Shown here: piece after piece, positions 1 through 64,000 of the stretch
How the letters are laid out: every line of letters begins with the position of its first letter
Position numbering within the stretch: position 1 is the stretch's first letter
Origin: a virus
DNA: 64,000 bases
IMG/VR virus record: IMGVR_UViG_3300032073_005220
Coordinates: 32,001 to 96,000 of that record
Direction: 5' to 3' (one strand)
Translations under genes and position numbers: made by a program
Notes under the pieces: generated by a model
Seen by the model: the letters and a program-made list of their open reading frames with translations, nothing else
What the model was told of the DNA's origin: nothing
The model's database searches: none

Positions 1-1
1 T

Positions 2-256
2 GGTACTATAGCTTATGCATTAAATGCTAAATACTATAACAAAATTTTAAATTCGTATTTCGGTGATATTGGCAAAAAATTTCCTGCATGTTGTGCCGAT
101 AATATTTTAAAAAATCTAAACAAACAAAATAAATCATATACTTTTGATCCTTATATGTGTGAGACACACGAAGGTATTAGTTTGATAGAAAATAGACACA
201 CATCATATCATAACTATATTCATGGAATATGGCAAATACACAGTCAAAGAATGTAG
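2..256 (+). CDS. Glycosyltransferase family 25-like, 3' fragment (5' end outside window)
   Basis: Manual translation of frame 2 (GTIAYALNAKYY...CADNILKNL...SYTFDPYMCETHEG...RM*) is collinear with the C-terminus of the next ORF; TAG at 254-256. Confidence 0.8.
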   Translation, partial: GTIAYALNAKYYNKILNSYFGDIGKKFPACCADNILKNLNKQNKSYTFDPYMCETHEGISLIENRHTSYHNYIHGIWQIHSQRM

Positions 257-264
257 GTAGTCAT

Positions 265-954
265 ATGCAAGACACATCTAGCCATCCAAGCCCTTTTAGT
301 TTTTTTGCTCACATTTACTGTATCTCTTTACCAAGATCAAAGGAAAGAAAACAATTTGCGTCTGAACACTTCAAGGAATTAGGTATAGAGAATAAAGTTA
401 AATGGATATTTGCAGAACCTCCGTATGGAGATTTTAGTAAAACCAACTTTAAAAAAGCTGGCATATTAGGAGCTTCTTTAAGTCACATGAGAGCCATATA
501 TGATTCAGTCTCTAATATGTATAGTAACTGTTTAATACTAGAAGATGACATTTTTTTTAGTGAAGATTATTTTAATAGAATGAATATTGGACTATCTGAA
601 TTGCCAGATGATTGGGATATTTTATATCTAGGAGGCAGTCCTAAAGACAAATTGATTCCAGTGTCTTCTGAGTTATCCAAGCCAGAAAATATGCTTGGAG
701 CAATAGCCTATGCAATAAATTTTGAACATCAAAAAAGAATTTTAAACCAATATTTCAAAAAGATTACATCTAACTTTCCAGAAAATTGCGCAGATAATAT
801 CATCAACGATTTGAATAATTCATGCAATAGTTATACATTCGATCCTTATGTATGTGAAACCCACAATGGGTATAGCGAAGTACAAAACGCACACAGAGCA
901 TGGCAGCAGCATATTCGTGGTTATTGGGAAAAGGCCAGTACAAGATATGAATAA
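265..954 (+). CDS. Glycosyltransferase family 25 (LPS-type)
   Basis: IYCISL..S.ER, GASLSH, LILEDD, WDILYLG, AYAI motifs; start moved to ATG 265, after the upstream stop. Confidence 0.8.
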   Translation: MQDTSSHPSPFSFFAHIYCISLPRSKERKQFASEHFKELGIENKVKWIFAEPPYGDFSKTNFKKAGILGASLSHMRAIYDSVSNMYSNCLILEDDIFFSEDYFNRMNIGLSELPDDWDILYLGGSPKDKLIPVSSELSKPENMLGAIAYAINFEHQKRILNQYFKKITSNFPENCADNIINDLNNSCNSYTFDPYVCETHNGYSEVQNAHRAWQQHIRGYWEKASTRYE

Positions 955-1510
955 AGAAATATTATTATCGAACATAGTAGAACATAAAAATATCGCAATA
1001 GTCGGTAATGCATTGTCTTTATTTAATAAAAATTATGGGCCTGAAATAGATAGTTGCAATATTGTATGTAGAATTAATGCAGGAGGTCTCATAATAGACA
1101 CAAAACAACAAGGAAGCAAAACTGATATATGGGCATATAATACTTTTGGGCTAATTACTGATAGTGTTTATTATAAAGGAGATATATTCTTTATACATCT
1201 GTGGAGGTCTCGAAGACAAACAAAAGAAAGTAAAATATTCACCGATTATTTTTATAGTATACATATGTTAGATCTTTTAATTAATAAACTAAACAGCAAT
1301 AATCCTAGTAGCGGATTAATGTTGATTGATCTTCTTTGTTATTTTAAACCTAAGTCTATTAAATTATTTGGTTTTGATTGGAATGAAACGCCGACATACT
1401 ATCATGACAATAACAAGCGGTGTCATAAGTATCCTCATAATTTTGAATTAGAAAGACGGTTTATACAAAACAATTACATTGCAAAAAACTTAGTAACAGT
1501 AATGGAGTAG
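947..1510 (+). CDS. GT29 (sialyltransferase)-like glycosyltransferase
   Basis: IAIVGNA..L....G.EIDS..IVCRIN (sialylmotif L-like), G.KTDI, PSSGLM, LFGFD, HNFELE; start at ATG 947 overlapping the upstream stop. Confidence 0.7.
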   Translation: MNKEILLSNIVEHKNIAIVGNALSLFNKNYGPEIDSCNIVCRINAGGLIIDTKQQGSKTDIWAYNTFGLITDSVYYKGDIFFIHLWRSRRQTKESKIFTDYFYSIHMLDLLINKLNSNNPSSGLMLIDLLCYFKPKSIKLFGFDWNETPTYYHDNNKRCHKYPHNFELERRFIQNNYIAKNLVTVME

Positions 1511-1513
1511 ATT

Positions 1514-1834
1514 ATGAATTTATTATCTATATTTAGAAAAGAAGTAAGATATGCCGTCAGATCGCCGGGATGGTCTGCACTACGAAAGAAACATATAGAA
1601 AAACAACCATGTTGTCAGGCATGTGGGTCTTGTAAAAGACCGGAAGTGCATCATATTGTGCCGGTTCATCTAGACCCATCAAAAGAGCTAGACCCTGATA
1701 ATCTTATAACTTTATGCGATAAATACTGTCATTTCCTTTTCGGCCATTTAATGAATTATAAAAGCTGGAATACTAATGTTATAGAAGATTCTAAGGTGTA
1801 TTATAATAAGGTTAAAAATAAACCCTTCAAATAA
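1514..1834 (+). CDS. HNH endonuclease
   Basis: CQACG...EVHHIVP...NLITLC...CH..FGH. Confidence 0.85.
   Translation: MNLLSIFRKEVRYAVRSPGWSALRKKHIEKQPCCQACGSCKRPEVHHIVPVHLDPSKELDPDNLITLCDKYCHFLFGHLMNYKSWNTNVIEDSKVYYNKVKNKPFK
1795..1810 (+). promoter_or_regulatory. GGTGTA-AT-rich motif (putative phage promoter)
   Basis: GGTGTATTATAATA about 55 nt upstream of the protease gene; same motif recurs in several intergenic gaps. Confidence 0.5.
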
Positions 1835-1853
1835 TAATGAAAGGGGTATTGAG

Positions 1854-2636
1854 ATGAAATACCTTATTGTAGCAATACTATTGCTTTTGCCTATTCAGGC
1901 TTATTGCGGAACTATTGACCCTACCGTTTCTGACGCTAAATATTTAGAGTACGGAGAGAAATATGAGTGTGTTTTACCCATATTAGGAGTCATGAATAAT
2001 GATTTAAATGCGCAGTTTAGGGGGTCTTGCGTAGTCATAGATGAATATCACATACTAACTGCTGCTCATGTTGTACACAATTCCATAACTCAGCATGTAA
2101 TATATAAAAATGAAGCATATCCTTGCTCAATCGTAGCTGTTCACGGAGATTATAAGTCCGGTGTTATGGGCAAAAACGATATTGCTATAGCTAGATTGCA
2201 AAGACCAATAAAATTAGACTTTTATCCCGAATTGTATAAAGACAGAGACGAAGTTGATAAAGTCTGCGGCCTTTCTGGGTTCGGTCATCACGGAGATTTT
2301 AATAGTGGATGGATTATGAGTACTTTTGATAATCAAAGAAGGGCTGGATCGAATATTATTGACGGAGTAAGCAAGAATGTATTACAGTACTCTGTACACT
2401 CAGGAGATAAAACAGAATTAGAGTTTTTAATATGTCCGGGAGATAGCGGAGGAGGTTTATTTATAGATAAAAAATTAGCAGGTATACACTCTTATGTTTC
2501 TGCCACTGATGGTAAGGGAGATTCTGATTATGGAGATATTGGTTGTAGCACAAGAGTAAGTGATTATGTAGAGTGGATAGAAAAAGTTAAAACAGTGCTT
2601 AGTGAAGCTATAAAAGCAGCCAAAGCAGCACAATGA
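1854..2636 (+). CDS. Trypsin-like serine protease (S1) with signal peptide
   Basis: Triad motifs LTAAH, NDIA, GDSGG; N-terminal MKYLIVAILLLLPIQAYC. Confidence 0.9.
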   Translation: MKYLIVAILLLLPIQAYCGTIDPTVSDAKYLEYGEKYECVLPILGVMNNDLNAQFRGSCVVIDEYHILTAAHVVHNSITQHVIYKNEAYPCSIVAVHGDYKSGVMGKNDIAIARLQRPIKLDFYPELYKDRDEVDKVCGLSGFGHHGDFNSGWIMSTFDNQRRAGSNIIDGVSKNVLQYSVHSGDKTELEFLICPGDSGGGLFIDKKLAGIHSYVSATDGKGDSDYGDIGCSTRVSDYVEWIEKVKTVLSEAIKAAKAAQ

Positions 2637-2637
2637 T

Positions 2638-3237
2638 TTACGAAATTCTTTCCATCAGACCATAACACTGTATAAATTTACATCTATTCATATAGATTTG
2701 ACGAAGCATATACAATTTTTCCCATTGAGAGTTGTGAAACTTAGTGGATATCTTAGAATTGAATCCAACTAATATTATCTCGTCACGATAATTTTTAATA
2801 TCCATAAAGTATTCGTATGCTATCATTCCAGTACTTATGTTTTTACCAGATGGATAACCTATCTTATTTCTTATGCTTGTTTTATTTGAATCTAGAATTC
2901 CTAGCTTATCATCATCAAAACGATATTTGTCTATTTCTCTTTGATAAAATCTTTTTGAAATTTCAGACATATAAGAAGGATGTGTATGGAAATATATCTT
3001 TTTAAATAATTCTTGATCCTGTTTTAATTGCTTTATATTTGCGTATGCTTCTTTACCGTGTTTTCTCTCTGCTGTTTTCCTGGATATACAGATTTTATTA
3101 TCATAGTCAAGCACTTCTTGGAACCTCAGAGGCCATAGATAATTAAATAAAACTAGTAAGTTTTCTCCGTCTAATTCTAATTTATCAATAGACTGTTGTG
3201 TAATGTCTGTGTTATTAGCTATAATGTAATATTTCAT
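2638..3237 (-). CDS. Divergent GT29-like protein
   Basis: YYIIANN, LVLFN, STGMIAY, IILVGF, H...WEK resemble the 947 ORF; start at ATGA overlap 3237. Confidence 0.45.
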   Translation of the reverse strand: MKYYIIANNTDITQQSIDKLELDGENLLVLFNYLWPLRFQEVLDYDNKICISRKTAERKHGKEAYANIKQLKQDQELFKKIYFHTHPSYMSEISKRFYQREIDKYRFDDDKLGILDSNKTSIRNKIGYPSGKNISTGMIAYEYFMDIKNYRDEIILVGFNSKISTKFHNSQWEKLYMLRQIYMNRCKFIQCYGLMERIS

Positions 3238-3845
3238 GAATGACACGCCCAATTAGTTTCGTGAGGCTTAGGTTTTCCGTGATAACATATAACACTGGCT
3301 TCTTTTGGCTCTTTGTTTTTACAGTGCAGCTTAAAAGAAACCACAGAATTTGCTTTGAGTTTTTGAAAGAGTAAAAGTACAGGACTAAGAATAGGAGCTA
3401 TAAAATCCTGATCTCCTCTAAAATTTTCCATCCAATGCGAAGGATCTTTGATCCATTTATTCCAAACAATTCCTCTATATTTTTCTGGAAGCCACATAAC
3501 ACCAGACCCTATATCTGTGTGAAACGGAGCAATCATAATCGGAAAAGGATTATTAAAACACATGTCGTATATATCTTGTAAGTTATTACAAATAACTGTG
3601 TCTAAATCAAAATACAAAATATCTCCTTTGATGTCCGGCCTAAATAATTCCATTTTAGACCACCATCCAGGCCAGTTATATTTTAATGGCGTAGTAGTGT
3701 CTGGGTTATTGGATAAGCAAACGAAATTAATTTCTATATTATCTGGTGTGTGTTTTTCTATACCTGCTTGTAATCTTTTTATATATTCTATGTTGTATAC
3801 ATTGCTGGGTTCTTTTAATACGAAATAAATAATTATGTTCTTCAT
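3234..3845 (-). CDS. GT8-like (GT-A fold) glycosyltransferase
   Basis: GWWSKMELF, YFDLD (DxD), GDQDFI, CYHGKPKPH; start at ATGA overlap 3845. Confidence 0.75.
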   Translation of the reverse strand: MKNIIIYFVLKEPSNVYNIEYIKRLQAGIEKHTPDNIEINFVCLSNNPDTTTPLKYNWPGWWSKMELFRPDIKGDILYFDLDTVICNNLQDIYDMCFNNPFPIMIAPFHTDIGSGVMWLPEKYRGIVWNKWIKDPSHWMENFRGDQDFIAPILSPVLLLFQKLKANSVVSFKLHCKNKEPKEASVICYHGKPKPHETNWACHS

Positions 3846-4192
3846 GTGTCTATACTTTTCCCGCAGCTCTCTCTGATAATATCTTCCCCGTCTAATTCTA
3901 CAAAATACATTTCTAAAGCCAATGTATCTTCTAAAGCAGAAAACCTGTGTAGTAATCCTGGAGTTACACAAGTACTCTGTCCATCAGTTATTATAGTTTG
4001 ATCAACTAGGTCATAATCCTTCTGCCAAACTTCTATTTTAAGCTTTCCTTTTTCTACATAAAATACATTGTGCTTATGCAGGTGATAATGTTTTGAGCAC
4101 ATATAGCCTTTATTCACTTCTATACGATGCACAGCAACATTATTTTTATCAAACAGACATTCTGTATTACCCCAAATTTTTCCTTGTATCAT
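3842..4192 (-). CDS. Cupin (sugar isomerase-like)
   Basis: KIWG, CSKHYH..K...FYV..G, PG..HRF. Confidence 0.75.
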   Translation of the reverse strand: MIQGKIWGNTECLFDKNNVAVHRIEVNKGYMCSKHYHLHKHNVFYVEKGKLKIEVWQKDYDLVDQTIITDGQSTCVTPGLLHRFSALEDTLALEMYFVELDGEDIIRESCGKSIDT

Positions 4193-4205
4193 ATTGTCAA
4201 CCTTT

Positions 4206-4222
4206 AGTGTATACTAATTATA
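4206..4222 (+). promoter_or_regulatory. GTGTA-AT-rich motif variant (putative phage promoter)
   Basis: AGTGTATACTAATTATA upstream of the AAGGAG RBS and subtilisin gene. Confidence 0.4.
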
Positions 4223-4253
4223 ACTACATTATAATGACCAAAGGAGATAACTA

Positions 4254-5177
4254 ATGTTTTTTAGCCGCAAAGATTCTTTTCTTTTTCCTTATGTAAAAGA
4301 AGACATATATTCAAATTTCGCAAATCGTCAAGAAGTTCCTTGGTCAATAGGACAATATAATATACCCCGTTTATGGGGCAAATATACCGGAAGAAATGTA
4401 GTAGTTGCTGTCATTGATAGTGGTTGTCAGCTAGATCATCCAGATTTAAAGGAGAACTACATAGAAGGCTATAATACCATAAATAAGAATAAAGATCCTA
4501 TGGACGAAAATGGTCACGGTACTCATGTCGCTGGTACAATAGCAGCTATGAATAATCATCAGGGGGTTGTTGGAGTAGCGCCTGATACAAAAATTATGCC
4601 TATTAAAGTATTTGATAAAAGCGGCTCAGGATCAACAGCTAACGTGGCTAGTGCTGTAGAGTGGGCTGGTAAAAATGGAGCAGATATTATTTGTATGTCT
4701 TTAGGGTCAAAACATGGTAGTAGACATTTAGAAAAAGCAATTACGGGAGCATTAAACAGAGGCGCTGTGTGTTTCTGTGCTGCTGGTAATTCTGGAGAAA
4801 AAACTGACATACTTTATCCAGCCAAATTTGAGTTAACCGTTAGCACAGGAGCTATAGATATAAATCAAAATAGAACACTATTTAGTTGTAGTGGAGAAGA
4901 GTTAGACTTTTTAGCGCCCGGAGCAGATATATTAAGTACTATGATGAATGGTCGTTACGCTGTTATGAGTGGTACTAGCATGGCAAACCCATACGTGGTT
5001 GGGTGTGCGGCATTACTTTGTGAGTGGGCTAAGAAGCACAGAATTAAATTAACAACAGCCGATGATTATATTGGGCATCTCAAAAAGTATACTACGTCTT
5101 TAAAAAATGCAAAGTATAAAAATAATAAATCTTATGAGGGTAATGGAATATTAGACCCAAGAAAATTTAATTTTTAG
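4254..5177 (+). CDS. Subtilisin-family (S8) serine protease, intracellular (ISP) type
   Basis: VIDSG, GHGTHVAG, AAGN, GTSMA; no signal peptide; N-terminal LFPYV resembles the ISP LIPY motif. Confidence 0.92.
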   Translation: MFFSRKDSFLFPYVKEDIYSNFANRQEVPWSIGQYNIPRLWGKYTGRNVVVAVIDSGCQLDHPDLKENYIEGYNTINKNKDPMDENGHGTHVAGTIAAMNNHQGVVGVAPDTKIMPIKVFDKSGSGSTANVASAVEWAGKNGADIICMSLGSKHGSRHLEKAITGALNRGAVCFCAAGNSGEKTDILYPAKFELTVSTGAIDINQNRTLFSCSGEELDFLAPGADILSTMMNGRYAVMSGTSMANPYVVGCAALLCEWAKKHRIKLTTADDYIGHLKKYTTSLKNAKYKNNKSYEGNGILDPRKFNF

Positions 5178-5481
5178 TTTTCTCTTGATTTTTATAGTAA
5201 GAAAAATATGGTGTTTGTTGAGGGTCAACACCCAACCACTGTAATACCATAACGGCTATTCGTCGTTCTTTCTGTATTTCTCGATACTCAGATCTATCAG
5301 CGTCATAAACATCATTGTATATTGTCTGATGCTGATATTGTACTTGATTATGAGTAGTCAAGCGACTTCCGTTGTTAGCGAAGTTCATGAATCTGCCCAT
5401 ACTATTACCAACCATTTGTTGAGCAAAAACATTACTCGAACAACAAATTACAAAAACTGTTAATAAAATTTTTCTAAACAT
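5167..5481 (-). CDS. Hypothetical secreted protein
   Basis: Signal-peptide-like MFRKILLTVFVICCSSNVFA; own sigma70-like promoter upstream. Confidence 0.55.
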   Translation of the reverse strand: MFRKILLTVFVICCSSNVFAQQMVGNSMGRFMNFANNGSRLTTHNQVQYQHQTIYNDVYDADRSEYREIQKERRIAVMVLQWLGVDPQQTPYFSYYKNQEKTKN

Positions 5482-5514
5482 AGCCAATCTTTCTTTTGAA
5501 GTATATAACTATTT

Positions 5515-5543
5515 ATAGTAACCTACCTCTGTGATTCGAGCAA
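5515..5543 (-). promoter_or_regulatory. Sigma70-type promoter TTGCTC-17-TACTAT
   Basis: Reverse complement of gagcaa (5538-43) and atagta (5515-20), 17 bp spacer. Confidence 0.5.
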
Positions 5544-5549
5544 GGTCGT

Positions 5550-6500
5550 TTATGCTTGGAAATTATTCTTAAAAAGTTTGTAAAAACATTTCTCATTTTC
5601 ATCTATGTCGTAGTAAGCAGGATCTCCTTTTATATCATGCCACCACTGAGAGAAGTAGAACTTATTGTATAAATGTGGATGTTTTAAAGCCACACACGAA
5701 AGCAATTCTTCTTCTAGAGTAACAACATCATTATCTAGACATATCTGTAGTCCTTCATCGAAATCTTTATGTACAGAGTTTATAGAATTAGGATCTCCTC
5801 CAAATAAACCTCCTACTATATAATCTATATGTTTATGTCCTAGAGGTGCTATTAACTCTTTAATTCTAGGTCTTATAGGCATTTCTTCTTTTATTATTGT
5901 TAGAAATTTTTCTTTATAATTAGATAGAAACTTACCCATGTTAGGAGTAAAAATACTAGATTTATTTTCTGGATAATACAACTCAGGTCTGTTCTCTTGT
6001 TTGCTGAATTTTTCTCTGCCTCCAAATTTTTCAGGGAAAATACCGTGGTGAAATAACCCACCGTCTATCCAAAAAAAACTATTAGAGTTGTAAGTGTTAG
6101 TATTAACCGCTTCGTTTAACCAGTAAAGCTTAGATAGACACAGAGTATGATTTCTGTCATTATATGTGTAAGGAATATCTGATTTTAATCTATCTTCAAA
6201 AAACCATCCAGAATTTCTTTTTATCTCTAATATTCTAGAGCCATATTGAAAATCATTAAGATTTTGTATTATAATCTTATAATCGCCAGATCGGTGTTTC
6301 CTCATAAACTTATCTAATTTGCCAAAGACTTTTTCGTGCGTATATATAATAATAGGTAAATCTAATTTTAATATATTTAAGAAAGGAGGTGAATAAAAAT
6401 CAAAACACCACCCTCTCCCTCCTATAATTTCATCGTAGCTGTGGTGGTATAATGCTGTAACTAAAGTAGCTTTACTTTCTGTTGTTTTTACAGTATCCAT
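5550..6500 (-). CDS. HtrL/WlaTC (YibB) family glycosyltransferase-like protein
   Basis: TLVTALY, SKLYWL, FFWIDGGL, GGLFGG, EE motifs. Confidence 0.7.
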   Translation of the reverse strand: MDTVKTTESKATLVTALYHHSYDEIIGGRGWCFDFYSPPFLNILKLDLPIIIYTHEKVFGKLDKFMRKHRSGDYKIIIQNLNDFQYGSRILEIKRNSGWFFEDRLKSDIPYTYNDRNHTLCLSKLYWLNEAVNTNTYNSNSFFWIDGGLFHHGIFPEKFGGREKFSKQENRPELYYPENKSSIFTPNMGKFLSNYKEKFLTIIKEEMPIRPRIKELIAPLGHKHIDYIVGGLFGGDPNSINSVHKDFDEGLQICLDNDVVTLEEELLSCVALKHPHLYNKFYFSQWWHDIKGDPAYYDIDENEKCFYKLFKNNFQA

Positions 6501-7191
6501 AATTCATTAACCTTACAGGTAGACTCTGATTAATATATAAACGCCAATTGTATGTCATAAGATAATGATTATCTATAACTTGTCCACGATTGATTGTTGA
6601 AGGATCAGCAATTTGAGTTACAATAGGAAGATTTCCGCAAAAACAATTAAAATTTGGATAGATATAATCATTAAAAAATGCATCTATAGCATTCATCATT
6701 CCGTCATTATTCCACTTATTAAAAACTAAGGGCCATTTTAAAACTTCTTGAAGAATAGATTTTTTATATATTACAGCACTGACTCCATATATTTTTGTGT
6801 GTTTTTCTTGTTTAGGCGGTAAGTCTCTTAGACTAATTAAACAATCTTCTCTATCCATCTTTAATGGCCTGTGTATACTAGGAGCTAAATGAAACATGTC
6901 CCATTCAACATTATCTAAAGCCTTTAAGCAATCTTGTAAATGTTGTTTTGCGTGAGGCATAAAAAATATATCATCTTCACATACAAGTAAATAATCCAAA
7001 TCTTTTTCTATTCCTAATAATGCAACAGCCATATGACTTTTGGCACAGCCTATGTAACCACCTGTGTCAATTCCTGGAAATCTAATATAGTCCCATTTCA
7101 TATATTCAAATTCTTTTACTATATGATTCCATCTGTCTGGTCTATTGTCTAGATTGATAATAAATTTATTAATGTTGTTAATATCAATCAT
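6472..7191 (-). CDS. Glycosyltransferase family 25
   Basis: IINLDNRPDRW, GCAKSH, VCEDD, WDMFHL; start ATG 7191. Confidence 0.8.
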   Translation of the reverse strand: MIDINNINKFIINLDNRPDRWNHIVKEFEYMKWDYIRFPGIDTGGYIGCAKSHMAVALLGIEKDLDYLLVCEDDIFFMPHAKQHLQDCLKALDNVEWDMFHLAPSIHRPLKMDREDCLISLRDLPPKQEKHTKIYGVSAVIYKKSILQEVLKWPLVFNKWNNDGMMNAIDAFFNDYIYPNFNCFCGNLPIVTQIADPSTINRGQVIDNHYLMTYNWRLYINQSLPVRLMNYGYCKNNRK

Positions 7192-7192
7192 T

Positions 7193-8464
7193 TTAAAGCA
7201 ATCCTGTAATCGGAGCAGCCCAGCCTTGAGATTCACTATGGGCCCATACTATCCAACTGTTTGGTTTAATCTCCGTCTGGAACTCCCTCCATACTTTACA
7301 GTAACCGTCAGGATCTGTTTTCATTCTATGAATTTCGTCTTTGTTGGCATCTTGCCTGTATATGTCGTTGCCTTTTTCGTCTTTGAAAGCCACACACCAA
7401 AAATCGTAATCTTGCAAAGGAACCTGCTCGAAAGAGATGTCAATACAGTGTCTGAATATGGATAAAAGACAACCATAAAACTCTTCGTCTGATACGTCAT
7501 TATTTATATTGGGAGCTACTTTATCTTTGGTCTGAGGACTTATAGCTCTTTTCTTGAAACACAACCCAGCGTATTTTTCATACTCTAAAAGAGTTCTCTC
7601 TGTACCAAATCCATACTCTAAAAAATCTTCATCCTGTTTTTCTCCGTCCATGCCAAAAAGTTTTCTGTTTCTTAGATGAGACCTGTCGTTTGTTACATGC
7701 CAATTATAATGATCATCCCAATGTTTGGTTCTTCCTTTTCTTGTATATTCATGCCAACATATAACTTGGTTGGGATGAAATAAATCGTATCCATGAGTAA
7801 AAGCTCTAGCGGCAATACTAATTTCTTCTCCGTGAAAATACATATTGGGGTCATGTCTAACTTCTTTAGCAAAGGAACCTAAAGAAAAAGCAAAATGAGC
7901 ACTATAAAATCTAGCTGGCAAAGGCTTACTAGAATCGTCATAGGAATCAAATGTGGCAGGAAGGAAGAACACAGCGCCTTCCGGAATAAATCTATCAAAA
8001 TTCATTTTCCAAGGTAGGTTAACCCTGCTTCCTGGATCGTTATCTGGATCAAAACTAGGTATATAAGCTGTTATCAAAGGTTTTTTATATCCATCTTTCT
8101 GCAAGCCTTTAAGCATATCTTTCAGCTTGGTGTCCCAATCCTTAACAAATCTATGATGACTATCTAGTTGTAAAGTATAATCTTCATTATCATACAAAGA
8201 CTGAACCGCATTTCTTGCCCAGCACACCCCTTTGGCTTTTTTGTAGTCAATCTCTATAATCTTAACTCTTTTGTCATCTTTATATTCGTCTAAATTATCC
8301 CATTCGTCATCGACACATCTTTGCCAAGCGATACCGACATTAATATCCTCTGGATGGTCAGCATTAGCAAACATATCTCTGAGTGTCGGCAATAGTTGGG
8401 GGTCTCTATAAGAAGCTATCTGTATAAATATTTTTTCTGGTTTATTTTTATTGGCATTGCTCAT
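7193..8464 (-). CDS. GT60 / Skp1-type polypeptide GlcNAc transferase-like
   Basis: IFIQIASYRDP, GVCWAR, LQLDSHHRF..WD, SAHFAF, FHGEE motifs. Confidence 0.8.
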   Translation of the reverse strand: MSNANKNKPEKIFIQIASYRDPQLLPTLRDMFANADHPEDINVGIAWQRCVDDEWDNLDEYKDDKRVKIIEIDYKKAKGVCWARNAVQSLYDNEDYTLQLDSHHRFVKDWDTKLKDMLKGLQKDGYKKPLITAYIPSFDPDNDPGSRVNLPWKMNFDRFIPEGAVFFLPATFDSYDDSSKPLPARFYSAHFAFSLGSFAKEVRHDPNMYFHGEEISIAARAFTHGYDLFHPNQVICWHEYTRKGRTKHWDDHYNWHVTNDRSHLRNRKLFGMDGEKQDEDFLEYGFGTERTLLEYEKYAGLCFKKRAISPQTKDKVAPNINNDVSDEEFYGCLLSIFRHCIDISFEQVPLQDYDFWCVAFKDEKGNDIYRQDANKDEIHRMKTDPDGYCKVWREFQTEIKPNSWIVWAHSESQGWAAPITGLL

Positions 8465-8499
8465 GATTACTATGTCCTGTATATCCTTTTAAATTTAGG

Positions 8500-9108
8500 T
8501 TATAGCTCTATAATAGCTCTATTAGAATAATTAGCTAGAAAATCTTTGTCTTCTTCTGTGATGTCTAAAGTGTAGATAGGTACGTATGAATTTGCCCTCT
8601 TCTTTTTTATATAAATACCATAATCGTATCTTAAACAATATAGGTCAAAATCTCTATATAGACTTAAGAATTTTTCATTATTGAGATCAGATTGTATATG
8701 AATCTCATATTGATTGCCAAATTGAGCATCTTGTTCAGCATTAAAAGGTACTCCTACAATAATATCTTCACAACTGTTGTTAAATTTATCTAAAGTATTT
8801 ATAGCATCAACATAAGATATATGCTCTATTACATCTCCAAAAATTGCTAATTGATATTTTGTTAAATCTATATCTAATGAAATAACATTTTTGTTAAAAA
8901 TATTTCTATACTTATCTTTTAAATTAAACTTAGATATATATTTTTCAAATACTTCTACGGCATCTATGTTTCTGTATCCTAATGGATACAACGTATCGTA
9001 ATAAGTACCAGCACCAGCACCAATATCAATGATATTAGATTCAGTATTAATATATTTACAAATATATTCTATTGTTTGTTCTTTAAATATTGATGTGCTA
9101 GTAGGCAT
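8500..9108 (-). CDS. Class I SAM-dependent methyltransferase
   Basis: IIDIGAGAG, DAVE, FGDVIEH. Confidence 0.8.
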   Translation of the reverse strand: MPTSTSIFKEQTIEYICKYINTESNIIDIGAGAGTYYDTLYPLGYRNIDAVEVFEKYISKFNLKDKYRNIFNKNVISLDIDLTKYQLAIFGDVIEHISYVDAINTLDKFNNSCEDIIVGVPFNAEQDAQFGNQYEIHIQSDLNNEKFLSLYRDFDLYCLRYDYGIYIKKKRANSYVPIYTLDITEEDKDFLANYSNRAIIEL

Positions 9109-10736
9109 CAGTTCTCTCTTCTTTCAGATTTTTTATAATGCTCTGTTCTATTATGCGTAATTGGACTAGCTAATAATATAGCAGAATTTACCTTCTCTTC
9201 TTTGGTCAGAGTATATATATGACTCATCCATGTCTGCTCGTAAGGGTGTTGCCATTTTGTGTCTAAGAACATTTTCTCGTTGCCCTCTCTACTGATTATG
9301 TGGGGCCAATTACAATAGTAGATTTCTCCTTCAGCATATGGTATTCTATTCAGTTGTTTTATACAATTAAACTGAGTAAGCGGCCTTTTATGTGTTTCTC
9401 CAAAATATAAGAATCTTTTATCCTGAGGTACATTATGCCAACTCCATTGTTCGCTATTGTTTCCATAGAATTCACTAAAGCTCATTTTTAAAAAGTCGTA
9501 TTTCTCTTTATCCATTATTTTAACAATAGTTCTAAGCAGATTTTTTACTTCCTTCCTAAACCCAAAATTACAATATCCAGTAAAGTCCAAAAGCATATCA
9601 TCTTCAAAAAACATCATATACTTATCATCAGAATCTCCAAAATCTTCAGCAGCAAACTGTCTTGATCCACAAATACCCATATTGCCTTTTTTCACCTGTT
9701 GAAAACCATAGGTATTACATATATTGTTGTAGTCCAAGTCGTATTCCGGTTTGGTGCTATTATTTATTAGTATTTTTTGCGTTTTGTTTAAAAAGTCTGA
9801 ATCTTTTTCTTCAAAAGATTTTATTACAGAATTAAGCTGTTTAGGTGAATTATAAGTGTTTATATAAAGTCTAACAGTGCTGGGTACATTACTGTTCATT
9901 ATTACTGGTTTTTTATGGTTCTTTATATCTTCAAAAAACTTAAAAACTAAGCCGTCTCCATTTATGTCGAATAATTGTATATCCTTATTTAACTTGGCTA
10001 TTATAGAGAATATACTTTCTTCCGTGCCCATATAACCATTATTAAGAGTGTCATTTAATAGTTGATAGTATTCTCCGTTAATACTTGATATGCTACTTTT
10101 ACTTCCTCCAAAAAAACCTCCCCTACATACATGTTCGACCTCTGTTCCGCATATTCTATTCATCTCTTTAATATCAAACCCATGAATCTCTGAATTTGTT
10201 TTATAAGGATATCTTATAAACATAAAAGAATCTACCATATCTTCTAGCTTATCAAGAACTTTATCATGACTAAAATAGCCAGGATGTACTGTGTTGTTTA
10301 TGCCAGCATCAATCCAATAGAAGAAATCAGAGTCAAATATATTCATTATGCTTGCATTATGCAGAAAAAACATCTTGCTCATTACTACAGGATTGTACAT
10401 TTGCAGCATAGCTTGCGTACTTCCCGATAGCCAGCCAACTTGATTAAGCCATTCCTTGCTGTTTCTTATTCTTTCTATCTGCTTACAGAAAGGAAAGAAG
10501 TCTGAACAAAAATCTTCCACTTCATGCTTTATCCAAAAAATCTTATCTTTTCTTATGTTTTTTATCTCTTCTTTTATAGATTCAGATGAAAATACAATTA
10601 TGTTTGTATCTTTAGTTGATTCTAATAATTTAGATAAATTTTCTAGATATGTAGAAAAACTCCTAGACCAATCCTTATCTAGACTAGACCTGCCCAGATC
10701 CCATAGTCCAGTAACTAGGGTTGTTTTAGATGACAT
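9108..10736 (-). CDS. HtrL-family domain fused to a GT-A-like domain
   Basis: N-half TLVTGLWD, MSKMFFL, YWIDAG, RGGFFGG, GTEESIF; C-half GICGSRQ, FFEDD. Confidence 0.7.
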   Translation of the reverse strand: MSSKTTLVTGLWDLGRSSLDKDWSRSFSTYLENLSKLLESTKDTNIIVFSSESIKEEIKNIRKDKIFWIKHEVEDFCSDFFPFCKQIERIRNSKEWLNQVGWLSGSTQAMLQMYNPVVMSKMFFLHNASIMNIFDSDFFYWIDAGINNTVHPGYFSHDKVLDKLEDMVDSFMFIRYPYKTNSEIHGFDIKEMNRICGTEVEHVCRGGFFGGSKSSISSINGEYYQLLNDTLNNGYMGTEESIFSIIAKLNKDIQLFDINGDGLVFKFFEDIKNHKKPVIMNSNVPSTVRLYINTYNSPKQLNSVIKSFEEKDSDFLNKTQKILINNSTKPEYDLDYNNICNTYGFQQVKKGNMGICGSRQFAAEDFGDSDDKYMMFFEDDMLLDFTGYCNFGFRKEVKNLLRTIVKIMDKEKYDFLKMSFSEFYGNNSEQWSWHNVPQDKRFLYFGETHKRPLTQFNCIKQLNRIPYAEGEIYYCNWPHIISREGNEKMFLDTKWQHPYEQTWMSHIYTLTKEEKVNSAILLASPITHNRTEHYKKSERREN

Positions 10737-10783
10737 ATAAGTACGTACTTAGTTAAAGGTATTAATGCTCCGGCTCTGCATAA

Positions 10784-10874
10784 ATATTAATGTAAAATCA
10801 CGGTCAGTCAAGTATGAAAATTATCATGCGTTTTTTTATATTCGTCTTGACTTTGGGTTTTTAATAAATACTAT
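10784..10874. promoter_or_regulatory. Divergent sigma70-type promoter pair
   Basis: Minus strand TTGACT(10806-11)-16-TAATAT; plus strand TTGACT(10847-52)-16-TACTAT, at the strand switch. Confidence 0.55.
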
Positions 10875-10921
10875 AAAAATAGTTATTTTGTTTTTACTAA
10901 AAGACTTAAAGAAACAGAAAA

Positions 10922-11104
10922 ATGGAAAAAGAAGACAAGAAAAGCATGAGGAAAGCAAAAATAGACAAAAAAAGGAAGGACAAATATCCAACCTCAGACG
11001 GCATGGAACATAAGGCCAAAGTACAGAGTAAGAGAAATAGGCAAGTAGAAGATGATGAGTGGGAAGAATGGGAAGATTGGAATAGGTTTTATAATCACAA
11101 ATGA
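10922..11104 (+). CDS. Small charged hypothetical protein
   Basis: ORF after promoter; ATGA coupling to next gene. Confidence 0.6.
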   Translation: MEKEDKKSMRKAKIDKKRKDKYPTSDGMEHKAKVQSKRNRQVEDDEWEEWEDWNRFYNHK

Positions 11105-11343
11105 AATATATAGAAGAAATAGAACCTGGACAATCATTTGTATATCAAGAGGATAATTTCTTGATGACTTCCGATTTCAAGAAAAGTGGAGACAGGCTTT
11201 CAATAAGCCTTACGAACGGGGTTAGTAGATGGATGGGTGCTTCTGAGACAGTAGATTTGGTAGTTTTATATACAATAGATGAAGAGAGTAATTTAAAACA
11301 TATCAGAAAAGAAGACGCTAATGATCCTAATAAGAATATCTAA
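11101..11343 (+). CDS. Hypothetical protein
   Basis: ORF in coupled operon. Confidence 0.6.
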   Translation: MKYIEEIEPGQSFVYQEDNFLMTSDFKKSGDRLSISLTNGVSRWMGASETVDLVVLYTIDEESNLKHIRKEDANDPNKNI

Positions 11344-11572
11344 TTTCATTAAATCATTATCTTTTCATGTTTGGGCAGGATTTCCTAAATGTAATCAAGA
11401 ACAAATTTCCAATAGACTTAACATATGCCTTAGTTGCGAAGACTTTAGTAAAGAATATTCTATGTGTAATATTTGTGGATGTAATATTACAGATAAGAAA
11501 GAATTTTTTAATAAATTAGCATGGGCTGATCAAGAATGCCCTGTAGGTAAATGGAAAAAAGAAATAAAATAA
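11321..11572 (+). CDS. Small Cys-rich protein (DUF6171-like)
   Basis: R..IC..C...C..CGC....K......CP.GKW pattern. Confidence 0.65.
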   Translation: MILIRISNFIKSLSFHVWAGFPKCNQEQISNRLNICLSCEDFSKEYSMCNICGCNITDKKEFFNKLAWADQECPVGKWKKEIK

Positions 11573-11573
11573 T

Positions 11574-12113
11574 ATGAAAACAAAACAACAAGCCAATAAA
11601 AGAAAAAACTATGTATATAATAGTAAACATAATTTATTCAGTATTGCTCGCCAGCAAATAGAATGTGACGCTAATGGGTGTCATGTTATTATAATTAATA
11701 TATGCAATTCTCAACATATTCATGTTAACGCTTTTAATAAAAAAATATATAATAATTACCCTTTAGTACTTGCTAACAGAGAAGCCGCAGGAAGAATAAA
11801 CTTAGGTAAATGCCAAACTATATTAGTCGATAAAAATAAAGAATATGACCACAAGCTTTACGTTACAAATCTATATGCTTGCTCTGGGAAGAAGACTTCT
11901 AATAATAGAACAATCAACTATTATGCTTTAGCTCTTAGCCTACATCACTTAGCTAATTTTATCAGATCTGAAATACACAATTCTGAAAATAAGACTTTTA
12001 GGGTATTTATAGATAAAAAATGCCTAGCTTTTACTGGTTGCAACTGGTCGTTTGTAGATGACTTGTTAGACGATATCATGCCAGATATCGAGGTAGAGGT
12101 ATATGATCAATAA
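11574..12113 (+). CDS. Degenerate macro (ADP-ribose-binding) domain protein
   Basis: IINICN, YP.V, LG..Q, VTNLYA, INYYAL, NWSFV scaffold; glycine loops absent. Confidence 0.55.
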   Translation: MKTKQQANKRKNYVYNSKHNLFSIARQQIECDANGCHVIIINICNSQHIHVNAFNKKIYNNYPLVLANREAAGRINLGKCQTILVDKNKEYDHKLYVTNLYACSGKKTSNNRTINYYALALSLHHLANFIRSEIHNSENKTFRVFIDKKCLAFTGCNWSFVDDLLDDIMPDIEVEVYDQ

Positions 12114-12993
12114 CAATATTGAATATCTCAAACAACATCCTTATGTAAGTGATGATATCAGCATAGATATCAACGAAGGGCCCTTTCCCCATATCGTCAT
12201 AAATAATCTCTTAAAAGATGAGATATACGAAATGGTATCTAGTAACTTCATGGACATGATAGGAAGAACAAAACCTTACAAAGATCTTCCAGGAGCAGTG
12301 CATGATTATGCTGCTTATATATACGGTCTAAAAAAAGAAGACTGTAAATATGGTTATGATTTTTTTGTAGATGATATTTGGAAAAATTTTAATATGATGA
12401 CATTTGGCATACTTGTAAATAAATATATAGCAATGAGCGTCCATTGGCACGAAGCTCCTGCAAAAGCTGGATTTATACATAACGACTATAATGTATGTTC
12501 TGTTATTGACGAAGGACCAACCGACTTTACTTTAACTGGTAACTGCTATTATTCTGATGATACGGCCCACAGAACTCCTCAGGCTCAAAAAATATCCAGA
12601 AGCATAGCTATCCTATATTATTTAAATAATGAACCCACAAAAAAAAATGATGGAGGCACTGGTATATATACAAATTATAAATTCCACAGCAAAGTAAAAG
12701 ATATCCCGGCTAAGAACAATTCCATATTTGTTTTTGCAGTGCAACCAAATTCTTATCACGGATTTTCTGGCGCAAATTTTAACAGATCAGCTATGGTACA
12801 ATGGTTTCATTCTAGTCCTGCCTACATGGTTAGTAAATATAAATCTTTAATGAAACAAAGACAAGATACCTATGGTTGTGGTTTTGAGCGTTGGCAACCA
12901 AACGAAATGATGTGGGACATCAGAAACGATCCTGAATATAAAAAATATTTTCCAAATCAAAATTTAACATTAGAACAATTATTAAACTCATGA
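12103..12993 (+). CDS. 2OG-Fe(II) oxygenase
   Basis: PFPHIVINN, HxD (IHND), ILYYLN, GGT, SYHG, distal R. Confidence 0.8.
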   Translation: MINNNIEYLKQHPYVSDDISIDINEGPFPHIVINNLLKDEIYEMVSSNFMDMIGRTKPYKDLPGAVHDYAAYIYGLKKEDCKYGYDFFVDDIWKNFNMMTFGILVNKYIAMSVHWHEAPAKAGFIHNDYNVCSVIDEGPTDFTLTGNCYYSDDTAHRTPQAQKISRSIAILYYLNNEPTKKNDGGTGIYTNYKFHSKVKDIPAKNNSIFVFAVQPNSYHGFSGANFNRSAMVQWFHSSPAYMVSKYKSLMKQRQDTYGCGFERWQPNEMMWDIRNDPEYKKYFPNQNLTLEQLLNS

Positions 12994-13850
12994 ATAGACA
13001 GATACTGTTTCTTGCTGATGAATTTGCTTCAGACTCAACAGGAGGTGCTGAACTGACAACTGAAGCAGTTATTAATGACAGTCCTTCAGATGTTGACATG
13101 ATTATGGTTCGAACATCAGAGCTAAATATAGATATAATTAATAAATTCAAAGACAACAAATGGATTATAGGTAATTTTTTTGGTCTCAATCCAGATCATA
13201 TGATACATTTGATGTCTAAGAAAATAGATTATTCTATCATTGAATATGATTATAAATATTGCGTTATGCGTATTCCTAAATTACACAAAAAACTACACGG
13301 AGAATGTTGTGAAGAAAGCGTAAGAGGACAACTTATATCTTTATTTATGTCTCTTTCTCAAAGTCTGTGGTATATGTCTAGTGGGCAAAAAAACTGGTAC
13401 GAGCAACAGTTCCCTGCTCTTAAAAAAGCTAATAGTTATGTACTAGGCTCTCTGTTAGAACAAAAAACTATTGATTATATCAATACTCTGGACTGTTTAA
13501 ATAAAAACGATACATATATGATACAAGACCATCCTCACATATTGAAAGGAACAAAAGCAGGTATAGAATTAGCTCAAATTAAAAATTTAAAATATGAATT
13601 GTTTGGGTCTATGAAATCAGAACCTCACCACGAGGTTTTACAAAAATTTGCAAAAGCTAAAGGGTTAATATTTGTTCCTACAGAATTCGATACTTGTCCA
13701 AGAATCACAATAGAAGCGAAGCTATTAGGTTGCGACTTGATACTCGGAGAAAATGTCCAGCATAAAGACGAAGAGTGGTTTAATAAAAATAATACGGACA
13801 TTGTCAATCATATGAAAAATAGAAGTAAGTTTTTCTGGGAGAGAATTTAA
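12990..13850 (+). CDS. GT-B (GT4-like) glycosyltransferase
   Basis: GGAELT, KGT, DTCPRITIEAKLLGC. Confidence 0.7.
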   Translation: MNRQILFLADEFASDSTGGAELTTEAVINDSPSDVDMIMVRTSELNIDIINKFKDNKWIIGNFFGLNPDHMIHLMSKKIDYSIIEYDYKYCVMRIPKLHKKLHGECCEESVRGQLISLFMSLSQSLWYMSSGQKNWYEQQFPALKKANSYVLGSLLEQKTIDYINTLDCLNKNDTYMIQDHPHILKGTKAGIELAQIKNLKYELFGSMKSEPHHEVLQKFAKAKGLIFVPTEFDTCPRITIEAKLLGCDLILGENVQHKDEEWFNKNNTDIVNHMKNRSKFFWERI

Positions 13851-14266
13851 TGATACATATATATTCCAAAGTAGAACCAAATACTTTATTACATATTATT
13901 AATAATGGAGATCCTGCAGAAAATAGAGTGGATATTATTCCTGAGAATAATTTTCTACAGTGCTCATGTTTAAAACACGATAAAGGCAAAACTTTTGTGC
14001 CTCACTATCATATCAAAAAAGAAAGACACTACAAGGAACAAATAGCCCAGGAATCTTGGATAGTAATTAGGGGTAGAGTTAAATGTATCTTGTATGATTT
14101 GGATAATACGATTATTGCAGAACATATACTAGAAGAAGGGCATGCTAGTTTTACTTTAGCTGGCGGACACAATTATGAATTTCTAGAAGACAATAGTCTT
14201 GTTTATGAATATAAAACAGGACCATACGAAGGACAAGAACTAGACAAGAGGTTCATTAATGATTAA
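13850..14266 (+). CDS. Cupin, WbuC-like
   Basis: PHYH, QE....RG, GGHNYE, EYKTGPY. Confidence 0.7.
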   Translation: MIHIYSKVEPNTLLHIINNGDPAENRVDIIPENNFLQCSCLKHDKGKTFVPHYHIKKERHYKEQIAQESWIVIRGRVKCILYDLDNTIIAEHILEEGHASFTLAGGHNYEFLEDNSLVYEYKTGPYEGQELDKRFIND

Positions 14267-14336
14267 AATAAATATGAGATGTGTTTGGATTTATATTAAT
14301 TCTGGAGATTATGATTGCTGGGAGCGCATTAAATGA
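14259..14336 (+). pseudogene. 25-codon mini-ORF, probable collapsed methyltransferase remnant
   Basis: MIKINMRCVWIYINSGDYDCWERIK*; overlaps both neighbours (ATGATTAA and ATGA). Confidence 0.45.
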
Positions 14337-14923
14337 TCGACAACTCTGTAAAAATATTTGAACAAAAAATTGCAGACTTTTATGGTTGTCCATATGCTAT
14401 AGCTGTTGATTGTTGTACTCATGGAATAGAATTGTGTTTGAGATATACAAACACTTTACATTACACTACCCCCAAAAGAACATATGTTTCTATTCCCATG
14501 CTTGCCAATAAATTAGGTATAGATTTTACTTGGGAAGAATTGGCTTGGGAAGACTATTACTTTTTAGGGAATACCAATATCATAGACGCCGCAGTAAATT
14601 GGAAAGCTAATAGTTATATATCTAATACATTTATGTGCTTAAGTTTTCAATTTCAAAAACATTTGAGCTTGGGTAGAGGAGGTATGATATTAACAGATAA
14701 TATAAAGGCTTGCACAGCTCTTAAAAAAATGTCGTACGACGGAAGACTACCCGACATTCCTTGGAGAGAACAAAATATTGACAGTATGGGATATCATTAC
14801 TACATGACACCAGAAACAGCTAAGCTAGGACTAGAAAAACTGCCTGAAGCCATAGAGAGAAAACCTAAAAAATGGACATTAGAGGAGTGGCCTGATTTAA
14901 CTCAAATGGAGATTTTCAAGTGA
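14333..14923 (+). CDS. Short DegT/DnrJ/EryC1/StrS PLP aminotransferase
   Basis: FEQKIA, AVDCCTHG, IIDAA, SFQFQKHL..GRGG (PLP lysine). Confidence 0.8.
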   Translation: MIDNSVKIFEQKIADFYGCPYAIAVDCCTHGIELCLRYTNTLHYTTPKRTYVSIPMLANKLGIDFTWEELAWEDYYFLGNTNIIDAAVNWKANSYISNTFMCLSFQFQKHLSLGRGGMILTDNIKACTALKKMSYDGRLPDIPWREQNIDSMGYHYYMTPETAKLGLEKLPEAIERKPKKWTLEEWPDLTQMEIFK

Positions 14924-15891
14924 AAAAAGCACTAATAACCGGCATCAATGGTCAAGACGGAAGCTATTTAACAGAATATCTTTTGTCTTTAGGCTATGAA
15001 GTTCATGGAATAGTAAGAAGACATTCTGTTGCAGAAAATCAAAATTATAGATTACTTAAACACGATATCGACAACAGTATCCATACACACTATGGAGATT
15101 TGACCGATTATTCGTCATTGGTAAGAATTACTTCCGAAGTCTCTCCTGATGAAATATATAATTTAGCAGCGATGAGCCATGTAAGGATTAGCTTTGATGT
15201 CCCTTCGTATACTATTCAGTCTAATGCTCTAGGCGTTTTAAATATGCTTGAAATTTATAAAACACTATGTCCAGCAGCTAAATTTTATCAAGCCTCATCA
15301 TCTGAAATGTTTGGTAATTCTGTAGACGATGATGGGATACAAAGACTTACAACCTCTATGAATCCTGTTAGTCCCTATGGGTGTTCTAAAGTGCTTGGGT
15401 ATAATTTAGTTAGACATTATAGACACGCTTATGGACTACATGCATGTAATGGTATTTTATTTAATCACGAATCTCCCAGAAGAGGCTCTAACTTTGTTAC
15501 CAACAAAGTAATAAAAACCGCAGTTGAAATTAAAAAAGGACTAGCAACGCAGCTAGAATTAGGGAATATGGATTCTTCTAGAGATTGGGGTCATTCCAAA
15601 GACTATGTTAGAGCTATGCATATGATATTAAATCACGATAAGCCTGATGATTTTATCGTATCTACAGGAGAAACTCATTCTGTGCGAGAATTATGCGATA
15701 TAGTTTTCTCTAAATTAGACATGAACTACAAGGATTTTGTGATACAAAACCCTAAATACATGAGACCAGAAGAATTAAAATATCTTAAAGGAGATCCCAC
15801 AAAAGCTAGAACTGTTTTAAAATGGGAACCAGAATATACTTTTGATAGCATGATAGATGAGATGATAGAAAGATGGGAGAAAGAACTATGA
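14920..15891 (+). CDS. gmd: GDP-mannose 4,6-dehydratase
   Basis: ALITGINGQDGSYL, SHVRISF, YQASSSEMFG, SPYGCSK, LFNHESPRRG. Confidence 0.96.
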   Translation: MKKALITGINGQDGSYLTEYLLSLGYEVHGIVRRHSVAENQNYRLLKHDIDNSIHTHYGDLTDYSSLVRITSEVSPDEIYNLAAMSHVRISFDVPSYTIQSNALGVLNMLEIYKTLCPAAKFYQASSSEMFGNSVDDDGIQRLTTSMNPVSPYGCSKVLGYNLVRHYRHAYGLHACNGILFNHESPRRGSNFVTNKVIKTAVEIKKGLATQLELGNMDSSRDWGHSKDYVRAMHMILNHDKPDDFIVSTGETHSVRELCDIVFSKLDMNYKDFVIQNPKYMRPEELKYLKGDPTKARTVLKWEPEYTFDSMIDEMIERWEKEL

Positions 15892-16730
15892 ATAAACGGC
15901 TTTGTATCTTACAAATAACGCCAGAAAAACCCAATCCAGTGCATATAAGTTATTTTAAAGACAAGCCTGATTGTGACTTTTTCTTTTTAACACACGATGC
16001 CGAGCATCCAGATGCTTTAAAATTTTGCCCAAACACAGTATGGTCGGAAACAAGAAATATAATTGTTGAATCGGTACCAAAAAAATATGATTATTATGGT
16101 TTTGTAGATTATGATTGGACTATTAATAGCAGGTCTAATTTAAGCCCACGCGACCAAATTTTAGAAGATTTAGACTGGAATCCAGCTGTGCTGACGTACT
16201 ATCCCGGTAAAGGTCTATCCACCCCATATGCAACTGATACCGAATACTTAAATAGTAGAGAAAGATCTTGCATACCTTTTACTCATGCTAGCTTTAAAAT
16301 GATACATCACAGTTTGTTAAACTGGTTTTTTCCTATGCATACAAAATATCGAGTAGATATAGACGGCTGCCATATGTTTAATATACAAGAAATTCCTTTT
16401 TTAAAAAATGTTATCTGTAGTCATAAAATGACTTATGACAACGATGTTTCTGTTGCAGGAGCATACAATAAGAACCCAGCCTTTGCCAAGCAGGGAATGG
16501 ACCAAATGTGGAAAGACATATCTACATCATATAAACACATGGATGCATTAAGGTCAGCTAATTACGACTTAAACGACTCTTTGAGTATTAAATATTTTTA
16601 TGTTAACCTTTTTAAGCAATTAAATATATCTCCGGAAAAAAGTCCAGGTGATGTGAATTATTTAGATGTTGCTAGAATATCTCAACATTTTGACATCGAG
16701 CATCCGTGGATCGCTTCTCACATAAGATAA
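15888..16730 (+). CDS. Hypothetical protein, possibly GT-A fold
   Basis: WSETRN and YYGFVDYD (DxD); ATGA-coupled start. Confidence 0.5.
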   Translation: MNKRLCILQITPEKPNPVHISYFKDKPDCDFFFLTHDAEHPDALKFCPNTVWSETRNIIVESVPKKYDYYGFVDYDWTINSRSNLSPRDQILEDLDWNPAVLTYYPGKGLSTPYATDTEYLNSRERSCIPFTHASFKMIHHSLLNWFFPMHTKYRVDIDGCHMFNIQEIPFLKNVICSHKMTYDNDVSVAGAYNKNPAFAKQGMDQMWKDISTSYKHMDALRSANYDLNDSLSIKYFYVNLFKQLNISPEKSPGDVNYLDVARISQHFDIEHPWIASHIR

Positions 16731-16746
16731 TAAGAATAGAAAGACT

Positions 16747-17766
16747 ATGAATACAAAACTAAAAAATAAAGATCAGGTAATTAATCTACTTAATAATATA
16801 GCTTTTAACGACTTAAAAACAAACTATAACCCTTGGCTTGCTATTACAGATAATATTAATCAACAAACAGGAAATAGTCTAACTACATCAGAATGTGTTG
16901 ATATATACCAAAAAAATAACAATACTTCTTTATTTATCAAAGCTTCTAACACTAACACAAAGCTTTTATCATATCTTGAAAATAAAACTGTTGCTTTAGT
17001 TGGACCGGCCCCCTATCTTATTGGGCAAAAAAAGGGAGCTATTATTGATCAATACGATATTGTTGTTAGGATTCAACACGGTATACCTAATGAAATTGAT
17101 TATGGCTCTAGGACAGATATAATTCAAAGTTGTTTAAATATAAATTATGGACCTCCATTAGTAAAATACTTACAAACATTATCTGAAGATAAAAAATCTA
17201 AATTTATTATCTGTAACGACACTGCTAGCGAACCAAAAGCTAATGGTCAGTGGGCCTTTGTCGATGAAGTTTATGAAAAACAATTTACAGAATTAGGCAT
17301 ACCCCTAGTTCATTTACACAACTCGGATGGAACTTGGGATAGGTGGGCTTTATACTGGGAGATGTATCCCAAAGCCCATACAGAAAGGTTTCCGAACGGT
17401 CGGACTCAATCTAATTCAGAAAATTTTAATTCTGGATATGGTGCAATAAATATGATATTAAGATATCCAGTAAAAGAACTTGCCGCATTCGGTTTAGACT
17501 TCTATAATACAGGAGTTCCGCAAGATGATAAAGGTAAGTACAACAGTCAATATACTGATACTTATGGAAAATCTGGAACACCATTCGGACCTTGTCACGG
17601 GTTACATGATCAGCTATCTCAAATGATGCATTGTAAGAATGTTTTAATGAGAGATCCTAGATTCGTATTGGATGAAGATGTTAAAAGTAAACTTATGTCC
17701 GAAAATGTTGCTAATAGAATTGCAAATTTTGTAAAATTACCTAAAAAACAAAACGAGACTAGATAA
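16747..17766 (+). CDS. GT29 (sialyltransferase)-like glycosyltransferase
   Basis: VALVGPA.....G..IDQYDIVVRI, DYGSRTDI, NSGYGAI, FGLDFY. Confidence 0.7.
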   Translation: MNTKLKNKDQVINLLNNIAFNDLKTNYNPWLAITDNINQQTGNSLTTSECVDIYQKNNNTSLFIKASNTNTKLLSYLENKTVALVGPAPYLIGQKKGAIIDQYDIVVRIQHGIPNEIDYGSRTDIIQSCLNINYGPPLVKYLQTLSEDKKSKFIICNDTASEPKANGQWAFVDEVYEKQFTELGIPLVHLHNSDGTWDRWALYWEMYPKAHTERFPNGRTQSNSENFNSGYGAINMILRYPVKELAAFGLDFYNTGVPQDDKGKYNSQYTDTYGKSGTPFGPCHGLHDQLSQMMHCKNVLMRDPRFVLDEDVKSKLMSENVANRIANFVKLPKKQNETR

Positions 17767-18191
17767 TGAATCTCAATTCCGATGCAGATTTAAATAATGT
17801 TTTAAAAAAAGATGGCGTGCCAGTGTCAGAGCTTGCTAAATATGAAAATATTGATACGATAAGCCTAGAGCAATTACGAGCAGATTTAGGTCTTGGGTCA
17901 TGGGCTGCTAGAATAGCTTATAACGATTTATTTGGAGGTGTTGTAATACAACAACAGCCGGGAGAAGGAAATAGAAAGCATTTTCATCCTGATGCCGACG
18001 AAAATTGGGTAATATTAGACGGAGAGTGGGAATGGTGGATAGAGGGTGTTGGTACTAAAGTGGTAAGGACTAACGACATTATAGTAGTACCTAAAAATAC
18101 ATGGCATCACATTAAATGCGTAGGAACTAAACCCGGTGTTAGATATGCTATTACAAGACCAGATGTAAATCATGTGTATGAAAATGAGTGA
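17766..18191 (+). CDS. Cupin domain protein
   Basis: PGEG..KHFHPDADE.W.ILDG, VP...WHHI. Confidence 0.8.
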   Translation: MNLNSDADLNNVLKKDGVPVSELAKYENIDTISLEQLRADLGLGSWAARIAYNDLFGGVVIQQQPGEGNRKHFHPDADENWVILDGEWEWWIEGVGTKVVRTNDIIVVPKNTWHHIKCVGTKPGVRYAITRPDVNHVYENE

Positions 18192-18897
18192 TATTAATTT
18201 TGATTTTAAAGATAAAATTGTATTAGTTTTTGGCGGAAGTAAAGGTATTGGCAAAGAAGTTTGTGAGCAATTTTTGCGACACAACGCAAAAGTATATTGC
18301 ATATCTAGAACTAATCCTTTTATCTCAAATGTAAACTTTATACAATGTGATATTTCCAAAGAGTCTGACATATCTAATGTGTTTAGTCGTTTCAATAAAG
18401 TTGATTTTGTGATTAATGTTGCTGGTACTAACTTATGTCAACCAATAGAGAATATAAGCATAGAAGAATGGGATAGACTTATGTCTATAAATTTAAGGTC
18501 TTTCTTTATCATTTGTAAGCAGTCTGTAAAACTAATGAAGCCTTTTAACTACGGTAGAATTGTTAATGTTTCTTCTATTGCGGGTAGAAATAAAAGTATT
18601 GTTAGCGGTGTCCATTATACTGCCAGTAAATATGGTGTTATCGGATTAACAAAACAGTTAGCTAACGAAGTTTCTCAATTTAATATATTAGTTAATTCTG
18701 TTTGTCCTAGTCAAACAATGACACAAATGCTAAAAGAATCAATGTCAAATAAACAAAGAGAAAAATTAGAACAATCAATACCAGTAAAAAAAATAGCTTC
18801 CACAAAAGAGCAGGCTATGCCTATATTGTTTTTATGTTCTAGTGCCGCTTCTTATATAGCTGGCACAACATTAGATGTTAATGGAGGACAGCTATAA
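18184..18897 (+). CDS. Short-chain dehydrogenase/reductase
   Basis: GGSKGIG, NVAG, NVSS, YTASK. Confidence 0.92.
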   Translation: MSDINFDFKDKIVLVFGGSKGIGKEVCEQFLRHNAKVYCISRTNPFISNVNFIQCDISKESDISNVFSRFNKVDFVINVAGTNLCQPIENISIEEWDRLMSINLRSFFIICKQSVKLMKPFNYGRIVNVSSIAGRNKSIVSGVHYTASKYGVIGLTKQLANEVSQFNILVNSVCPSQTMTQMLKESMSNKQREKLEQSIPVKKIASTKEQAMPILFLCSSAASYIAGTTLDVNGGQL

Positions 18898-19574
18898 TGT
18901 CTAGAAATATTGATATCAATGTATTAATTGCGGTAAGAGCTGGATCAAAAAGAGTGCCTAATAAAAATATTAGATCTTTCGGCAACACCAATATGTTATC
19001 TGCAAAAGTAAAGCAAACTTTATCTTTGAAAGATGTAAGAAAGGTTGTGGTTACTTCAGATAGTGAAGAGATGCTTGATATAGCTAGTGATTTAGGTGCA
19101 TATCCTATGAAAAGAGATCCCTACTATGCTAGTGATTCTGTTCCTATGGGCGATGTTTATGTTCATCTAGCATCTATCATGGATTGTAAAGATATATTAT
19201 GGACCCCTGTTACAAGTCCTTTGGTCTCTAAAGAAACTATAGAGTCATGTATTGACATATACAAAAACCAAGAACAATATGATTCCGTAGTTACTACGAA
19301 CATAATACAAGAATACATGTGGCTTGATGGTAAAGCAATTAATTATGATCCCAAGAATCATCCTCGGTCACAAGATTTGCCTAAAATTTATGCATTAAAT
19401 TTTGCTGTTAATATTTTATCTAGAGAAACCATGATTAAAAATAAGAATATTCTGGGAGATAACTTTTATTCATACATGATAGACGACATAGAGTCTGTAG
19501 ATGTGGATACAGAATTTGATTTCAAAATAGCAGAAATGCTATATAACAATAAGGCGACATATGAAAAATCTTAA
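18897..19574 (+). CDS. CMP-ulosonic acid synthetase (NeuA/PseF-like cytidylyltransferase)
   Basis: RAGSKRVPNKN, VTSDS, TSP, RSQDL, DVDTEFDF. Confidence 0.88.
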   Translation: MSRNIDINVLIAVRAGSKRVPNKNIRSFGNTNMLSAKVKQTLSLKDVRKVVVTSDSEEMLDIASDLGAYPMKRDPYYASDSVPMGDVYVHLASIMDCKDILWTPVTSPLVSKETIESCIDIYKNQEQYDSVVTTNIIQEYMWLDGKAINYDPKNHPRSQDLPKIYALNFAVNILSRETMIKNKNILGDNFYSYMIDDIESVDVDTEFDFKIAEMLYNNKATYEKS

Positions 19575-20493
19575 AGTATTTATAGTAACATATAAAAGAT
19601 CTGACGTTTTAAATAGAACTCTTAATACCTTATTTCATCAAACAGATTTTTTAACAATACCAAACACCCAAGTAAATATTATCAACAATCACTCTGATTT
19701 TTATTTAGATCCTGCATTCTCTAGTCAAGTAAACGTTATACATAATAATACCAGGCCTGATTGGGACACAGGGAATTTAGCTAGAAATTGGAATGAGTCT
19801 TTGCTTCATGGTTTTAAAGACTTAAAAAATCCTGATGCTAATATTGTTACAACAATGCAGAACGATATTGTGTTAAGTAAGCATTGGGCTAGCAATCTGA
19901 TGAAAATGCATGAAAAATATACATTTATAACTGGACATTTTGGAGATAACATTGTAAGCTACCAACCGGAAGCGGTAAAGAAAATAGGAATGTGGGATGA
20001 AAGATATTTAACTCCTGTTAATAAAGAAGCAGATTATTTTATTAGGGCATTAATTTATAATAAAAATAAATCATTAATTAACGATAAAGCTCATGGTAGA
20101 TTACTAAATGCAAAAGACGCCTTAGAATTGGACAGTAGTGCATATTTAGGAAACGAACCCGATTGGAGAAATGAATTTAAAGACAAAGAAAACACTAGAG
20201 AAGGATGGTATCATACTTCTCAAATATTTTACTGGAAATGGAAAGACACTTGGAAAACACAACCAAGTTACTACGGTTGGTTAACAAGATGGTCACAAGA
20301 TTTTATAAATAATCCCCCATCTCCACCAAAAGTACCAAACTTTGTGCAATATGCCTATTTTGAAAAAGATATTGAACTTAAAGATAAAAACTATGTTGGT
20401 TGGCGTAAAGGAGATTGCTGGCTAGATGCTAATAAATGTTGTGACATAGATATTCATCCCTTTAAAGCGGGGAAAAGATTTAGAGATGATTAA
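19561..20493 (+). CDS. GT2-like glycosyltransferase
   Basis: FIVTYKR, IINN, LARNWN, MQND, IGMWDERY..EADY. Confidence 0.65.
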   Translation: MKNLKVFIVTYKRSDVLNRTLNTLFHQTDFLTIPNTQVNIINNHSDFYLDPAFSSQVNVIHNNTRPDWDTGNLARNWNESLLHGFKDLKNPDANIVTTMQNDIVLSKHWASNLMKMHEKYTFITGHFGDNIVSYQPEAVKKIGMWDERYLTPVNKEADYFIRALIYNKNKSLINDKAHGRLLNAKDALELDSSAYLGNEPDWRNEFKDKENTREGWYHTSQIFYWKWKDTWKTQPSYYGWLTRWSQDFINNPPSPPKVPNFVQYAYFEKDIELKDKNYVGWRKGDCWLDANKCCDIDIHPFKAGKRFRDD

Positions 20494-21853
20494 GCTAATA
20501 ATTTTTGATTTAGACGGAGTATTAGTAGATGCAAGAGAGTTGCATTACGAAGCTTTAAATGCTGCATTAGAATATATTGATAAGAAATATGTTATAAATA
20601 GACAGGAGCATTTGTCTACTTACGACGGTCTTTCTACCACTAAAAAACTGCAGATGCTTACAAAAGAAAAGCATTTACCTCAAAATTTACATCACGAAAT
20701 ATGGAAGCTCAAACAAGAAAAAACATTAGATATTATCCGTGATTTTCAACCTGACCTAAGGATTATTGCCCTATTAAAGAATTTGAAACAACAAGGTATA
20801 ACGGTCGCATGCGCTACGAATTCTATTAGGGACACGGCAAAATTACAGTTAATAAAGAAAGGTTTTTTTGAGCATATTGATTTTATGTATTCTAATCAAG
20901 ATGTGAATAAGCCTAAGCCTAGTTCAGAAATATATCTCAGATGTATGCTAAAAGCAGATGTTGACCCACAAGAAACAGTAATTGTAGAAGACTCTCATCA
21001 CGGCAGAAAAGCAGCTATTAATAGCGGAGGACATTTGTGTGCTGTCAAAAATAGTACTGATGTCACACAAGATAAAATACAAAATTTTATAAATAAAATC
21101 AACAAACAAGCCACCATAAAACCCAAGTGGCAGGGAGGCAAGATGAATGTACTTATTCCTATGGCCGGTGCTGGATCAAGATTTGAACAAGCAGGTTATA
21201 CTTTCCCCAAACCTCTAATTGAGGTTAAAGGCAAACCAATGATACAGTTGGTAGTTGATAGTCTTAATATTGATGCTAGGCACATATTCGTGGTACAAGA
21301 ATCTCATTATGAAAAATATAACTTAAAACACTTGTTAAATCTAATATCTCCAAACTGTGAAGTTGTGTGCGTGAATGGAGTAACGGAAGGAGCAGCTTGC
21401 ACAACCTTGCTTGCTAAAAAGTTTATAGACAATAATGAACCTCTTGTGTTCGCTAATTCAGATCAGTTTTTAGATTGGGATAGTAATGAATTTATGTATT
21501 CTATGGAAGCCGACGAAATTGATGGAGGCATGCTGACCTTTACAGCCACTCATCCCAAATGGAGTTTTGCTAAATTAAATGACGACGGTTTTGTTACTGA
21601 AGTAGCAGAGAAAAAACCGATCAGTGATATTGCAACAGTCGGAGTTTATTATTGGAAACGTGGAGCTGATTATGTAAAATATGCCGAACAAATGATCAGA
21701 GAAAATATTAGAGTGAATAACGAGTTTTATGTATGTCCTGTGTTTAATGAGGCTATTAAAGATGGTAAGAAAATCAAAACTTTCCATTTTGATGGTATGT
21801 GGGGCATAGGTACTCCTGAAGATTTAGATATATTCAATAAAGAATATAAGTGA
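20486..21853 (+). CDS. HAD phosphatase fused to a BcbE-like nucleotidyltransferase
   Basis: FDLDGVL, ATNS, KP, VEDS; then IPMAGAGSRF, PKPLI, NSDQ, EKKPIS, GTPEDL. Confidence 0.88.
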   Translation: MIKLIIFDLDGVLVDARELHYEALNAALEYIDKKYVINRQEHLSTYDGLSTTKKLQMLTKEKHLPQNLHHEIWKLKQEKTLDIIRDFQPDLRIIALLKNLKQQGITVACATNSIRDTAKLQLIKKGFFEHIDFMYSNQDVNKPKPSSEIYLRCMLKADVDPQETVIVEDSHHGRKAAINSGGHLCAVKNSTDVTQDKIQNFINKINKQATIKPKWQGGKMNVLIPMAGAGSRFEQAGYTFPKPLIEVKGKPMIQLVVDSLNIDARHIFVVQESHYEKYNLKHLLNLISPNCEVVCVNGVTEGAACTTLLAKKFIDNNEPLVFANSDQFLDWDSNEFMYSMEADEIDGGMLTFTATHPKWSFAKLNDDGFVTEVAEKKPISDIATVGVYYWKRGADYVKYAEQMIRENIRVNNEFYVCPVFNEAIKDGKKIKTFHFDGMWGIGTPEDLDIFNKEYK

Positions 21854-22650
21854 AAATCATTAAAAAAAAAATAGCTATATTACTAACTGGATTTGTAAGA
21901 AATTGGAAAGATACAATAAATAATCTTATTGTAAATTTTGTAAGTAAAAATGACGAGAGATTTGAATTCGATTTATATGGAGTAACTTATAATATAACAG
22001 ATGACTATACTCAGGACACTAGCTATAAAAGACATGTAGATTTACAAGAAATTAATTCCTTAACAGAAGAATATGCATTTAAAGACTTAGAAGTATTAAA
22101 TTATAGAAAAACATTAAATAAAATACTTTGGGACAATCAACAAATAATATCTCTAATTGAGGATTATATAGATGTGGAATACAAGATAGAAACAATTTTA
22201 ATGCAATGCTTTTGCATACAGCTTGCTTATAATAAAATACAACACAAGAAATATGATTTTGTCATGAGAAGTAGGTTTGATGTTAATCATATACAAAGTA
22301 CAATTATTCAAGAAGAAGGAATCGCAAATAATGAAATTGGATGTCTGTCAAGACCTAGCAGCCAAAATTTTGTAGACCATGTTGTTTTTGGTACTCAACA
22401 AAATTTGAGAATATTTTGTAATACTTATTCTAATCTACAAACAGAAAACTTTATTACTAATTATAAAATTAAATTTGTAGAAGACGCTTTTTTAAATACC
22501 TTATTGATGAATAAAATTAAAATTAAGATTTTGCCATGGATTTGTAGTGTTCAAAGGCGCACTCCATGCATCATCTGTGAAAGAGAAGGAACTAAAGACG
22601 AATTGTTTTTATTTGACATACGTAAGTTCAACTTAGATGAAACGAGTTAA
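21850..22650 (+). CDS. Hypothetical glycosyltransferase-like protein
   Basis: IAILLTGFVR, YDFVMRSRFD pattern common in glyco clusters. Confidence 0.5.
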   Translation: MKIIKKKIAILLTGFVRNWKDTINNLIVNFVSKNDERFEFDLYGVTYNITDDYTQDTSYKRHVDLQEINSLTEEYAFKDLEVLNYRKTLNKILWDNQQIISLIEDYIDVEYKIETILMQCFCIQLAYNKIQHKKYDFVMRSRFDVNHIQSTIIQEEGIANNEIGCLSRPSSQNFVDHVVFGTQQNLRIFCNTYSNLQTENFITNYKIKFVEDAFLNTLLMNKIKIKILPWICSVQRRTPCIICEREGTKDELFLFDIRKFNLDETS

Positions 22651-23350
22651 TCCAATGAAATTAAAAGATTTAGAAATTATAGACGCAAATCAACATTTAT
22701 TTGATAGCTTTAATGACTTTATACTGAGTAGTGATACGAAGGTCTTTGGCAAACTACTTGCTAGATGCTTATTGTTGAATCAGGTTAAAGACATTCCTGG
22801 AGATATTGTAGAGTGTGGAGTATTTAAAGGAACGGGTCTTATGACATTTCTAAAAGCTAAAAGATTCTTATGTCCTAACGGACATAAAAAAGTTATCGGC
22901 TTTGATTTCTTTAATTCAGATGGGCTACTAAAAAGTCTCGACGGAATAGACAAAAAAGCTATGTCTACTTTATTTAAAGGTAGAAATTATGAGCACAAAA
23001 ATAAACACGAAGAAATATTATATCAATATATTTTAAATTGTGGTTTTGCAGAACATGAGTTTGAGCTGGTGTCTGGTGATATAACTAAGACATCGCATGA
23101 ATACATTAAAGATAAACCTGGATTCAGAATATCTTTATTGTATATTGATCTAGATTTAGATGTGCCAAGTTATGAAACACTAAATGCTCTCTGGGACAGA
23201 GTATCTAGAGGAGGTGTTGTCGTCTTCGATGAATATGCTTTTCATAAATGGTCTGAAGCTGACGGGGTCGACAGATTCTTTAAGGATAAAAACATTACAA
23301 TTAAAACCCTAGACTATATATGTCCAACAGCATATGTAATAAAATCATGA
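22637..23350 (+). CDS. TylF/MycF-family O-methyltransferase
   Basis: PGDIVECGVFKG, GFDFF, YIDLD, GGVVVFDEY. Confidence 0.85.
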   Translation: MKRVNPMKLKDLEIIDANQHLFDSFNDFILSSDTKVFGKLLARCLLLNQVKDIPGDIVECGVFKGTGLMTFLKAKRFLCPNGHKKVIGFDFFNSDGLLKSLDGIDKKAMSTLFKGRNYEHKNKHEEILYQYILNCGFAEHEFELVSGDITKTSHEYIKDKPGFRISLLYIDLDLDVPSYETLNALWDRVSRGGVVVFDEYAFHKWSEADGVDRFFKDKNITIKTLDYICPTAYVIKS

Positions 23351-23817
23351 ATAAAATATTAATATCTCATAGGGGAAATATATTTGGCTCAAAACCCGAA
23401 CAAGAAAATAAGCCCGAATATATTCTTAAAGCGATATCAAACGGTTTTGATGTAGAAATAGATATATGGAATTCTAAGGATAAATTATTTCTAGGACATG
23501 ATAATCCTGAGACTAATATAAATAAAGATTTTTTATTACAAAACAGACAATATCTTTGGTGTCACGCTAAAAATCTTACAGCTTTAGAAAAATTACTGGA
23601 CATGGGTATGACTTGCTTTTGGCATCAAGAAGATTATTATACCTTAACTAGCAATAACTATATATGGACCTATCCAGATCAATCAGTTGGAAGTAACTCT
23701 ATATGGGTAATGCCAGAAATGGCTGGTATTAATGAAACACAAACAGATTTATATCTATCAAATTGCATCGGAATATGTTCTGATTTTATAGGAGAGTATA
23801 TATGGACAAAACAATAG
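23347..23817 (+). CDS. Glycerophosphodiester phosphodiesterase-like protein
   Basis: ISHRGN, EN, DVEIDI, LGHD, WCHAKN, GICSD. Confidence 0.8.
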   Translation: MNKILISHRGNIFGSKPEQENKPEYILKAISNGFDVEIDIWNSKDKLFLGHDNPETNINKDFLLQNRQYLWCHAKNLTALEKLLDMGMTCFWHQEDYYTLTSNNYIWTYPDQSVGSNSIWVMPEMAGINETQTDLYLSNCIGICSDFIGEYIWTKQ

Positions 23818-24506
23818 TAGTAATGGGTAATGGTCCGTCATTGAAAGATTTAGATTGGGATCTACTCAAAGGCGTCGACACCTTTGGCTTAAATTCAGCT
23901 TATAGGGCTTATGAAAAAATGAACTGGTACCCTACATATCATGGTTGTTTTGACTATATAGTTACCGATTGTCACAGGCAAAACTTCACTCACCTAATCA
24001 ATACGGGTAGAATTAAAAATCATTTTTATATTCGTAATATATCTAATGCTTCTAACTTTACTCACATTAATCTACAACCTTGGAAAACCACACACAAGAT
24101 CAATAAATCTCCTGATGATTTCTCTTCTTTTCGGGATAATGGTAATAGTGGCACAAATGCGTGTTCTGTTAGTATGTGTTTAGGTTATAAAAATATAATA
24201 CTTGTCGGGGTGGATTGTAATTATGTTGAGCATGTAGACGGGTCTACTGGTGACGGACAGGGAGGTTTAAAGATGTTCAAAACTCCTGAAACAAATCCCA
24301 ATTATTGGTTTGATGATTACCAACAGGAAGGAGACAGATATAATGTCCCTAGAGGCGAGGTATTTCACAAACCTGCTTGGAACGACTTCTCTCAACTTGC
24401 TAAAGATAACGGCATTAATGTAGTCAATTCCAGCCCGATATCAACCTTAGAGTGTTTCAATAAGGTCTCGCTAGAACAGGCTGTTGCACAATATGTAAAA
24501 ACTTAA
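23802..24506 (+). CDS. DUF115/Maf (GT42-like) ulosonic-acid transferase-like protein
   Basis: VVMGNGPSL, FGLN, LGYKNIILVGVD. Confidence 0.65.
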   Translation: MDKTIVVMGNGPSLKDLDWDLLKGVDTFGLNSAYRAYEKMNWYPTYHGCFDYIVTDCHRQNFTHLINTGRIKNHFYIRNISNASNFTHINLQPWKTTHKINKSPDDFSSFRDNGNSGTNACSVSMCLGYKNIILVGVDCNYVEHVDGSTGDGQGGLKMFKTPETNPNYWFDDYQQEGDRYNVPRGEVFHKPAWNDFSQLAKDNGINVVNSSPISTLECFNKVSLEQAVAQYVKT

Positions 24507-24519
24507 TAAAATTCTTGCA

Positions 24520-24547
24520 TAGACATATAGAAAAAACCATCTATAAT
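24520..24547 (+). promoter_or_regulatory. Sigma70-type promoter TAGACA-16-TATAAT
   Basis: In the gap upstream of the aldolase; GAGG RBS follows. Confidence 0.55.
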
Positions 24548-24584
24548 AAACTAGATATCTAAACCAGAAAAAGAGGACTTTAAA

Positions 24585-25313
24585 ATGATATTATCTTGGC
24601 AGCAAATACCTTCTGTTACTGTTTCTGAAATTATGTGTAAAGGTTTTGATGGAGTTGTTCTTGATACTGAACACGGTAGTTTTAATACGGAAACTATTAA
24701 TAATTGCATACAGGTAATTAAATTAGCAGGCAAGAAAGCTTTCGTCAGATTAACAGAAGTTTCACCCACCAATATCAGATCGTGTCTTGATTCTGGCTGT
24801 GATGGTCTTATTTTTTCAACAGTAGAGACTGTTGACCAATGCGAAGCCATTAAAAACTGTTGCTACTTCCCTCCAAAAGGCAAGAGAGGTCTTGGACTAT
24901 CAAGAGAAAATATGTGGGGAGAAAAAAATCAATTAGTAAGTAGTGGACCAATTATTGTTCCTCAGATAGAATCTAAATTAGGTATTGAAAATATAGAAAA
25001 AATTAAAAGCTATGGATTTGACTTTCATCTTATTGGTCCGTATGATTTATCTTTAAGTTTAGAAATACCTGGCGACTTTAAACACGAAAAATTTCAAGAA
25101 GCTATTAAGACTATGAGAGATAGTATTCCTAATGATAAAATGGCCATACATATCCCTAAGGATCTTGACGCTTGGAATTTATGGCAGTCCGAAATGGAAG
25201 AATGGCTGAACTATTCAGATTATGGAATGCTATGCATAGGTATGGATACTATAGCTATCTTCCAGTATAATAAAGTAAATTTATCTAAAGTCAAAAAGAA
25301 CGCTGGTCGATAG
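24585..25313 (+). CDS. HpcH/HpaI class II pyruvate aldolase
   Basis: VLDTEHG, FVR, LDSG, PPKGKRG, QIES, IGPYDLS. Confidence 0.9.
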   Translation: MILSWQQIPSVTVSEIMCKGFDGVVLDTEHGSFNTETINNCIQVIKLAGKKAFVRLTEVSPTNIRSCLDSGCDGLIFSTVETVDQCEAIKNCCYFPPKGKRGLGLSRENMWGEKNQLVSSGPIIVPQIESKLGIENIEKIKSYGFDFHLIGPYDLSLSLEIPGDFKHEKFQEAIKTMRDSIPNDKMAIHIPKDLDAWNLWQSEMEEWLNYSDYGMLCIGMDTIAIFQYNKVNLSKVKKNAGR

Positions 25314-25332
25314 AATAATATAGAAACTTCTC

Positions 25333-25361
25333 TTGACTTTGCAGCATCCTTGCTGTATAAT
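25333..25361 (+). promoter_or_regulatory. Near-consensus sigma70 promoter TTGACT-17-TATAAT
   Basis: Read directly from the sequence. Confidence 0.8.
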
Positions 25362-25380
25362 ATCTTATAAAGGGTGTTAC

Positions 25381-25506
25381 ATGTTAGAAATTTGTATTAT
25401 TATTGCTATGTTTGCTGGGCTTCTCGACGGCATCAAGAAGTTAAAATCTCCTCCAAAGATAAAGTCTTCCAATAATCTTATAGAGTATTTATTTATAGAC
25501 TACTAA
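25381..25506 (+). CDS. 41-aa small membrane protein (not in ORF track)
   Basis: MLEICIIIAMFAGLLDGIKKLKSPPKIKSSNNLIEYLFIDY*; AGGG RBS, TAATG coupling to next gene. Confidence 0.6.
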   Translation: MLEICIIIAMFAGLLDGIKKLKSPPKIKSSNNLIEYLFIDY

Positions 25507-26036
25507 TGAATAGACTAAAAAATCAAAGAGTTTACTTGGCTGGCGCAATAGATCGCGTTTACGATAAAGGTAGAGGCTGGAGAGAAGAAATATCTCCATT
25601 CTTAGAGTCTTTAGGAGTTGTAGTATTTAATCCTATTACAAAACCAACAGAAATAGGTTTAGAGGATAGCGATACCCATTTAGTAAAATCTAAACTGAAA
25701 AAGAATAAAAGATATGACGAACTCAGCTCTATGATGAAAATTATTAGATCTGTAGATCTTAGATTGGTAGATATAAGTGATTTGTTGATTGTAAACTTAG
25801 ATTTAGATATTCACCCTTGCGGCACTTATGAAGAAATTTTCTGGGCAAATAGGCAGAAGAAACCGATTATAATACACATGGTACAGGGTAAAGAACATGC
25901 TCCTGATTGGCTTTTTGGTACAGTGCCTCATCAAATGATATATTCTGATTGGAACGATATTTATGGATATCTAGAACACATAAACTCTTCTGAAAACATT
26001 AACACCTACAATAGATGGTATTTTTTTAATATATAA
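25506..26036 (+). CDS. Nucleoside 2-deoxyribosyltransferase / nucleotide N-hydrolase-like
   Basis: VYLAGAID, WR, FNP, DL..V..SD, GTYEE. Confidence 0.8.
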   Translation: MNRLKNQRVYLAGAIDRVYDKGRGWREEISPFLESLGVVVFNPITKPTEIGLEDSDTHLVKSKLKKNKRYDELSSMMKIIRSVDLRLVDISDLLIVNLDLDIHPCGTYEEIFWANRQKKPIIIHMVQGKEHAPDWLFGTVPHQMIYSDWNDIYGYLEHINSSENINTYNRWYFFNI

Positions 26037-26039
26037 ATT

Positions 26040-26621
26040 ATGAAACATGTAACTAATCAAGAAGTATATAATTATATTTATAGATACCCAACAGATGAGT
26101 TATCTCTAAATGCTTTTAGAAATATTGATAAGAAAAACTTTAGTACAGAGAATAATGAGGAATGGGAAGAATGTAAACAGTTTATAGATAAACATTTACC
26201 ATATGCTCTCTGTCCACAACCATATGTTAGACATCCTTTGTATGCTTTATCTCCAGCGTCTGTAGCAGGAAGGAGACAGTATTGTGTCCTTGATTTTAAA
26301 ACTGAAAACGACAAAATTATTTTACTTGGAGATACAATATATCACGGCAGCGATATGTCTAAACAGCTTATAGACTATATTATTAGTCCAGAAGGAGAAT
26401 TAATTCTTGGCAGAAAACATTTTTGGCTAACTGTGGAAGCAGGACTTACATTCGTACATGGCGCTGGTCGAGTAATCATAGCGCAGAATGGTGAAATTTC
26501 CTATATAGATAACCACTCTGGCCATTTCCAGCCCGATATATCTAAATTTAGGAAAAGTTTAAAAACTTTATCACATCTAAAGATAAGAGAAATTAACGAG
26601 TGGAATTATGAAAATCCTTGA
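26040..26621 (+). CDS. Protein with a polymorphic-toxin-like (Ntox43-like) domain
   Basis: YII..EG.LILG..H..L.....V.GAG.V...G.I..IDNHSGHFQP. Confidence 0.5.
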   Translation: MKHVTNQEVYNYIYRYPTDELSLNAFRNIDKKNFSTENNEEWEECKQFIDKHLPYALCPQPYVRHPLYALSPASVAGRRQYCVLDFKTENDKIILLGDTIYHGSDMSKQLIDYIISPEGELILGRKHFWLTVEAGLTFVHGAGRVIIAQNGEISYIDNHSGHFQPDISKFRKSLKTLSHLKIREINEWNYENP

Positions 26622-27717
26622 AGATAAAAAACTAGACTTTGACGATGTTTTAATCAGACCCAAAAGATCTACACTTAAAAGCAGGTCTGAAGTTTTGTTA
26701 AACAGAAAAATGAGATTCCCTCACTCTAATAGAGAATTAGATTGTGTTCCGGTCATTGCTGCTAACATGGACACTACCGGATCATTTTCTATGAACGATA
26801 CCCTTTCACAGTTTGATTGCATAACCTGCCTGCATAAACACTACACGGTTGAACAATTGCTTAGATATTTTAGGAATAAAAAACCATACGCTTTTTATTC
26901 TACAGGAATCTCTGAAACAGACATAGATAAACTTACATGCGTATATGATAAATTACAAGTTAAGCCGAACCTATGTATTGATGTGGCCAATGGCTACAGT
27001 GAAAGATTTGTTACTACAATAAAACGAATTAGAGATTGGTATCCCGATATTATTATTATGGCAGGAAATGTTGTTACTCCAGAAATAACAGAAGAGTTAA
27101 TATTTCATGGTGGTGTTGATATAGTAAAAGTAGGAATAGGATCAGGAAGTGTTTGTACTACCAGACTTAAAACTGGAGTAGGCTACCCTCAACTATCTGC
27201 CATAATGGAATGTGGAGATGCTGCTCATGGATTAAATGGACATATTTGTAGTGATGGAGGATGCAAAACTCCTGCCGACGTATGCAAAGCATTTGGAGCC
27301 AATGCAGATTTTGTAATGTTGGGAGGCATGTTGGCAGGTACCGACTGTTGTGAAGGAGAATGGAAATATGAATATAGATGCCATACAGCAGGCGAAGACG
27401 ACAGACGTAATCAAGAGTGGTGGCAACCTTATGATCCCGGCTATCTAACAGATAAAAGGAAAGTGTCTCTGTCTTTTTATGGCATGAGCAGTAAGGAGGC
27501 TATGATTAAACACAATGGAGGCGTGGCCGATTATAGAACGAGCGAAGGCAAATGTGTTGCAATACCATACAAAGGAACAACTAAAGATTGCATTCAAGAT
27601 GTTCTTGGAGGTATTAGAAGTGCTTGCACTTATGTTGGAGCAAATAAGCTGAAAGATTTCAGCAAAAAAACAACTTTTATCAAAGTCAACAATACTCACA
27701 ATAAGGTTTTTTCATGA
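26608..27717 (+). CDS. guaC: GMP reductase
   Basis: LDFDDVLIRPKRSTL.SRSEV, AANMD, DVANGYSE, KVGIGSGSVCTTR, FYGMSS, RSACTYVGA. Confidence 0.95.
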   Translation: MKILEDKKLDFDDVLIRPKRSTLKSRSEVLLNRKMRFPHSNRELDCVPVIAANMDTTGSFSMNDTLSQFDCITCLHKHYTVEQLLRYFRNKKPYAFYSTGISETDIDKLTCVYDKLQVKPNLCIDVANGYSERFVTTIKRIRDWYPDIIIMAGNVVTPEITEELIFHGGVDIVKVGIGSGSVCTTRLKTGVGYPQLSAIMECGDAAHGLNGHICSDGGCKTPADVCKAFGANADFVMLGGMLAGTDCCEGEWKYEYRCHTAGEDDRRNQEWWQPYDPGYLTDKRKVSLSFYGMSSKEAMIKHNGGVADYRTSEGKCVAIPYKGTTKDCIQDVLGGIRSACTYVGANKLKDFSKKTTFIKVNNTHNKVFS

Positions 27718-28772
27718 ATATGCACGTTATGGCCCCTATAGCACAAACAGGATATGGTTATGTTAGTATCAATATTATAAAATCTTTAGTTAAGAATAAT
27801 CACAACTTATCTATAACTCCAATAGGAGGTTCCATAGGAGCAGAGTCTCAAGAAGAATTTGATTTGTTTAAAGATTGTTACGGAAAACTCCCGGATTACG
27901 ATGAGTCTGTATTAAAAATTTGGCATCAATTTGATTTATTACAAACAGTCGGAAGAGGTAAATATTTTGCTTTACCTTTCTTTGAAGTTGATACTTTCAA
28001 CAAAAGAGAACAATATCACTTAAATTTTCCAGACGAACTAATAGTGTCCTGTCAATGGGCAAAACAAGTTATAGAAAATAACAACATAAGTAAACCAGTA
28101 AATGTCGTCCCTATGGGTGTTGACACCACTATATTTAGACCTAGACCAAAGCAAGACCTATCTGATAAATACGTTTTTGCCACGGTAGGAAAGTGGGAAA
28201 AGAGAAAGTGTCACGATACTATTATTGATTGTTTTAATAAAGCATTTTCAACAGAAGATAATGTTGAACTGTGGTTGCTAACACAAAATCCTTTCCTCAA
28301 TGAGGAAGCTGAAAAGTTTTGGCTAGAAAAAGTAACCAATAGCCCTTTAAGAGATAAGATACAAGTATATAAGAGGTTAGACACTCATGAGTCTGTCGCT
28401 GAATTCATGTCTCAAACAGACTGTGGAATATATTTATCTCGCGGAGAAGGTTGGAATATGGAGTTGTTAGAAGCAATGGCTATGAATAAGCCTGTAATCG
28501 CAAGTAATTTTTCTGCACATACAGAATATTGCAATAATGATAATTCTATGTTAGTCGATATAGATGAGCTAGAGGAAGCCAATGACGGTAAATGGTTTTT
28601 TGGAGGATCTAAATGGGCCAAAATAGGACAGAATCAAATAGATCAAACAGTTGATCACATGAGAAGGTGTTATAAAGAGAGGATTAAGACTAACGAATCT
28701 GGCTTAAATACAGCGAGATCTCTAACTTGGTCAAATACCTCTGAGCAAATAGCTAAAATCATGGGAGGCTAG
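27714..28772 (+). CDS. GT4 glycosyltransferase
   Basis: TGYG, MGVD, GKWEKRK, SRGEGWNMELLEAMA. Confidence 0.88.
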   Translation: MNMHVMAPIAQTGYGYVSINIIKSLVKNNHNLSITPIGGSIGAESQEEFDLFKDCYGKLPDYDESVLKIWHQFDLLQTVGRGKYFALPFFEVDTFNKREQYHLNFPDELIVSCQWAKQVIENNNISKPVNVVPMGVDTTIFRPRPKQDLSDKYVFATVGKWEKRKCHDTIIDCFNKAFSTEDNVELWLLTQNPFLNEEAEKFWLEKVTNSPLRDKIQVYKRLDTHESVAEFMSQTDCGIYLSRGEGWNMELLEAMAMNKPVIASNFSAHTEYCNNDNSMLVDIDELEEANDGKWFFGGSKWAKIGQNQIDQTVDHMRRCYKERIKTNESGLNTARSLTWSNTSEQIAKIMGG

Positions 28773-28781
28773 TTTTTTAGA

Positions 28782-28799
28782 GGTGTATAATATATTATA
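28782..28799 (+). promoter_or_regulatory. GGTGTA-AT-rich motif (putative phage promoter)
   Basis: GGTGTATAATATATTATA, then AGGAG RBS and ATG 28822. Confidence 0.6.
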
Positions 28800-28821
28800 C
28801 AGTTTATATATAGGAGACGTT

Positions 28822-29340
28822 ATGCCTTTACCATCAAAAAAAGATTCAGAGAAAAAATCAGAGTTCATGCAACAGTGCATGAGTAGTCCTAAAATGAAAA
28901 AAGAGTTTTCAGATACTCAACAGAGACTAGTTGTTTGCATTAAACAATCTCAAGCCTCTGAAGAAATGTTGGTAGAAAAAGTTTGCGACCAGCTATATTA
29001 TATGGGCGCTTGCTGGAATGAAGAATGGAATGAATTTACACAAGATATTATACTGTCTGGAGATGGAGTAATAGATGAAGAAGGTAAAAGTTTAGGTGCA
29101 GAGTATCAGGGCAGAAAAGTTACCTTGAATAAACCTTTTAGAACTCCTGATGGACCAAAAAAGAGAAGTGTTTATGTCAAAAACGACAAAGGCAATGTGG
29201 TTAAAGTCAATTTTGGTGATCCTAATATGAAGATTAAAAAGTCTGATCCAGCACGACGCAAAAGTTTTAGAGCTAGGCATAATTGTAGTAATCCTGGCCC
29301 TAAATGGAAGGCCAGATACTGGTCTTGTAAGGCGTGGTGA
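28822..29340 (+). CDS. Conserved phage protein (basic C-terminal DUF6321-like domain)
   Basis: AEYQGRKVTLNKP...VNFGDPNM...RRKSFRARHNC...YWSCKAW. Confidence 0.7.
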   Translation: MPLPSKKDSEKKSEFMQQCMSSPKMKKEFSDTQQRLVVCIKQSQASEEMLVEKVCDQLYYMGACWNEEWNEFTQDIILSGDGVIDEEGKSLGAEYQGRKVTLNKPFRTPDGPKKRSVYVKNDKGNVVKVNFGDPNMKIKKSDPARRKSFRARHNCSNPGPKWKARYWSCKAW

Positions 29341-29341
29341 T

Positions 29342-30019
29342 ATGTCAAATATTATTAAACACACTTCAGACATTTTTGAATTAGACGCTTTACAATACGC
29401 ACAAGGATTTAATTACGATAAATCTATATATCAAAGAGTTGAGTTTGCTGAATTAGAAGATATAAATTTATTTGATATAGTTCAGGCTCCTCTTAGAAAT
29501 TCAAGCGACGAGACTAAGAGGGAAATTAATGATATTCTTAAAATTACACAAAACAGAACTCCCGAAGAAATAGAACTAGTTCATAAGGTTGATTCTGATC
29601 CTCTGCTTTTATATTATCCTGTAATTGATCGACTAAATATGGTCTTAGACTTAAAAGCATTTAATACTATGTATTATCATTCTCTTTCTGAAATGGTTGA
29701 CCATTTGAAGTTTTATTACAATAGACCTAGACCATACCAATTAGCTAATATATTATCTGTAAACATCAATAGAATTATTACTAAAACACATAAAACGCCT
29801 TCCTATCCTAGCGGACATACTATGTATGCTGCTTTGGCCTCAGAAATGCTTTCAGATAAATATCCACAACATAAGGCAGAGTTGCAAAAGTTATCATTAA
29901 TGACCGGACACGCAAGAGTATTACAAGGAGTTCACTACCCTTCAGATAATATTGCTAGTATCAAAATTGTAAATAAAATTTTCCCTAATATTAAAAAGTA
30001 TTTTATGGAGCAAGGCTAA
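29342..30019 (+). CDS. PAP2-family phosphatase
   Basis: K....RPRP, PSYPSGH, R...GVHYPSD. Confidence 0.88.
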   Translation: MSNIIKHTSDIFELDALQYAQGFNYDKSIYQRVEFAELEDINLFDIVQAPLRNSSDETKREINDILKITQNRTPEEIELVHKVDSDPLLLYYPVIDRLNMVLDLKAFNTMYYHSLSEMVDHLKFYYNRPRPYQLANILSVNINRIITKTHKTPSYPSGHTMYAALASEMLSDKYPQHKAELQKLSLMTGHARVLQGVHYPSDNIASIKIVNKIFPNIKKYFMEQG

Positions 30020-30020
30020 C

Positions 30021-30464
30021 ATGAATTATAAAGAAATCTTTAACAATATACAAAATCAAATATCCGAAAACAAGGAAGAGGAAAATACTAAAGATACCAA
30101 ACTGGAACAATACAAAAAAGATTTTTTAGATATGAATGTAGGTTCTCTTAATGCCATAATGAATCATGCTAAGTCTATTCTAGAGTCACTTGATGATGAG
30201 TCCATAAAAGAAAACTTGACAGAAAGCTGGTTACAGGGTAAAATTGCAGTAACAGAAGATTACATGCGAACAATTCATGATTTTGTAAAGTATGCGTCTT
30301 CAAATGACGATGATACTAAAGCGACCAATCGACCTGGATTATGGGAAAACATTAGAAGAAAGAAACAAAGGGAAGGAGACAATTATAAACCAGCCAAACC
30401 CGGCGATCCAGACAGACCAACGCCAGAGCAACTGAAAAGAGCTCAAAAGAAAAAGAAAAAATAA
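30021..30464 (+). CDS. Hypothetical phage protein
   Basis: ESWLQGKI segment; basic C-terminus GLWENIRRKK...KPGDPDRP. Confidence 0.65.
   Translation: MNYKEIFNNIQNQISENKEEENTKDTKLEQYKKDFLDMNVGSLNAIMNHAKSILESLDDESIKENLTESWLQGKIAVTEDYMRTIHDFVKYASSNDDDTKATNRPGLWENIRRKKQREGDNYKPAKPGDPDRPTPEQLKRAQKKKKK
30216..30244 (+). promoter_or_regulatory. Intragenic sigma70 promoter TTGACA-17-TAAAAT
   Basis: Consensus -35, 17 bp spacer, 5/6 -10; about 260 nt upstream of the sigma factor gene. Confidence 0.55.
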
Positions 30465-30501
30465 CTTATAACTATATTTAATTTAAAAAGGATTTAAAAG
30501 G

Positions 30502-31092
30502 ATGGATAAACAATTTGACTCTTTGGACACTTATATACAACTAGCGAAGAAAACCATTTCTAAGTTTGCTCCCAAATTTTATAATGGACTAGCTGCTGAA
30601 ATGCTTTCTAATGAAGATGCTATTTCTGATATAGCTACGGCTATTATGTCTGCTGATTGGAAATTTGATTCAAATAGAGTAGGTCCAACAGGTTTGAAAA
30701 AAACTCAATACTCGTATAGAAATCAGTGCGTTATATGGGCTATGAAAACTTATGTTACCCATAAGTATAAACAAAAAACTCATTCAAGTTTAGATTATGA
30801 CATAGGAGATAAAGACACCTTGTCTAAAACTATTCCAGACCATAAAAGTTCCGACCCTTTCGATATTATTATGGAAAAAGAAGAAAAACAAAATCTTAAA
30901 CAAAACCTAGAAGATATATTAGAATCTGATATCTTAAATGATAAACAAAGAAATCAAATCAAAATGTATTACTACGAAGGCAATACTTTGTCTCAAATAG
31001 GGAAAAAGTTTGGAGTCTCCAGAGAAGCGGTACGTCAAAACATTAAACGTGGGCTACAAAATATTAGAAAACTAGAAAAATGCTATTGTTAA
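30502..31092 (+). CDS. Phage RNA polymerase sigma factor (sigma70 family)
   Basis: Region 4 HTH TLSQIGKKFGVSREAVRQ; region-2-like KFD...YSY. Confidence 0.8.
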   Translation: MDKQFDSLDTYIQLAKKTISKFAPKFYNGLAAEMLSNEDAISDIATAIMSADWKFDSNRVGPTGLKKTQYSYRNQCVIWAMKTYVTHKYKQKTHSSLDYDIGDKDTLSKTIPDHKSSDPFDIIMEKEEKQNLKQNLEDILESDILNDKQRNQIKMYYYEGNTLSQIGKKFGVSREAVRQNIKRGLQNIRKLEKCYC

Positions 31093-31496
31093 AAAATATA
31101 TATAATTATTTAGTTAATATTGTGTTCGGACAAACTATATCTCATCAAAAGAACTCAAATGGAGTCTCTTTTTATATAGACTCTAAAAACAATATAATGA
31201 TGAATGTAGACATATCTGATCCAGACACTTTGTCTTTAGAAGAAATAAATAATGACGCAGAAAAAACCGCTCAAGTAATTACTTCTATTATTAATGGAGA
31301 CATGAATACTCAAATATTAAAATTTATTAAGAAATCTGCTAAGACAACAGAGACTAGCCCTAACAGTAATCTCTTTTTCCAAAATGTTTTATCTTATCAC
31401 GAAATGCAACAAAAAGAAAAGCTTGATAATATCAAGAGTGCTCTTTATGATAAAGTGGTAATTAGACCGTCGGAAGCTTTTAATAGATATGTTTAA
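31080..31496 (+). CDS. Hypothetical protein
   Basis: ORF in coupled operon. Confidence 0.6.
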   Translation: MLLLKNIYNYLVNIVFGQTISHQKNSNGVSFYIDSKNNIMMNVDISDPDTLSLEEINNDAEKTAQVITSIINGDMNTQILKFIKKSAKTTETSPNSNLFFQNVLSYHEMQQKEKLDNIKSALYDKVVIRPSEAFNRYV

Positions 31497-31935
31497 TACT
31501 GAAGACATAGATGACAGAGAAAATATTATTGTGTGGGAGAAATGGATAGATCCTTATTTGCAGACTATACAAGATTCTGTGCCCACGGGAGACGAAGACG
31601 ATGAAGATTTAGAAGAAGAGTATTTAGAAGATGAAGAAGAGTTAGAAGAATACGGCGCTGTAGACAAACTAGGTAAGTTTAGAGCCATCGCAACACCTAT
31701 GGGTATTATCCCTATTAATGAATCTACTGCAAGCGGTAAGATATTTAACTTTTGGGTTGGTCATACAAATTTTGATATAACTAATGCCTTAGCCTTAATA
31801 ATAGAGGAAACACCAGGGGTAGAAACTCTGGACGTTTTTACAAGATATAGGTTTCGGATTGGTATAGGCAAAGCTTTTCATGATTCTAAAGTAATGAGAG
31901 ACATTAATTCAAGAGTATATAATTATTTAATATGA
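31489..31935 (+). CDS. Hypothetical acidic protein
   Basis: D/E tract; FWVGHTNFDIT...PGVE....TRYRFRIGIG. Confidence 0.65.
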   Translation: MFNTEDIDDRENIIVWEKWIDPYLQTIQDSVPTGDEDDEDLEEEYLEDEEELEEYGAVDKLGKFRAIATPMGIIPINESTASGKIFNFWVGHTNFDITNALALIIEETPGVETLDVFTRYRFRIGIGKAFHDSKVMRDINSRVYNYLI

Positions 31936-32597
31936 CACAAATCAACAACGAGTCAGACCTATACAACATTCACAACTTATGCATAGATGCAAAAAGTAGA
32001 GAGCTATATTTACATTCCAGTTTTGATTCCGAAGAAGAATCAGGAGTAGAATTTAGATCTGCTATAATGTTCGAAAAAAACGTAAGGTACTTAAATCAGA
32101 TTTCTCATGATCCCATTTTAGTACACATGCACTTACCGGGAGGAGATTGGCAAGATTGTATGGGCATAGTCGATACCATAACCACCTCTCATTCAAAAAT
32201 ATTTATACTGGCTTATGGTAAAGTAGAATCTGCTAGTAGTATATTATTTCAAGCTGCTCATCTTAGAGTATTAATGCCAAATACACACATGTTGATTCAT
32301 TACGGATCTTTAAGTATCGAGGACGAACACCGTGCCGCTAAAAGTAGTTTTGAGTGGAGTGAAAAAGAATCTCTTAAAATGATTAACATGTTTAGTGAAA
32401 GATGTATTGGTAGCCCAATTGCGAAAGAAAGAAATTGGAAAAAACATATCATTAAAAAACATATCATGTCACAACTAGATAATAAAAGCGATTGGATATT
32501 AAATGCGGATGAATCTGTGTATTATGGTTTTGCTGACGGTGTATTAGGAGATAGAAAGTTTACTACAATAGATAAATTAAAAAGCAGAAAAAGATAA
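31932..32597 (+). CDS. ClpP-like protease
   Basis: HLPGGD, GKVESAS (Ser), MLIHYG (His), SDWILNADE...GFAD (Asp). Confidence 0.8.
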   Translation: MTQINNESDLYNIHNLCIDAKSRELYLHSSFDSEEESGVEFRSAIMFEKNVRYLNQISHDPILVHMHLPGGDWQDCMGIVDTITTSHSKIFILAYGKVESASSILFQAAHLRVLMPNTHMLIHYGSLSIEDEHRAAKSSFEWSEKESLKMINMFSERCIGSPIAKERNWKKHIIKKHIMSQLDNKSDWILNADESVYYGFADGVLGDRKFTTIDKLKSRKR

Positions 32598-32598
32598 T

Positions 32599-33243
32599 AT
32601 GTACATAGAGTATTGTCTATATGATAGAACACTCAGCGAAAAAGATATATCCAAAGAAATAGAAAAAGCCCTAGACATGGGTGTGAAAAATTTCTGTTTA
32701 CTTCCCTATTCTTTAGCCTCTTTAAAAAATAGTGGACTATTGAAAGAAATCAATGTCTCTGTACCGCTTGATTATCCTTTTGGAATTATGGATATTGATG
32801 CAAGAAAAGCGGTTCTTTCTAATTTATTAAATAAATACAAGATACAAGCCTTAGATGTTATTGCTCCCTCCAAGATACTTTGCAACAACAAATACTCTAA
32901 ATTTAGAGAAGATGTTGATAATGTAAACTCGGTGTCTGAAAATTACGGCCTAGACATTAGATATATATTAGAATATAGAATATTCAACTATGGAGTTCTT
33001 GCTCGATGTTGTCAAATTCTTACTGATAAAGGAATAGAAACCATTATTCCTTCTACGGGCAATATGATAGATGATATTCATGACAATATTATTGCTTGTA
33101 AATACCTAGAAAGCAAATCCAAAATTAAAACTATTTGCAGCGGCAATGTCTATCACAATAAACACCTGTCTTTATTAAAAACTAATAATATAGATAAAAT
33201 TAGAGCATTCAATATTAATACGGTCAATATGTTACAAAACTGA
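32599..33243 (+). CDS. DeoC (deoxyribose-phosphate aldolase)-fold protein, catalytic lysines absent
   Basis: DYPFG, LDVI, RYILE, IIPSTG, ICSGN align with DeoC FPLG, IDMV, KVIIE, VKTSTG, VKASGG. Confidence 0.65.
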   Translation: MYIEYCLYDRTLSEKDISKEIEKALDMGVKNFCLLPYSLASLKNSGLLKEINVSVPLDYPFGIMDIDARKAVLSNLLNKYKIQALDVIAPSKILCNNKYSKFREDVDNVNSVSENYGLDIRYILEYRIFNYGVLARCCQILTDKGIETIIPSTGNMIDDIHDNIIACKYLESKSKIKTICSGNVYHNKHLSLLKTNNIDKIRAFNINTVNMLQN

Positions 33244-33273
33244 TATTTTGAATTTTATTTATCTATTAATTAT

Positions 33274-33290
33274 GGTGTAATTTACTTATA
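33274..33290 (+). promoter_or_regulatory. GGTGTA-AT-rich motif (putative phage promoter)
   Basis: GGTGTAATTTACTTATA followed by the 12-bp palindrome AATAGGCCTATT (33294-33305) and a GGAG RBS. Confidence 0.6.
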
Positions 33291-33330
33291 AGCAATAGGC
33301 CTATTTGCACAAATAAACCGGAGATATAAA

Positions 33331-33918
33331 ATGAACTTAGCAGACAACATGAAACAGAACAGTGGTTCAGCAGTAACTTCTACTAGCACAGTAAATAATG
33401 CTGGCACATTTTTAGCTTTTGATAGCACAAACACCAAAATGGATGCAGTTAGCCCAGCATACGCAAACTATCTTGGGGGTTCAGTTCCAGCTGATACTAG
33501 CAATCCAAATACAGACCAAGCTTTATCTGATGGTAATTTTGCCCATAATAACCAAAATCCAATAGCCAAAGGTTTAACTACAGTTCTTGGTGGCGGAGCA
33601 GTAGATAGTCGATTACTATCTGGAGCTATGCTGACTTACAACGATACCGATTCCATACATGCTGTTGAAAATATCACAAGCACTAGAACTGCTACAGCTA
33701 TCAGAGCTGGTCAGTTCTTTATTGCTGGTAGAGATAATGACAGATATAATTTTCATCCAGATCCTACTACAGCTACAGATGCTTTTGGCAATGACAATGC
33801 TGCTAGAGTATCTAGAGCAACTCCTGGTAATTTAGTATACAAACTGGGCGGACCTTCAAGCGGTTCAAACCCTGTTGTAGACAGTTATTACTCGACTGCT
33901 GACGAAAAGACTGGCTGA
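33331..33918 (+). CDS. Hypothetical, possibly virion protein
   Basis: A/T/S/G/N-rich composition, strong RBS, own promoter motif and terminator. Confidence 0.55.
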   Translation: MNLADNMKQNSGSAVTSTSTVNNAGTFLAFDSTNTKMDAVSPAYANYLGGSVPADTSNPNTDQALSDGNFAHNNQNPIAKGLTTVLGGGAVDSRLLSGAMLTYNDTDSIHAVENITSTRTATAIRAGQFFIAGRDNDRYNFHPDPTTATDAFGNDNAARVSRATPGNLVYKLGGPSSGSNPVVDSYYSTADEKTG

Positions 33919-33945
33919 TATTTAAAGTTAATAATTTAATTATCT

Positions 33946-33980
33946 AGGACGGTGTATACTTTTATATGCCGTCCTTTTTT
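33946..33980 (+). terminator. Rho-independent terminator containing the GGTGTA motif
   Basis: AGGACGGTGTATA-CTTT-TATATGCCGTCCT 13-bp stem (2 G-U pairs) followed by T-tract. Confidence 0.7.
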
Positions 33981-33996
33981 ATTGGAGATACATAAT

Positions 33997-34323
33997 ATGG
34001 CAGATCCTAATACTTTAGGTCATTTTTTTGAAAACTTTACTACTCACATGGCTAGTGTCGTAATCGCACTTATTGGTTTCTGGACTACTTTTGTTCGAAA
34101 TCTAGTTAGCAGAAAAGAAGTAGAAGAAATGATAAATCATCAAAGTCAATATATGAAAGATAGAGAATTTATTATGGCTAGGTTAGAGGATCATAAAGCA
34201 GATAGCGCTACATTATTTAGAGCCCTTAATAAAAACACAGAGGTAATGAGTGAACTTAAAGTTCAAATAGCAATGCTGAGTAAAACTCTAGAAGCATTGG
34301 AAAACAGAATCGAAAGAACATAA
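33997..34323 (+). CDS. Single-TM coiled-coil membrane protein (holin-like)
   Basis: Hydrophobic MASVVIALIGFW then heptad repeats; GGAG RBS, start ATG 33997. Confidence 0.55.
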   Translation: MADPNTLGHFFENFTTHMASVVIALIGFWTTFVRNLVSRKEVEEMINHQSQYMKDREFIMARLEDHKADSATLFRALNKNTEVMSELKVQIAMLSKTLEALENRIERT

Positions 34324-34358
34324 CTTATATAAATTTCTCATAACATGGAGACAGACCA

Positions 34359-34562
34359 ATGCCTACTTCAGACGTTGCTTTTTCAAGCGATAGTGTTAAT
34401 CCTTCAGGAATGCCTAAAAACGGCAGTATAATTTTACATGCTGGAATTAGAACTGGTTTTTATGATGTGAATGATGCACATGCTGTATCTGGCACTACAG
34501 ACGACCAACTAGAAGTTAAATATTCTGGAAGATTTGACGACTATAAATATTATTTACAATAG
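34359..34562 (+). CDS. Hypothetical protein
   Basis: GGAG RBS. Confidence 0.6.
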   Translation: MPTSDVAFSSDSVNPSGMPKNGSIILHAGIRTGFYDVNDAHAVSGTTDDQLEVKYSGRFDDYKYYLQ

Positions 34563-34580
34563 TTTTAAGGTTAAACAATT

Positions 34581-35060
34581 ATGAAAAAATCATATCAAAC
34601 TAGTGAATTTTGGTTTACTATTGTTAGTTTTATCATAAGCGGTTTATTTATAGTAGGAGTAATTACAGAACCAGATACTAAAGACGACCTAATTAGTGTT
34701 GGCACCCATGTCGTTGAGAGTATTATTTTACTCGGCGGTCAGTTCATGGTATTTTCTAGATACTTAAACAAAAGGAAAATAGAAAAAGTAGAGTTTGAAA
34801 AGACCAAGCAAAAAGAACAAGATAATTTACGCAAAGAACTAGAGGATTATGTCGGAGTAGGGAAACAACACGAAATTGTGAATATAAACACAGCAGATTT
34901 AGGAGAATTAATACAGCTTCCCCATATAGGCCCACAACTTGCTCAAAAAATTATTGACTTCAGGAAGGATGGTAGGTTTAACAATATTAATGAATTGATT
35001 GAAATAAAAGGTATTGGAGATAGTGTTTTTTCCGATATTAGCAAATATGTCACGGTATGA
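34581..35060 (+). CDS. Two-TM holin-like domain fused to a ComEA-type helix-hairpin-helix domain
   Basis: KSYQTSEFW plus two hydrophobic segments; VNINTA..EL..LP.IGP..AQKII..R...F....EL..IKGIG. Confidence 0.8.
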   Translation: MKKSYQTSEFWFTIVSFIISGLFIVGVITEPDTKDDLISVGTHVVESIILLGGQFMVFSRYLNKRKIEKVEFEKTKQKEQDNLRKELEDYVGVGKQHEIVNINTADLGELIQLPHIGPQLAQKIIDFRKDGRFNNINELIEIKGIGDSVFSDISKYVTV

Positions 35061-35070
35061 GGGTTAAAAT

Positions 35071-35499
35071 ATGAATAGTAAAGAATTAATAGCTAAAGAA
35101 TTTGATGTTTTGATTGACAATGTAAAAACTAGCCTAGATAATGTAAAAAGATTTGCTGTCGGTGAAGCGTGGAAAATCCTTCAGGTAGCCACAGCAAGTC
35201 TAATTCAAACCATTGAAAAATTCGGATCGGATCTAGAAGGTCCAGAAAAAAAGACCATAGCTATGGAATTATTATCTGGTTTTTATGATAAAATATTTTC
35301 AGCTGTTGATATTCCTGTTGTGCCTAATATTTTAGAGCCTATTATACATAAGAGTGTCAAGGCATTTTTAATGGTTTTGGTAAGCGCAACAATTGATGCG
35401 TTAGTCACAACATTTAGAGAGACAGGTATTTTTCTAAAGAAAAAACTAGATGAAAATCCTTATAGTAAAGAAGTTGTAAAAGTTTCCTATGTTCCATGA
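35071..35499 (+). CDS. Hypothetical helical/amphipathic protein
   Basis: GPEKK..A, DIP.VP..LEP pattern. Confidence 0.6.
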   Translation: MNSKELIAKEFDVLIDNVKTSLDNVKRFAVGEAWKILQVATASLIQTIEKFGSDLEGPEKKTIAMELLSGFYDKIFSAVDIPVVPNILEPIIHKSVKAFLMVLVSATIDALVTTFRETGIFLKKKLDENPYSKEVVKVSYVP

Positions 35500-35511
35500 A
35501 AGGGATAGATT

Positions 35512-35895
35512 ATGAATTTTAGCCAAAGTTTTGAGGAATTTAGTAGCAGTTTAGGCCCGATGGATTTGGCTTTATATGCTGGGGTAGGCATAGTTTTATG
35601 GGTCTTATTTAAAGACAAACTAAGTCCTGTTCAGAAAATTATAATAGATTTAGTAAATAAAGCAAAGTCTTCTTTAGGACAAGATGGGAAACCCGCAGTA
35701 TCTGTTCCATTGCCAGATAGTATGAAAAATGCTCCTGTGAAGACTCAAAATGTATTTTTTGATTTAGTTGTGTCTTGGAAGCAAACAAGAGACCTAGCAG
35801 AACTCAGCGGTTGTAAGAAAGCAGTTGAAGTAGCTGATCAAATGTTTCCTTACTTAAGTCCAACAATATGTTCGGAGGATAAAGATGCAGAATAA
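35512..35895 (+). CDS. Single-TM membrane protein
   Basis: LALYAGVGIVLWVLF. Confidence 0.6.
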   Translation: MNFSQSFEEFSSSLGPMDLALYAGVGIVLWVLFKDKLSPVQKIIIDLVNKAKSSLGQDGKPAVSVPLPDSMKNAPVKTQNVFFDLVVSWKQTRDLAELSGCKKAVEVADQMFPYLSPTICSEDKDAE

Positions 35896-36391
35896 ATTAT
35901 TATTATTTGTAGGAGTCGTATTAGTATTATTTGGCGTATTTAAGCCCGATTTATCTAATTTGTCTTTGCCTGTAGGTGGTAATACTGTATGCGTAACATC
36001 TAATCATGTTACAGATGCTCCTGCCGATGAAGTATTATTAAATAAAGCTAGAGCTATTACTGAAGTATTACTTGCTTCTGATGATTCTACCAGAAAAAGC
36101 GATTGTATAAAACTATCTTCTTTATACTGTGATATTGCAACACTAATAGAATTAGACGAAACAGACTTAGTAATTGCCGATACATCAACAATCAGAGAAG
36201 TAAATAGTATTGCTGGTAAGATGTTAAGATTAGATATAAAAGATAAATATCCTAATCTTGCTGAGTTAGCTAAAGATCTCGTTGTGACCAATATAGGTGA
36301 CGACGATGTGATTTTAGATGAAGAACTTAGACTTAAAGCTGTAGAGGCTTTTCGAGCATTAAGCTGGGCATTTTGGGAGGGTAGTAAATAA
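35885..36391 (+). CDS. N-terminally anchored or secreted protein
   Basis: KLLLFVGVVLVLFGVF then helical domain; TAATG-coupled to the peptidase. Confidence 0.6.
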   Translation: MQNKLLLFVGVVLVLFGVFKPDLSNLSLPVGGNTVCVTSNHVTDAPADEVLLNKARAITEVLLASDDSTRKSDCIKLSSLYCDIATLIELDETDLVIADTSTIREVNSIAGKMLRLDIKDKYPNLAELAKDLVVTNIGDDDVILDEELRLKAVEAFRALSWAFWEGSK

Positions 36392-37317
36392 TGCCAAGAA
36401 TGACCCCAAAAAACTTATATGATGCTTATAGACAAGGATATAACGGATGTCTGTGGGAAGAACACGTTTTCGCAGAACTAATAGATAGCTCAAGATATGG
36501 TTATTTTAAAGACGGGGCTAAAAAAATTAAAGATAGCGGAAAAGGCAAACTGTCAACTCCTTTTATGTCTGTATTAAAATTTGATAAAAATGCATATATA
36601 GAGAGACAAACTACAGGAGATTGTGTGTCTCACGCAACTCGAAACGCATGTGACATAACGAGAGCAGTAGAAATCGACATTAAGGGAGACAAAGAAAGTT
36701 GGATTGCCAGAGGTGCTACTGAAGCTATATATGGATGCAGAGGTCATGGTGGCCAAGGAATGAGCTGTAGTCGTGCAGCTACTTTTGTTACTCAATCCGG
36801 AGGAATATTAGTTAGAAAAAATTATCCTGGTGTTGCTAACTTTTCTAAATACAATGGCTCTATGGGCGCTAAATGGGGCTCCAGAGGTTTACCAGATAAA
36901 GTTATAGACAAAGCAGATGATCATCAAGTAAAAACAGCTTCCCTAATAAGAACTGTTGAAGAAGCTAGAGATGCTTTGGCTAATGGGTATGGATTAAGTG
37001 TTTGTAGTAATTATGGATTTTCCAGCAAAAGAGATAGCAAGGGATTCGCTAGAAAAAGTGGGTCCTGGAATCACGCAATGTCCTGGACGGCCTGTGACGA
37101 TACTGGTAAAGAACCTGCTTTTCTTATACAAAACAGCTGGGGCAAATTTAATAGCGGAGGGCATCCAGAATGGGGTCCAATTCCTGATGGTTCTTTTTTA
37201 ATACATGCTGATGTTGCAGAAGGGATGCTTCGACAAAATGGGGCTTATGCCTTTAGTGATTTTAATGGATTTCCTCCACAGAAACTTCCTGATTATGGCT
37301 TCGGAGATTATTTATGA
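36391..37317 (+). CDS. Papain-like (C1/CA clan) cysteine peptidase
   Basis: Q..GDCVSHA (Cys), WNHAM (His), IQNSWG (Asn). Confidence 0.85.
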   Translation: MPRMTPKNLYDAYRQGYNGCLWEEHVFAELIDSSRYGYFKDGAKKIKDSGKGKLSTPFMSVLKFDKNAYIERQTTGDCVSHATRNACDITRAVEIDIKGDKESWIARGATEAIYGCRGHGGQGMSCSRAATFVTQSGGILVRKNYPGVANFSKYNGSMGAKWGSRGLPDKVIDKADDHQVKTASLIRTVEEARDALANGYGLSVCSNYGFSSKRDSKGFARKSGSWNHAMSWTACDDTGKEPAFLIQNSWGKFNSGGHPEWGPIPDGSFLIHADVAEGMLRQNGAYAFSDFNGFPPQKLPDYGFGDYL

Positions 37318-37475
37318 GACTATTAGATAAGATTGCACTTAACAGTTTAATTAAAACCATTACTAGTTTTATACTAGCTATATTAAAAATGTTTGCCCCA
37401 AGTAAATCTGACAATATAACTCCTAGAGAGAGAAAACGTCCTGTACTTGACTTTCTTAAAAGATGGATGAAATAA
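37314..37475 (+). CDS. 53-aa amphipathic membrane peptide (not in ORF track)
   Basis: MRLLDKIALNSLIKTITSFILAILKMFAPSKSDNITPRERKRPVLDFLKRWMK*; ATGA overlap and GGAG RBS. Confidence 0.65.
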   Translation: MRLLDKIALNSLIKTITSFILAILKMFAPSKSDNITPRERKRPVLDFLKRWMK

Positions 37476-37479
37476 AATT

Positions 37480-37728
37480 ATGAGCAAAATCTTACTTAGT
37501 GCAATTATTAGCTTGCCTTTAATATTCGGTCAGTTTTTCTTTACCAATGTAGTCAACCCACGTTCTTACAGCACAACAGCTATCGTTGCTTTGGTTGGTG
37601 CCAAAATAGCTGCACAAAAAGATGTTGTGAAAAAATACAAAAGAAAAGATTGTCCTGTCTGTAAGGGTAAAGGCTGGTATATCAGTGGTGACGGTATAGC
37701 TAAAATAAGCTGTCAATACTGTGAGTAG
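37480..37728 (+). CDS. Signal/TM protein with a DnaJ-type zinc finger
   Basis: Hydrophobic N-terminus; CPVCKGKG...CQYC. Confidence 0.65.
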   Translation: MSKILLSAIISLPLIFGQFFFTNVVNPRSYSTTAIVALVGAKIAAQKDVVKKYKRKDCPVCKGKGWYISGDGIAKISCQYCE

Positions 37729-37760
37729 TACGGTGTATTTACATTCTGTAAAGCCGTATA
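37729..37760 (+). promoter_or_regulatory. GGTGTA motif inside an imperfect hairpin
   Basis: TACGGT(GTA)TTTACA-TTC-TGTAAA-GCCGTA, upstream of the Ig/Cys-rich block. Confidence 0.5.
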
Positions 37761-37783
37761 ATTCATAAAGGACGATCTCTATA

Positions 37784-38863
37784 ATGTCAGATATACAAAA
37801 AATAGACACTAGTAAGTCTATAGATCATGGTGGACTTACCGTTAGGCATCCATTCGGTGAAGGAGAAGGTCGTGACGCTAAGATATCTAGTCAGGACATC
37901 AAGACTCAAGCAGATAATTTATTAAATAAGTTTAAACCATTAAGAAGGTTTGAAGCAAAGACATTCTCATCCTTGTACTCTATGATGAATGATGGAACTC
38001 TAGGAATATATCAGTCTGACCTACCCTATCCTGGATTATCTAATTTTACATTAAAAACAACAATTGATCTAGGCATTCCTGCATTCTCTCTTAATGCCCA
38101 ACATTATATCTTTAATTATGGAAACTATCAGTACGTTATGTGTCCTGATAGTAATATTAAATATTTAGATTCAGCTTTTAATATAGCTGAAATTGATATT
38201 AATAATAGATTTGACTCTATTTTTGTCAAAGATACCAATACCATATTTTCTGTAATAGATAGAACTGTTTATGAAATTGACTTATCAAATAACACCAGTT
38301 CTGTATATGGAACTCTAGATAGTTCTATAATATATCCAATGTCTTATATTTTATATGACTCGATAAACAATAAATTTGTTGTAATAGATGGAGAAGAAAC
38401 CTCTGACAATATATATGTATTAGATAGTTCTCTAAATATCATTTTTACTATAAATATGACGTCAAGTTATACCGGGAAAATACCTACATGTATATTTGAT
38501 AATAAAAACGGTACTATTTTAATTATTTTACAAAATACAAATTTAGAATCAGAATTGTTAAACCTACAATTAGACTTATCTGATAATAGCATCTCAGAAA
38601 TAAATGCATCAAATATAATTTATAAAAAATATTACTTAGATATATTTAATAAGTATAGTGTGCAAAACGATGGTACGAATTCTGTTATATATGATAACTC
38701 CAACACTTTAGTTTCTTTTCCTGTTAATAAATATCAACATATTCTAAATATCAATCCAGTTACTGATACAATAATTGTGAAGCAGTATGACGGCAAAAAA
38801 TGTGTTTATGCATTAAGCACTATTACCTCTTCTAAACCTCAAAAAATATTAGAATTAGATTAA
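37784..38863 (+). CDS. Beta-rich (propeller-like) putative virion protein
   Basis: Repeating short beta-strand patterns (VYEIDLS, YDSINN, IYVLD, INPVTD). Confidence 0.5.
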   Translation: MSDIQKIDTSKSIDHGGLTVRHPFGEGEGRDAKISSQDIKTQADNLLNKFKPLRRFEAKTFSSLYSMMNDGTLGIYQSDLPYPGLSNFTLKTTIDLGIPAFSLNAQHYIFNYGNYQYVMCPDSNIKYLDSAFNIAEIDINNRFDSIFVKDTNTIFSVIDRTVYEIDLSNNTSSVYGTLDSSIIYPMSYILYDSINNKFVVIDGEETSDNIYVLDSSLNIIFTINMTSSYTGKIPTCIFDNKNGTILIILQNTNLESELLNLQLDLSDNSISEINASNIIYKKYYLDIFNKYSVQNDGTNSVIYDNSNTLVSFPVNKYQHILNINPVTDTIIVKQYDGKKCVYALSTITSSKPQKILELD

Positions 38864-39456
38864 TGAGTAATTTAGTAATAGCACAATCTGGAGTTCAACA
38901 GACACCCACACCCACTCCGAATCGTTCTGCAACACCAACTCCAACACCAAGTGTTACATCTACCCCTATAGTGGTCACCGTTACTCCAACTGCTACATCT
39001 ACAGTAACGCCTACTCCTACTCTTACCAAAACACCAACCCCTACCCCAACAACATCTCCTAGACCAATATCTATATTACATCACCCTCAATCTAAAACAA
39101 TAGACATAGAAGAAAGACAAAATTGGTTTTTTAGAACAACCACAGACAGTGATTCTACTCATTACTATTCTTGGCAATACTCCGACAATGGGGGTTCTGA
39201 TTGGAATTTTATTACTGTAAGCGGAACCGCTAACACTTCTAAAGAATCTAATCCAACGTCTTACTTATTCTTAAATAATCTCACGCCCGCTCAACATAAC
39301 AATCAATACAGATGTCAGATTACTAACGGAGTATTTACTACTGAAACAAATGCGGCCACACTTACAATATTAACAGATATCAATATCACGACACAACCAG
39401 TAAACGCTACTATCTCAAGCAGTGGCACAGCAACATTTTCCATAGGTGCAGAATAA
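38863..39456 (+). CDS. Pro/Thr-repeat plus Ig-like domain protein
   Basis: (TP)n tract; HPQS...YSWQYS..GG..W...YRCQIT; ends in a partial Ig domain. Confidence 0.75.
   Translation: MSNLVIAQSGVQQTPTPTPNRSATPTPTPSVTSTPIVVTVTPTATSTVTPTPTLTKTPTPTPTTSPRPISILHHPQSKTIDIEERQNWFFRTTTDSDSTHYYSWQYSDNGGSDWNFITVSGTANTSKESNPTSYLFLNNLTPAQHNNQYRCQITNGVFTTETNAATLTILTDINITTQPVNATISSSGTATFSIGAE
38902..39060 (+). repeat. Mucin-like Thr-Pro coding repeat
   Basis: TPTPTPNRSATPTPTPSVTSTP...TPTPTPTTSP. Confidence 0.85.
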
Positions 39457-42400
39457 TGTCTATCAATTATCAATGGCAACAATCTAAAGACAACGGAACA
39501 AGCTATGGAAATATCTCAGCTACTGGATCAACTTTACAAATAAACCATATCAAACCCAACCAACACAATTATCTTTATAGGTGTCGAGTTAACAGAGATG
39601 GCAGCAGTAAGTATAGGTACAGCGATCCTGCCAAACTTACAGTTTTATCAGAGATATCTCTTGGTAAATTACCTAGCAATGTTTCTATTGATGACGGAAA
39701 TCTTTCTTTAAGCCCAACTGTTACTGTTAATAGCAGCGCTACAACATCTTTTCAGTGGCAATATTCTGATGATGAAGCTATCAATTATTACGACTTACCA
39801 TCGGCTACAGGATCTGGACTGTCTTTAACTAGTTTATCTAGTGCAAACAATAACTGGCTATATAGACTGCAGGCTAAAAGTTATTATTACTCAGGCATAG
39901 TTAATACGGTTAAATCAAACAATACTCTAGTTCATATCGAAAATGATTTACCTAAACTACAAATATGGAGACAACCTCAGCACTATTATGGAACAGGACA
40001 ACCCGAATTTGAAGTTTTAGTTGCTAGCACAGGATTAAACAGCAACAATATTCCAAATACTTTTTACGATAATTCTGCAACAGATATTACATACGCATGG
40101 GAATATTCTTTTGATGGTCAAAATTGGAGACCAGCAACATATCAATCTAGTGGACAAAATAAAATATACGCGTCAAACAATATAGCTGGTGTTCAATATC
40201 GAGTGAATGTCTCTAAAAGTGGCCACTCGGTAGAGTCAGCATCTGCTTCAATCATACAAGAATTCTGCTTTCCTCCATACTCAAATAATTTTGATGATGA
40301 ATCTAAAATATATAGCATGAATCATTTTGACATCAGAAGCTCTAACGGAAAGACAACTTTAGGACTATTTAGTAATTGTCCTCAAATTCTAGAAACTGCA
40401 GAACGCAGAGCCAATATTAAGATGTTGAGCCTAGAATCTGAAGGAAATAAGTATGATCTAGTTTTTAATATGATTAGAAGTACAGATAGTCTCACAGTAA
40501 AGCCTTACAACTTAGCAATAGAGGATATATCTCTATTTAAAAACAACACAATAATTAAGAAGGCTAGTGTGAATCCAGATTCAATAGAGGATGTAAAAAC
40601 ACCATTCGATCTAAATTATTCATCATATAATAGCACTATAACAATATCACGCCCTGATATTTCTGCTGGTGCTGCTGGCAGGCCATACGGAGACGGGTAT
40701 TGCATAAATCTTGCTAATCCCTTGCACGGTGATAACTTAAATAATATAAATTATAAAAACTTTATTAGCAATTGTATAGCTAAGTCTAGTAGTATACGAT
40801 ATGGGGCTATTAAGGTAGGAGTTACAACTACAGGCAACTCCTCCGTAGATACTGATTTAATATCTAAACTTCCAACTGAATTAAAAATTAAAAATGGAAA
40901 TGACACAATTGTTAACTTAAGGATTAGTTATGAAATAATAGGTAGCGCAAGCGCTATATCAAAAGATACATTAGCAAATATAAATGTAGTAATATTAAAT
41001 CAAGGATACAATTGGTCTTCTAGAAGCTTTACTCAATCAGAACAGGAAGCTTTAAAATATCATGTAAATGACGGAGGAGGATTAATTACATCCGAATGGG
41101 TCTTATGGAATAGTGCTTACGGAAGATTTGACTACCTGAAAGAAGTGTTTGCTGCAGAACCTAGTCGTGACTACCAACTTGAAAATCAAGTGAGATATTA
41201 TAAATATAATTCTAATTTAATTATAAATAACGAGGTTTCAGACGATTTTAAATTCGCCCCTACCAACGTTGCTGGAGGAACAGAAACTACATTTACTAGT
41301 TTCAAAACAGGATCTCAATTATTCTATATCAAAGAACCAAAACCGATTTCTATTATTAATTTAAAACAAGCAAAATTCAATTTGCTAGATTTATTCTATT
41401 TCACAGCACAAGAGGCAGAAAATACAACCAACTCAACTCTTGATGGACTTAATAAGTTTTTTACAGGATCTTTTCATTGGGAAGGCAAAGTATCAAAAAA
41501 TATAAAAATTGGAGGAGCTTTATATTGGATATATAAATCTTTGATTGAATACCACAGAAAAGCTGACGAGGGAGTAGATAAACCCAATTCTGCTTGGTCC
41601 TTAGGCAGAGGTCTTATAGGAGATAAAACCGATGGTATAAATCACATACTTAGCGAGAATGGGTTAAATATATCTGATTTTACATTCAGTAATCTGGAAA
41701 CAATTAAGGAGTCTCCCGAAGAAGAATTAACAGCCAACGACAATTTTTGGAAAGATATGTCTAAATTGTTAAGTTCTTTAAAGCCGTCTAATAGTAATTA
41801 CAGGCATAACAGAGAAGTAGTAACAAACAAATGTAATATAGTACAACAACCAAATTTTAAGTACAAGCCCAACCCTTTGCCGTCAGGAAACATACTAATA
41901 GATTGTTTCGTAACAAATCCTTCAGAACTTCCTATTTCGTATTGTCTGCAAAAAAACAGTGGAAACAATTTTGTTGATATACAACAAGATAGTTTTGTAA
42001 ATAATAGAATAATATTTTCGGGGCTTCAGTCATCTGATCTTGATACTGGAATAAATCATAGGATATTATTCAAAACTTCATATGAATATCCTGAAGGAAC
42101 AGGAACACCTTCAGATTCTTTCCAATTTGTTAGCAGGAAAACAGGTAGACCCAGAAAAGATATTACCGAAGGACTTCAAGACTATTCTCAGAGCACGATA
42201 ACCGATGGTAATGGAGTTTTTGTAAAATTCATCGAATCTAGTGGAGCTAACATACATGATGGTATTTCTTCATCTTCTTTTGGAAATTCAGGAAATATTA
42301 TTAGTTGGCAATATTCTTATGATAATGTTAATTTTTACAATACAACATCTGGCGTTAATGTATCAGGAAGCAGTAGTATTCTAACTTTAGGAAGTGGCAA

Positions 42401-42806
42401 TCACAATAAAAATATTAGATATTCTTTCCATCCTTTAACAAACTTGAAGCATACTGACAGTGTAGGTCAAAATACTCCCATTATTAAATCCATAGCATAT
42501 AGTTCATCAAATAGCTACGACCCTCAAGGAGCCGTGACTTTTAGTTCTAATATAGATAACTATTATACTTCTGGAGGACAGCAGTATTGCAGTATGTCTG
42601 TCTACTTAAATAATACAGGAATTAATACAAATATTAATCCTTCAGATATTACATGGGAACAATACAATTACTCAACGAACTCTTATGATGGCCTGCCCAG
42701 CCTTTCTGGTAATAGGCTCTTTGCTGTCAGCGGAATTAAAGTGTCTTTGATAGACACCTACAAATTTAGAGCCATAATCAACAACAGGATATTTTATCTA
42801 TCATGA
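39456..42806 (+). CDS. Large Ig-like repeat protein (putative virion/adhesion protein)
   Basis: Multiple YQWQ.S.D.G / YR.RV Ig units at both ends; distinct central region. Confidence 0.75.
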   Translation: MSINYQWQQSKDNGTSYGNISATGSTLQINHIKPNQHNYLYRCRVNRDGSSKYRYSDPAKLTVLSEISLGKLPSNVSIDDGNLSLSPTVTVNSSATTSFQWQYSDDEAINYYDLPSATGSGLSLTSLSSANNNWLYRLQAKSYYYSGIVNTVKSNNTLVHIENDLPKLQIWRQPQHYYGTGQPEFEVLVASTGLNSNNIPNTFYDNSATDITYAWEYSFDGQNWRPATYQSSGQNKIYASNNIAGVQYRVNVSKSGHSVESASASIIQEFCFPPYSNNFDDESKIYSMNHFDIRSSNGKTTLGLFSNCPQILETAERRANIKMLSLESEGNKYDLVFNMIRSTDSLTVKPYNLAIEDISLFKNNTIIKKASVNPDSIEDVKTPFDLNYSSYNSTITISRPDISAGAAGRPYGDGYCINLANPLHGDNLNNINYKNFISNCIAKSSSIRYGAIKVGVTTTGNSSVDTDLISKLPTELKIKNGNDTIVNLRISYEIIGSASAISKDTLANINVVILNQGYNWSSRSFTQSEQEALKYHVNDGGGLITSEWVLWNSAYGRFDYLKEVFAAEPSRDYQLENQVRYYKYNSNLIINNEVSDDFKFAPTNVAGGTETTFTSFKTGSQLFYIKEPKPISIINLKQAKFNLLDLFYFTAQEAENTTNSTLDGLNKFFTGSFHWEGKVSKNIKIGGALYWIYKSLIEYHRKADEGVDKPNSAWSLGRGLIGDKTDGINHILSENGLNISDFTFSNLETIKESPEEELTANDNFWKDMSKLLSSLKPSNSNYRHNREVVTNKCNIVQQPNFKYKPNPLPSGNILIDCFVTNPSELPISYCLQKNSGNNFVDIQQDSFVNNRIIFSGLQSSDLDTGINHRILFKTSYEYPEGTGTPSDSFQFVSRKTGRPRKDITEGLQDYSQSTITDGNGVFVKFIESSGANIHDGISSSSFGNSGNIISWQYSYDNVNFYNTTSGVNVSGSSSILTLGSGNHNKNIRYSFHPLTNLKHTDSVGQNTPIIKSIAYSSSNSYDPQGAVTFSSNIDNYYTSGGQQYCSMSVYLNNTGINTNINPSDITWEQYNYSTNSYDGLPSLSGNRLFAVSGIKVSLIDTYKFRAIINNRIFYLS

Positions 42807-45800
42807 CTGCTTTACTTATCAATGTAACTCAACAGCCTGCTCTTTTAAGTTCTTTAGAAAATGTAAAACTGAATACAGATATATATTACGATAATAATAG
42901 ACAAAAAGATTTTTTACAAGAAAATAATACTCTTATTTATGAGTGGTTGTACTCTGTTGATGATGGTAAAACTTTCAGAACACTCAATGAAAATTCTGCT
43001 AATCTTACTATAGATTTAGATACTATTAATATAAATTTTATATACAAACTAAAAATATCTATTGATAGGCCTTCATCAGAGATAGCATCAAATACAGATA
43101 GTTCTACGGGTTTTATTACAAATAAAAGTAATAAATTTTTATTATCTAATCAGGAAAGCGACAATTCTGAAGTTTGGTACAGCAATAATATTAAAATTAA
43201 TCACAGTATAGATATAGCAGATATAATTGTAGATTTTGCTTTGAACGACATTATCGAACAATTAGAAGATCAGATTGATTTTGGTTTAACTTCAGATGCA
43301 ATAGATATCCAAGAAAATGAGTCGTCACAAATTTCTATTATTCCAGATGACGAAACAGCCACGATTGTTGAAGTAGATACAGATGAAACTAGCAGCACAT
43401 TATGGTTTCCGGGTCTAATGGATTGCTATACTCCGGCCACAATGACTAGTTGCGGCATCACCATAAATTATTGTATTTATGAACAGAAAAGTATATTGGT
43501 TGATGGTTTGGGTAATTGTGGCAGCATAAATGACTGTCCAGGAAATGGCTGCGTTCTAGACGGAGGTCCTGTAATTACAGCCAACGGACCTGTCGGCAAT
43601 TGGCTAAATGTTAAGCTGGGAGATTCATATACAGCATGCTGGAAAAATTTTGAGGGTGCCATAGACCCCCAGCAGTGGGACGGACAGAGAAGTAAATCAG
43701 TAGACTCATGCGGCGAACCGATAATAGGTGATTCTCAATATGACTCTTTGGTGCTTTGCGATGACCCTGGTAAGGCATATGCTAGTGCGTATTTCTGCGC
43801 AAATCCGCCTGGTGAAGGCAATATGTCGTGTCCCGGACAAATAGTTAGTAATCGGTGTGACCCAGGTGGAGCAATGAATGACATGCCGTGCTTAGGAACA
43901 TTTCAACGATTGGCTGTTCCCAGTAACAAGTATCGCTGCCACCAAAATAAATACTATTACCCGTCTACCTGCAGGTGTAACGGCAAGATCCTTAGCTCTA
44001 TAGATACAAATCTCGCCACATGTCAAGCAGACCAAGACCAATGCAAAACGGTTGATCCTCCAAATTTATCATATTATTGTAGGGAATTAGGCGTTACTGT
44101 TCCTGTTTTGAGAGAAGTAGATGATGATGGAAATTACACCGGAGTATTGTATGTAAACTTCGGACCAGTTGCCGCACCTCCCGGAACCACAGAAAGTGGT
44201 AGGCTTGGCTGGGCTTTTCCCAAAGTATACACAGCACACTTACAAGGTTCAGCAAAAGGGGCGAATTACTCGCTATCTAAAAGCATTACCTTAACTGTTA
44301 AAAGTAATTCAGGGAAAACATCGAGCGAATGTTCTATTAAGACACTAACAGCTGCTAGCGATCCCTGGGGAGGTTGTATTGAAGCGGGTAATTGTTATGA
44401 ACATGATGACATACCTAAAACACTGCGTTGTTTTGCTAGTGATAAGTATTACAAAATTCAAGGATTAGGAAATAAAACCTTTAGCTGCTGGACAGAATGT
44501 AACAAATTTACCCCAGCAACGGCAACGGTGCCTGCGTTTAGAATTTATCCTGTAACCACCAGACCTGAAAGTTTGTATGGGTTATTATCATTAGCAGAAG
44601 CAGAAGCTAAACTAGAAAAAGATAATAAAGGTAAGGCTTATGCTGTAAGAAGGGACACTCTAAGACCAGGTTTTGGGTCAACATGCGTAGAAAGTTGTAA
44701 AAACTCTAAGGGATTTCCTAGTAAAAACTCCACAAGATTCTCCACTAATGGAGGTATAGTACAAGGATCTCTTGGGTTGGTTAATCCGTGCGTGAAATGT
44801 GGTTGCAAAGAAGATAAAGATTGTGGTGGATGCGGCGTATGTATGGATGGAGAGTGCATAGAATATCCTAATGACAATCCTAATTCGGCAGCGGTCCATC
44901 CTTGTGAAGCAGCAGCGAAAGGTGGAGGTACAGTATCATGTTGTGTTGGTTACGATGCTTTAGGAAAGAAAATAGTTAGCTGTGCTAAGTCGAAATATTG
45001 CGAAACTTGTCAAGATCCGCAAGTTGATGATCAAAGTATTCCAACAGGTGCTATTGTCGGTACTGTTGCTAGAGTAAGTTTTGACTCAAATGATCCTGCA
45101 AAAGATTGTTGTAATGGAGTAGTTTATGACCCTAGATGCCAAATTTGTGATGTTTCTACAGTTAGGCCTAAATGTAGACCTCCTGAAGAATGTAGATTAA
45201 CAGGAGACACTACTACTTGGGTTGATGAGGATGGATTTGAACAACAGTCTGACAATTATCATTGTATAATTCCTCCGTGCCCTCCTTGTCAAATAGAAGC
45301 TGATGATTATGACACAACAGGAAATTGCATAAGTTATAACGACACTCCAGAGGCTAAACAAAATTGTGAAGAATGTGAACCAATAGATAATCCCGATTAT
45401 CCTGGCGATAGCGATGAGCCTCTAATTCCAAATTTTTATTCTACACTAGACGAAGGACAGACATGCTGCCAAACAGGAGCAACTACCTTTGTTCCGTGCT
45501 CAAACTGTTGTGCTGATTCAGAAACAGGCTACAATACCTGTTGTCCTGGTGCAGACGACACTTGCTGCGACGGAGCTTGTTACGCAACAGTTGCCGGCAG
45601 AACTATCTGTTGTAACGGAAAAGAAGCCGCTTTTGGGGATGCTTGTAATCTTTGTAGCTTTGACGAATTCGGACAACAGGAAAGTAAATGCGATACTTAT
45701 TATAGTTGTTGCAGTAAAACTGTATCTGGAGTAGAATTTTTTACAGGGTGCTACAGCAATACCTACTGTGACTGTGAAACATGTAGCGGCGGAGAAGTAG

Positions 45801-45877
45801 TAACGGTTGAATCAGACGATCCAGATGATTGCTGTTACGCTGGTGCAGCTCCTCAGTCTATTTTCTATGAACCATAA
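42803..45877 (+). CDS. Ig-like N-terminus plus acidic linker plus Cys-rich protein
   Basis: VTQQP..YEWLYS.DDG; about 75 Cys (my count) in the C-terminal ~820 aa. Confidence 0.75.
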   Translation: MTALLINVTQQPALLSSLENVKLNTDIYYDNNRQKDFLQENNTLIYEWLYSVDDGKTFRTLNENSANLTIDLDTININFIYKLKISIDRPSSEIASNTDSSTGFITNKSNKFLLSNQESDNSEVWYSNNIKINHSIDIADIIVDFALNDIIEQLEDQIDFGLTSDAIDIQENESSQISIIPDDETATIVEVDTDETSSTLWFPGLMDCYTPATMTSCGITINYCIYEQKSILVDGLGNCGSINDCPGNGCVLDGGPVITANGPVGNWLNVKLGDSYTACWKNFEGAIDPQQWDGQRSKSVDSCGEPIIGDSQYDSLVLCDDPGKAYASAYFCANPPGEGNMSCPGQIVSNRCDPGGAMNDMPCLGTFQRLAVPSNKYRCHQNKYYYPSTCRCNGKILSSIDTNLATCQADQDQCKTVDPPNLSYYCRELGVTVPVLREVDDDGNYTGVLYVNFGPVAAPPGTTESGRLGWAFPKVYTAHLQGSAKGANYSLSKSITLTVKSNSGKTSSECSIKTLTAASDPWGGCIEAGNCYEHDDIPKTLRCFASDKYYKIQGLGNKTFSCWTECNKFTPATATVPAFRIYPVTTRPESLYGLLSLAEAEAKLEKDNKGKAYAVRRDTLRPGFGSTCVESCKNSKGFPSKNSTRFSTNGGIVQGSLGLVNPCVKCGCKEDKDCGGCGVCMDGECIEYPNDNPNSAAVHPCEAAAKGGGTVSCCVGYDALGKKIVSCAKSKYCETCQDPQVDDQSIPTGAIVGTVARVSFDSNDPAKDCCNGVVYDPRCQICDVSTVRPKCRPPEECRLTGDTTTWVDEDGFEQQSDNYHCIIPPCPPCQIEADDYDTTGNCISYNDTPEAKQNCEECEPIDNPDYPGDSDEPLIPNFYSTLDEGQTCCQTGATTFVPCSNCCADSETGYNTCCPGADDTCCDGACYATVAGRTICCNGKEAAFGDACNLCSFDEFGQQESKCDTYYSCCSKTVSGVEFFTGCYSNTYCDCETCSGGEVVTVESDDPDDCCYAGAAPQSIFYEP

Positions 45878-45898
45878 TAAATCCGGAGATAATTAAAA

Positions 45899-46366
45899 AT
45901 GAGTAGTATTAGAATTAAAAATTTACCTGCTTCTACTGGAGTATTAACTACAGATAACGTAATTGTTAGCTCTAATGACTTAAGCTATAAACTTCCGATA
46001 TCTGATATGAAAAAAGAATTTAATAAACAAAGTTCTACCTCCTTGACTTCTAGTACTGAAACAAATTACGATACTTCTACTAGTGATATTGGGACTATAT
46101 TAAACGTAAATAAAAGCATAGTTTCTACCATAAAAATTACTACAGCAACATCAAATGGAGCAAATATTGGGGATTCTATTGATGTTATTAACACTAGTTC
46201 TTTACAAGATGTTAGAATATTAGCTCAATCTGGGGTATATATAAGAAGCATGGGTAATCATTTAGATTTAACCAGGCAATATAGCGTAGGTAAAATTACT
46301 AAATTTTCCAGTAATGAATGGATGCTTACTGGAGACTTTTTCACTTCTCCTAGTGGTACATTCTAA
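45899..46366 (+). CDS. Tail-fibre-type small structural protein
   Basis: N-terminal IRIKNLPAST; C-terminal L.RQYS..KITK....EW.LTGD motif typical of phage fibre tips. Confidence 0.6.
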   Translation: MSSIRIKNLPASTGVLTTDNVIVSSNDLSYKLPISDMKKEFNKQSSTSLTSSTETNYDTSTSDIGTILNVNKSIVSTIKITTATSNGANIGDSIDVINTSSLQDVRILAQSGVYIRSMGNHLDLTRQYSVGKITKFSSNEWMLTGDFFTSPSGTF

Positions 46367-46758
46367 TGAAAAATAACAAACAATTGGAAAGCCTATCTAA
46401 CAAGATAGCAAATGATTCAGGATTAACAGGCTGTGAAGAATATGGTAGTATTCTGTTAACTATTATGATAATTGGAATAATTTTAAATTCAATTAGAGTA
46501 ATTCAAGAGTGCAATAGTAGCAAATTAAACAAAATGTCTGATGAAGAAAAACATTCTTTTCTAAAAGATCAGATTAAAACTTTATCTAGTAAACGTGGAT
46601 GGTTTACTAAAATGCGTATTCGCAAAGTTATGAGAAGAGAACTAAAAAAAGAAACATACAAACAGTATGGTGCAAATATCGTAGATAGTATTTTAAATAG
46701 TGGAGAAAATATCACGGATGATGAACTTTCATCAATTCTGGAGGCTTTAAATGTTTAG
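46366..46758 (+). CDS. Single-TM hypothetical protein
   Basis: YGSILLTIMIIGIILNSI. Confidence 0.6.
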   Translation: MKNNKQLESLSNKIANDSGLTGCEEYGSILLTIMIIGIILNSIRVIQECNSSKLNKMSDEEKHSFLKDQIKTLSSKRGWFTKMRIRKVMRRELKKETYKQYGANIVDSILNSGENITDDELSSILEALNV

Positions 46759-47002
46759 TATAATTATATGGTGTGTATATGGTATATTCGTCGGAGCTAT
46801 TGCTAAAAGCATTGTTCCTGGAGAAGAAAATTTTGGCTTTTTTAAGACAATAGCATTAGGAGTAGCTGGCTCATACATGGGCGGCGCTGTATTATATCTA
46901 CTGGGGCAGTATAATGCACTAGAGCCTTCGGGCATATTCATGGGAATAGCTGGTGCTGTTTTAGCTTTAGTATTATATAATAAATTAGTAAATGACAAAT
47001 AA
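46751..47002 (+). CDS. GlsB/YeaQ/YmgE (transglycosylase-associated) membrane protein
   Basis: IIWC..G..VGAIAK..VPG...G...TIALGVAGS..GG; three TMs. Confidence 0.85.
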   Translation: MFSIIIWCVYGIFVGAIAKSIVPGEENFGFFKTIALGVAGSYMGGAVLYLLGQYNALEPSGIFMGIAGAVLALVLYNKLVNDK

Positions 47003-47945
47003 AGTTCCAGTATTAATATGGTTATATCACATTGATTTGTGGCCTGAAATACTGTCTTTATTATTACCTATCCAAGACCTAATAGAAGTGCATATAGGTC
47101 TTTACAAACACAACTCCGATAATTTTATAGTAGAAGATAGTGTTTCAACTATTTTTGATGATCACTATATTACATATCATGAAAATGCAGGCGGAGACGT
47201 TCTGCCTTTTCTTGACCAGTTAAATAATTTAAACCCTTCTAAATTTACGCATGATGTATTTTTAAAAATACACACTAAGAAAAGTTTATTTGCTGGTAAA
47301 ATTAATTGGAGAATAATTCTTCTACACAGCCTTATGGGTAGTCGGTCTTCATTTGTCAGTAACATAAACAGACTTTCTCATCATAAGTGCGGAGCCCTTA
47401 CTTGCTCTAATTTAATTATGAATGATATGGAGCATACTAATAGCGACATAATAAAAGATATATCAGAAAACATTTTGTCTATTCCTTACGACAAAGTCAA
47501 AAACAAAAAATTCTGTGGAGGTAATATGTTTTTTGGTAAAATATCTACATTTCAATCTTTTTTTAATAAAGATACTATAGAACTCATTAAACCAAAACTA
47601 GAAAAAGAAAAAGGTAAAATTAGCGACAACAAGCATGGGACATATGCTCATAGTTTAGAGAGACTTTTCGGATATATAGTTTCTTATAATAATCAGAAGA
47701 TTATACCTGCAACTTTGAAGTCTAGTAAAATATTAAACCCCCTTGCCAAAAACAACAAACTGCATATAATACTATTGTATGATGAAATTTCTTGTTACGT
47801 TCATGAAGATATTAATGTGTGTGGGAAGATCCTATCTAGCCGTAAGGACTATATTGAGATAGAATGGTTTCATTTAGATAGTCCAATAACTAAAAAATAT
47901 AAATACATTTCCAGCAATACCCTAGTGCCAGATGCAAAAACATAA
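46992..47945 (+). CDS. RgpF (rhamnan synthesis F)-like glycosyltransferase
   Basis: LYHIDLW, EN.G.DVLPF, KIHTKKS, F.GGNMF, AHSLERLF. Confidence 0.8.
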   Translation: MTNKVPVLIWLYHIDLWPEILSLLLPIQDLIEVHIGLYKHNSDNFIVEDSVSTIFDDHYITYHENAGGDVLPFLDQLNNLNPSKFTHDVFLKIHTKKSLFAGKINWRIILLHSLMGSRSSFVSNINRLSHHKCGALTCSNLIMNDMEHTNSDIIKDISENILSIPYDKVKNKKFCGGNMFFGKISTFQSFFNKDTIELIKPKLEKEKGKISDNKHGTYAHSLERLFGYIVSYNNQKIIPATLKSSKILNPLAKNNKLHIILLYDEISCYVHEDINVCGKILSSRKDYIEIEWFHLDSPITKKYKYISSNTLVPDAKT

Positions 47946-48855
47946 GATATTACTTACAGGCGGTTCTGGTTTTTTAGGTCGACATGTGTATGATCGTTTA
48001 TTAGGTAAAAATTATTCAAATATATATATACCTAGAAAAGTAGATTATGATCTTAGAAATAGTTCTAAATGTAAAGATTTATTTAATAACTTTAAACCAG
48101 ATATTGCCGTCCATTTAGCAGCTACATGTGGCGGTATAGGGGCTAACAGTCGTTCTCCCGGCACGTATTTTTATGACAATCTTTCGATGGGGTTAAATAT
48201 AATAGAGCAAGCTAGGCTCCATAATATACGTAAAGTTGTCCTTATTGGGACTGTTTGTGCATATCCTAAATTTTGCAATATTCCATTTCAAGAAAAAGAT
48301 ATTTGGAGTGGATATCCCGAAGAAACCAATGCTCCATATGGAATTGCCAAAAAAACACTTTTTGTAATGCTGGATGCTTATCGACGAGAGTACGGTTTGA
48401 ATAGCACTATCTTAATTCCTTCCAACTTGTATGGTCCCTATGATAATTTTGAAGATCATTCTAGTCATGTAATACCAGCATTAATAAAGAAAATTGATTA
48501 CGCAAATAAAACAGGGCAAAAAACTGTTACTATATGGGGAGACGGAACTCCTAGCAGGGAGTTTTTATATGTAGATCAAGCTGCTCAAGCTATTGTAAAA
48601 AGTATTGATATTAATACAGGATCATCTCCTATTAATATAGGGTCTGGCGAAGAAATTAGAATTAAAGATCTTGTTGATAAACTAATAGAAAAAATGAATT
48701 TTACAGGATCTATAGTATGGGATAAAGCCAAACCCAATGGTCAACCAAGAAGGTGTGTTAGTACCAAAAAAGCTATGTCTTACTTAGGGTGGCAGAATAC
48801 AATAGATATAGATACTGGATTAGATATGACTTTGGAGTGGTATAATAATGCGTAA
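47932..48855 (+). CDS. fcl: GDP-L-fucose synthase
   Basis: TGGSGFLG, HLAA.CGGIGAN, CAYPK, YGIAKK, NLYGP.DNF, SHVIPALI, WGDG.PSREF, PNGQPRR. Confidence 0.93.
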   Translation: MQKHKILLTGGSGFLGRHVYDRLLGKNYSNIYIPRKVDYDLRNSSKCKDLFNNFKPDIAVHLAATCGGIGANSRSPGTYFYDNLSMGLNIIEQARLHNIRKVVLIGTVCAYPKFCNIPFQEKDIWSGYPEETNAPYGIAKKTLFVMLDAYRREYGLNSTILIPSNLYGPYDNFEDHSSHVIPALIKKIDYANKTGQKTVTIWGDGTPSREFLYVDQAAQAIVKSIDINTGSSPINIGSGEEIRIKDLVDKLIEKMNFTGSIVWDKAKPNGQPRRCVSTKKAMSYLGWQNTIDIDTGLDMTLEWYNNA

Positions 48856-51454
48856 TAAAATACCAGAAGATTTTGATTGGGAGTTTTATCTGGATTCTCA
48901 CCCAGATCTCATCAAAGCAGGTATTAATACAGAAAAATTGGCTCAATATCACTATGTTACTTATGGACATAAAGAAAACAGAATTTATAAAAAATCTCAA
49001 AATGAAATCTTAGGACACTTTGATAGGCATCAGGAGTCTGAAAATTCCAATATCGTGCTCTTCGTGCAGTGGTACGACGATCCTATTACACTAGAAAATA
49101 GAACTAAATGCTTACAACGGAACATTGAAAATCAACACATAGATTTTATAAACATATTCTATGAGCCAAACTCGCAATATTCTTTGTCTCGTGCAGCAAT
49201 AAATAATCCCAAAGTTGCTCTCATTGAGCTTGACGAAAGAATGAACTATGGTTTATGGATGGAATTTGCAGACAGAAATTATGCAAACAGCATTAAACTT
49301 TTATCTAATTCTGATATTTATTTTGACAACACCTTACAATTAGTTAAACAAGCTTCTTTCAGCGACAATAGAATACTAGCAATTACAAGGAAAGACGAGG
49401 ATTTAAACGGCAATATAGTTATTAGTAAAGAACGGTTTTCGAATGATGCAATAGACATTAATCCTCTCTATTCTCACGACTGCTGGATATATAAAGACAA
49501 AATCAAATCCATACAATACAATAACATTAAACTTAGTATAGGATATGAAAACTGCGACAGGATATTTAAACAGTATTGTCAAGAAAACAATATTGAGTTT
49601 ATTAATTTATTCCCCAATGTTAACGGAATTCATTTAGATCATAGATCTGAAAAAATAAGACCCGCTTACGATCTCAGCAAAGCACAAAAAATCGTTGAGG
49701 CAAACATAAAACTGCCAGAAATACTAGATAATCATGAAGATAATATAAAAAAAAAATTAATTCTATACACAACATACTATAAATCTAACAATACACAAAG
49801 ACAGCATGAGCTCGACATTGCATTAACAAAAAATATAAACAGCTCTTACTTTGCGAAAGTTTATATATTTCTAGACACAGGCGTAGAACTACCCAAATCT
49901 ATTCGAAATAAAAATTATGAAATTATTCATAGTAATGATAAACAATCTTATTTTGATTGGATATCTCACTCACAAAAGTATTTAAATGACACAGACATTT
50001 CGGTGTGGGGCCACACAGATATTGTGTTTAATGATACAATAAATATCTTATCTGATTATTTTACAGGAAAACCTACATTAGTTTGCTTAAGTAGATACGA
50101 GCAAAATCAACTATGTTCTGAACCCCATTGGTCTCAAGACACTTGGGCTTTTCAAGTTAAAGACATTAGAAATATCAAGTTTATTAATGACACAAAAATT
50201 AGGATGGGACATGCTAGATGCGACAACAAAATAGCCTTTGTTTTTGCTGTAAATGGTTGGGTTATGAAAAATCCTTGTTTTGATATTGTAACAGAACATA
50301 TTCATTATAGTCAACATAGATCCTATAAAATTAATGACGACGAAGTAGTGGGAGGTATGTGTTATATACATCCTTCTCGTGATCACAGCGTTTCTAAAAT
50401 AGATTATGCCATAGTCAATAAAAATCATAACCAAACATATAATGAGCATATTGCTATTTGGTCCTTAGAGATGTTAGACAAAACAAATAGTGTGGATATT
50501 GTTAAAAACTTTAAAACAATAGGGAGTATGTATAATAAAAATCATTTAATGGGAGGTTGGTCTACCGTTAATAATTTATTAGACAAATATCAAGAATCTA
50601 AAACTGCTAAGATTAACTTAGTAACATTTACTTGGGAGACTTTTTTATCAGGGCAATATGATGTGTTCGAACAACCTTGGATAGGAATAGATCATCTAGT
50701 AAATTTTGTACCGCAATATTATCGTAAAATTTCAAAAAATATATTACCTGAAAGTAATTTTTTTAATCGTATTCTACATAAAAGTAATGTATTAGAAAAT
50801 TGCAAAGGTATAATCTATACTTCAGATAGTACAAGATTGAATGGCCTTAATTGTAAATACACAAAACATATACCTAAATGCACCATTCATCATCCTGTTA
50901 TATTAGACCCAGAATCTAGACAATTCAATTTAGACGCGTATTTCAATAATAAAAATAAAAAACTTATTAATTTAGGTTGGTTCAATAGAAACTTTGGTTT
51001 TTTTGAAAGACTTAACATTCTTGACTTTGAAAAACTTTTTGTTTTTGGAGGCTTGTCTGGGTATAAAGGTTATGTTTTTACAGAAGACATGTATTATCAC
51101 GGTATTGATATGATTAGTACAGAAGTATCTGCTAGACTTTCTGATGAAGAGCTGAACAACCTTTTAAGCGAGAATTTGATATTCGTTAATTTATATGACT
51201 CTTCAGCTAATAATGCTATCATTAATTCTATTCAAAGAAATTGTCCAATAGTCATTAACAGGCTCGATGCTTGTGTAGAATATTTAGGCTCTGATTATCC
51301 ATTATATTACGACTACCCAGATGAAATACAAGACTTGTTGTCAGAAAGCTCTATAGCTTCTGCTCATGAATATTTAAAACAATTAGATGTTAATAGTTTT
51401 AGTATAGAAGCTTTTATAAGTAAAGTTAATAATTTCGTTGGAAAGGTATATTGA
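48848..51454 (+). CDS. Multidomain glycosyltransferase-like protein
   Basis: N-terminal FDWEFY..PDL..HY...G.KENR unit, two tandem GT-A-like domains, C-terminal GT-B-like domain. Confidence 0.6.
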   Translation: MRNKIPEDFDWEFYLDSHPDLIKAGINTEKLAQYHYVTYGHKENRIYKKSQNEILGHFDRHQESENSNIVLFVQWYDDPITLENRTKCLQRNIENQHIDFINIFYEPNSQYSLSRAAINNPKVALIELDERMNYGLWMEFADRNYANSIKLLSNSDIYFDNTLQLVKQASFSDNRILAITRKDEDLNGNIVISKERFSNDAIDINPLYSHDCWIYKDKIKSIQYNNIKLSIGYENCDRIFKQYCQENNIEFINLFPNVNGIHLDHRSEKIRPAYDLSKAQKIVEANIKLPEILDNHEDNIKKKLILYTTYYKSNNTQRQHELDIALTKNINSSYFAKVYIFLDTGVELPKSIRNKNYEIIHSNDKQSYFDWISHSQKYLNDTDISVWGHTDIVFNDTINILSDYFTGKPTLVCLSRYEQNQLCSEPHWSQDTWAFQVKDIRNIKFINDTKIRMGHARCDNKIAFVFAVNGWVMKNPCFDIVTEHIHYSQHRSYKINDDEVVGGMCYIHPSRDHSVSKIDYAIVNKNHNQTYNEHIAIWSLEMLDKTNSVDIVKNFKTIGSMYNKNHLMGGWSTVNNLLDKYQESKTAKINLVTFTWETFLSGQYDVFEQPWIGIDHLVNFVPQYYRKISKNILPESNFFNRILHKSNVLENCKGIIYTSDSTRLNGLNCKYTKHIPKCTIHHPVILDPESRQFNLDAYFNNKNKKLINLGWFNRNFGFFERLNILDFEKLFVFGGLSGYKGYVFTEDMYYHGIDMISTEVSARLSDEELNNLLSENLIFVNLYDSSANNAIINSIQRNCPIVINRLDACVEYLGSDYPLYYDYPDEIQDLLSESSIASAHEYLKQLDVNSFSIEAFISKVNNFVGKVY

Positions 51455-51455
51455 T

Positions 51456-53090
51456 ATGCTACCAACAAAGATATTATTGTTTAGTAATCCCAGACATGGC
51501 ACAACTTTTTTAATTGACAATATTAATAAGAATGAAAATATTAGGATGTGTTATGAGCTTTTGACTTTAGGAGAGGGTGTTGATAAGCACTATCATGAAT
51601 GCTTTACTAAAATTGTAGATAAACAAGCTTTAGATTTAGCAGACTGTGAGACGTATAACCAAGAAAGAAAACAAGATGAGACAAATTACTTTCAACATAT
51701 CTCTGAAAAGTTTAATGGTATTCAAAATATTAAAACTATAGGATATAAAATTTTTGCACAACAAATGGATGCTCCTTCAACGCAAAATAAAGTAATGTTA
51801 GAAAATGTCCTTGATCAATTTGACAAAGTTATATTTCTTGATAGAGATATGGTTTCTTATGCTTTTTCTTGGCTCAATGCAGGGAAATATGGATGGAGCG
51901 TGCTTAAGAGATCCTCGAAAGATACAAATTTAGTAGCTAGTACAAGAGACACGCAGGACATCGTCAGGCAAACTACGCATAAACATAAGCTTTTTGCAAT
52001 AGCTCATAAATACTTAGAAAAAAATAATATACCTTATTTAGATTTAAACTACAACGATTTAGATAAAGCTCCTGAATTATTGTCTAATTTTTTAAATACA
52101 GAAATACTATTTAAGAATAGTTTTAGACCCAATAAATATGACTATAAAACATTTTTAACTAATAATCCAGAATTAAGCAAAGCGGTCGATGATCAAAACA
52201 TTCTAATTGATTTAGAAAATACAACTGCTCCCCCAATGCCTGATTTTAAAAGACAAGACAATAAATTGGAGGCTATTAATGTTTTACATACGGGGAGCGA
52301 AGAAAGTTCTGAAGTAAATCATTTCGTAAATCAGATAATTAAATCTTTCGAATCCTGCGACTCAGACGCTAAGCTTGCTAAGAATATAGATCTAAATATA
52401 GCCACATCTTCTAATTCTATATTGAATTTTAGCACAGAACATATTGATATGCTCAAGGGCTTTTTCAGGAATGTCAATGTTTCAACCATACAAATTCCAC
52501 AAAATAAAGATTTTTATTTTAATGAAATGCCTGACAATTTAGATGATATTAGTTTAGAATATGGATTAAAGTCTGGTCCTAACTATGTGTTTTTTCGTTG
52601 CATGGATTTAATGAAAAACTATAATACTTGTTTGTTTTTAGAAATAGACACATACTTAAAAAATAATTGGCTTTCAGCAATAGCTAAGTATGTAAATAGT
52701 TGTGGCAATTTTTGGATTAGCGGACCTGCATATAGCGGTAATGCTGGAATAGTTGATCCTGATTTTTTGCTTAGTCATCATATTAACGGAGGAACATGTA
52801 TATACAATACAGGAAATCATAATTTTCAAGCCTTCATACAATGGTGCGAAAAACTATTTCCTATATTAACAAAAAATAGTCCAAAATTGCCTTATGATTA
52901 TTTAATACCTGTGCTCTATTTAATATATGTAAATTGCCACCATAAGGAAAGTTGGAGAATTGTTCAACTAGCTAAGCAAAATTATATCTACAATAACTTA
53001 ATATGCAATTTAAGCTTACCGGAAGATGTTAGTGAAACAAAAAATCCTATTCCGGGTTATATCATACATGAAAAATTAAAACTTGACTAA
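51456..53090 (+). CDS. Sulfotransferase-like domain fused to a GT-like domain
   Basis: PRHGTT (5'-PSB loop), GYKIF, IFLDR, YNDL; C-half GPN..F, FLE.D, HINGG, YD. Confidence 0.6.
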   Translation: MLPTKILLFSNPRHGTTFLIDNINKNENIRMCYELLTLGEGVDKHYHECFTKIVDKQALDLADCETYNQERKQDETNYFQHISEKFNGIQNIKTIGYKIFAQQMDAPSTQNKVMLENVLDQFDKVIFLDRDMVSYAFSWLNAGKYGWSVLKRSSKDTNLVASTRDTQDIVRQTTHKHKLFAIAHKYLEKNNIPYLDLNYNDLDKAPELLSNFLNTEILFKNSFRPNKYDYKTFLTNNPELSKAVDDQNILIDLENTTAPPMPDFKRQDNKLEAINVLHTGSEESSEVNHFVNQIIKSFESCDSDAKLAKNIDLNIATSSNSILNFSTEHIDMLKGFFRNVNVSTIQIPQNKDFYFNEMPDNLDDISLEYGLKSGPNYVFFRCMDLMKNYNTCLFLEIDTYLKNNWLSAIAKYVNSCGNFWISGPAYSGNAGIVDPDFLLSHHINGGTCIYNTGNHNFQAFIQWCEKLFPILTKNSPKLPYDYLIPVLYLIYVNCHHKESWRIVQLAKQNYIYNNLICNLSLPEDVSETKNPIPGYIIHEKLKLD

Positions 53091-53111
53091 CTACTCACCA
53101 TCAGATATCAT
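53083..53111 (+). promoter_or_regulatory. Sigma70 promoter TTGACT-17-TATCAT (probably leaderless)
   Basis: ATG 53118 lies 7 nt after the -10 box; no SD. Confidence 0.55.
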
Positions 53112-53117
53112 AATAGT

Positions 53118-53579
53118 ATGAGACCTAACTGGATAGATTATTTTTTAGGATTAGCAAAAGTTGTTTCTCAACGTAGTCACGACATACATACACAACATGG
53201 TTGTATTATTACAGATAGAGATAATCTTATTTTAGGTACTGGCTATAATGGTTTTCCTAGAAATATCGACGATACAATACTTCCAACATCTCGTCCAGAA
53301 AAATATGCTTGGATGATTCATGCTGAACGAAACGCACTTTCTAGTTGTACCCACAAACCTACTAACGGCATCGCTTATGTCACCGGACAATGTTGTAATG
53401 ATTGCATCATGTCTTTATGGCAAGCTGGTGTTTCTAAGGTCGTTATGGCTAACAGCCACGGAACTAAATTATTTGATGAACAAGCACAAAAAAGATTTGA
53501 TCTATTTGTGGAATTAACAGGAATAGAAATTGTAAGACATACACCAAATTTTTCGTGGATTAAAAAAATAGATTTTTAA
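53118..53579 (+). CDS. dCMP deaminase
   Basis: RP.W..YF, TGYNG, HAE.NA, CNDC zinc ligands. Confidence 0.9.
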   Translation: MRPNWIDYFLGLAKVVSQRSHDIHTQHGCIITDRDNLILGTGYNGFPRNIDDTILPTSRPEKYAWMIHAERNALSSCTHKPTNGIAYVTGQCCNDCIMSLWQAGVSKVVMANSHGTKLFDEQAQKRFDLFVELTGIEIVRHTPNFSWIKKIDF

Positions 53580-53605
53580 AATCAAAATCAGGAGTAAAAG
53601 TTTGT

Positions 53606-53622
53606 GGTGTATTATAAAAATA
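53606..53622 (+). promoter_or_regulatory. GGTGTA-AT-rich motif (putative phage promoter)
   Basis: GGTGTATTATAAAAATA in the gap upstream of the RNR gene. Confidence 0.55.
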
Positions 53623-53732
53623 ACAACGTAATAAAATGGCCTTGCATACTCTAACCAATGATTTATCATAAATTATGAACGAATCAATTCTTTCCATACA
53701 GGCCAATTCTTTTTAATTTTATAGGAGCTAGG

Positions 53733-55931
53733 ATGTCGGCATTAAATGAACTTCAAAATTATACCTTTGTTAGTAAATACGCCCGTTGGATCGAATCAGA
53801 GAACAGAAGAGAAACTTGGAAAGAAGCAGTAGATCGAGTCAGGAATATGATGCACACATATTATTCTGATAAAAATATCTCAGAAGAGATAGATTGGGCT
53901 TATGACATTATGTTTAAGAAAAAGGTACTGGGTAGCCAAAGAGCTTTACAGTTCGGAGGAGAACCCATATTAAAGCGTCACGCCAAAATATATAACTGTA
54001 CCAGCTCTTATTGCGATAGGTTAAGATTCTTCCAGGAATGTTTCTGGTTACTTCTATGTGGTAGTGGTACTGGCTTTAGTGTACAAAAACATCATGTGTC
54101 TAAACTTCCAACTTTGTCTCATCAAAAAAAAGACAAAAGAAAAGGTGTAAAGTATAAAATAGAAGACAGCATAGAAGGTTGGTCTGATGCTTTAGGTATT
54201 TTACTAAGTTCTTACTTCACAAAACCTGCTGAAGAAAAATTTAAAAAATATAAAGATCAATATATAGTTTTTGATTATAGTAATATTAGAGAGAAAGGTT
54301 CTAAGTTATCTTCCGGGGTTGGCAAAGCTCCTGGTTTTGAGCCTTTACAAAATGGTTTGGAAAAAATTAGAGAATTATTGGAGAGTTGCATTGAAAACAA
54401 ACAAAAAAAATTACGACCGATCGATGCTTATGATATTATTATGCACAGCAGCGATGCTGTACTATCTGGTGGTGTTCGTAGAAGTGCGTCATTAGCACTA
54501 TTCAGCGCAGATGATGAAGACATGGCCAAAGCCAAAACAGGCAATTGGTACGTGGATAATCCTCAAAGAGCAAGAAGTAATAATTCTGCTTTACTTATCA
54601 AAGACGATACTAGCTACGAACAGTTTGCAGAACTTATGGAATCTGTTAAGGAATTTGGAGAGCCGGGTTTTATTTGGAGTGATTCCAAAGAAATGACTTT
54701 CAATCCTTGCGTTGAAGTAGGAATGTGGCCTGTTGATGAAAAAACAGGTAAATCAGGATGGCAAGGCTGTAATCTTTCTACTATCAATTGTTCTTCCGTT
54801 ATAGACGAAGCAGATTTTTATGAAAGATGTAAAGCTGCTGCAATCATTGGAACACTACAAGCTGGGTTCACAGACTTAGAATATCTAGGAAAAACAACAA
54901 ACGCTATTTTTGAACGAGAAGCTTTATTAGGTGTTTCTCTAACTGGAATTATGGAAAAACACGAATTGGTATTAACAGAAAAAGTTCTAAAAAAAGGAGC
55001 TAAGATTGCTGTTGATACCAACAAGGAGTTCGCTCAGAAAATCTGCATTAATCAAGCTGCCAGAGTCACATGCCTAAAACCTGAAGGCACTTCAAGCTCT
55101 ATGCTGGGAACGTCGTCAGGTATTCACCCTCATCATGCAAAAAGATATATTAGACATGTACAAGCTAATATCCTAGAACCTCCATATCAATATTTTAAAA
55201 GCTATAATCCCTTAGCTTGTGAAAAATCATCATGGTCTGCAAATGATACAGACGAAGTAGTAAAATTCCCTATAGAAGTACCTGATGGGTCAAAACTAAA
55301 AAACCAACTACCTGCGGTAGAAATGTTGGGTGTTGTTAAAGACGCTCAGAAGAATTGGGTTCATTCTGGTAAAAACAGATCTTTATGTACTCAAGACTTT
55401 TTAAGTCATAATGTCAGCAATACAGTGACAGTACAACCGGATGAATGGGAGGCTGTTACTAAATTCATTTATAACAATAGAAAGTTTTTTGCTGGAATTA
55501 GTTTAATCCCACAGAGTGGAGACAAGGATTATCCTCAAGCTCCTTTTACCACAGTATATACCAGTAGAGAAATCGTTAAAGAATATGGCGATGCTGGGTT
55601 ATGGTGTTCAGGTTTGATTGAGTTAGGCTTAAATGCTTTTGACAACAATTTATGGGCAGCGTGTGACTATATCACATTAAATCAATCAACAGATAAAGAC
55701 ACCGAAGACAAAAAATTATTTGCGATTAAGATGCATAGATTTGCTAAAAAATATTTCGATGGAGATTTTAAGAGACTAACGTATTGTATGAAAGACGTAT
55801 ATAATTGGAAAATTTATACTGATTTATATGAGAGTTTTAGTAAGGTGGATTATACACAACTATTAGAAACAGAGGATAATACCGTAGGAATAGAGGAAAT
55901 CAGTTGTGCAGGTGGTGCATGTCTTATTTGA
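53733..55931 (+). CDS. nrdJ: Class II (adenosylcobalamin-dependent) ribonucleotide reductase
   Basis: RRETW.E, YNC, G.GTGF, GGVRRSA, EPG, NPCVE, CNL, KPEGT, C-terminal CAGGAC. Confidence 0.9.
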   Translation: MSALNELQNYTFVSKYARWIESENRRETWKEAVDRVRNMMHTYYSDKNISEEIDWAYDIMFKKKVLGSQRALQFGGEPILKRHAKIYNCTSSYCDRLRFFQECFWLLLCGSGTGFSVQKHHVSKLPTLSHQKKDKRKGVKYKIEDSIEGWSDALGILLSSYFTKPAEEKFKKYKDQYIVFDYSNIREKGSKLSSGVGKAPGFEPLQNGLEKIRELLESCIENKQKKLRPIDAYDIIMHSSDAVLSGGVRRSASLALFSADDEDMAKAKTGNWYVDNPQRARSNNSALLIKDDTSYEQFAELMESVKEFGEPGFIWSDSKEMTFNPCVEVGMWPVDEKTGKSGWQGCNLSTINCSSVIDEADFYERCKAAAIIGTLQAGFTDLEYLGKTTNAIFEREALLGVSLTGIMEKHELVLTEKVLKKGAKIAVDTNKEFAQKICINQAARVTCLKPEGTSSSMLGTSSGIHPHHAKRYIRHVQANILEPPYQYFKSYNPLACEKSSWSANDTDEVVKFPIEVPDGSKLKNQLPAVEMLGVVKDAQKNWVHSGKNRSLCTQDFLSHNVSNTVTVQPDEWEAVTKFIYNNRKFFAGISLIPQSGDKDYPQAPFTTVYTSREIVKEYGDAGLWCSGLIELGLNAFDNNLWAACDYITLNQSTDKDTEDKKLFAIKMHRFAKKYFDGDFKRLTYCMKDVYNWKIYTDLYESFSKVDYTQLLETEDNTVGIEEISCAGGACLI

Positions 55932-55955
55932 TTTCATTCCTAGAAGGGTACAACT

Positions 55956-56687
55956 TTGAGAAAAAAACAAAAGAATGGAACTCGTAAAGGGTCCATAAAG
56001 CTAGATAGCAATAAAATTAATCCAGAAGAAATTGTTGTAGGATTTAAAAACAGATTAAAACCTAGAACGATTAATCAAAAAAACTATATCAGAACTGTAG
56101 CAGAAAATACTATTACTTTCTGTCAAGGTGTTCCGGGTAGTGGTAAAACACATATAGCTATAGGTATGGCCCTAGAATATCTCATAGATGACAAGGTTGA
56201 AAAAATTGTAATTACAAGACCTGTTGTAGAAGCTGGAGAAAGACTAGGGTTTTTACCTGGATCAGCAGAGGATAAGTTACATCCGTATCTTTTGCCTCTG
56301 TTCGATGAAATTAATTACTTTTTACAAATGCAACATTATGCCAAACTCAAAGTAGGTAAAAGAATAGAAGTAGTTCCTTTAGGGCTAATGAGAGGTAGAA
56401 GTTTCCATAATGCTTTTATAGTTGCTGATGAGTGCCAGAATGCCTCATACGATCAACTAAAAATGTTATTAACTAGAATAGGTATGGACAGCAAGATGAT
56501 CTTAACAGGAGATGTCGCGCAATCAGATTTACAATTCGACAGACAGGGAGGCTTTCTGAGATTAATGCAGGTATTAGAAGGGGTGAATGGATTAGGTATA
56601 GCTGAATTAGAATCTACCGATATTGTAAGAAATGAAATAATATCTCGCGTTATATCTCGACTAGATGAGTATGAGAATAGACCATAA
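55956..56687 (+). CDS. phoH: PhoH-family ATPase
   Basis: G.PGSGKT, TRPVVEAGE.LGFLPG, MRGRSF, DECQN, TRIG, GD..QSD. Confidence 0.95.
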   Translation: MRKKQKNGTRKGSIKLDSNKINPEEIVVGFKNRLKPRTINQKNYIRTVAENTITFCQGVPGSGKTHIAIGMALEYLIDDKVEKIVITRPVVEAGERLGFLPGSAEDKLHPYLLPLFDEINYFLQMQHYAKLKVGKRIEVVPLGLMRGRSFHNAFIVADECQNASYDQLKMLLTRIGMDSKMILTGDVAQSDLQFDRQGGFLRLMQVLEGVNGLGIAELESTDIVRNEIISRVISRLDEYENRP

Positions 56688-57240
56688 ACCTTGCTTAGTG
56701 TTAAATGCTGATTACAGTCCTGTAGCCATTGTGGATTGGCAGAGAGCTATTGTTTGGGCGTATAGGCTCAAAAATAGACCTGAAGGTATCTCTATGGATA
56801 TTGTAGAGTATTATAAAACAGATTTTATAAAAAGCAGTAATGACAAGGTTATATTACCAGCTGTAATAAAAATAAAAAACTATTTAAAATTACATAAACA
56901 TTCTGTTAATTTTTCTAGAAAAAATTTATTTATTAGAGACAACTATACCTGCCAATACTGCAATCGTCAATATTCTCAACAAGAATTAACCTATGATCAT
57001 GTTATACCAAAATCTCAATGGATTTCTAAGAATACCTCTCCTACCACTTGGACAAATATAGTCACAGCATGTGCTAAATGCAATCTAAGGAAAAGCAATA
57101 AAACTCCACAACAAGCAAAAATGAAGCTACAAAATAAACCAATTAGACCATTTAGTACCCACAAGTACTTGCATGTTACATCTAAGCTTTCTATTATGAA
57201 AGATAAGATACCAGAAGAGTGGAAAATTTATACAGGATAA
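56665..57240 (+). CDS. HNH endonuclease (McrA-like)
   Basis: LVLNADY, RDNYTCQYC, TYDHVIP, NIVTAC..CN..K. Confidence 0.9.
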   Translation: MSMRIDHKPCLVLNADYSPVAIVDWQRAIVWAYRLKNRPEGISMDIVEYYKTDFIKSSNDKVILPAVIKIKNYLKLHKHSVNFSRKNLFIRDNYTCQYCNRQYSQQELTYDHVIPKSQWISKNTSPTTWTNIVTACAKCNLRKSNKTPQQAKMKLQNKPIRPFSTHKYLHVTSKLSIMKDKIPEEWKIYTG

Positions 57241-57245
57241 CCCAA

Positions 57246-57668
57246 ATGAGAATTGATCCAAGCGAGTTTGTCTCTGATAACTCTAAGAATGAACAAAAAA
57301 CAGAACGCTTATATTGTGCCTTAGGTTCCGAAGATTTTGTAGATAAAGACGGCTTTCCTAGGCTTGAACTAGAAACAGAAAGCCTATGCGCTAAGGCGCT
57401 ACCCGATAAACCTACCAAGCATTTCGGAGATAAAAGAGGTAATGATTATAGGTATTACATAAGGATGGATGCAGATCAAGAACTTTTTAATCCAATACAG
57501 ATATTATCTACAGTTAAAGATAAAAAGAACAATCACTTTATAAATTCTACATGCAAAAGCACAAAAGACTTTAAAGAAGTATCTCCTTCTATATTTGATA
57601 AATATACCAAGTATTTAAAATCAAAAGATTTAAGATGGCTAAAAGAAGCTCAAAGAGAATTAGTATAA
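57246..57668 (+). CDS. Hypothetical phage protein (paralog of 58361)
   Basis: Shared L.NP, F...TCK, Y..YLK.K.L.WL..A.RE. Confidence 0.65.
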   Translation: MRIDPSEFVSDNSKNEQKTERLYCALGSEDFVDKDGFPRLELETESLCAKALPDKPTKHFGDKRGNDYRYYIRMDADQELFNPIQILSTVKDKKNNHFINSTCKSTKDFKEVSPSIFDKYTKYLKSKDLRWLKEAQRELV

Positions 57669-58012
57669 TGCCAGAATATACCTTTATTTGCGATGATTGT
57701 GGGGAAATATTTAGCATAGTCTCTTCTATTGCTGAATATACAGACAAACAATTATGCACTTTATGTCAATCAAACAACACAAATAGATATTACCAACAAG
57801 ATTTAGCGAACATGAGAGGTTCTGTTATTAAGGCAGACTCTGAACTTAAAACTATTGGGGATTTAGCCAATAGAAATAGAGACAAGATGAGCGAGGACCA
57901 TAAACAAGCTTTGTTCAAAAAACATAATGCTTATAGAGAAAACGCCCCAGAAATGCCTCTACCAAAAGATATGAAAAGAATAAAGAAAACCAAGGGTATA
58001 AAATGGACATAG
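57668..58012 (+). CDS. FmdB-type zinc-ribbon protein
   Basis: MPEYTFIC..CG..F...C..C.S; TAATG-coupled start. Confidence 0.75.
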   Translation: MPEYTFICDDCGEIFSIVSSIAEYTDKQLCTLCQSNNTNRYYQQDLANMRGSVIKADSELKTIGDLANRNRDKMSEDHKQALFKKHNAYRENAPEMPLPKDMKRIKKTKGIKWT

Positions 58013-58368
58013 ATAACAAGACGAATGCCGAATCTATTATGAAGTCATTAAAAGAGGCAGATATACCTCAAGATATAATAGACTCAATAGGTACAGCATA
58101 TGCTCAAAATGGTTTCTCGGATCTAGTAGATACTTCTGCCGATAAATTAATAGATTGTCCTAGAGAAATAGTGTTTAAGGTAGAAGGTACTGTACTAAAC
58201 CAAAGTGACGAAGGAGAAATTGTGGGATCAGAATTTATTTTTGATCAATCCTATCATATTCCTGTCCCCTCCGGCATAAATTATAAAGATTCTATGAATG
58301 CATTTTTAAATCATTTTACATCTAGTCTAGAACAAACAGCAAAAGAGCTTTGGAGAAATAATGTCTGA
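58003..58368 (+). CDS. Hypothetical protein
   Basis: ORF in coupled operon. Confidence 0.6.
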   Translation: MDIDNKTNAESIMKSLKEADIPQDIIDSIGTAYAQNGFSDLVDTSADKLIDCPREIVFKVEGTVLNQSDEGEIVGSEFIFDQSYHIPVPSGINYKDSMNAFLNHFTSSLEQTAKELWRNNV

Positions 58369-58708
58369 CACAATCTATTATACTAACTTGAATTCAGGTT
58401 CGGAAGACGATCAAGGAAACTTTGTATTGAAAGAAGATGGACCAGAGGCATATGCTAAAACGGTGAGGACACAAAATGTTGTCAAACACATGGTTCGTAT
58501 TGATCCTTCTCATAAACTACTTAATCCTTTTGACTACGACAATCAAGCAGAATTTAGCGGACATAAAAACTTTGTAGACAATACCTGTAAAGGATCAAAA
58601 ACAAACAGATATACTAGAGTAAATGGAAAATGTTTTAATTACTATCTATCGTTTTTAAAGACTAAAAATTTAGCGTGGTTAGTCAATGCTGAAAGGGAAA
58701 ACAACTAA
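58361..58708 (+). CDS. Hypothetical phage protein (paralog of 57246)
   Basis: See paralog at 57246. Confidence 0.65.
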   Translation: MSDTIYYTNLNSGSEDDQGNFVLKEDGPEAYAKTVRTQNVVKHMVRIDPSHKLLNPFDYDNQAEFSGHKNFVDNTCKGSKTNRYTRVNGKCFNYYLSFLKTKNLAWLVNAERENN

Positions 58709-59067
58709 TGAATAATAATTTAATTAAAAGATATGCCATTCTATGGTTAGAGTCTCAAGGTAATGATATAGACAAAATTTCAGAAGATTTAGATATACCA
58801 AAGTCTAGCGTAAAAAGAATAGTTAAACTTTATGCTGATCAAAGTAAGAAAGAAACTACAGAACCGTCAAAAACAGCAGAAACTGTACAAGATAAAAGAA
58901 AAACAGCAAAAGACTTTATGATAAACGAAACAGCAGGCAAGGGCTCATCTGGTGTTACGATAATGACCAAAACAGCTTCCGAAATAAGCGATGCGTCTAA
59001 AAAGAATAATACAAATAATCAATCAAAACTTTCTAATTGCATATATAAATTAGACGAAAACAAATAG
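58708..59067 (+). CDS. Hypothetical protein with N-terminal HTH-like motif
   Basis: G.DIDKISEDLDIPKSSVKRI. Confidence 0.55.
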   Translation: MNNNLIKRYAILWLESQGNDIDKISEDLDIPKSSVKRIVKLYADQSKKETTEPSKTAETVQDKRKTAKDFMINETAGKGSSGVTIMTKTASEISDASKKNNTNNQSKLSNCIYKLDENK

Positions 59068-59071
59068 TATA

Positions 59072-59488
59072 ATGGAATACATCTCTAAATACTCTAACGA
59101 TAAAAGAGTATCTGCTGCTCAGTATATCACAGAGATTATATGTGAGCACAAAGCAAAGAAAGAAAAAAAGGATTTGCATTTTAGGTTCTGGCAAACCAGT
59201 AAATACTGGGGAAAATATTATAGAAGTCAAATATCTACGGCTAATAAATTACTTAAAACTTATAGTTCAAAAGCAATTATAGATGCATTAAATGACAGTA
59301 AAGCTGTAAGAATTTTTTCGTTGAGAGCCCCTCACCTAAACGCTATTATAGAACATCATCAAAACTTAATTAATAACACAGAGACTAAGCCTCATGAAAG
59401 TATAGAAAGAGTTGACCACACCAAGTTAGAAACAAGACAAGAGTATAAATCTAATAAGAAAAATATAATAGATATTTTAGACGACTAA
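59072..59488 (+). CDS. Hypothetical phage protein
   Basis: ORF directly upstream of the RecA-like gene. Confidence 0.6.
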   Translation: MEYISKYSNDKRVSAAQYITEIICEHKAKKEKKDLHFRFWQTSKYWGKYYRSQISTANKLLKTYSSKAIIDALNDSKAVRIFSLRAPHLNAIIEHHQNLINNTETKPHESIERVDHTKLETRQEYKSNKKNIIDILDD

Positions 59489-59498
59489 GGAATAGAAA

Positions 59499-60518
59499 AT
59501 GGCCAAATTAAAAGAAGAAGTAACGAAAGCTTTTGGAAAAAATATAATTTTATCAGCTAATTCGATTATAGACAAACCATCAACGGTAGTTCCTATCGGA
59601 CCCTCATTAGACATCATTTTAAATGGTGGTGTTCCTGAAGGTAGTTTTATTGTATTAACAGGACAGCCCAAATGTGGGAAAACTACAACGTCTTTATCCT
59701 TTGCTGCTACTGCCCTTAAACCTGAATATCAAGGAGACTTACCTTCTCCTAGAAAAGCGTACTACCTAAACATTGAGGGTAGATTGAAAAAACGAGATTT
59801 AGAAGGAATACCAGAATTAGACTTAGATAGATTTGATGTAATAGGTTCTCAGCAAGGTAAGATTTTACACGCAGAAGAATACTTACAAATTGCAGAGAAA
59901 ATAATCAATCAAGAACCAGGTAGTATATTAATCATTGACTCTTATTCAGCTTTATGCACAGAAGCTGAAATTACATCAGATATGAATAAGATGCAAAGAG
60001 CAGATGGAGCTAAACTCTTAGCTAAGTTTTGCAGAAAAGTCGCCAACGTTATTCCTGTAAACAAAAATTTAGTAATTGGTATTACGCACCTTATGGGAAA
60101 TCCAACAGGTTATGGCGCAGAGTTTAAAGAAAAGAGTGGTCAAGCTGTAGCATATCAAACGGATATTAAGCTTAGAGCTAAAACTTTCTCACCTTGGCTA
60201 TTAAATAAAGACACCAACTCTCAAATAGGACAAGAGGTAACATGGCAAGTCGTCACCTCTGCACTAGGTCCTCCAGGAGGATCTATTACTAGTTATTTGA
60301 GATATGGACAGGGTATAGATAAAGAAATGGAAGTAGTTAATCTAGCTATAGATTTAGGTCTTATCCAAAAGGCTGGAGCATGGTATACTCTTAGTTTTGT
60401 AGAGGAAAAAGAAAAACCCAAGGCTCAAGGGGTAGAAAAAGTTAGACAGTATATAGTAAATAATCCTGGATGTTATGAGAAGCTCTATGCTTTAATTAAA
60501 GAGACTATGGGTATTTAG
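59499..60518 (+). CDS. RecA/UvsX recombinase
   Basis: SLD..L.GGVPEG, GQPKCGKTT, IIDSYSAL, GID, GLIQKAGAWY. Confidence 0.9.
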   Translation: MAKLKEEVTKAFGKNIILSANSIIDKPSTVVPIGPSLDIILNGGVPEGSFIVLTGQPKCGKTTTSLSFAATALKPEYQGDLPSPRKAYYLNIEGRLKKRDLEGIPELDLDRFDVIGSQQGKILHAEEYLQIAEKIINQEPGSILIIDSYSALCTEAEITSDMNKMQRADGAKLLAKFCRKVANVIPVNKNLVIGITHLMGNPTGYGAEFKEKSGQAVAYQTDIKLRAKTFSPWLLNKDTNSQIGQEVTWQVVTSALGPPGGSITSYLRYGQGIDKEMEVVNLAIDLGLIQKAGAWYTLSFVEEKEKPKAQGVEKVRQYIVNNPGCYEKLYALIKETMGI

Positions 60519-60520
60519 TA

Positions 60521-60925
60521 ATGATAGTTATAGACTTGGAAGGAAATTCTACAAATTGGTTATTGACAGGCAACACTTCTCATGCTAGAATGCTTAATAA
60601 GTCAAAACTACATCTAAGAGCACGAAGTCTACTTAAAGAAGTTCATCCAACACTACAGATATTAGAAGAGATACCAATTCATGTTAGAAAAAAAGAGCTT
60701 TTATATTTAGATTTTTATATACCTTTGGTAAAAACCTGTATAGAAGTTCATGGAGAACAGCATTACAAATTTATTGGACACTATCATGGAAATAGATTTA
60801 ATTTTATTAAAGCTAAACAAAGAGATATGTCGAAAAAAGAATGGTGCGAGTTAAATAACATTACGCACCTAGAATTAAAGTTTGATCAAACAGATGAACA
60901 ATGGAAAGCAATAATAGAGAACTAA
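60521..60925 (+). CDS. PD-(D/E)xK / DUF559-like endonuclease
   Basis: LDFYIP, IEVHGEQHY, RD..K..WC..NNI. Confidence 0.75.
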   Translation: MIVIDLEGNSTNWLLTGNTSHARMLNKSKLHLRARSLLKEVHPTLQILEEIPIHVRKKELLYLDFYIPLVKTCIEVHGEQHYKFIGHYHGNRFNFIKAKQRDMSKKEWCELNNITHLELKFDQTDEQWKAIIEN

Positions 60926-60926
60926 A

Positions 60927-61412
60927 ATGAATACAAAAGAGAAAGTCAAAGAATGGGACGAAGTTTTAGACTCCTATGAAAATAGTATTGGCTTCCCTAA
61001 ATATAATGAGTGTCTTATCAACGAGAAAGAACTTAACGAATACTTCTCTATGGACAGAAATGTTATTGAAAAATTATCTCCAGAAGACACAGCTCAAATT
61101 TCATATAGACTATCTCAGTTCGCTTTTCATGTACAAAGAACTTTAAACAGAGAAATAGCTAGACATAATTGGGCCGAGGAGACTATCAAAGAAACTATAG
61201 CTGATGAATTAAACAGCTATAAAGGTTATGGTTATGTAGAAAAATATTACCAAGCAGTTAAGCACAATGAAGCTGCTCAATCCTTAAGCAAGATTAAAAA
61301 ATACGCTAAACAGAGAATGGATAGATTGTCATATACTGCTAACTCCATAAAAAATCTTTCGGACATACTTATGGCTATTAATAGGAATAAGAATAAAAAT
61401 GGACATCAATAA
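60927..61412 (+). CDS. Coiled-coil protein, possibly UvsY-like mediator
   Basis: All-helical pattern and size; lies near the RecA-like gene. Confidence 0.4.
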   Translation: MNTKEKVKEWDEVLDSYENSIGFPKYNECLINEKELNEYFSMDRNVIEKLSPEDTAQISYRLSQFAFHVQRTLNREIARHNWAEETIKETIADELNSYKGYGYVEKYYQAVKHNEAAQSLSKIKKYAKQRMDRLSYTANSIKNLSDILMAINRNKNKNGHQ

Positions 61413-61821
61413 ATTAAAACAAGATCCTGAAAAAATCCAACAGCTTATAGACTTGTTGGGCTCATTGCTGCCTGAAACGGAACTAGAACCTCAAGCAGTA
61501 AAGAAAAAGACTACAAAGAAAAAAGCGACAAAGAAAAAGACTTCAACCACAAAAAAGCCTAGAAACACTAGGAAAAAACCAGAAGAGCAAGAGTCTACTA
61601 ATAAATTTTTAGACATGCCCGAAATGAATATGCATAAAGAAGACGGGAAAATAGATAAACAACTTCAACAGTTCCCACCCACGCCTAGATCAAGACCTTC
61701 TGTCCAAAACGTTTCTGTTAGATGCAGGATTTGTGGCAAAGAAGAGACCATAAGCCAAGGTTTGCTTTTTGAGGGAGCAAACAGATATAAATGTAATAAA
61801 TGTTCTACACAGTCAGGCTAA
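61399..61821 (+). CDS. Lys-rich protein with C-terminal zinc finger
   Basis: KKKTTKKK tract; CRICG...CNKC. Confidence 0.65.
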   Translation: MDINKLKQDPEKIQQLIDLLGSLLPETELEPQAVKKKTTKKKATKKKTSTTKKPRNTRKKPEEQESTNKFLDMPEMNMHKEDGKIDKQLQQFPPTPRSRPSVQNVSVRCRICGKEETISQGLLFEGANRYKCNKCSTQSG

Positions 61822-61822
61822 A

Positions 61823-63286
61823 ATGATATTATCAAACCCTTCCGCTGAACGTGCTATATTAGCAGCCATAATCAAATATGGTTCAGATATATTTTATGAT
61901 GTTTCTGACATACTAACAGATAAGTGTTTTACTATAGATAGCAACTGCAATATTTTCCAGTGCATTAAAAAGTCTATAGAGAACAATAATCAAAGTCATA
62001 TTGACTTAGCTTCTATATATAGCAGTGCTCAGGAATTAGGAATGTCGAAAGTGTTTTCTACGAAAGAAGAGAACCAGCACCTTAAAGCTGTCATAGACTT
62101 TCCTGTAGAAAAAGACAACGCTAGGAAATTCGCTACGCAGATTAGAAAACTAGAAGTAGCTAGAGCCTTAAGAGAAAACCTACAATCTGCACAAAATGAT
62201 TTGCTAGAAGTAACAGGTACTGAAAATGTGTCATCTATTTTATCCATAGCAGAAGATAAAGTATTAAATTTTTCAGAAAGTTTGACAGATACAGAGAATC
62301 ATCCAGCTCCTATGAGCGATGATATAGATGAGTATATCCAGCATCTTATAGATAATAAAACAGAACAAGTGGGTATTCCTACGGGTTTTCCTGTCTATGA
62401 TTCTGCTATTGGAGGAGGACTTAGAAAAGGCACAGTAAATGTCATAGCAGCTAGACCTAAAACTGGTAAAACGCTTTTGTCTGATAACATGGGATTTTTT
62501 ATAGCAAGTAAAATGGGTATCCCTGTATTAAATTTAGATACAGAAATGAACAAAGAAGATCATATCAACCGTATACTAGCTATGATCACAGAAGTGTCTA
62601 TAGACAAGATAGAAACCGGTAAATTTGTAGATTCGGCTAGTCATAAAACTAAAATAGAAAAGGGCATACAGAAGATTAAAGACTCTAAGTTGTATTATAA
62701 ATCTATTGCAGGTAAAGGTTTTGATGAACAGATCTCTTTGATGAGAAGATGGATAATGACGGAAGTGGGCATGAATACTGATGGAACGGCTAAAGATTGC
62801 GTAATATTTTATGATTACTTAAAATTGATGGATACACAAGGCATGTCTCAAGATATGAAAGAGTATCAAGTCTTAGGGTTTATGATGACAGCGTTGCATA
62901 ATTTTGCCGTAAAATATAAAATACCTATTGTGTCATTTATACAATTAAATAGAGATGGAATCACAAAAGAAACTACTGATGCCGCAAGCGGCTCAGACAG
63001 AATCGTGTGGCTTTGTAGTAATTTCAGTATATTCAAAAGAAAAACAGATGAAGAAATAGCAGAAGATGGCCCCGATCATGGTAATAGAAAATTAGTTCCT
63101 ATTATCAGCAGGCACGGAGGAGGCTTAGATGATAATGACTATATTAATTGTCATATGAAAGGTTGGTGCGCTAAAATTACAGAAGGTAAAACTAGACTTG
63201 AGGTAGTTAATAACACAGGAGACGATAAGGATGGCTTTGTTATTGGAGAAGACGGTGAAGAAGCAGAAACATTCCCATTTAATTAG
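61823..63286 (+). CDS. dnaB: Replicative DNA helicase
   Basis: AERAIL, GIPTGF, AARPKTGKT, DTEM, YDYL, QLNR; start ATG 61823. Confidence 0.9.
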   Translation: MILSNPSAERAILAAIIKYGSDIFYDVSDILTDKCFTIDSNCNIFQCIKKSIENNNQSHIDLASIYSSAQELGMSKVFSTKEENQHLKAVIDFPVEKDNARKFATQIRKLEVARALRENLQSAQNDLLEVTGTENVSSILSIAEDKVLNFSESLTDTENHPAPMSDDIDEYIQHLIDNKTEQVGIPTGFPVYDSAIGGGLRKGTVNVIAARPKTGKTLLSDNMGFFIASKMGIPVLNLDTEMNKEDHINRILAMITEVSIDKIETGKFVDSASHKTKIEKGIQKIKDSKLYYKSIAGKGFDEQISLMRRWIMTEVGMNTDGTAKDCVIFYDYLKLMDTQGMSQDMKEYQVLGFMMTALHNFAVKYKIPIVSFIQLNRDGITKETTDAASGSDRIVWLCSNFSIFKRKTDEEIAEDGPDHGNRKLVPIISRHGGGLDDNDYINCHMKGWCAKITEGKTRLEVVNNTGDDKDGFVIGEDGEEAETFPFN

Positions 63287-64000
63287 TCAAGATAAACTAA
63301 AAGTAATCTGTGACGGATTGTGCGACAATATTGAAGAATTATTAGAAAAATTTGATATTGAATATTCTTGTAATGGAAAGCTTTTAAGTATGGCTTGCCC
63401 TATACACGGAGGGGACAATACGACAGCTTTAAATATATATCCTCAAGGAGATTCTTACAGAGGAAACTGGAAGTGCAGGACACATGGCTGCGAAGAAGTA
63501 TTCAAGGGCTCTGTTATAGGATTCATTAGAGGTATTTTATCTAGAAACAAACACGCTTGGGAACAATCTGGAGATAAAATGGTTTCTTTCCAAGAGACGT
63601 TAACTTTTTGTTTAGCTTTTCTAAATCAAGAGTTAGACAAAATATCTATTGACCATACCCATAGAGACAAAAGTAAGTTTGTTGCAGCTATTAAGAATAC
63701 CAGCAATCAATCAGAAAAAGTTTCTAGCGGAGTTCCAAGAAGCGTTGTCAGAAAACACTTAGACCTAACCCACCCCTATTATATAGACAGGGGGTTTTCT
63801 AAAGAAATTTTAGATAGATACGACGTAGGATACTGTAGCGTGTCTGGCAAAGAAATGTTTGGTCGTATTGTAGTTCCTGTCTATGACCATGACTATCAAC
63901 ATATGATAGGATGTACAGGTAGAACAGTTTTTCCTGTTTGTACAAAATGCAAACATTATCACGAAGCAGAATCAAAATGCCCTAACGAGAACGTGATGTT
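63255..64000 (+). CDS. dnaG: DNA primase (DnaG-type), 3' end outside window
   Basis: Manual translation from GTG 63255 (GGAG RBS): CPIHGGDN...WKCRTHGC zinc finger, YIDRGFS..ILDRYDVGY, GRIVVPVYD, IGCTGR; open to window end. Confidence 0.85.
   Translation, partial: MKKQKHSHLISQDKLKVICDGLCDNIEELLEKFDIEYSCNGKLLSMACPIHGGDNTTALNIYPQGDSYRGNWKCRTHGCEEVFKGSVIGFIRGILSRNKHAWEQSGDKMVSFQETLTFCLAFLNQELDKISIDHTHRDKSKFVAAIKNTSNQSEKVSSGVPRSVVRKHLDLTHPYYIDRGFSKEILDRYDVGYCSVSGKEMFGRIVVPVYDHDYQHMIGCTGRTVFPVCTKCKHYHEAESKCPNENVM

Follow-up and report, generated by a model that had tools for sequence, protein, structure and literature searches.

Gene content of the cassette

The stretch of DNA analysed (the window; 64,000 nucleotides) belongs to an uncultured marine phage with a genome of 157,014 bp (completeness 100%, CheckV). 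Positions 16747–25313 hold a run of mostly overlapping open reading frames, all on the plus strand and lying where an earlier note on this DNA had placed them. Its assignments of a cupin, a short-chain dehydrogenase/reductase (SDR), a NeuA-like cytidylyltransferase (here NeuA/PseF-like, of the CTP_transf_3 family), a HAD-nucleotidyltransferase, a TylF protein, and an HpcH aldolase were confirmed by Pfam, PDB, and fold searches, which also support the GT29-like and DUF115-like transferases, although within the run both lie slightly below their Pfam cut-offs. The run is surrounded by an island of ~30 kb encoding soluble glycan-building enzymes, and no membrane segment was found in the island proteins. 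The relevant genes are as follows.

848..1510, plus strand: GT29-family transferase (PF00777, 48.7 bits), 15 kb upstream in the same glycan island
14333..14923, plus strand: short DegT-like protein (PF01041, 50 bits over a partial profile)
14920..15891, plus strand: GDP-mannose 4,6-dehydratase (PF16363, 388 bits)
15873..16730, plus strand: second DUF115-like protein (no Pfam match; E 4e-48 with an HMM made from DUF115-like genes in this group of phages)
16747..17766, plus strand: GT29-like (sialyl-motif L region) transferase (PF00777, 22.1 bits, just below the cut-off of 23)
17766..18191, plus strand: Cupin_2 protein (PF07883, 48.4 bits)
18172..18897, plus strand: classical SDR (Pfam adh_short, about 149–151 bits)
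18897..19574, plus strand: NeuA/PseF-like CMP-ulosonate cytidylyltransferase, "type B" (PF02348 CTP_transf_3, 58.7 bits; cut-off 22.6)
19561..20493, plus strand: GT2-like protein (PF00535, 23.1 bits, borderline against 23.3)
20486..21853, plus strand: HAD (beta-PGM-like) domain fused to a sugar-1-phosphate nucleotidyltransferase (HAD_2, 102.6 bits; NTP_transferase, 45.4 bits)
21850..22650, plus strand: phage-common glycosyltransferase-like protein (no Pfam match; its neighbours by Atlas feature and structure fall in viral clusters resembling GT or capsule-synthesis proteins, a lead only)
22637..23350, plus strand: TylF-type O-methyltransferase (PF05711, 42.7 bits)
23320..23817, plus strand: truncated glycerophosphodiester-phosphodiesterase (GDPD)-like protein (profile match to GDPD 7e0v, E 2e-4)
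23802..24506, plus strand: DUF115/Maf- and GT42 (CstII)-like transferase (PF01973 MptE-like, 32.3 bits, below the cut-off of 34.6; CST-I, 22 bits)
24585..25313, plus strand: HpcH/HpaI class II (metal-dependent) pyruvate aldolase (PF03328, 66.2 bits; cut-off 25)

Three GT29-like genes had been proposed. The gene at 848..1510 clearly belongs to the family, and that at 16747..17766, just under the Pfam cut-off, resembles it in BLASTP (E 2.5e-5); the third (2638–3252, minus strand) was left unconfirmed, having no Pfam match and no BLAST similarity to the other two. The product of 23802..24506 matched structures of the GT42 sialyltransferase CstII in the PDB (E 1.5e-5) over residues 3–139, including an aligned GNGPSL nucleotide-binding motif, and is a candidate CMP-sugar-acid transferase. 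The GT2-like gene adjoins the cytidylyltransferase gene and is conserved there, with 65% identity to the gene at the same position in a distant phage (L012).

Among the putative tailoring genes, the cupin gave no specific match in the PDB and is proposed to be an isomerase or tailoring enzyme, and the SDR, for which only generic FabG/sugar-dehydrogenase matches were obtained, is proposed to be a tailoring oxidoreductase. The block of cupin, SDR, and cytidylyltransferase genes recurs in the distant phages L012 and L022 and in L005 and L006. It had been suggested that the cupin and the SDR make the aldehyde for the aldolase; because sister phages with a 95–97% identical aldolase have neither gene, they are not generally required for this, and more likely tailor the sugar. 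The fused protein of 20486..21853, which matched bPGM-family and RmlA-like NCBIfam models below their cut-offs, constitutes a second, NDP-sugar branch of the cassette, and its HAD half may also serve as a sugar phosphatase. On the left side of the cassette, the DegT-like protein and the GDP-mannose 4,6-dehydratase form a branch for 6-deoxy sugars. The GDPD-like gene, kept directly upstream of HpcH in class-B cassettes, shows HRG, EN, E.D, and HD motifs in an alignment of 24 homologues.

The aldolase, the cytidylyltransferase, and the missing PEP-dependent synthase

A PDB search with the HpcH protein returned 21 relatives, with YfaU as the best (2vws; E 1.4e-18). Its residues H30, R55, E129, and D154 align with the active-site residues H49, R74, E153, and D179 of YfaU (H45, R70, E149, and D175 in HpaI) and are invariant in 18 relatives; in this family, His and Arg are the catalytic residues and Glu and Asp the metal ligands. 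An AlphaFold model (pLDDT 80) has the TIM-barrel fold of HpaI/YfaU, and its top 35 Foldseek matches all belong to the HpcH/HpaI family (TM 0.68–0.77; best, 0.73–0.77). Judged from sequence and model, the aldolase is intact and looks active, and we propose that it acts as an ulosonic-acid synthase.

The cytidylyltransferase is closest in the PDB to CMP-Neu5Ac synthetases (6ifd; E 1e-14), and keeps the N-terminal R/K loop and the VTSP, QDLP, and DxDTE motifs. Against the NCBIfam equivalog models, it scored best with PseF (91.5 bits), far below the cut-off of 205.7, and reached the cut-off of no model; the KdsB models gave at most 34 bits against cut-offs of 155–281. Both CTP_transf_3 and HpcH are present as single copies in the complete genome.

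To our knowledge, every textbook pathway leading to Kdo or to sialic, pseudaminic, or legionaminic acid begins with a PEP-using synthase from the KdsA or NeuB family. The earlier note had found neither in the window, which holds true, and a search of the whole 157-kb genome detected no NeuB (PF03102) or KdsA (PF00793), with positive controls responding, and no DHDPS/NanA-type aldolase either. Because the genome is complete and contains neither NeuB nor KdsA, the central idea of that note, an aldolase standing in for these synthases, survives its own test. The same pattern was seen among the 49 IMG/VR records that carry this HpcH, in which CTP_transf_3 is present in 39, NeuB in 4, and KdsA in 2; both synthases are absent from 35 of the 39 records with HpcH and CTP_transf_3, and every record bearing NeuB or KdsA has 2–3 CTP_transf_3 copies. 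CTP_transf_3 occurs in five of the six complete genomes with HpcH, and NeuB or KdsA in none of them. In loci with three activators, NeuB, KdsA, and HpcH are all present, as in L039, where the order CTP_transf_3–KdsA–CTP_transf_3–DUF115–HpcH, followed further on by NeuB–CTP_transf_3, provides three synthases for three activators.

Linkage of HpcH and CTP_transf_3 across phages and SAR11 bacteria

The co-occurrence of HpcH with a cytidylyltransferase was surveyed on the basis of a tree of 95 HpcH sequences, in which 67 form one viral clade (SH-aLRT 100). A same-strand CTP_transf_3 gene lies within 7 kb in 60 of the 64 loci of this clade with enough flanking sequence, and abuts HpcH in 22 of the 60; none of the catabolic-type cellular HpcH genes in the tree has a linked CTP_transf_3. 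Since most of the linked loci come from related phages, these counts do not represent independent events. A GT29-like or DUF115/GT42-like gene accompanies the pair in 52–54 of 56 loci, and the rest of the cassette is shuffled between loci although the pair stays. Thus, the sister phages L001–L003 mentioned above carry a different cassette, with a cytidylyltransferase of their own that is only 27–32% identical.

The pair is also found outside this arrangement. In genomes of Pelagibacteraceae (SAR11), HpcH repeatedly forms a trio with an extended SDR and a true KdsB; here HpcH lies upstream, so that the order is opposite to that in the phages. Moreover, a natural fusion protein of 483 residues (P0121) joins a type-A CTP_transf_3 domain (36% identical to that of L001) to an HpcH domain (39% identical to that of the window) in a single polypeptide. 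In 33 distinct relatives, the stop codon of HpcH is overlapped by a gene whose product combines a GmhA-like SIS isomerase domain with a C-terminal half carrying HAD-type motifs. As read from these motifs, the gene would give these relatives a counterpart of each Kdo-pathway enzyme (isomerase, synthase, phosphatase, and activator), the synthase alone being of another kind; the gene is absent from the phage of the window.

These observations bear on the possibility that a host KdsA or NeuB supplies Kdo or a nonulosonic acid to the phage cytidylyltransferase and transferases, the aldolase being an unrelated auxiliary metabolic or backbone gene at the cassette boundary. Conservation is far higher for HpcH than for the genes of the cassette, and HpcH occupies the fixed right edge of the variable cassette; in the window it has a promoter-like site of its own, the two best promoter-like matches of the region lying on either side of it. 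It may therefore belong to the phage backbone and lie near the cassette simply through its position. In addition, candidate hosts of the SAR11 type hold several CTP_transf_3, NeuB, and KdsA genes, and one clade with this cytidylyltransferase family (L113–L118) has neither HpcH nor NeuB within reach, so that phages can carry an activator with no synthase of their own. We nevertheless regard host supply as unlikely, in view of the fusion of the two subfamilies in one protein, the persistence of the pair despite the differing gene orders of phages and SAR11, the matching numbers of synthases and activators in multi-copy loci, and the SIS-HAD gene overlapping the HpcH stop. Furthermore, the phage activators fall far below the cut-offs of the KdsB, PseF, and NeuA models, and a standard host sugar is therefore not suggested.

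It is also conceivable, if improbable, that the aldolase works on another class of substrate, either extending a nucleotide-linked keto or aldehydo sugar by a unit derived from pyruvate (to give a branched or higher-carbon sugar) or forming a 2-oxo-acid substituent, in which case its linkage to the cytidylyltransferase would reflect a shared glycan and not a substrate–product relation. The HpcH fold does house other chemistries, with SbnG citrate synthase and macrophomate synthase among the Foldseek matches, and a GDP-mannose 4,6-dehydratase is encoded in the cassettes of the window and L012. One HpcH sub-clade (L061–L066) has no cytidylyltransferase and is neighboured by a TPP enzyme, an aminotransferase, and a dehydratase; in the jumbo phage L063, HpcH lies between genes for a DegT aminotransferase, a 4,6-dehydratase, a YerE-like TPP enzyme, a second HpcH-like protein, and a ferredoxin-like protein. 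This sub-clade, and a separate T4-like HpcH clade (L072–L079) that likewise has no cytidylyltransferase, also count against an aldolase route as proposed below. On the other hand, the minimal cassettes of L009/L010 and L001–L003 consist of HpcH, an activator, and transferases, with no dehydratase or other NDP-sugar-modifying enzyme, the fusion partner of the aldolase is the activator and not an NDP-sugar enzyme, and all CTP_transf_3 substrates we know of are free 2-keto-3-deoxy acids.

The characterised HpcH/HpaI members YfaU, GarL, and HpaI are catabolic and their reaction is reversible, so the phage enzyme might instead cleave a host 2-keto-3-deoxy sugar acid (e.g., Kdo or KDG) into pyruvate and an aldose for phage metabolism or for the NDP-sugar branch. 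Such a role would leave unexplained both the fusion with, and constant nearness to, an activating enzyme and the absence of any other synthase for the single cytidylyltransferase, and appears highly improbable.

A proposed aldolase route to CMP-activated sugar acids

Taken with the absence of NeuB and KdsA, the linkage, the matched gene counts, the SAR11 pair, and the fusion support the reading that we consider probable, namely that the module serves to synthesise a 2-keto-3-deoxy (ulosonic) sugar acid, to activate it, and to transfer it, with the HpcH/HpaI class II aldolase replacing NeuB/KdsA and feeding the NeuA-like enzyme and the sialyltransferase-like enzymes. In this pathway, the aldolase would join an aldose to pyruvate or to a closely similar compound (e.g., hydroxypyruvate) by aldol condensation, and in the phage of the window the cupin and the SDR would tailor the aldose or the product. 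The cytidylyltransferase would then turn the acid into its CMP ester with release of pyrophosphate, by which the reversible aldol reaction would be pulled forward, and the GT29-like and DUF115/GT42-like transferases would pass the sugar on to an acceptor. Since none of the island proteins has a membrane segment, this transfer probably takes place in the cytoplasm, on a protein or a glycan, possibly on virion fibre proteins. For Maf/DUF115 enzymes, transfer of Neu5Ac and Kdo from CMP donors onto Ser/Thr residues of proteins has been reported (bioRxiv 10.1101/2020.06.03.131540).

The proposed route shares parts with three known systems. Like the catabolic HpcH/HpaI enzymes (HpaI, YfaU/RhmA, and GarL) and Kdo aldolase (EC 4.1.2.23), the phage enzyme has the same fold and catalytic residues, and is predicted to catalyse the same type of reaction, the reversible conversion of pyruvate and an aldehyde into a 4-hydroxy-2-oxo acid. 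Unlike the catabolic enzymes, it is only 21–27% identical to its fold matches, has a shorter C-terminus, and is encoded in a biosynthetic glycan cassette and not among genes for the breakdown of aromatics or sugar acids; it is proposed to work in the synthetic direction, with CMP activation as the driving force.

The canonical CMP-Kdo pathway comprises the isomerase KdsD, the Kdo-8-phosphate synthase KdsA, the phosphatase KdsC, and the cytidylyltransferase KdsB. Here, too, a 2-keto-3-deoxy sugar acid would be made and then activated with CTP by a CTP_transf_3 enzyme; in relatives, an SIS isomerase domain with a HAD-like half adjoins the synthase gene, and the SAR11 partner is a true KdsB. The phage of the window differs in having no KdsA, so that the C–C bond would come from a non-homologous class II aldolase using pyruvate instead of PEP, and in lacking the SIS-HAD gene; the phage activators are NeuA/PseF-like and not KdsB. 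Nonulosonic acid pathways consist of a NeuB/PseI/LegI synthase, a NeuA/PseF/LegF activator, and GT29, GT42, GT52, GT80, or Maf transferases. The phage module resembles these in combining a NeuA/PseF-like cytidylyltransferase with candidate transferases of GT29-like and DUF115/GT42-like type, whereas the genome has no NeuB-family synthase, the activator falls far short of the PseF equivalog cut-off, and none of the enzymes that modify UDP-GlcNAc in the Pse or Leg routes was identified.

An aldolase route to these sugars would be an undescribed way of making them; in the literature we found no paper describing a viral HpcH–cytidylyltransferase pair. Kdo aldolase activity (pyruvate and D-arabinose) is cited as long known in PMC12199768, and phage copies of CMP-Kdo genes are represented by KdsA and KdsB in cyanophage S-SCSM2R (PMC12801897).

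A bolder version of the proposal, possible if rather doubtful, is that this marine phage lineage and SAR11-type bacteria make a novel ulosonic acid, neither Kdo nor of the Neu/Pse/Leg type, by pyruvate-aldolase chemistry from a free aldose, which the GmhA-like/HAD-like protein would supply in many relatives. Phages with Maf- or GT29-like enzymes would then "sialylate" their own virion fibres, and the swappable cassette would set a serotype-like surface chemistry of the virion.

Genome surveys predict the organisms displaying such sugars from KdsA and NeuB genes. If the aldolase route is real, these surveys overlook an entire group of producers, among them SAR11-like bacteria and phages that are abundant in the ocean. 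It would also offer a shorter, PEP-free pathway for the enzymatic synthesis of CMP-sugar acids, and phage "sialylation" by a constant aldolase with a swappable tailoring and transfer cassette would be a mechanism, open to testing, by which virion or host surfaces at sea become diverse. Simple constructs for a direct test are available in the form of the natural fusion protein and the minimal cassettes of three genes.

The glycan-enzyme island of the phage genome

The viral record holding the window, which spans its positions 32,001 to 96,000, is 157,014 bp long (CheckV completeness, 100%), and a glycan-enzyme island extends from ~230 to 30,000 of the window, with a G+C content (~33%) like that of the remainder. 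The gene run flagged by the earlier note as a candidate pathway for synthesis, activation and transfer of a ulosonic acid is genuine, its genes being encoded on a single strand and overlapping. Pfam searches of the run identified cupin, classical SDR, CTP_transf_3, HAD plus NTP_transferase, TylF, DUF115/MptE-like and HpcH_HpaI domains, with the GT29-like and GT2-like matches both borderline. Among the extra GT29-like genes claimed for the island, the one at 848 is solid (48.7 bits), whereas the one at 2638 found no support.

Key enzymes and additional genes of the island (window coordinates)
18897-19574, + strand: NeuA/PseF-like cytidylyltransferase (CTP_transf_3), the activator
24585-25313, + strand: HpcH/HpaI class II pyruvate aldolase (HpcH), the aldolase
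15873: second DUF115-like gene, added to the flagged run
21850: GT-like gene, added to the flagged run
23320-23817: truncated GDPD-like protein (~150-165 aa) with HRG, EN, E.D and HD motifs, kept a short way upstream of HpcH in cassettes having the cupin-SDR block (class B)
23802: DUF115-like gene, with a direct match (E 1.5e-5) to CstII, a GT42 sialyltransferase
Island: two GT25 genes
Island: two HtrL/YibB-like genes
Island: PF11397 GlcNAc-transferase
Island: methyltransferases, 2OG oxygenase, GT1 and PAP2 protein

Genes of other kinds are also found in and around the island. Between 1514 and 5177, the glycosyltransferase genes are interspersed with genes for an HNH endonuclease (1514), a trypsin-like protease (1854) whose N-terminus is hydrophobic, and a subtilase (4254). 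The cassette is followed, at 25506-27717 and 30502-31092, by nucleoside 2-deoxyribosyltransferase-like (weak match) and IMPDH/GMP-reductase-like proteins and by a protein with sigma-70 region 4. An open reading frame of 624 aa that includes two SIS domains, located ~24 kb ahead of the window start (G000:C1:7119-7955), is probably a phage-encoded GlmS-like glucosamine-6-phosphate synthase.

Absence of a PEP-dependent synthase and linkage of aldolase and activator

The lack of a PEP-dependent synthase, on which the earlier note had made its proposal depend, holds beyond the window: NeuB (PF03102) and KdsA (PF00793) are absent from the whole genome, as is any NanA/DHDPS-type aldolase, in searches that gave matches in control genomes, and exactly one CTP_transf_3 and one HpcH gene are present. 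In the alignment of the aldolase with YfaU, GarL and HpaI, both catalytic residues (His and Arg) and both metal ligands (Glu and Asp) are in place, and these four are invariant across 18 relatives. The top matches of its AlphaFold model (pLDDT 80) are exclusively HpcH/HpaI aldolases (TM ~0.75); together with the HpcH_HpaI match and the catalytic residues, this rules out a PEP mutase or phosphonate enzyme. For the activator, the nearest PDB entries are CMP-Neu5Ac synthetases and the family motifs are kept, but its scores are far under the PseF and KdsB equivalog cut-offs, suggesting a specificity other than the known ones. GenBank phages gave no near-identical DNA to this phage, and the helicases of its cultured relatives are only ~25% identical; no cultured phage carries the aldolase, which has no PHROG family.

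In the close relatives L001-L003, in which the flanking genes are 72-99% identical and the aldolase is 95-97% identical to those of the window, the flanks enclose a different, smaller cassette (class A) with its own cytidylyltransferase, 27-32% identical to that of the window and abutting the aldolase. Two more cassette variants (L004 and L007) differ again in contents, each having a CTP_transf_3 gene, and the more distant ~190 kb phages from Tara samples show both a minimal form (DUF115-like, CTP_transf_3, HpcH) and a form with the cupin-SDR-CTP block of the window. Among 49 IMG/VR records with this aldolase, CTP_transf_3 was found in 39, NeuB in 4 and KdsA in 2, the synthase-holding records being those with two or three cytidylyltransferases. 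L039 has the order CTP, true KdsA, CTP, DUF115, HpcH, followed further on by a NeuB-like gene and a PseF-like CTP, amounting to three synthases and three activators. Of the six complete genomes with the aldolase, five have an activator and all lack both NeuB and KdsA. The reverse search covered 20 further records having this cytidylyltransferase family, of which 10 (including both complete genomes) have HpcH, 2 have NeuB, and 8, all fragments, have neither.

The phylogeny of 95 distinct HpcH sequences contains one viral clade of 67 members (SH-aLRT, 100). Sufficient flanking DNA was available for 64 of them, and 60 of these have a same-strand activator no more than 7 kb away, abutting the aldolase in 22; the linked loci are mostly from related phages, and these counts do not represent independent events. 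A GT29-like or DUF115/GT42-like gene is present at at least 52 of the 56 loci having both HpcH and the activator.

SAR11 glycan islands, a fusion protein and the SIS-HAD gene

Features found outside the genome of the window
L150:9127-11517, also L161, L162 and L163: SAR11 trio (extended SDR, HpcH, KdsB paralogue) in glycan islands
L169:1170-2621 and L170:1170-2621: CTP_transf_3-HpcH fusion protein P0121, on short metagenome contigs from two assemblies
L022:10674-11651, L011:4077-5057 and L149:10677-11654: SIS-HAD gene, absent from the genome of the window

Further evidence is independent of synteny among the phages. An HpcH-family match was found in 159 of 301 genomes surveyed (a tally including one Pelagibacteraceae genome marked unpublished, G297, which was used nowhere else). 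A trio of extended SDR, HpcH and CTP_transf_3 recurs in Pelagibacteraceae genomes among variable neighbors, with the order of HpcH and activator opposite to that in the phages. The activator of the trio passes the NCBIfam cut-offs for a true KdsB, and the SAR11 glycan islands containing the trio have 4-7 CTP_transf_3 genes per genome. The trio hints that the phage host may be SAR11-like.

A search for longer homologues identified P0121, a single ORF of 483 aa that joins CTP_transf_3 and HpcH aldolase domains. Its N-terminal half shares 36% identity with the class-A cytidylyltransferase of L001, and its C-terminal half shares 39% identity with the aldolase of the window. The fusion of exactly these subfamilies is the strongest single argument for a metabolite common to the two enzymes.

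At 33 distinct loci of related phages, the stop codon of HpcH lies within the start of a gene for a protein of 325 aa. A GmhA-like SIS domain, of the sugar-phosphate isomerase type, was recognized in this protein from its PDB profile match (E 1e-6) and from Foldseek (TM 0.70-0.75 by target), and its C-terminal half is assigned to the HAD phosphatases from motifs only, the PDB profile and Foldseek matches spanning the SIS half and none covering the C-terminal half. If the HAD reading is true, these relatives hold an isomerase, a synthase, a phosphatase and an activator, the same four functions as in the canonical Kdo pathway, with the synthase alone replaced.

Proposed route and supply of the sugar acid

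In the proposed route, pyruvate and an aldose would be joined by the aldolase into a 2-keto-3-deoxy acid; activation of this acid with CTP, irreversible after the loss of pyrophosphate, would pull the aldol equilibrium forward, and sialyltransferase-like enzymes would then transfer the activated sugar. The aldol chemistry is plausible, because a Kdo aldolase activity with pyruvate and D-arabinose has been known since 1966, as cited in PMC12199768. The earlier suggestion that the cupin and SDR make the aldehyde fails as a general rule, the class-A cassettes having neither; PDB and NCBIfam searches gave no specific function for either protein. Since a near-identical aldolase occurs in both cassette classes, the cupin and SDR of the window are read as probable tailoring enzymes paired with the divergent type-B activator. 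Neighboring genes offer only leads to the aldehyde, namely the SIS domain with its HAD-like half in the relatives, the extended SDR in SAR11, and the HAD domain and cupin in the window. A membrane-protein scan of 38 island proteins found nothing like Wzx, Wzy or a ligase, the sole hydrophobic stretch being the N-terminus of the trypsin-like protease. Maf-type enzymes are reported to attach Neu5Ac and Kdo to Ser/Thr residues of proteins (bioRxiv 10.1101/2020.06.03.131540). Together with the scan, that report would favor cytoplasmic glycosylation, perhaps with virion fibers as the target; the Ig-like fiber proteins encoded at 38863-45877 are candidate acceptors.

It is also possible that the sugar acid is supplied by the host. 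The aldolase is the most conserved gene and forms a fixed edge of the cassette, with promoter-like sites on both sides: of all sigma-70-like matches between 11 and 30.5 kb, the best two (24520-24547 and 25333-25361) flank it and occupy the only two intergenic gaps of this region, in which the total match count is not above chance. In the sub-clade L061-L066, HpcH lies beside a TPP enzyme, an aminotransferase and a dehydratase without an activator, which is also missing from a separate T4-like HpcH clade. In the L113-L118 clade the activator is present with no synthase within reach; in L114-L118, SIS-HAD lies directly upstream of it and HpcH is absent. These activator-free and synthase-free clades, the position of the aldolase, the kinship of the linked loci and the lack of SIS-HAD in the phage of the window keep host supply among the possible readings.

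Pairs of KdsA and KdsB are already known from phages (PMC12801897), and in our literature search no paper connected HpcH aldolases with CMP-sugar acids. Judged from sequence, the logic of synthase, activator and transferase would be the known part of the phage-encoded route, and the new part a non-homologous first enzyme, in a viral, cassette-linked setting with NeuA/PseF-like activators.

Other cassettes were seen among the phages compared. In a 295-kb jumbo phage record (L063:5944-13901), a DegT aminotransferase, a 4,6-dehydratase, a 598-aa TPP enzyme and HpcH are followed by a second, weak HpcH-like gene, a 4Fe-4S/LdpA-like protein, a HAD-like protein and an epimerase; this aldolase context has no cytidylyltransferase whatever, and the gene set looks like a branched-chain sugar route. 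In one phage glycan cassette, the gene immediately following an NTP_transferase gene encodes a 394-aa RuBisCO-large-subunit-like protein (L012:8352-9536; also in L013 and L022); at this place the window has a HAD domain, fused to its nucleotidyltransferase. The phage cassette L116:6727-15290 contains GT11, GT6, GT29-like and GT10 transferases, a sulfotransferase, a sugar C-methyltransferase and a cytidylyltransferase, a toolkit resembling that of histo-blood-group/Lewis glycan synthesis.

Follow-up and report, generated by a model that had tools for sequence, protein, structure and literature searches.

One immunoglobulin-like (Ig) domain is divided between two consecutive genes of a large uncultured phage. 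The product of the upstream gene, A, ends with the first strands of the domain (A, A′ and B), and that of the downstream gene, B, begins at strand C. The cut was identical at 16 of 16 related loci, at B identities down to about 26%. The best explanation, to which we give a probability of roughly three in four on the basis of sequence comparison, structure models and analogy with known systems, is that A and B are separately translated subunits which would be joined by two-strand complementation of the Ig fold. The genes lie in a window of 64,000 nucleotides, which is part of a 157,014-base IMG/VR virus record (IMGVR_UViG_3300032073_005220) that is linear and estimated to be complete.

The Ig domain divided between A and B

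To locate the cut, we used an HMM of 89 positions, derived from 263 intact repeats that belong to unrelated proteins. The tail of A matches positions 2-25 and the head of B positions 29-89; the two are complementary and do not overlap, which places the cut in the B-C loop. A sequence-only reading of the window had recognized the A and B strands of an Ig domain at the end of ORF 38863 and the remaining strands at the start of ORF 39456, and both assignments agree with these matches (A residues 173-197, B residues 2-63). Its description of the overlaps was likewise accurate: TAATG (39454-58) and ATGA (42803-06) are where it placed them, each downstream gene uses the −1 frame, and this frame is open across both junctions, for 37 codons upstream of junction 1 and 11 codons upstream of junction 2. 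Coordinates are collected in Table 1.

Table 1. Coordinates of genes, domains and junction elements in the window, and of one extension at a related locus.
Feature	Position	Strand	Description
Gene Z	37784..38863	+	359 aa; predicted β-propeller; directly 5′ of A throughout the near clade
Gene A	38863..39456	+	197 aa; N-terminal short strand, Pro/Thr-rich linker, intact I-set-like Ig domain, C-terminal half Ig
Pro/Thr-rich linker of A	38902..39057	+	about residues 14-65; read from sequence
Intact Ig domain of A	39067..39369	+	residues 69-169; HMM positions 2-89, 49 bits
Putative donor half-domain of A (strands A, A′, B)	39379..39453	+	residues 173-197; HMM 2-25; under purifying selection
SD-like AGGTG	39444..39448	+	7 nt 5′ of B start; putative function
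Junction 1, TAATG stop/start overlap	39454..39458	+	in B-C loop of split Ig
Gene B	39456..42806	+	1116 aa
Putative acceptor half-domain of B (strands C to G)	39459..39644	+	residues 2-63; HMM 29-89, 46 bits
GATase1/ThuA-like fold in B	40803-41351	+	about residues 450-632
Last Ig domain of B	42510..42803	+	about residues 1019-1116; strand G cut after its first half, in all relatives
AGGA, weak SD-like site before junction 2	42786-42789	+	
Junction 2, ATGA overlap	42803..42806	+	−4, −1 or +1 nt in relatives
Gene C	42803..45877	+	1024 aa
Gene D	45899..46366	+	155 aa; weak match to minor tail protein families; similar gene 3′ of C in both clades
Extension of A beyond the half-domain	L051 5350-6215		Pro/Thr linker and 156-aa domain

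Profile and fold matches gave the strand order A-A′-B-C-C′-E-F-G with conserved tryptophan in strand C and tyrosine in strand F; the score of the repeat against Pfam I-set is below the curated cut-off. The C-terminal segment of A, about 25 residues long, matches two strands of the HMM and is also modelled as strands. The A and B halves are always adjacent, neither being found without the other among the compared loci, and no half-Ig module besides this pair was found elsewhere in the phage genome. Conserved cysteine, lysine/asparagine or intein-like residues are absent from the A and B ends.

The relatives that carry the break are independently assembled genomes at 50-58%, 31-41% and 26-30% identity; they come from many samples and are spread across the whole tree of B. 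About 21 homologs of B all start at strand C and finish in strand G. None of them is fused to A or to C, a result that extends to proteins of 932-2660 aa searched with a profile, although word-based searches can miss fusions. Comparing homologous loci for conserved break positions, a check proposed with the sequence-only reading, thus yielded the same break at 16 loci and no fused form. An orthologue of B was not found among GenBank phages or the best 80 GTDB matches, which contain generic repeats only, and a literature search with incomplete coverage retrieved no description of an A-B-C protein family.

The cut itself is constant and its surroundings vary. Between 5 and 268 residues follow the strand-B core and leaders of 3-35 residues precede strand C, compared to a total of 9-16 in intact repeats. 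At two loci (L053, L061) A ends with a Pro/Thr tail. At a third (L051) A does not stop after the half-domain but runs on through a linker of about 110 residues into a 156-aa domain, which has no match in Pfam or the Atlas; the B gene of this locus lies five bases further on and again opens at strand C. Judged by its sequence, this extension appears to make the joint a natural branch point.

Codon comparisons show that the tail of A is under purifying selection, with 56 synonymous and 16 non-synonymous differing codon pairs in its last 10 codons, where the Shine-Dalgarno-like (SD-like) site may add constraint. Over 26 codons the ratio is 164:159, and for the intact domain of A it is 166:162.

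Structure models gave a compatible picture. Folded alone, B yields a model that begins directly at strand C. To model the two halves together, we chose a relative (L061) in which A and B are in frame and read through the single stop between them to obtain one linked chain for AlphaFold, with alignment rows over the B part only and no depth on the A part. The tail of A was modelled as ordered strands (pLDDT 68-86), the natural linker remaining coil. Residues 1-128 superimposed on titin I1 (1g1c) over 92 of 98 residues (rmsd 2.6, Z 11.1) and on 8s9p_C over 94 of 97 residues (Z 11.3), and matches to single I-set domains generally covered 90-94 residues at an rmsd of about 2.5. Since the part contributed by B is only about 72 residues long, the strands of A belong to the superposed domain. 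The model thus points to compatibility of the two halves with one I-set domain, as distinct from binding; it describes a linked chain from a relative, and split halves tend to rejoin by their likeness to known Ig domains.

Frame, spacing and alternative explanations

At the 16 loci the gap between A and B is −1 nt in five cases, +1 in four, +2 in three, and −4, +3, +5 and +57 in one each, so that all three frames occur; one further contig also has a gap of +1. Between B and C (15 loci) it is −4 in nine cases, +1 in five and −1 in the remaining one. The downstream gene is therefore in the −1, +1 or 0 frame at junction 1 and in the −1 or +1 frame at junction 2, and even near relatives with shared terminal peptides differ in frame (L022 versus L021 and L039). 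A slippery heptamer of the form X XXY YYZ was found at none of the 16 junction-1 or 15 junction-2 loci, and in the relatives the downstream frame is often open for just 1-4 codons. The TAATG and ATGA overlaps are real but carry no weight as a special signal, as such overlaps are the commonest junction type in the window (14 of 61 close junctions). The A-TTT-T stretches that the sequence-only reading had pointed out are also present; however, they represent Thr-Phe codons and vary synonymously in relatives (TTT/TTC, TTT-A). The AGGTG 7 nt before B forms a duplex of −6.1 kcal/mol, compared to a genome-wide gene median of −4.2 kcal/mol, as expected of coupled reinitiation.

The break is kept whatever the spacing and frame, and the ends are free; the relatives indicate that each half is synthesized as part of a protein of its own. 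We propose that A, B and C would be translated separately, albeit with translational coupling, as structural proteins of one modular appendage. After translation, the hairpin of A would slot into the open sandwich at the N-terminus of B and give one complete Ig domain, so that the Ig chain would run on across a non-covalent plug-and-socket joint. As the cut would leave two free termini at a surface loop, either end could carry extras, of which the Pro/Thr linkers, the Pro-rich leaders and the one whole domain would be examples, the joint being a possible branch point.

Programmed −1 ribosomal frameshifts at both junctions, which had been put forward from the sequence as a source of nested fusions of up to about 2300 aa, agree with what is seen in this genome, where B and C are each shifted by −1 relative to the preceding gene and the frame is open for 37 and 11 codons. 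In the near clade, the joined length from strand-B core to strand-C core (9 residues) would also be within the intact range, and Ig domains appended by frameshifts in either direction are established in phages (PMC5009743). The relatives are nevertheless difficult to reconcile with this mechanism. In those whose B is 37-41% identical, the terminal peptides are the same and yet B lies in the +1 frame; others have frame 0, two stops and gaps of up to 57 nt; no junction has a slippery heptamer, and A-TTT-T is synonymously variable. Further, the frame-0 residues, which an upstream shift would replace, are conserved right to the stop, SD-like sites precede B, overlaps of this kind are the usual junction type in this phage, and up to 268 residues extend beyond the half-domain, with freely varying ends. 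We therefore consider frameshifting very improbable. A covalent connection of A and B by ribosomal bypassing, stop read-through or post-translational ligation would be conceivable for the two relatives in which the genes are in frame (L061 and L053), but frames and gaps vary among the relatives, as do the terminal tails, and the ends have no conserved cysteine, lysine/asparagine or intein-like residues, so that we give it scarcely any credence.

The halves might also be completed in another way, through strand swapping in homo-oligomers of A or of B or through a different partner, or they might be tolerated leftovers. The tail of A does resemble strands A and B of any repeat, which makes swaps into other repeats conceivable. 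Yet the halves are exactly complementary on the HMM and always adjacent, the genome contains no second half-domain, and the tail is conserved like the intact domain; we judge this explanation unlikely. An assembly error or a recent nonsense or indel mutation, which the sequence-only reading had listed as grounds for rejecting its proposal, is refuted by the homologs, as the identical break recurs over the whole tree, in genomes that were assembled independently and come from many samples, and may be set aside. In this case, relatives alone separate the frameshift from the split-subunit explanation, without an experiment, and they provide a comparative example that out-of-frame breaks within phage Ig domains need not be frameshifts or errors. 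Annotators should not merge or repair such genes.

Gene B, junction 2 and gene C

Following its putative acceptor half-domain, B contains two intact Ig domains, a middle part with a GATase1/ThuA-like fold, degenerate Ig-like domains and a truncated last Ig domain. The later Ig domains are degenerate in the window and intact in the distant clade. From this sequence architecture, B appears to be a conserved shaft, with Ig repeats flanking a GATase1/ThuA-like core. The middle part is predicted to be GATase1/ThuA/GIFT-like, its nearest solved match being 3rht from Planctomyces limnophilus (Z 9.4).

The alignment of the last domain of B with the intact domain of A (hhalign E 7e-6) breaks off halfway through strand G, and in the distant clade this last domain ends at about HMM position 79; the truncation is conserved as strongly as junction 1. 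In the model of this domain the A-B hairpin is lengthened. The first Ig domain of C has its own strands A to G, with an insertion that delays strand G, and C is thus not the back half of a domain. Of the proposal that the last strand of B's domain comes from the next gene, the truncation of B in strand G is borne out, and C is a candidate donor. Between 4 and 10 residues precede strand A in C. Compared with the missing G segment, the N-terminus of C scores 1-6 bits, mostly not above shuffles, whereas real segments score 5-12 bits. A complex prediction for the last domain of B and the first of C (score 0.06, mark 0.32) counts neither for nor against the joint. Strand complementation, the other mechanism that had been proposed for both junctions, is thus well supported at junction 1, and its support at junction 2 is limited to the truncation of B. 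C probably docks on the truncated domain, possibly via an extended first strand in a second pilus-like joint; alternatively, the truncation may be a capped end, with C docking otherwise.

C consists of the N-terminal Ig domain, an acidic linker and a variable Cys-rich body, with 75 cysteines in residues 200-1024 and no Pfam or Atlas match. The middle of C is 22-34% identical among phages whose B proteins are 37-57% identical, and C ends in an octapeptide that is conserved across the near clade. In one relative (L022, 5937-9023), identity to the window is 68% over the final 400 residues of C and just 37% in B, which suggests exchange or recombination of the tip. These comparisons suggest that C is a variable distal module subject to tip exchange. 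They lend partial support to the swappable tip of the sequence-only reading, as the Cys-rich body has diverged far more rapidly than B and has a mosaic appearance. The body (43400-45874) has many CC and CxxC patterns, which may reflect metal binding or disulfides and are uncommon in virion proteins that assemble in the cytoplasm. In two relatives (L014, L015) C carries long Gly-Ser-Pro4 repeats. The F-G insertion of C is at 43090-43170 in the window; in the distant clade (L045, L046, L049) residues 95-120 of C are a repeated L-T-E-D-G, a motif common in phage fibre proteins, and gene D of this clade starts with a motif of the R-I-x-x-L-P type, a conceivable docking partner for that repeat.

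The A proteins of the distant clade have a length of 1100-1450 aa and contain propellers, Pro/Thr linkers and lectin-like domains (PA-IL, DUF642), ending in the same intact Ig and half-Ig as A in the window. From this lectin-like, propeller and Ig content we infer that A, B and C would belong to an adhesive virion appendage.

Z and A may possibly form a third joint. The Z/A gap varies among relatives (−4, −1, 0, +2, +6). In distant relatives the Pro/Thr linker follows a propeller immediately, and the first ten residues of A are similar to the last strand of that propeller. Homology between Z and the second propeller of the distant A proteins was non-significant (negative HMM scores, hhalign probability 9.7%). 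A more far-reaching reading would make the Z-A-B-C operon a chaperone-free snap-together fibre with three different fold-completing joints, in which the first strand of A closes the propeller of Z, the hairpin of A completes the first Ig domain of B, and the first strand of C completes its last in the manner of pili, the B-C loop ends being branch points for extra domains; we regard it as tentative, with the odds against it. If it were true, the 25-residue hairpin and the 62-residue socket would be a natural tag-and-dock pair. For the A-B joint by itself, the minimal pair (A 173-197 and B 2-63) is small and, if it binds tightly, would be a natural peptide-tag/catcher pair.

Known systems and genomic setting

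In chaperone-usher pili (Fim, Pap, Caf1), an incomplete Ig domain is completed in trans by the neighbouring subunit, which donates strand G. The junctions described here resemble these pili in the predicted completion of an Ig domain by a neighbour and, at junction 2, in the absence of part of strand G. They differ in that junction 1 would supply strands A and B from a C-terminus, whereas the pili supply G from an N-terminal extension. Where the pilus acceptor lacks G, junction 1 lacks A and B instead and junction 2 only the second half of G, which C may donate. Also unlike the pili, the subunits are all different and present in single copy, do not form a polymer and have no signal peptide. 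The scanned neighbour genes include no chaperone or usher families.

The closest solved parallel is the baseplate tripod of Lactococcus phage Tuc2009, where a 25-residue C-terminal hairpin of BppU completes the sheet of BppA domain 2, resulting in a titin-like composite (PMC4742702). As there, a C-terminal hairpin of about 25 residues would complete the product of the next gene in a titin-like composite, here according to models. The BppU-BppA joint hangs an accessory module on a virion protein, and its acceptor is the last domain of BppA (PMC4742702); in contrast, the acceptor here is the first domain of the 1100-aa multi-Ig protein B, and the A-B joint is in line within an Ig chain, with free ends that carry variable tails and once a whole domain. 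The likeness is one of principle and not of protein family, and host and phage type differ. With the A-B pair, a type of joint known from a single solved structure, that of a lactococcal phage, would also occur in a distant lineage of uncultured large phages, where it seems to connect long Ig chains in line and to permit branching and tip exchange.

In T3, A2, A118, A500 and PSA, programmed frameshifting at a slippery site adds a whole Ig-like domain to a capsid or tail protein (PMC5009743). Here, too, an Ig-like part is out of frame with an upstream structural gene; however, the break is inside the domain, a slippery site is absent and the frame is not conserved. The same I-set-like repeat family (PF07679, PF13927, phrog_27200) occurs, at about 28-38% identity over several repeats, in surface proteins of Bacteroidota and in proteins of T4-like cyanophages; in those retrieved the repeats are intact in one chain, unlike the split between A and B.

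About 35 kb separates the A-B-C genes from the principal cluster of large putative structural genes, a distance that counts somewhat against a place in the virion. Outside the window, the virus record contains a gene (20815-21774) that scores above the curated cut-off for the prepilin-type family PF07596 (DUF1559). This family is characteristic of Planctomycetota, and the gene points to a planctomycete as the likely host of the phage. Mucin-like Pro/Thr linkers are found in A and in several structural genes (e.g. 7193-8464). The genome has many glycosyltransferase-like genes, and another reader has suggested that the phage may encode O-glycosylation. Two relatives (L003, L016) have a gene for a trypsin-like protease of 284 aa before an 82-aa ORF located 5′ of Z, a gene that is absent at the corresponding position of the window.
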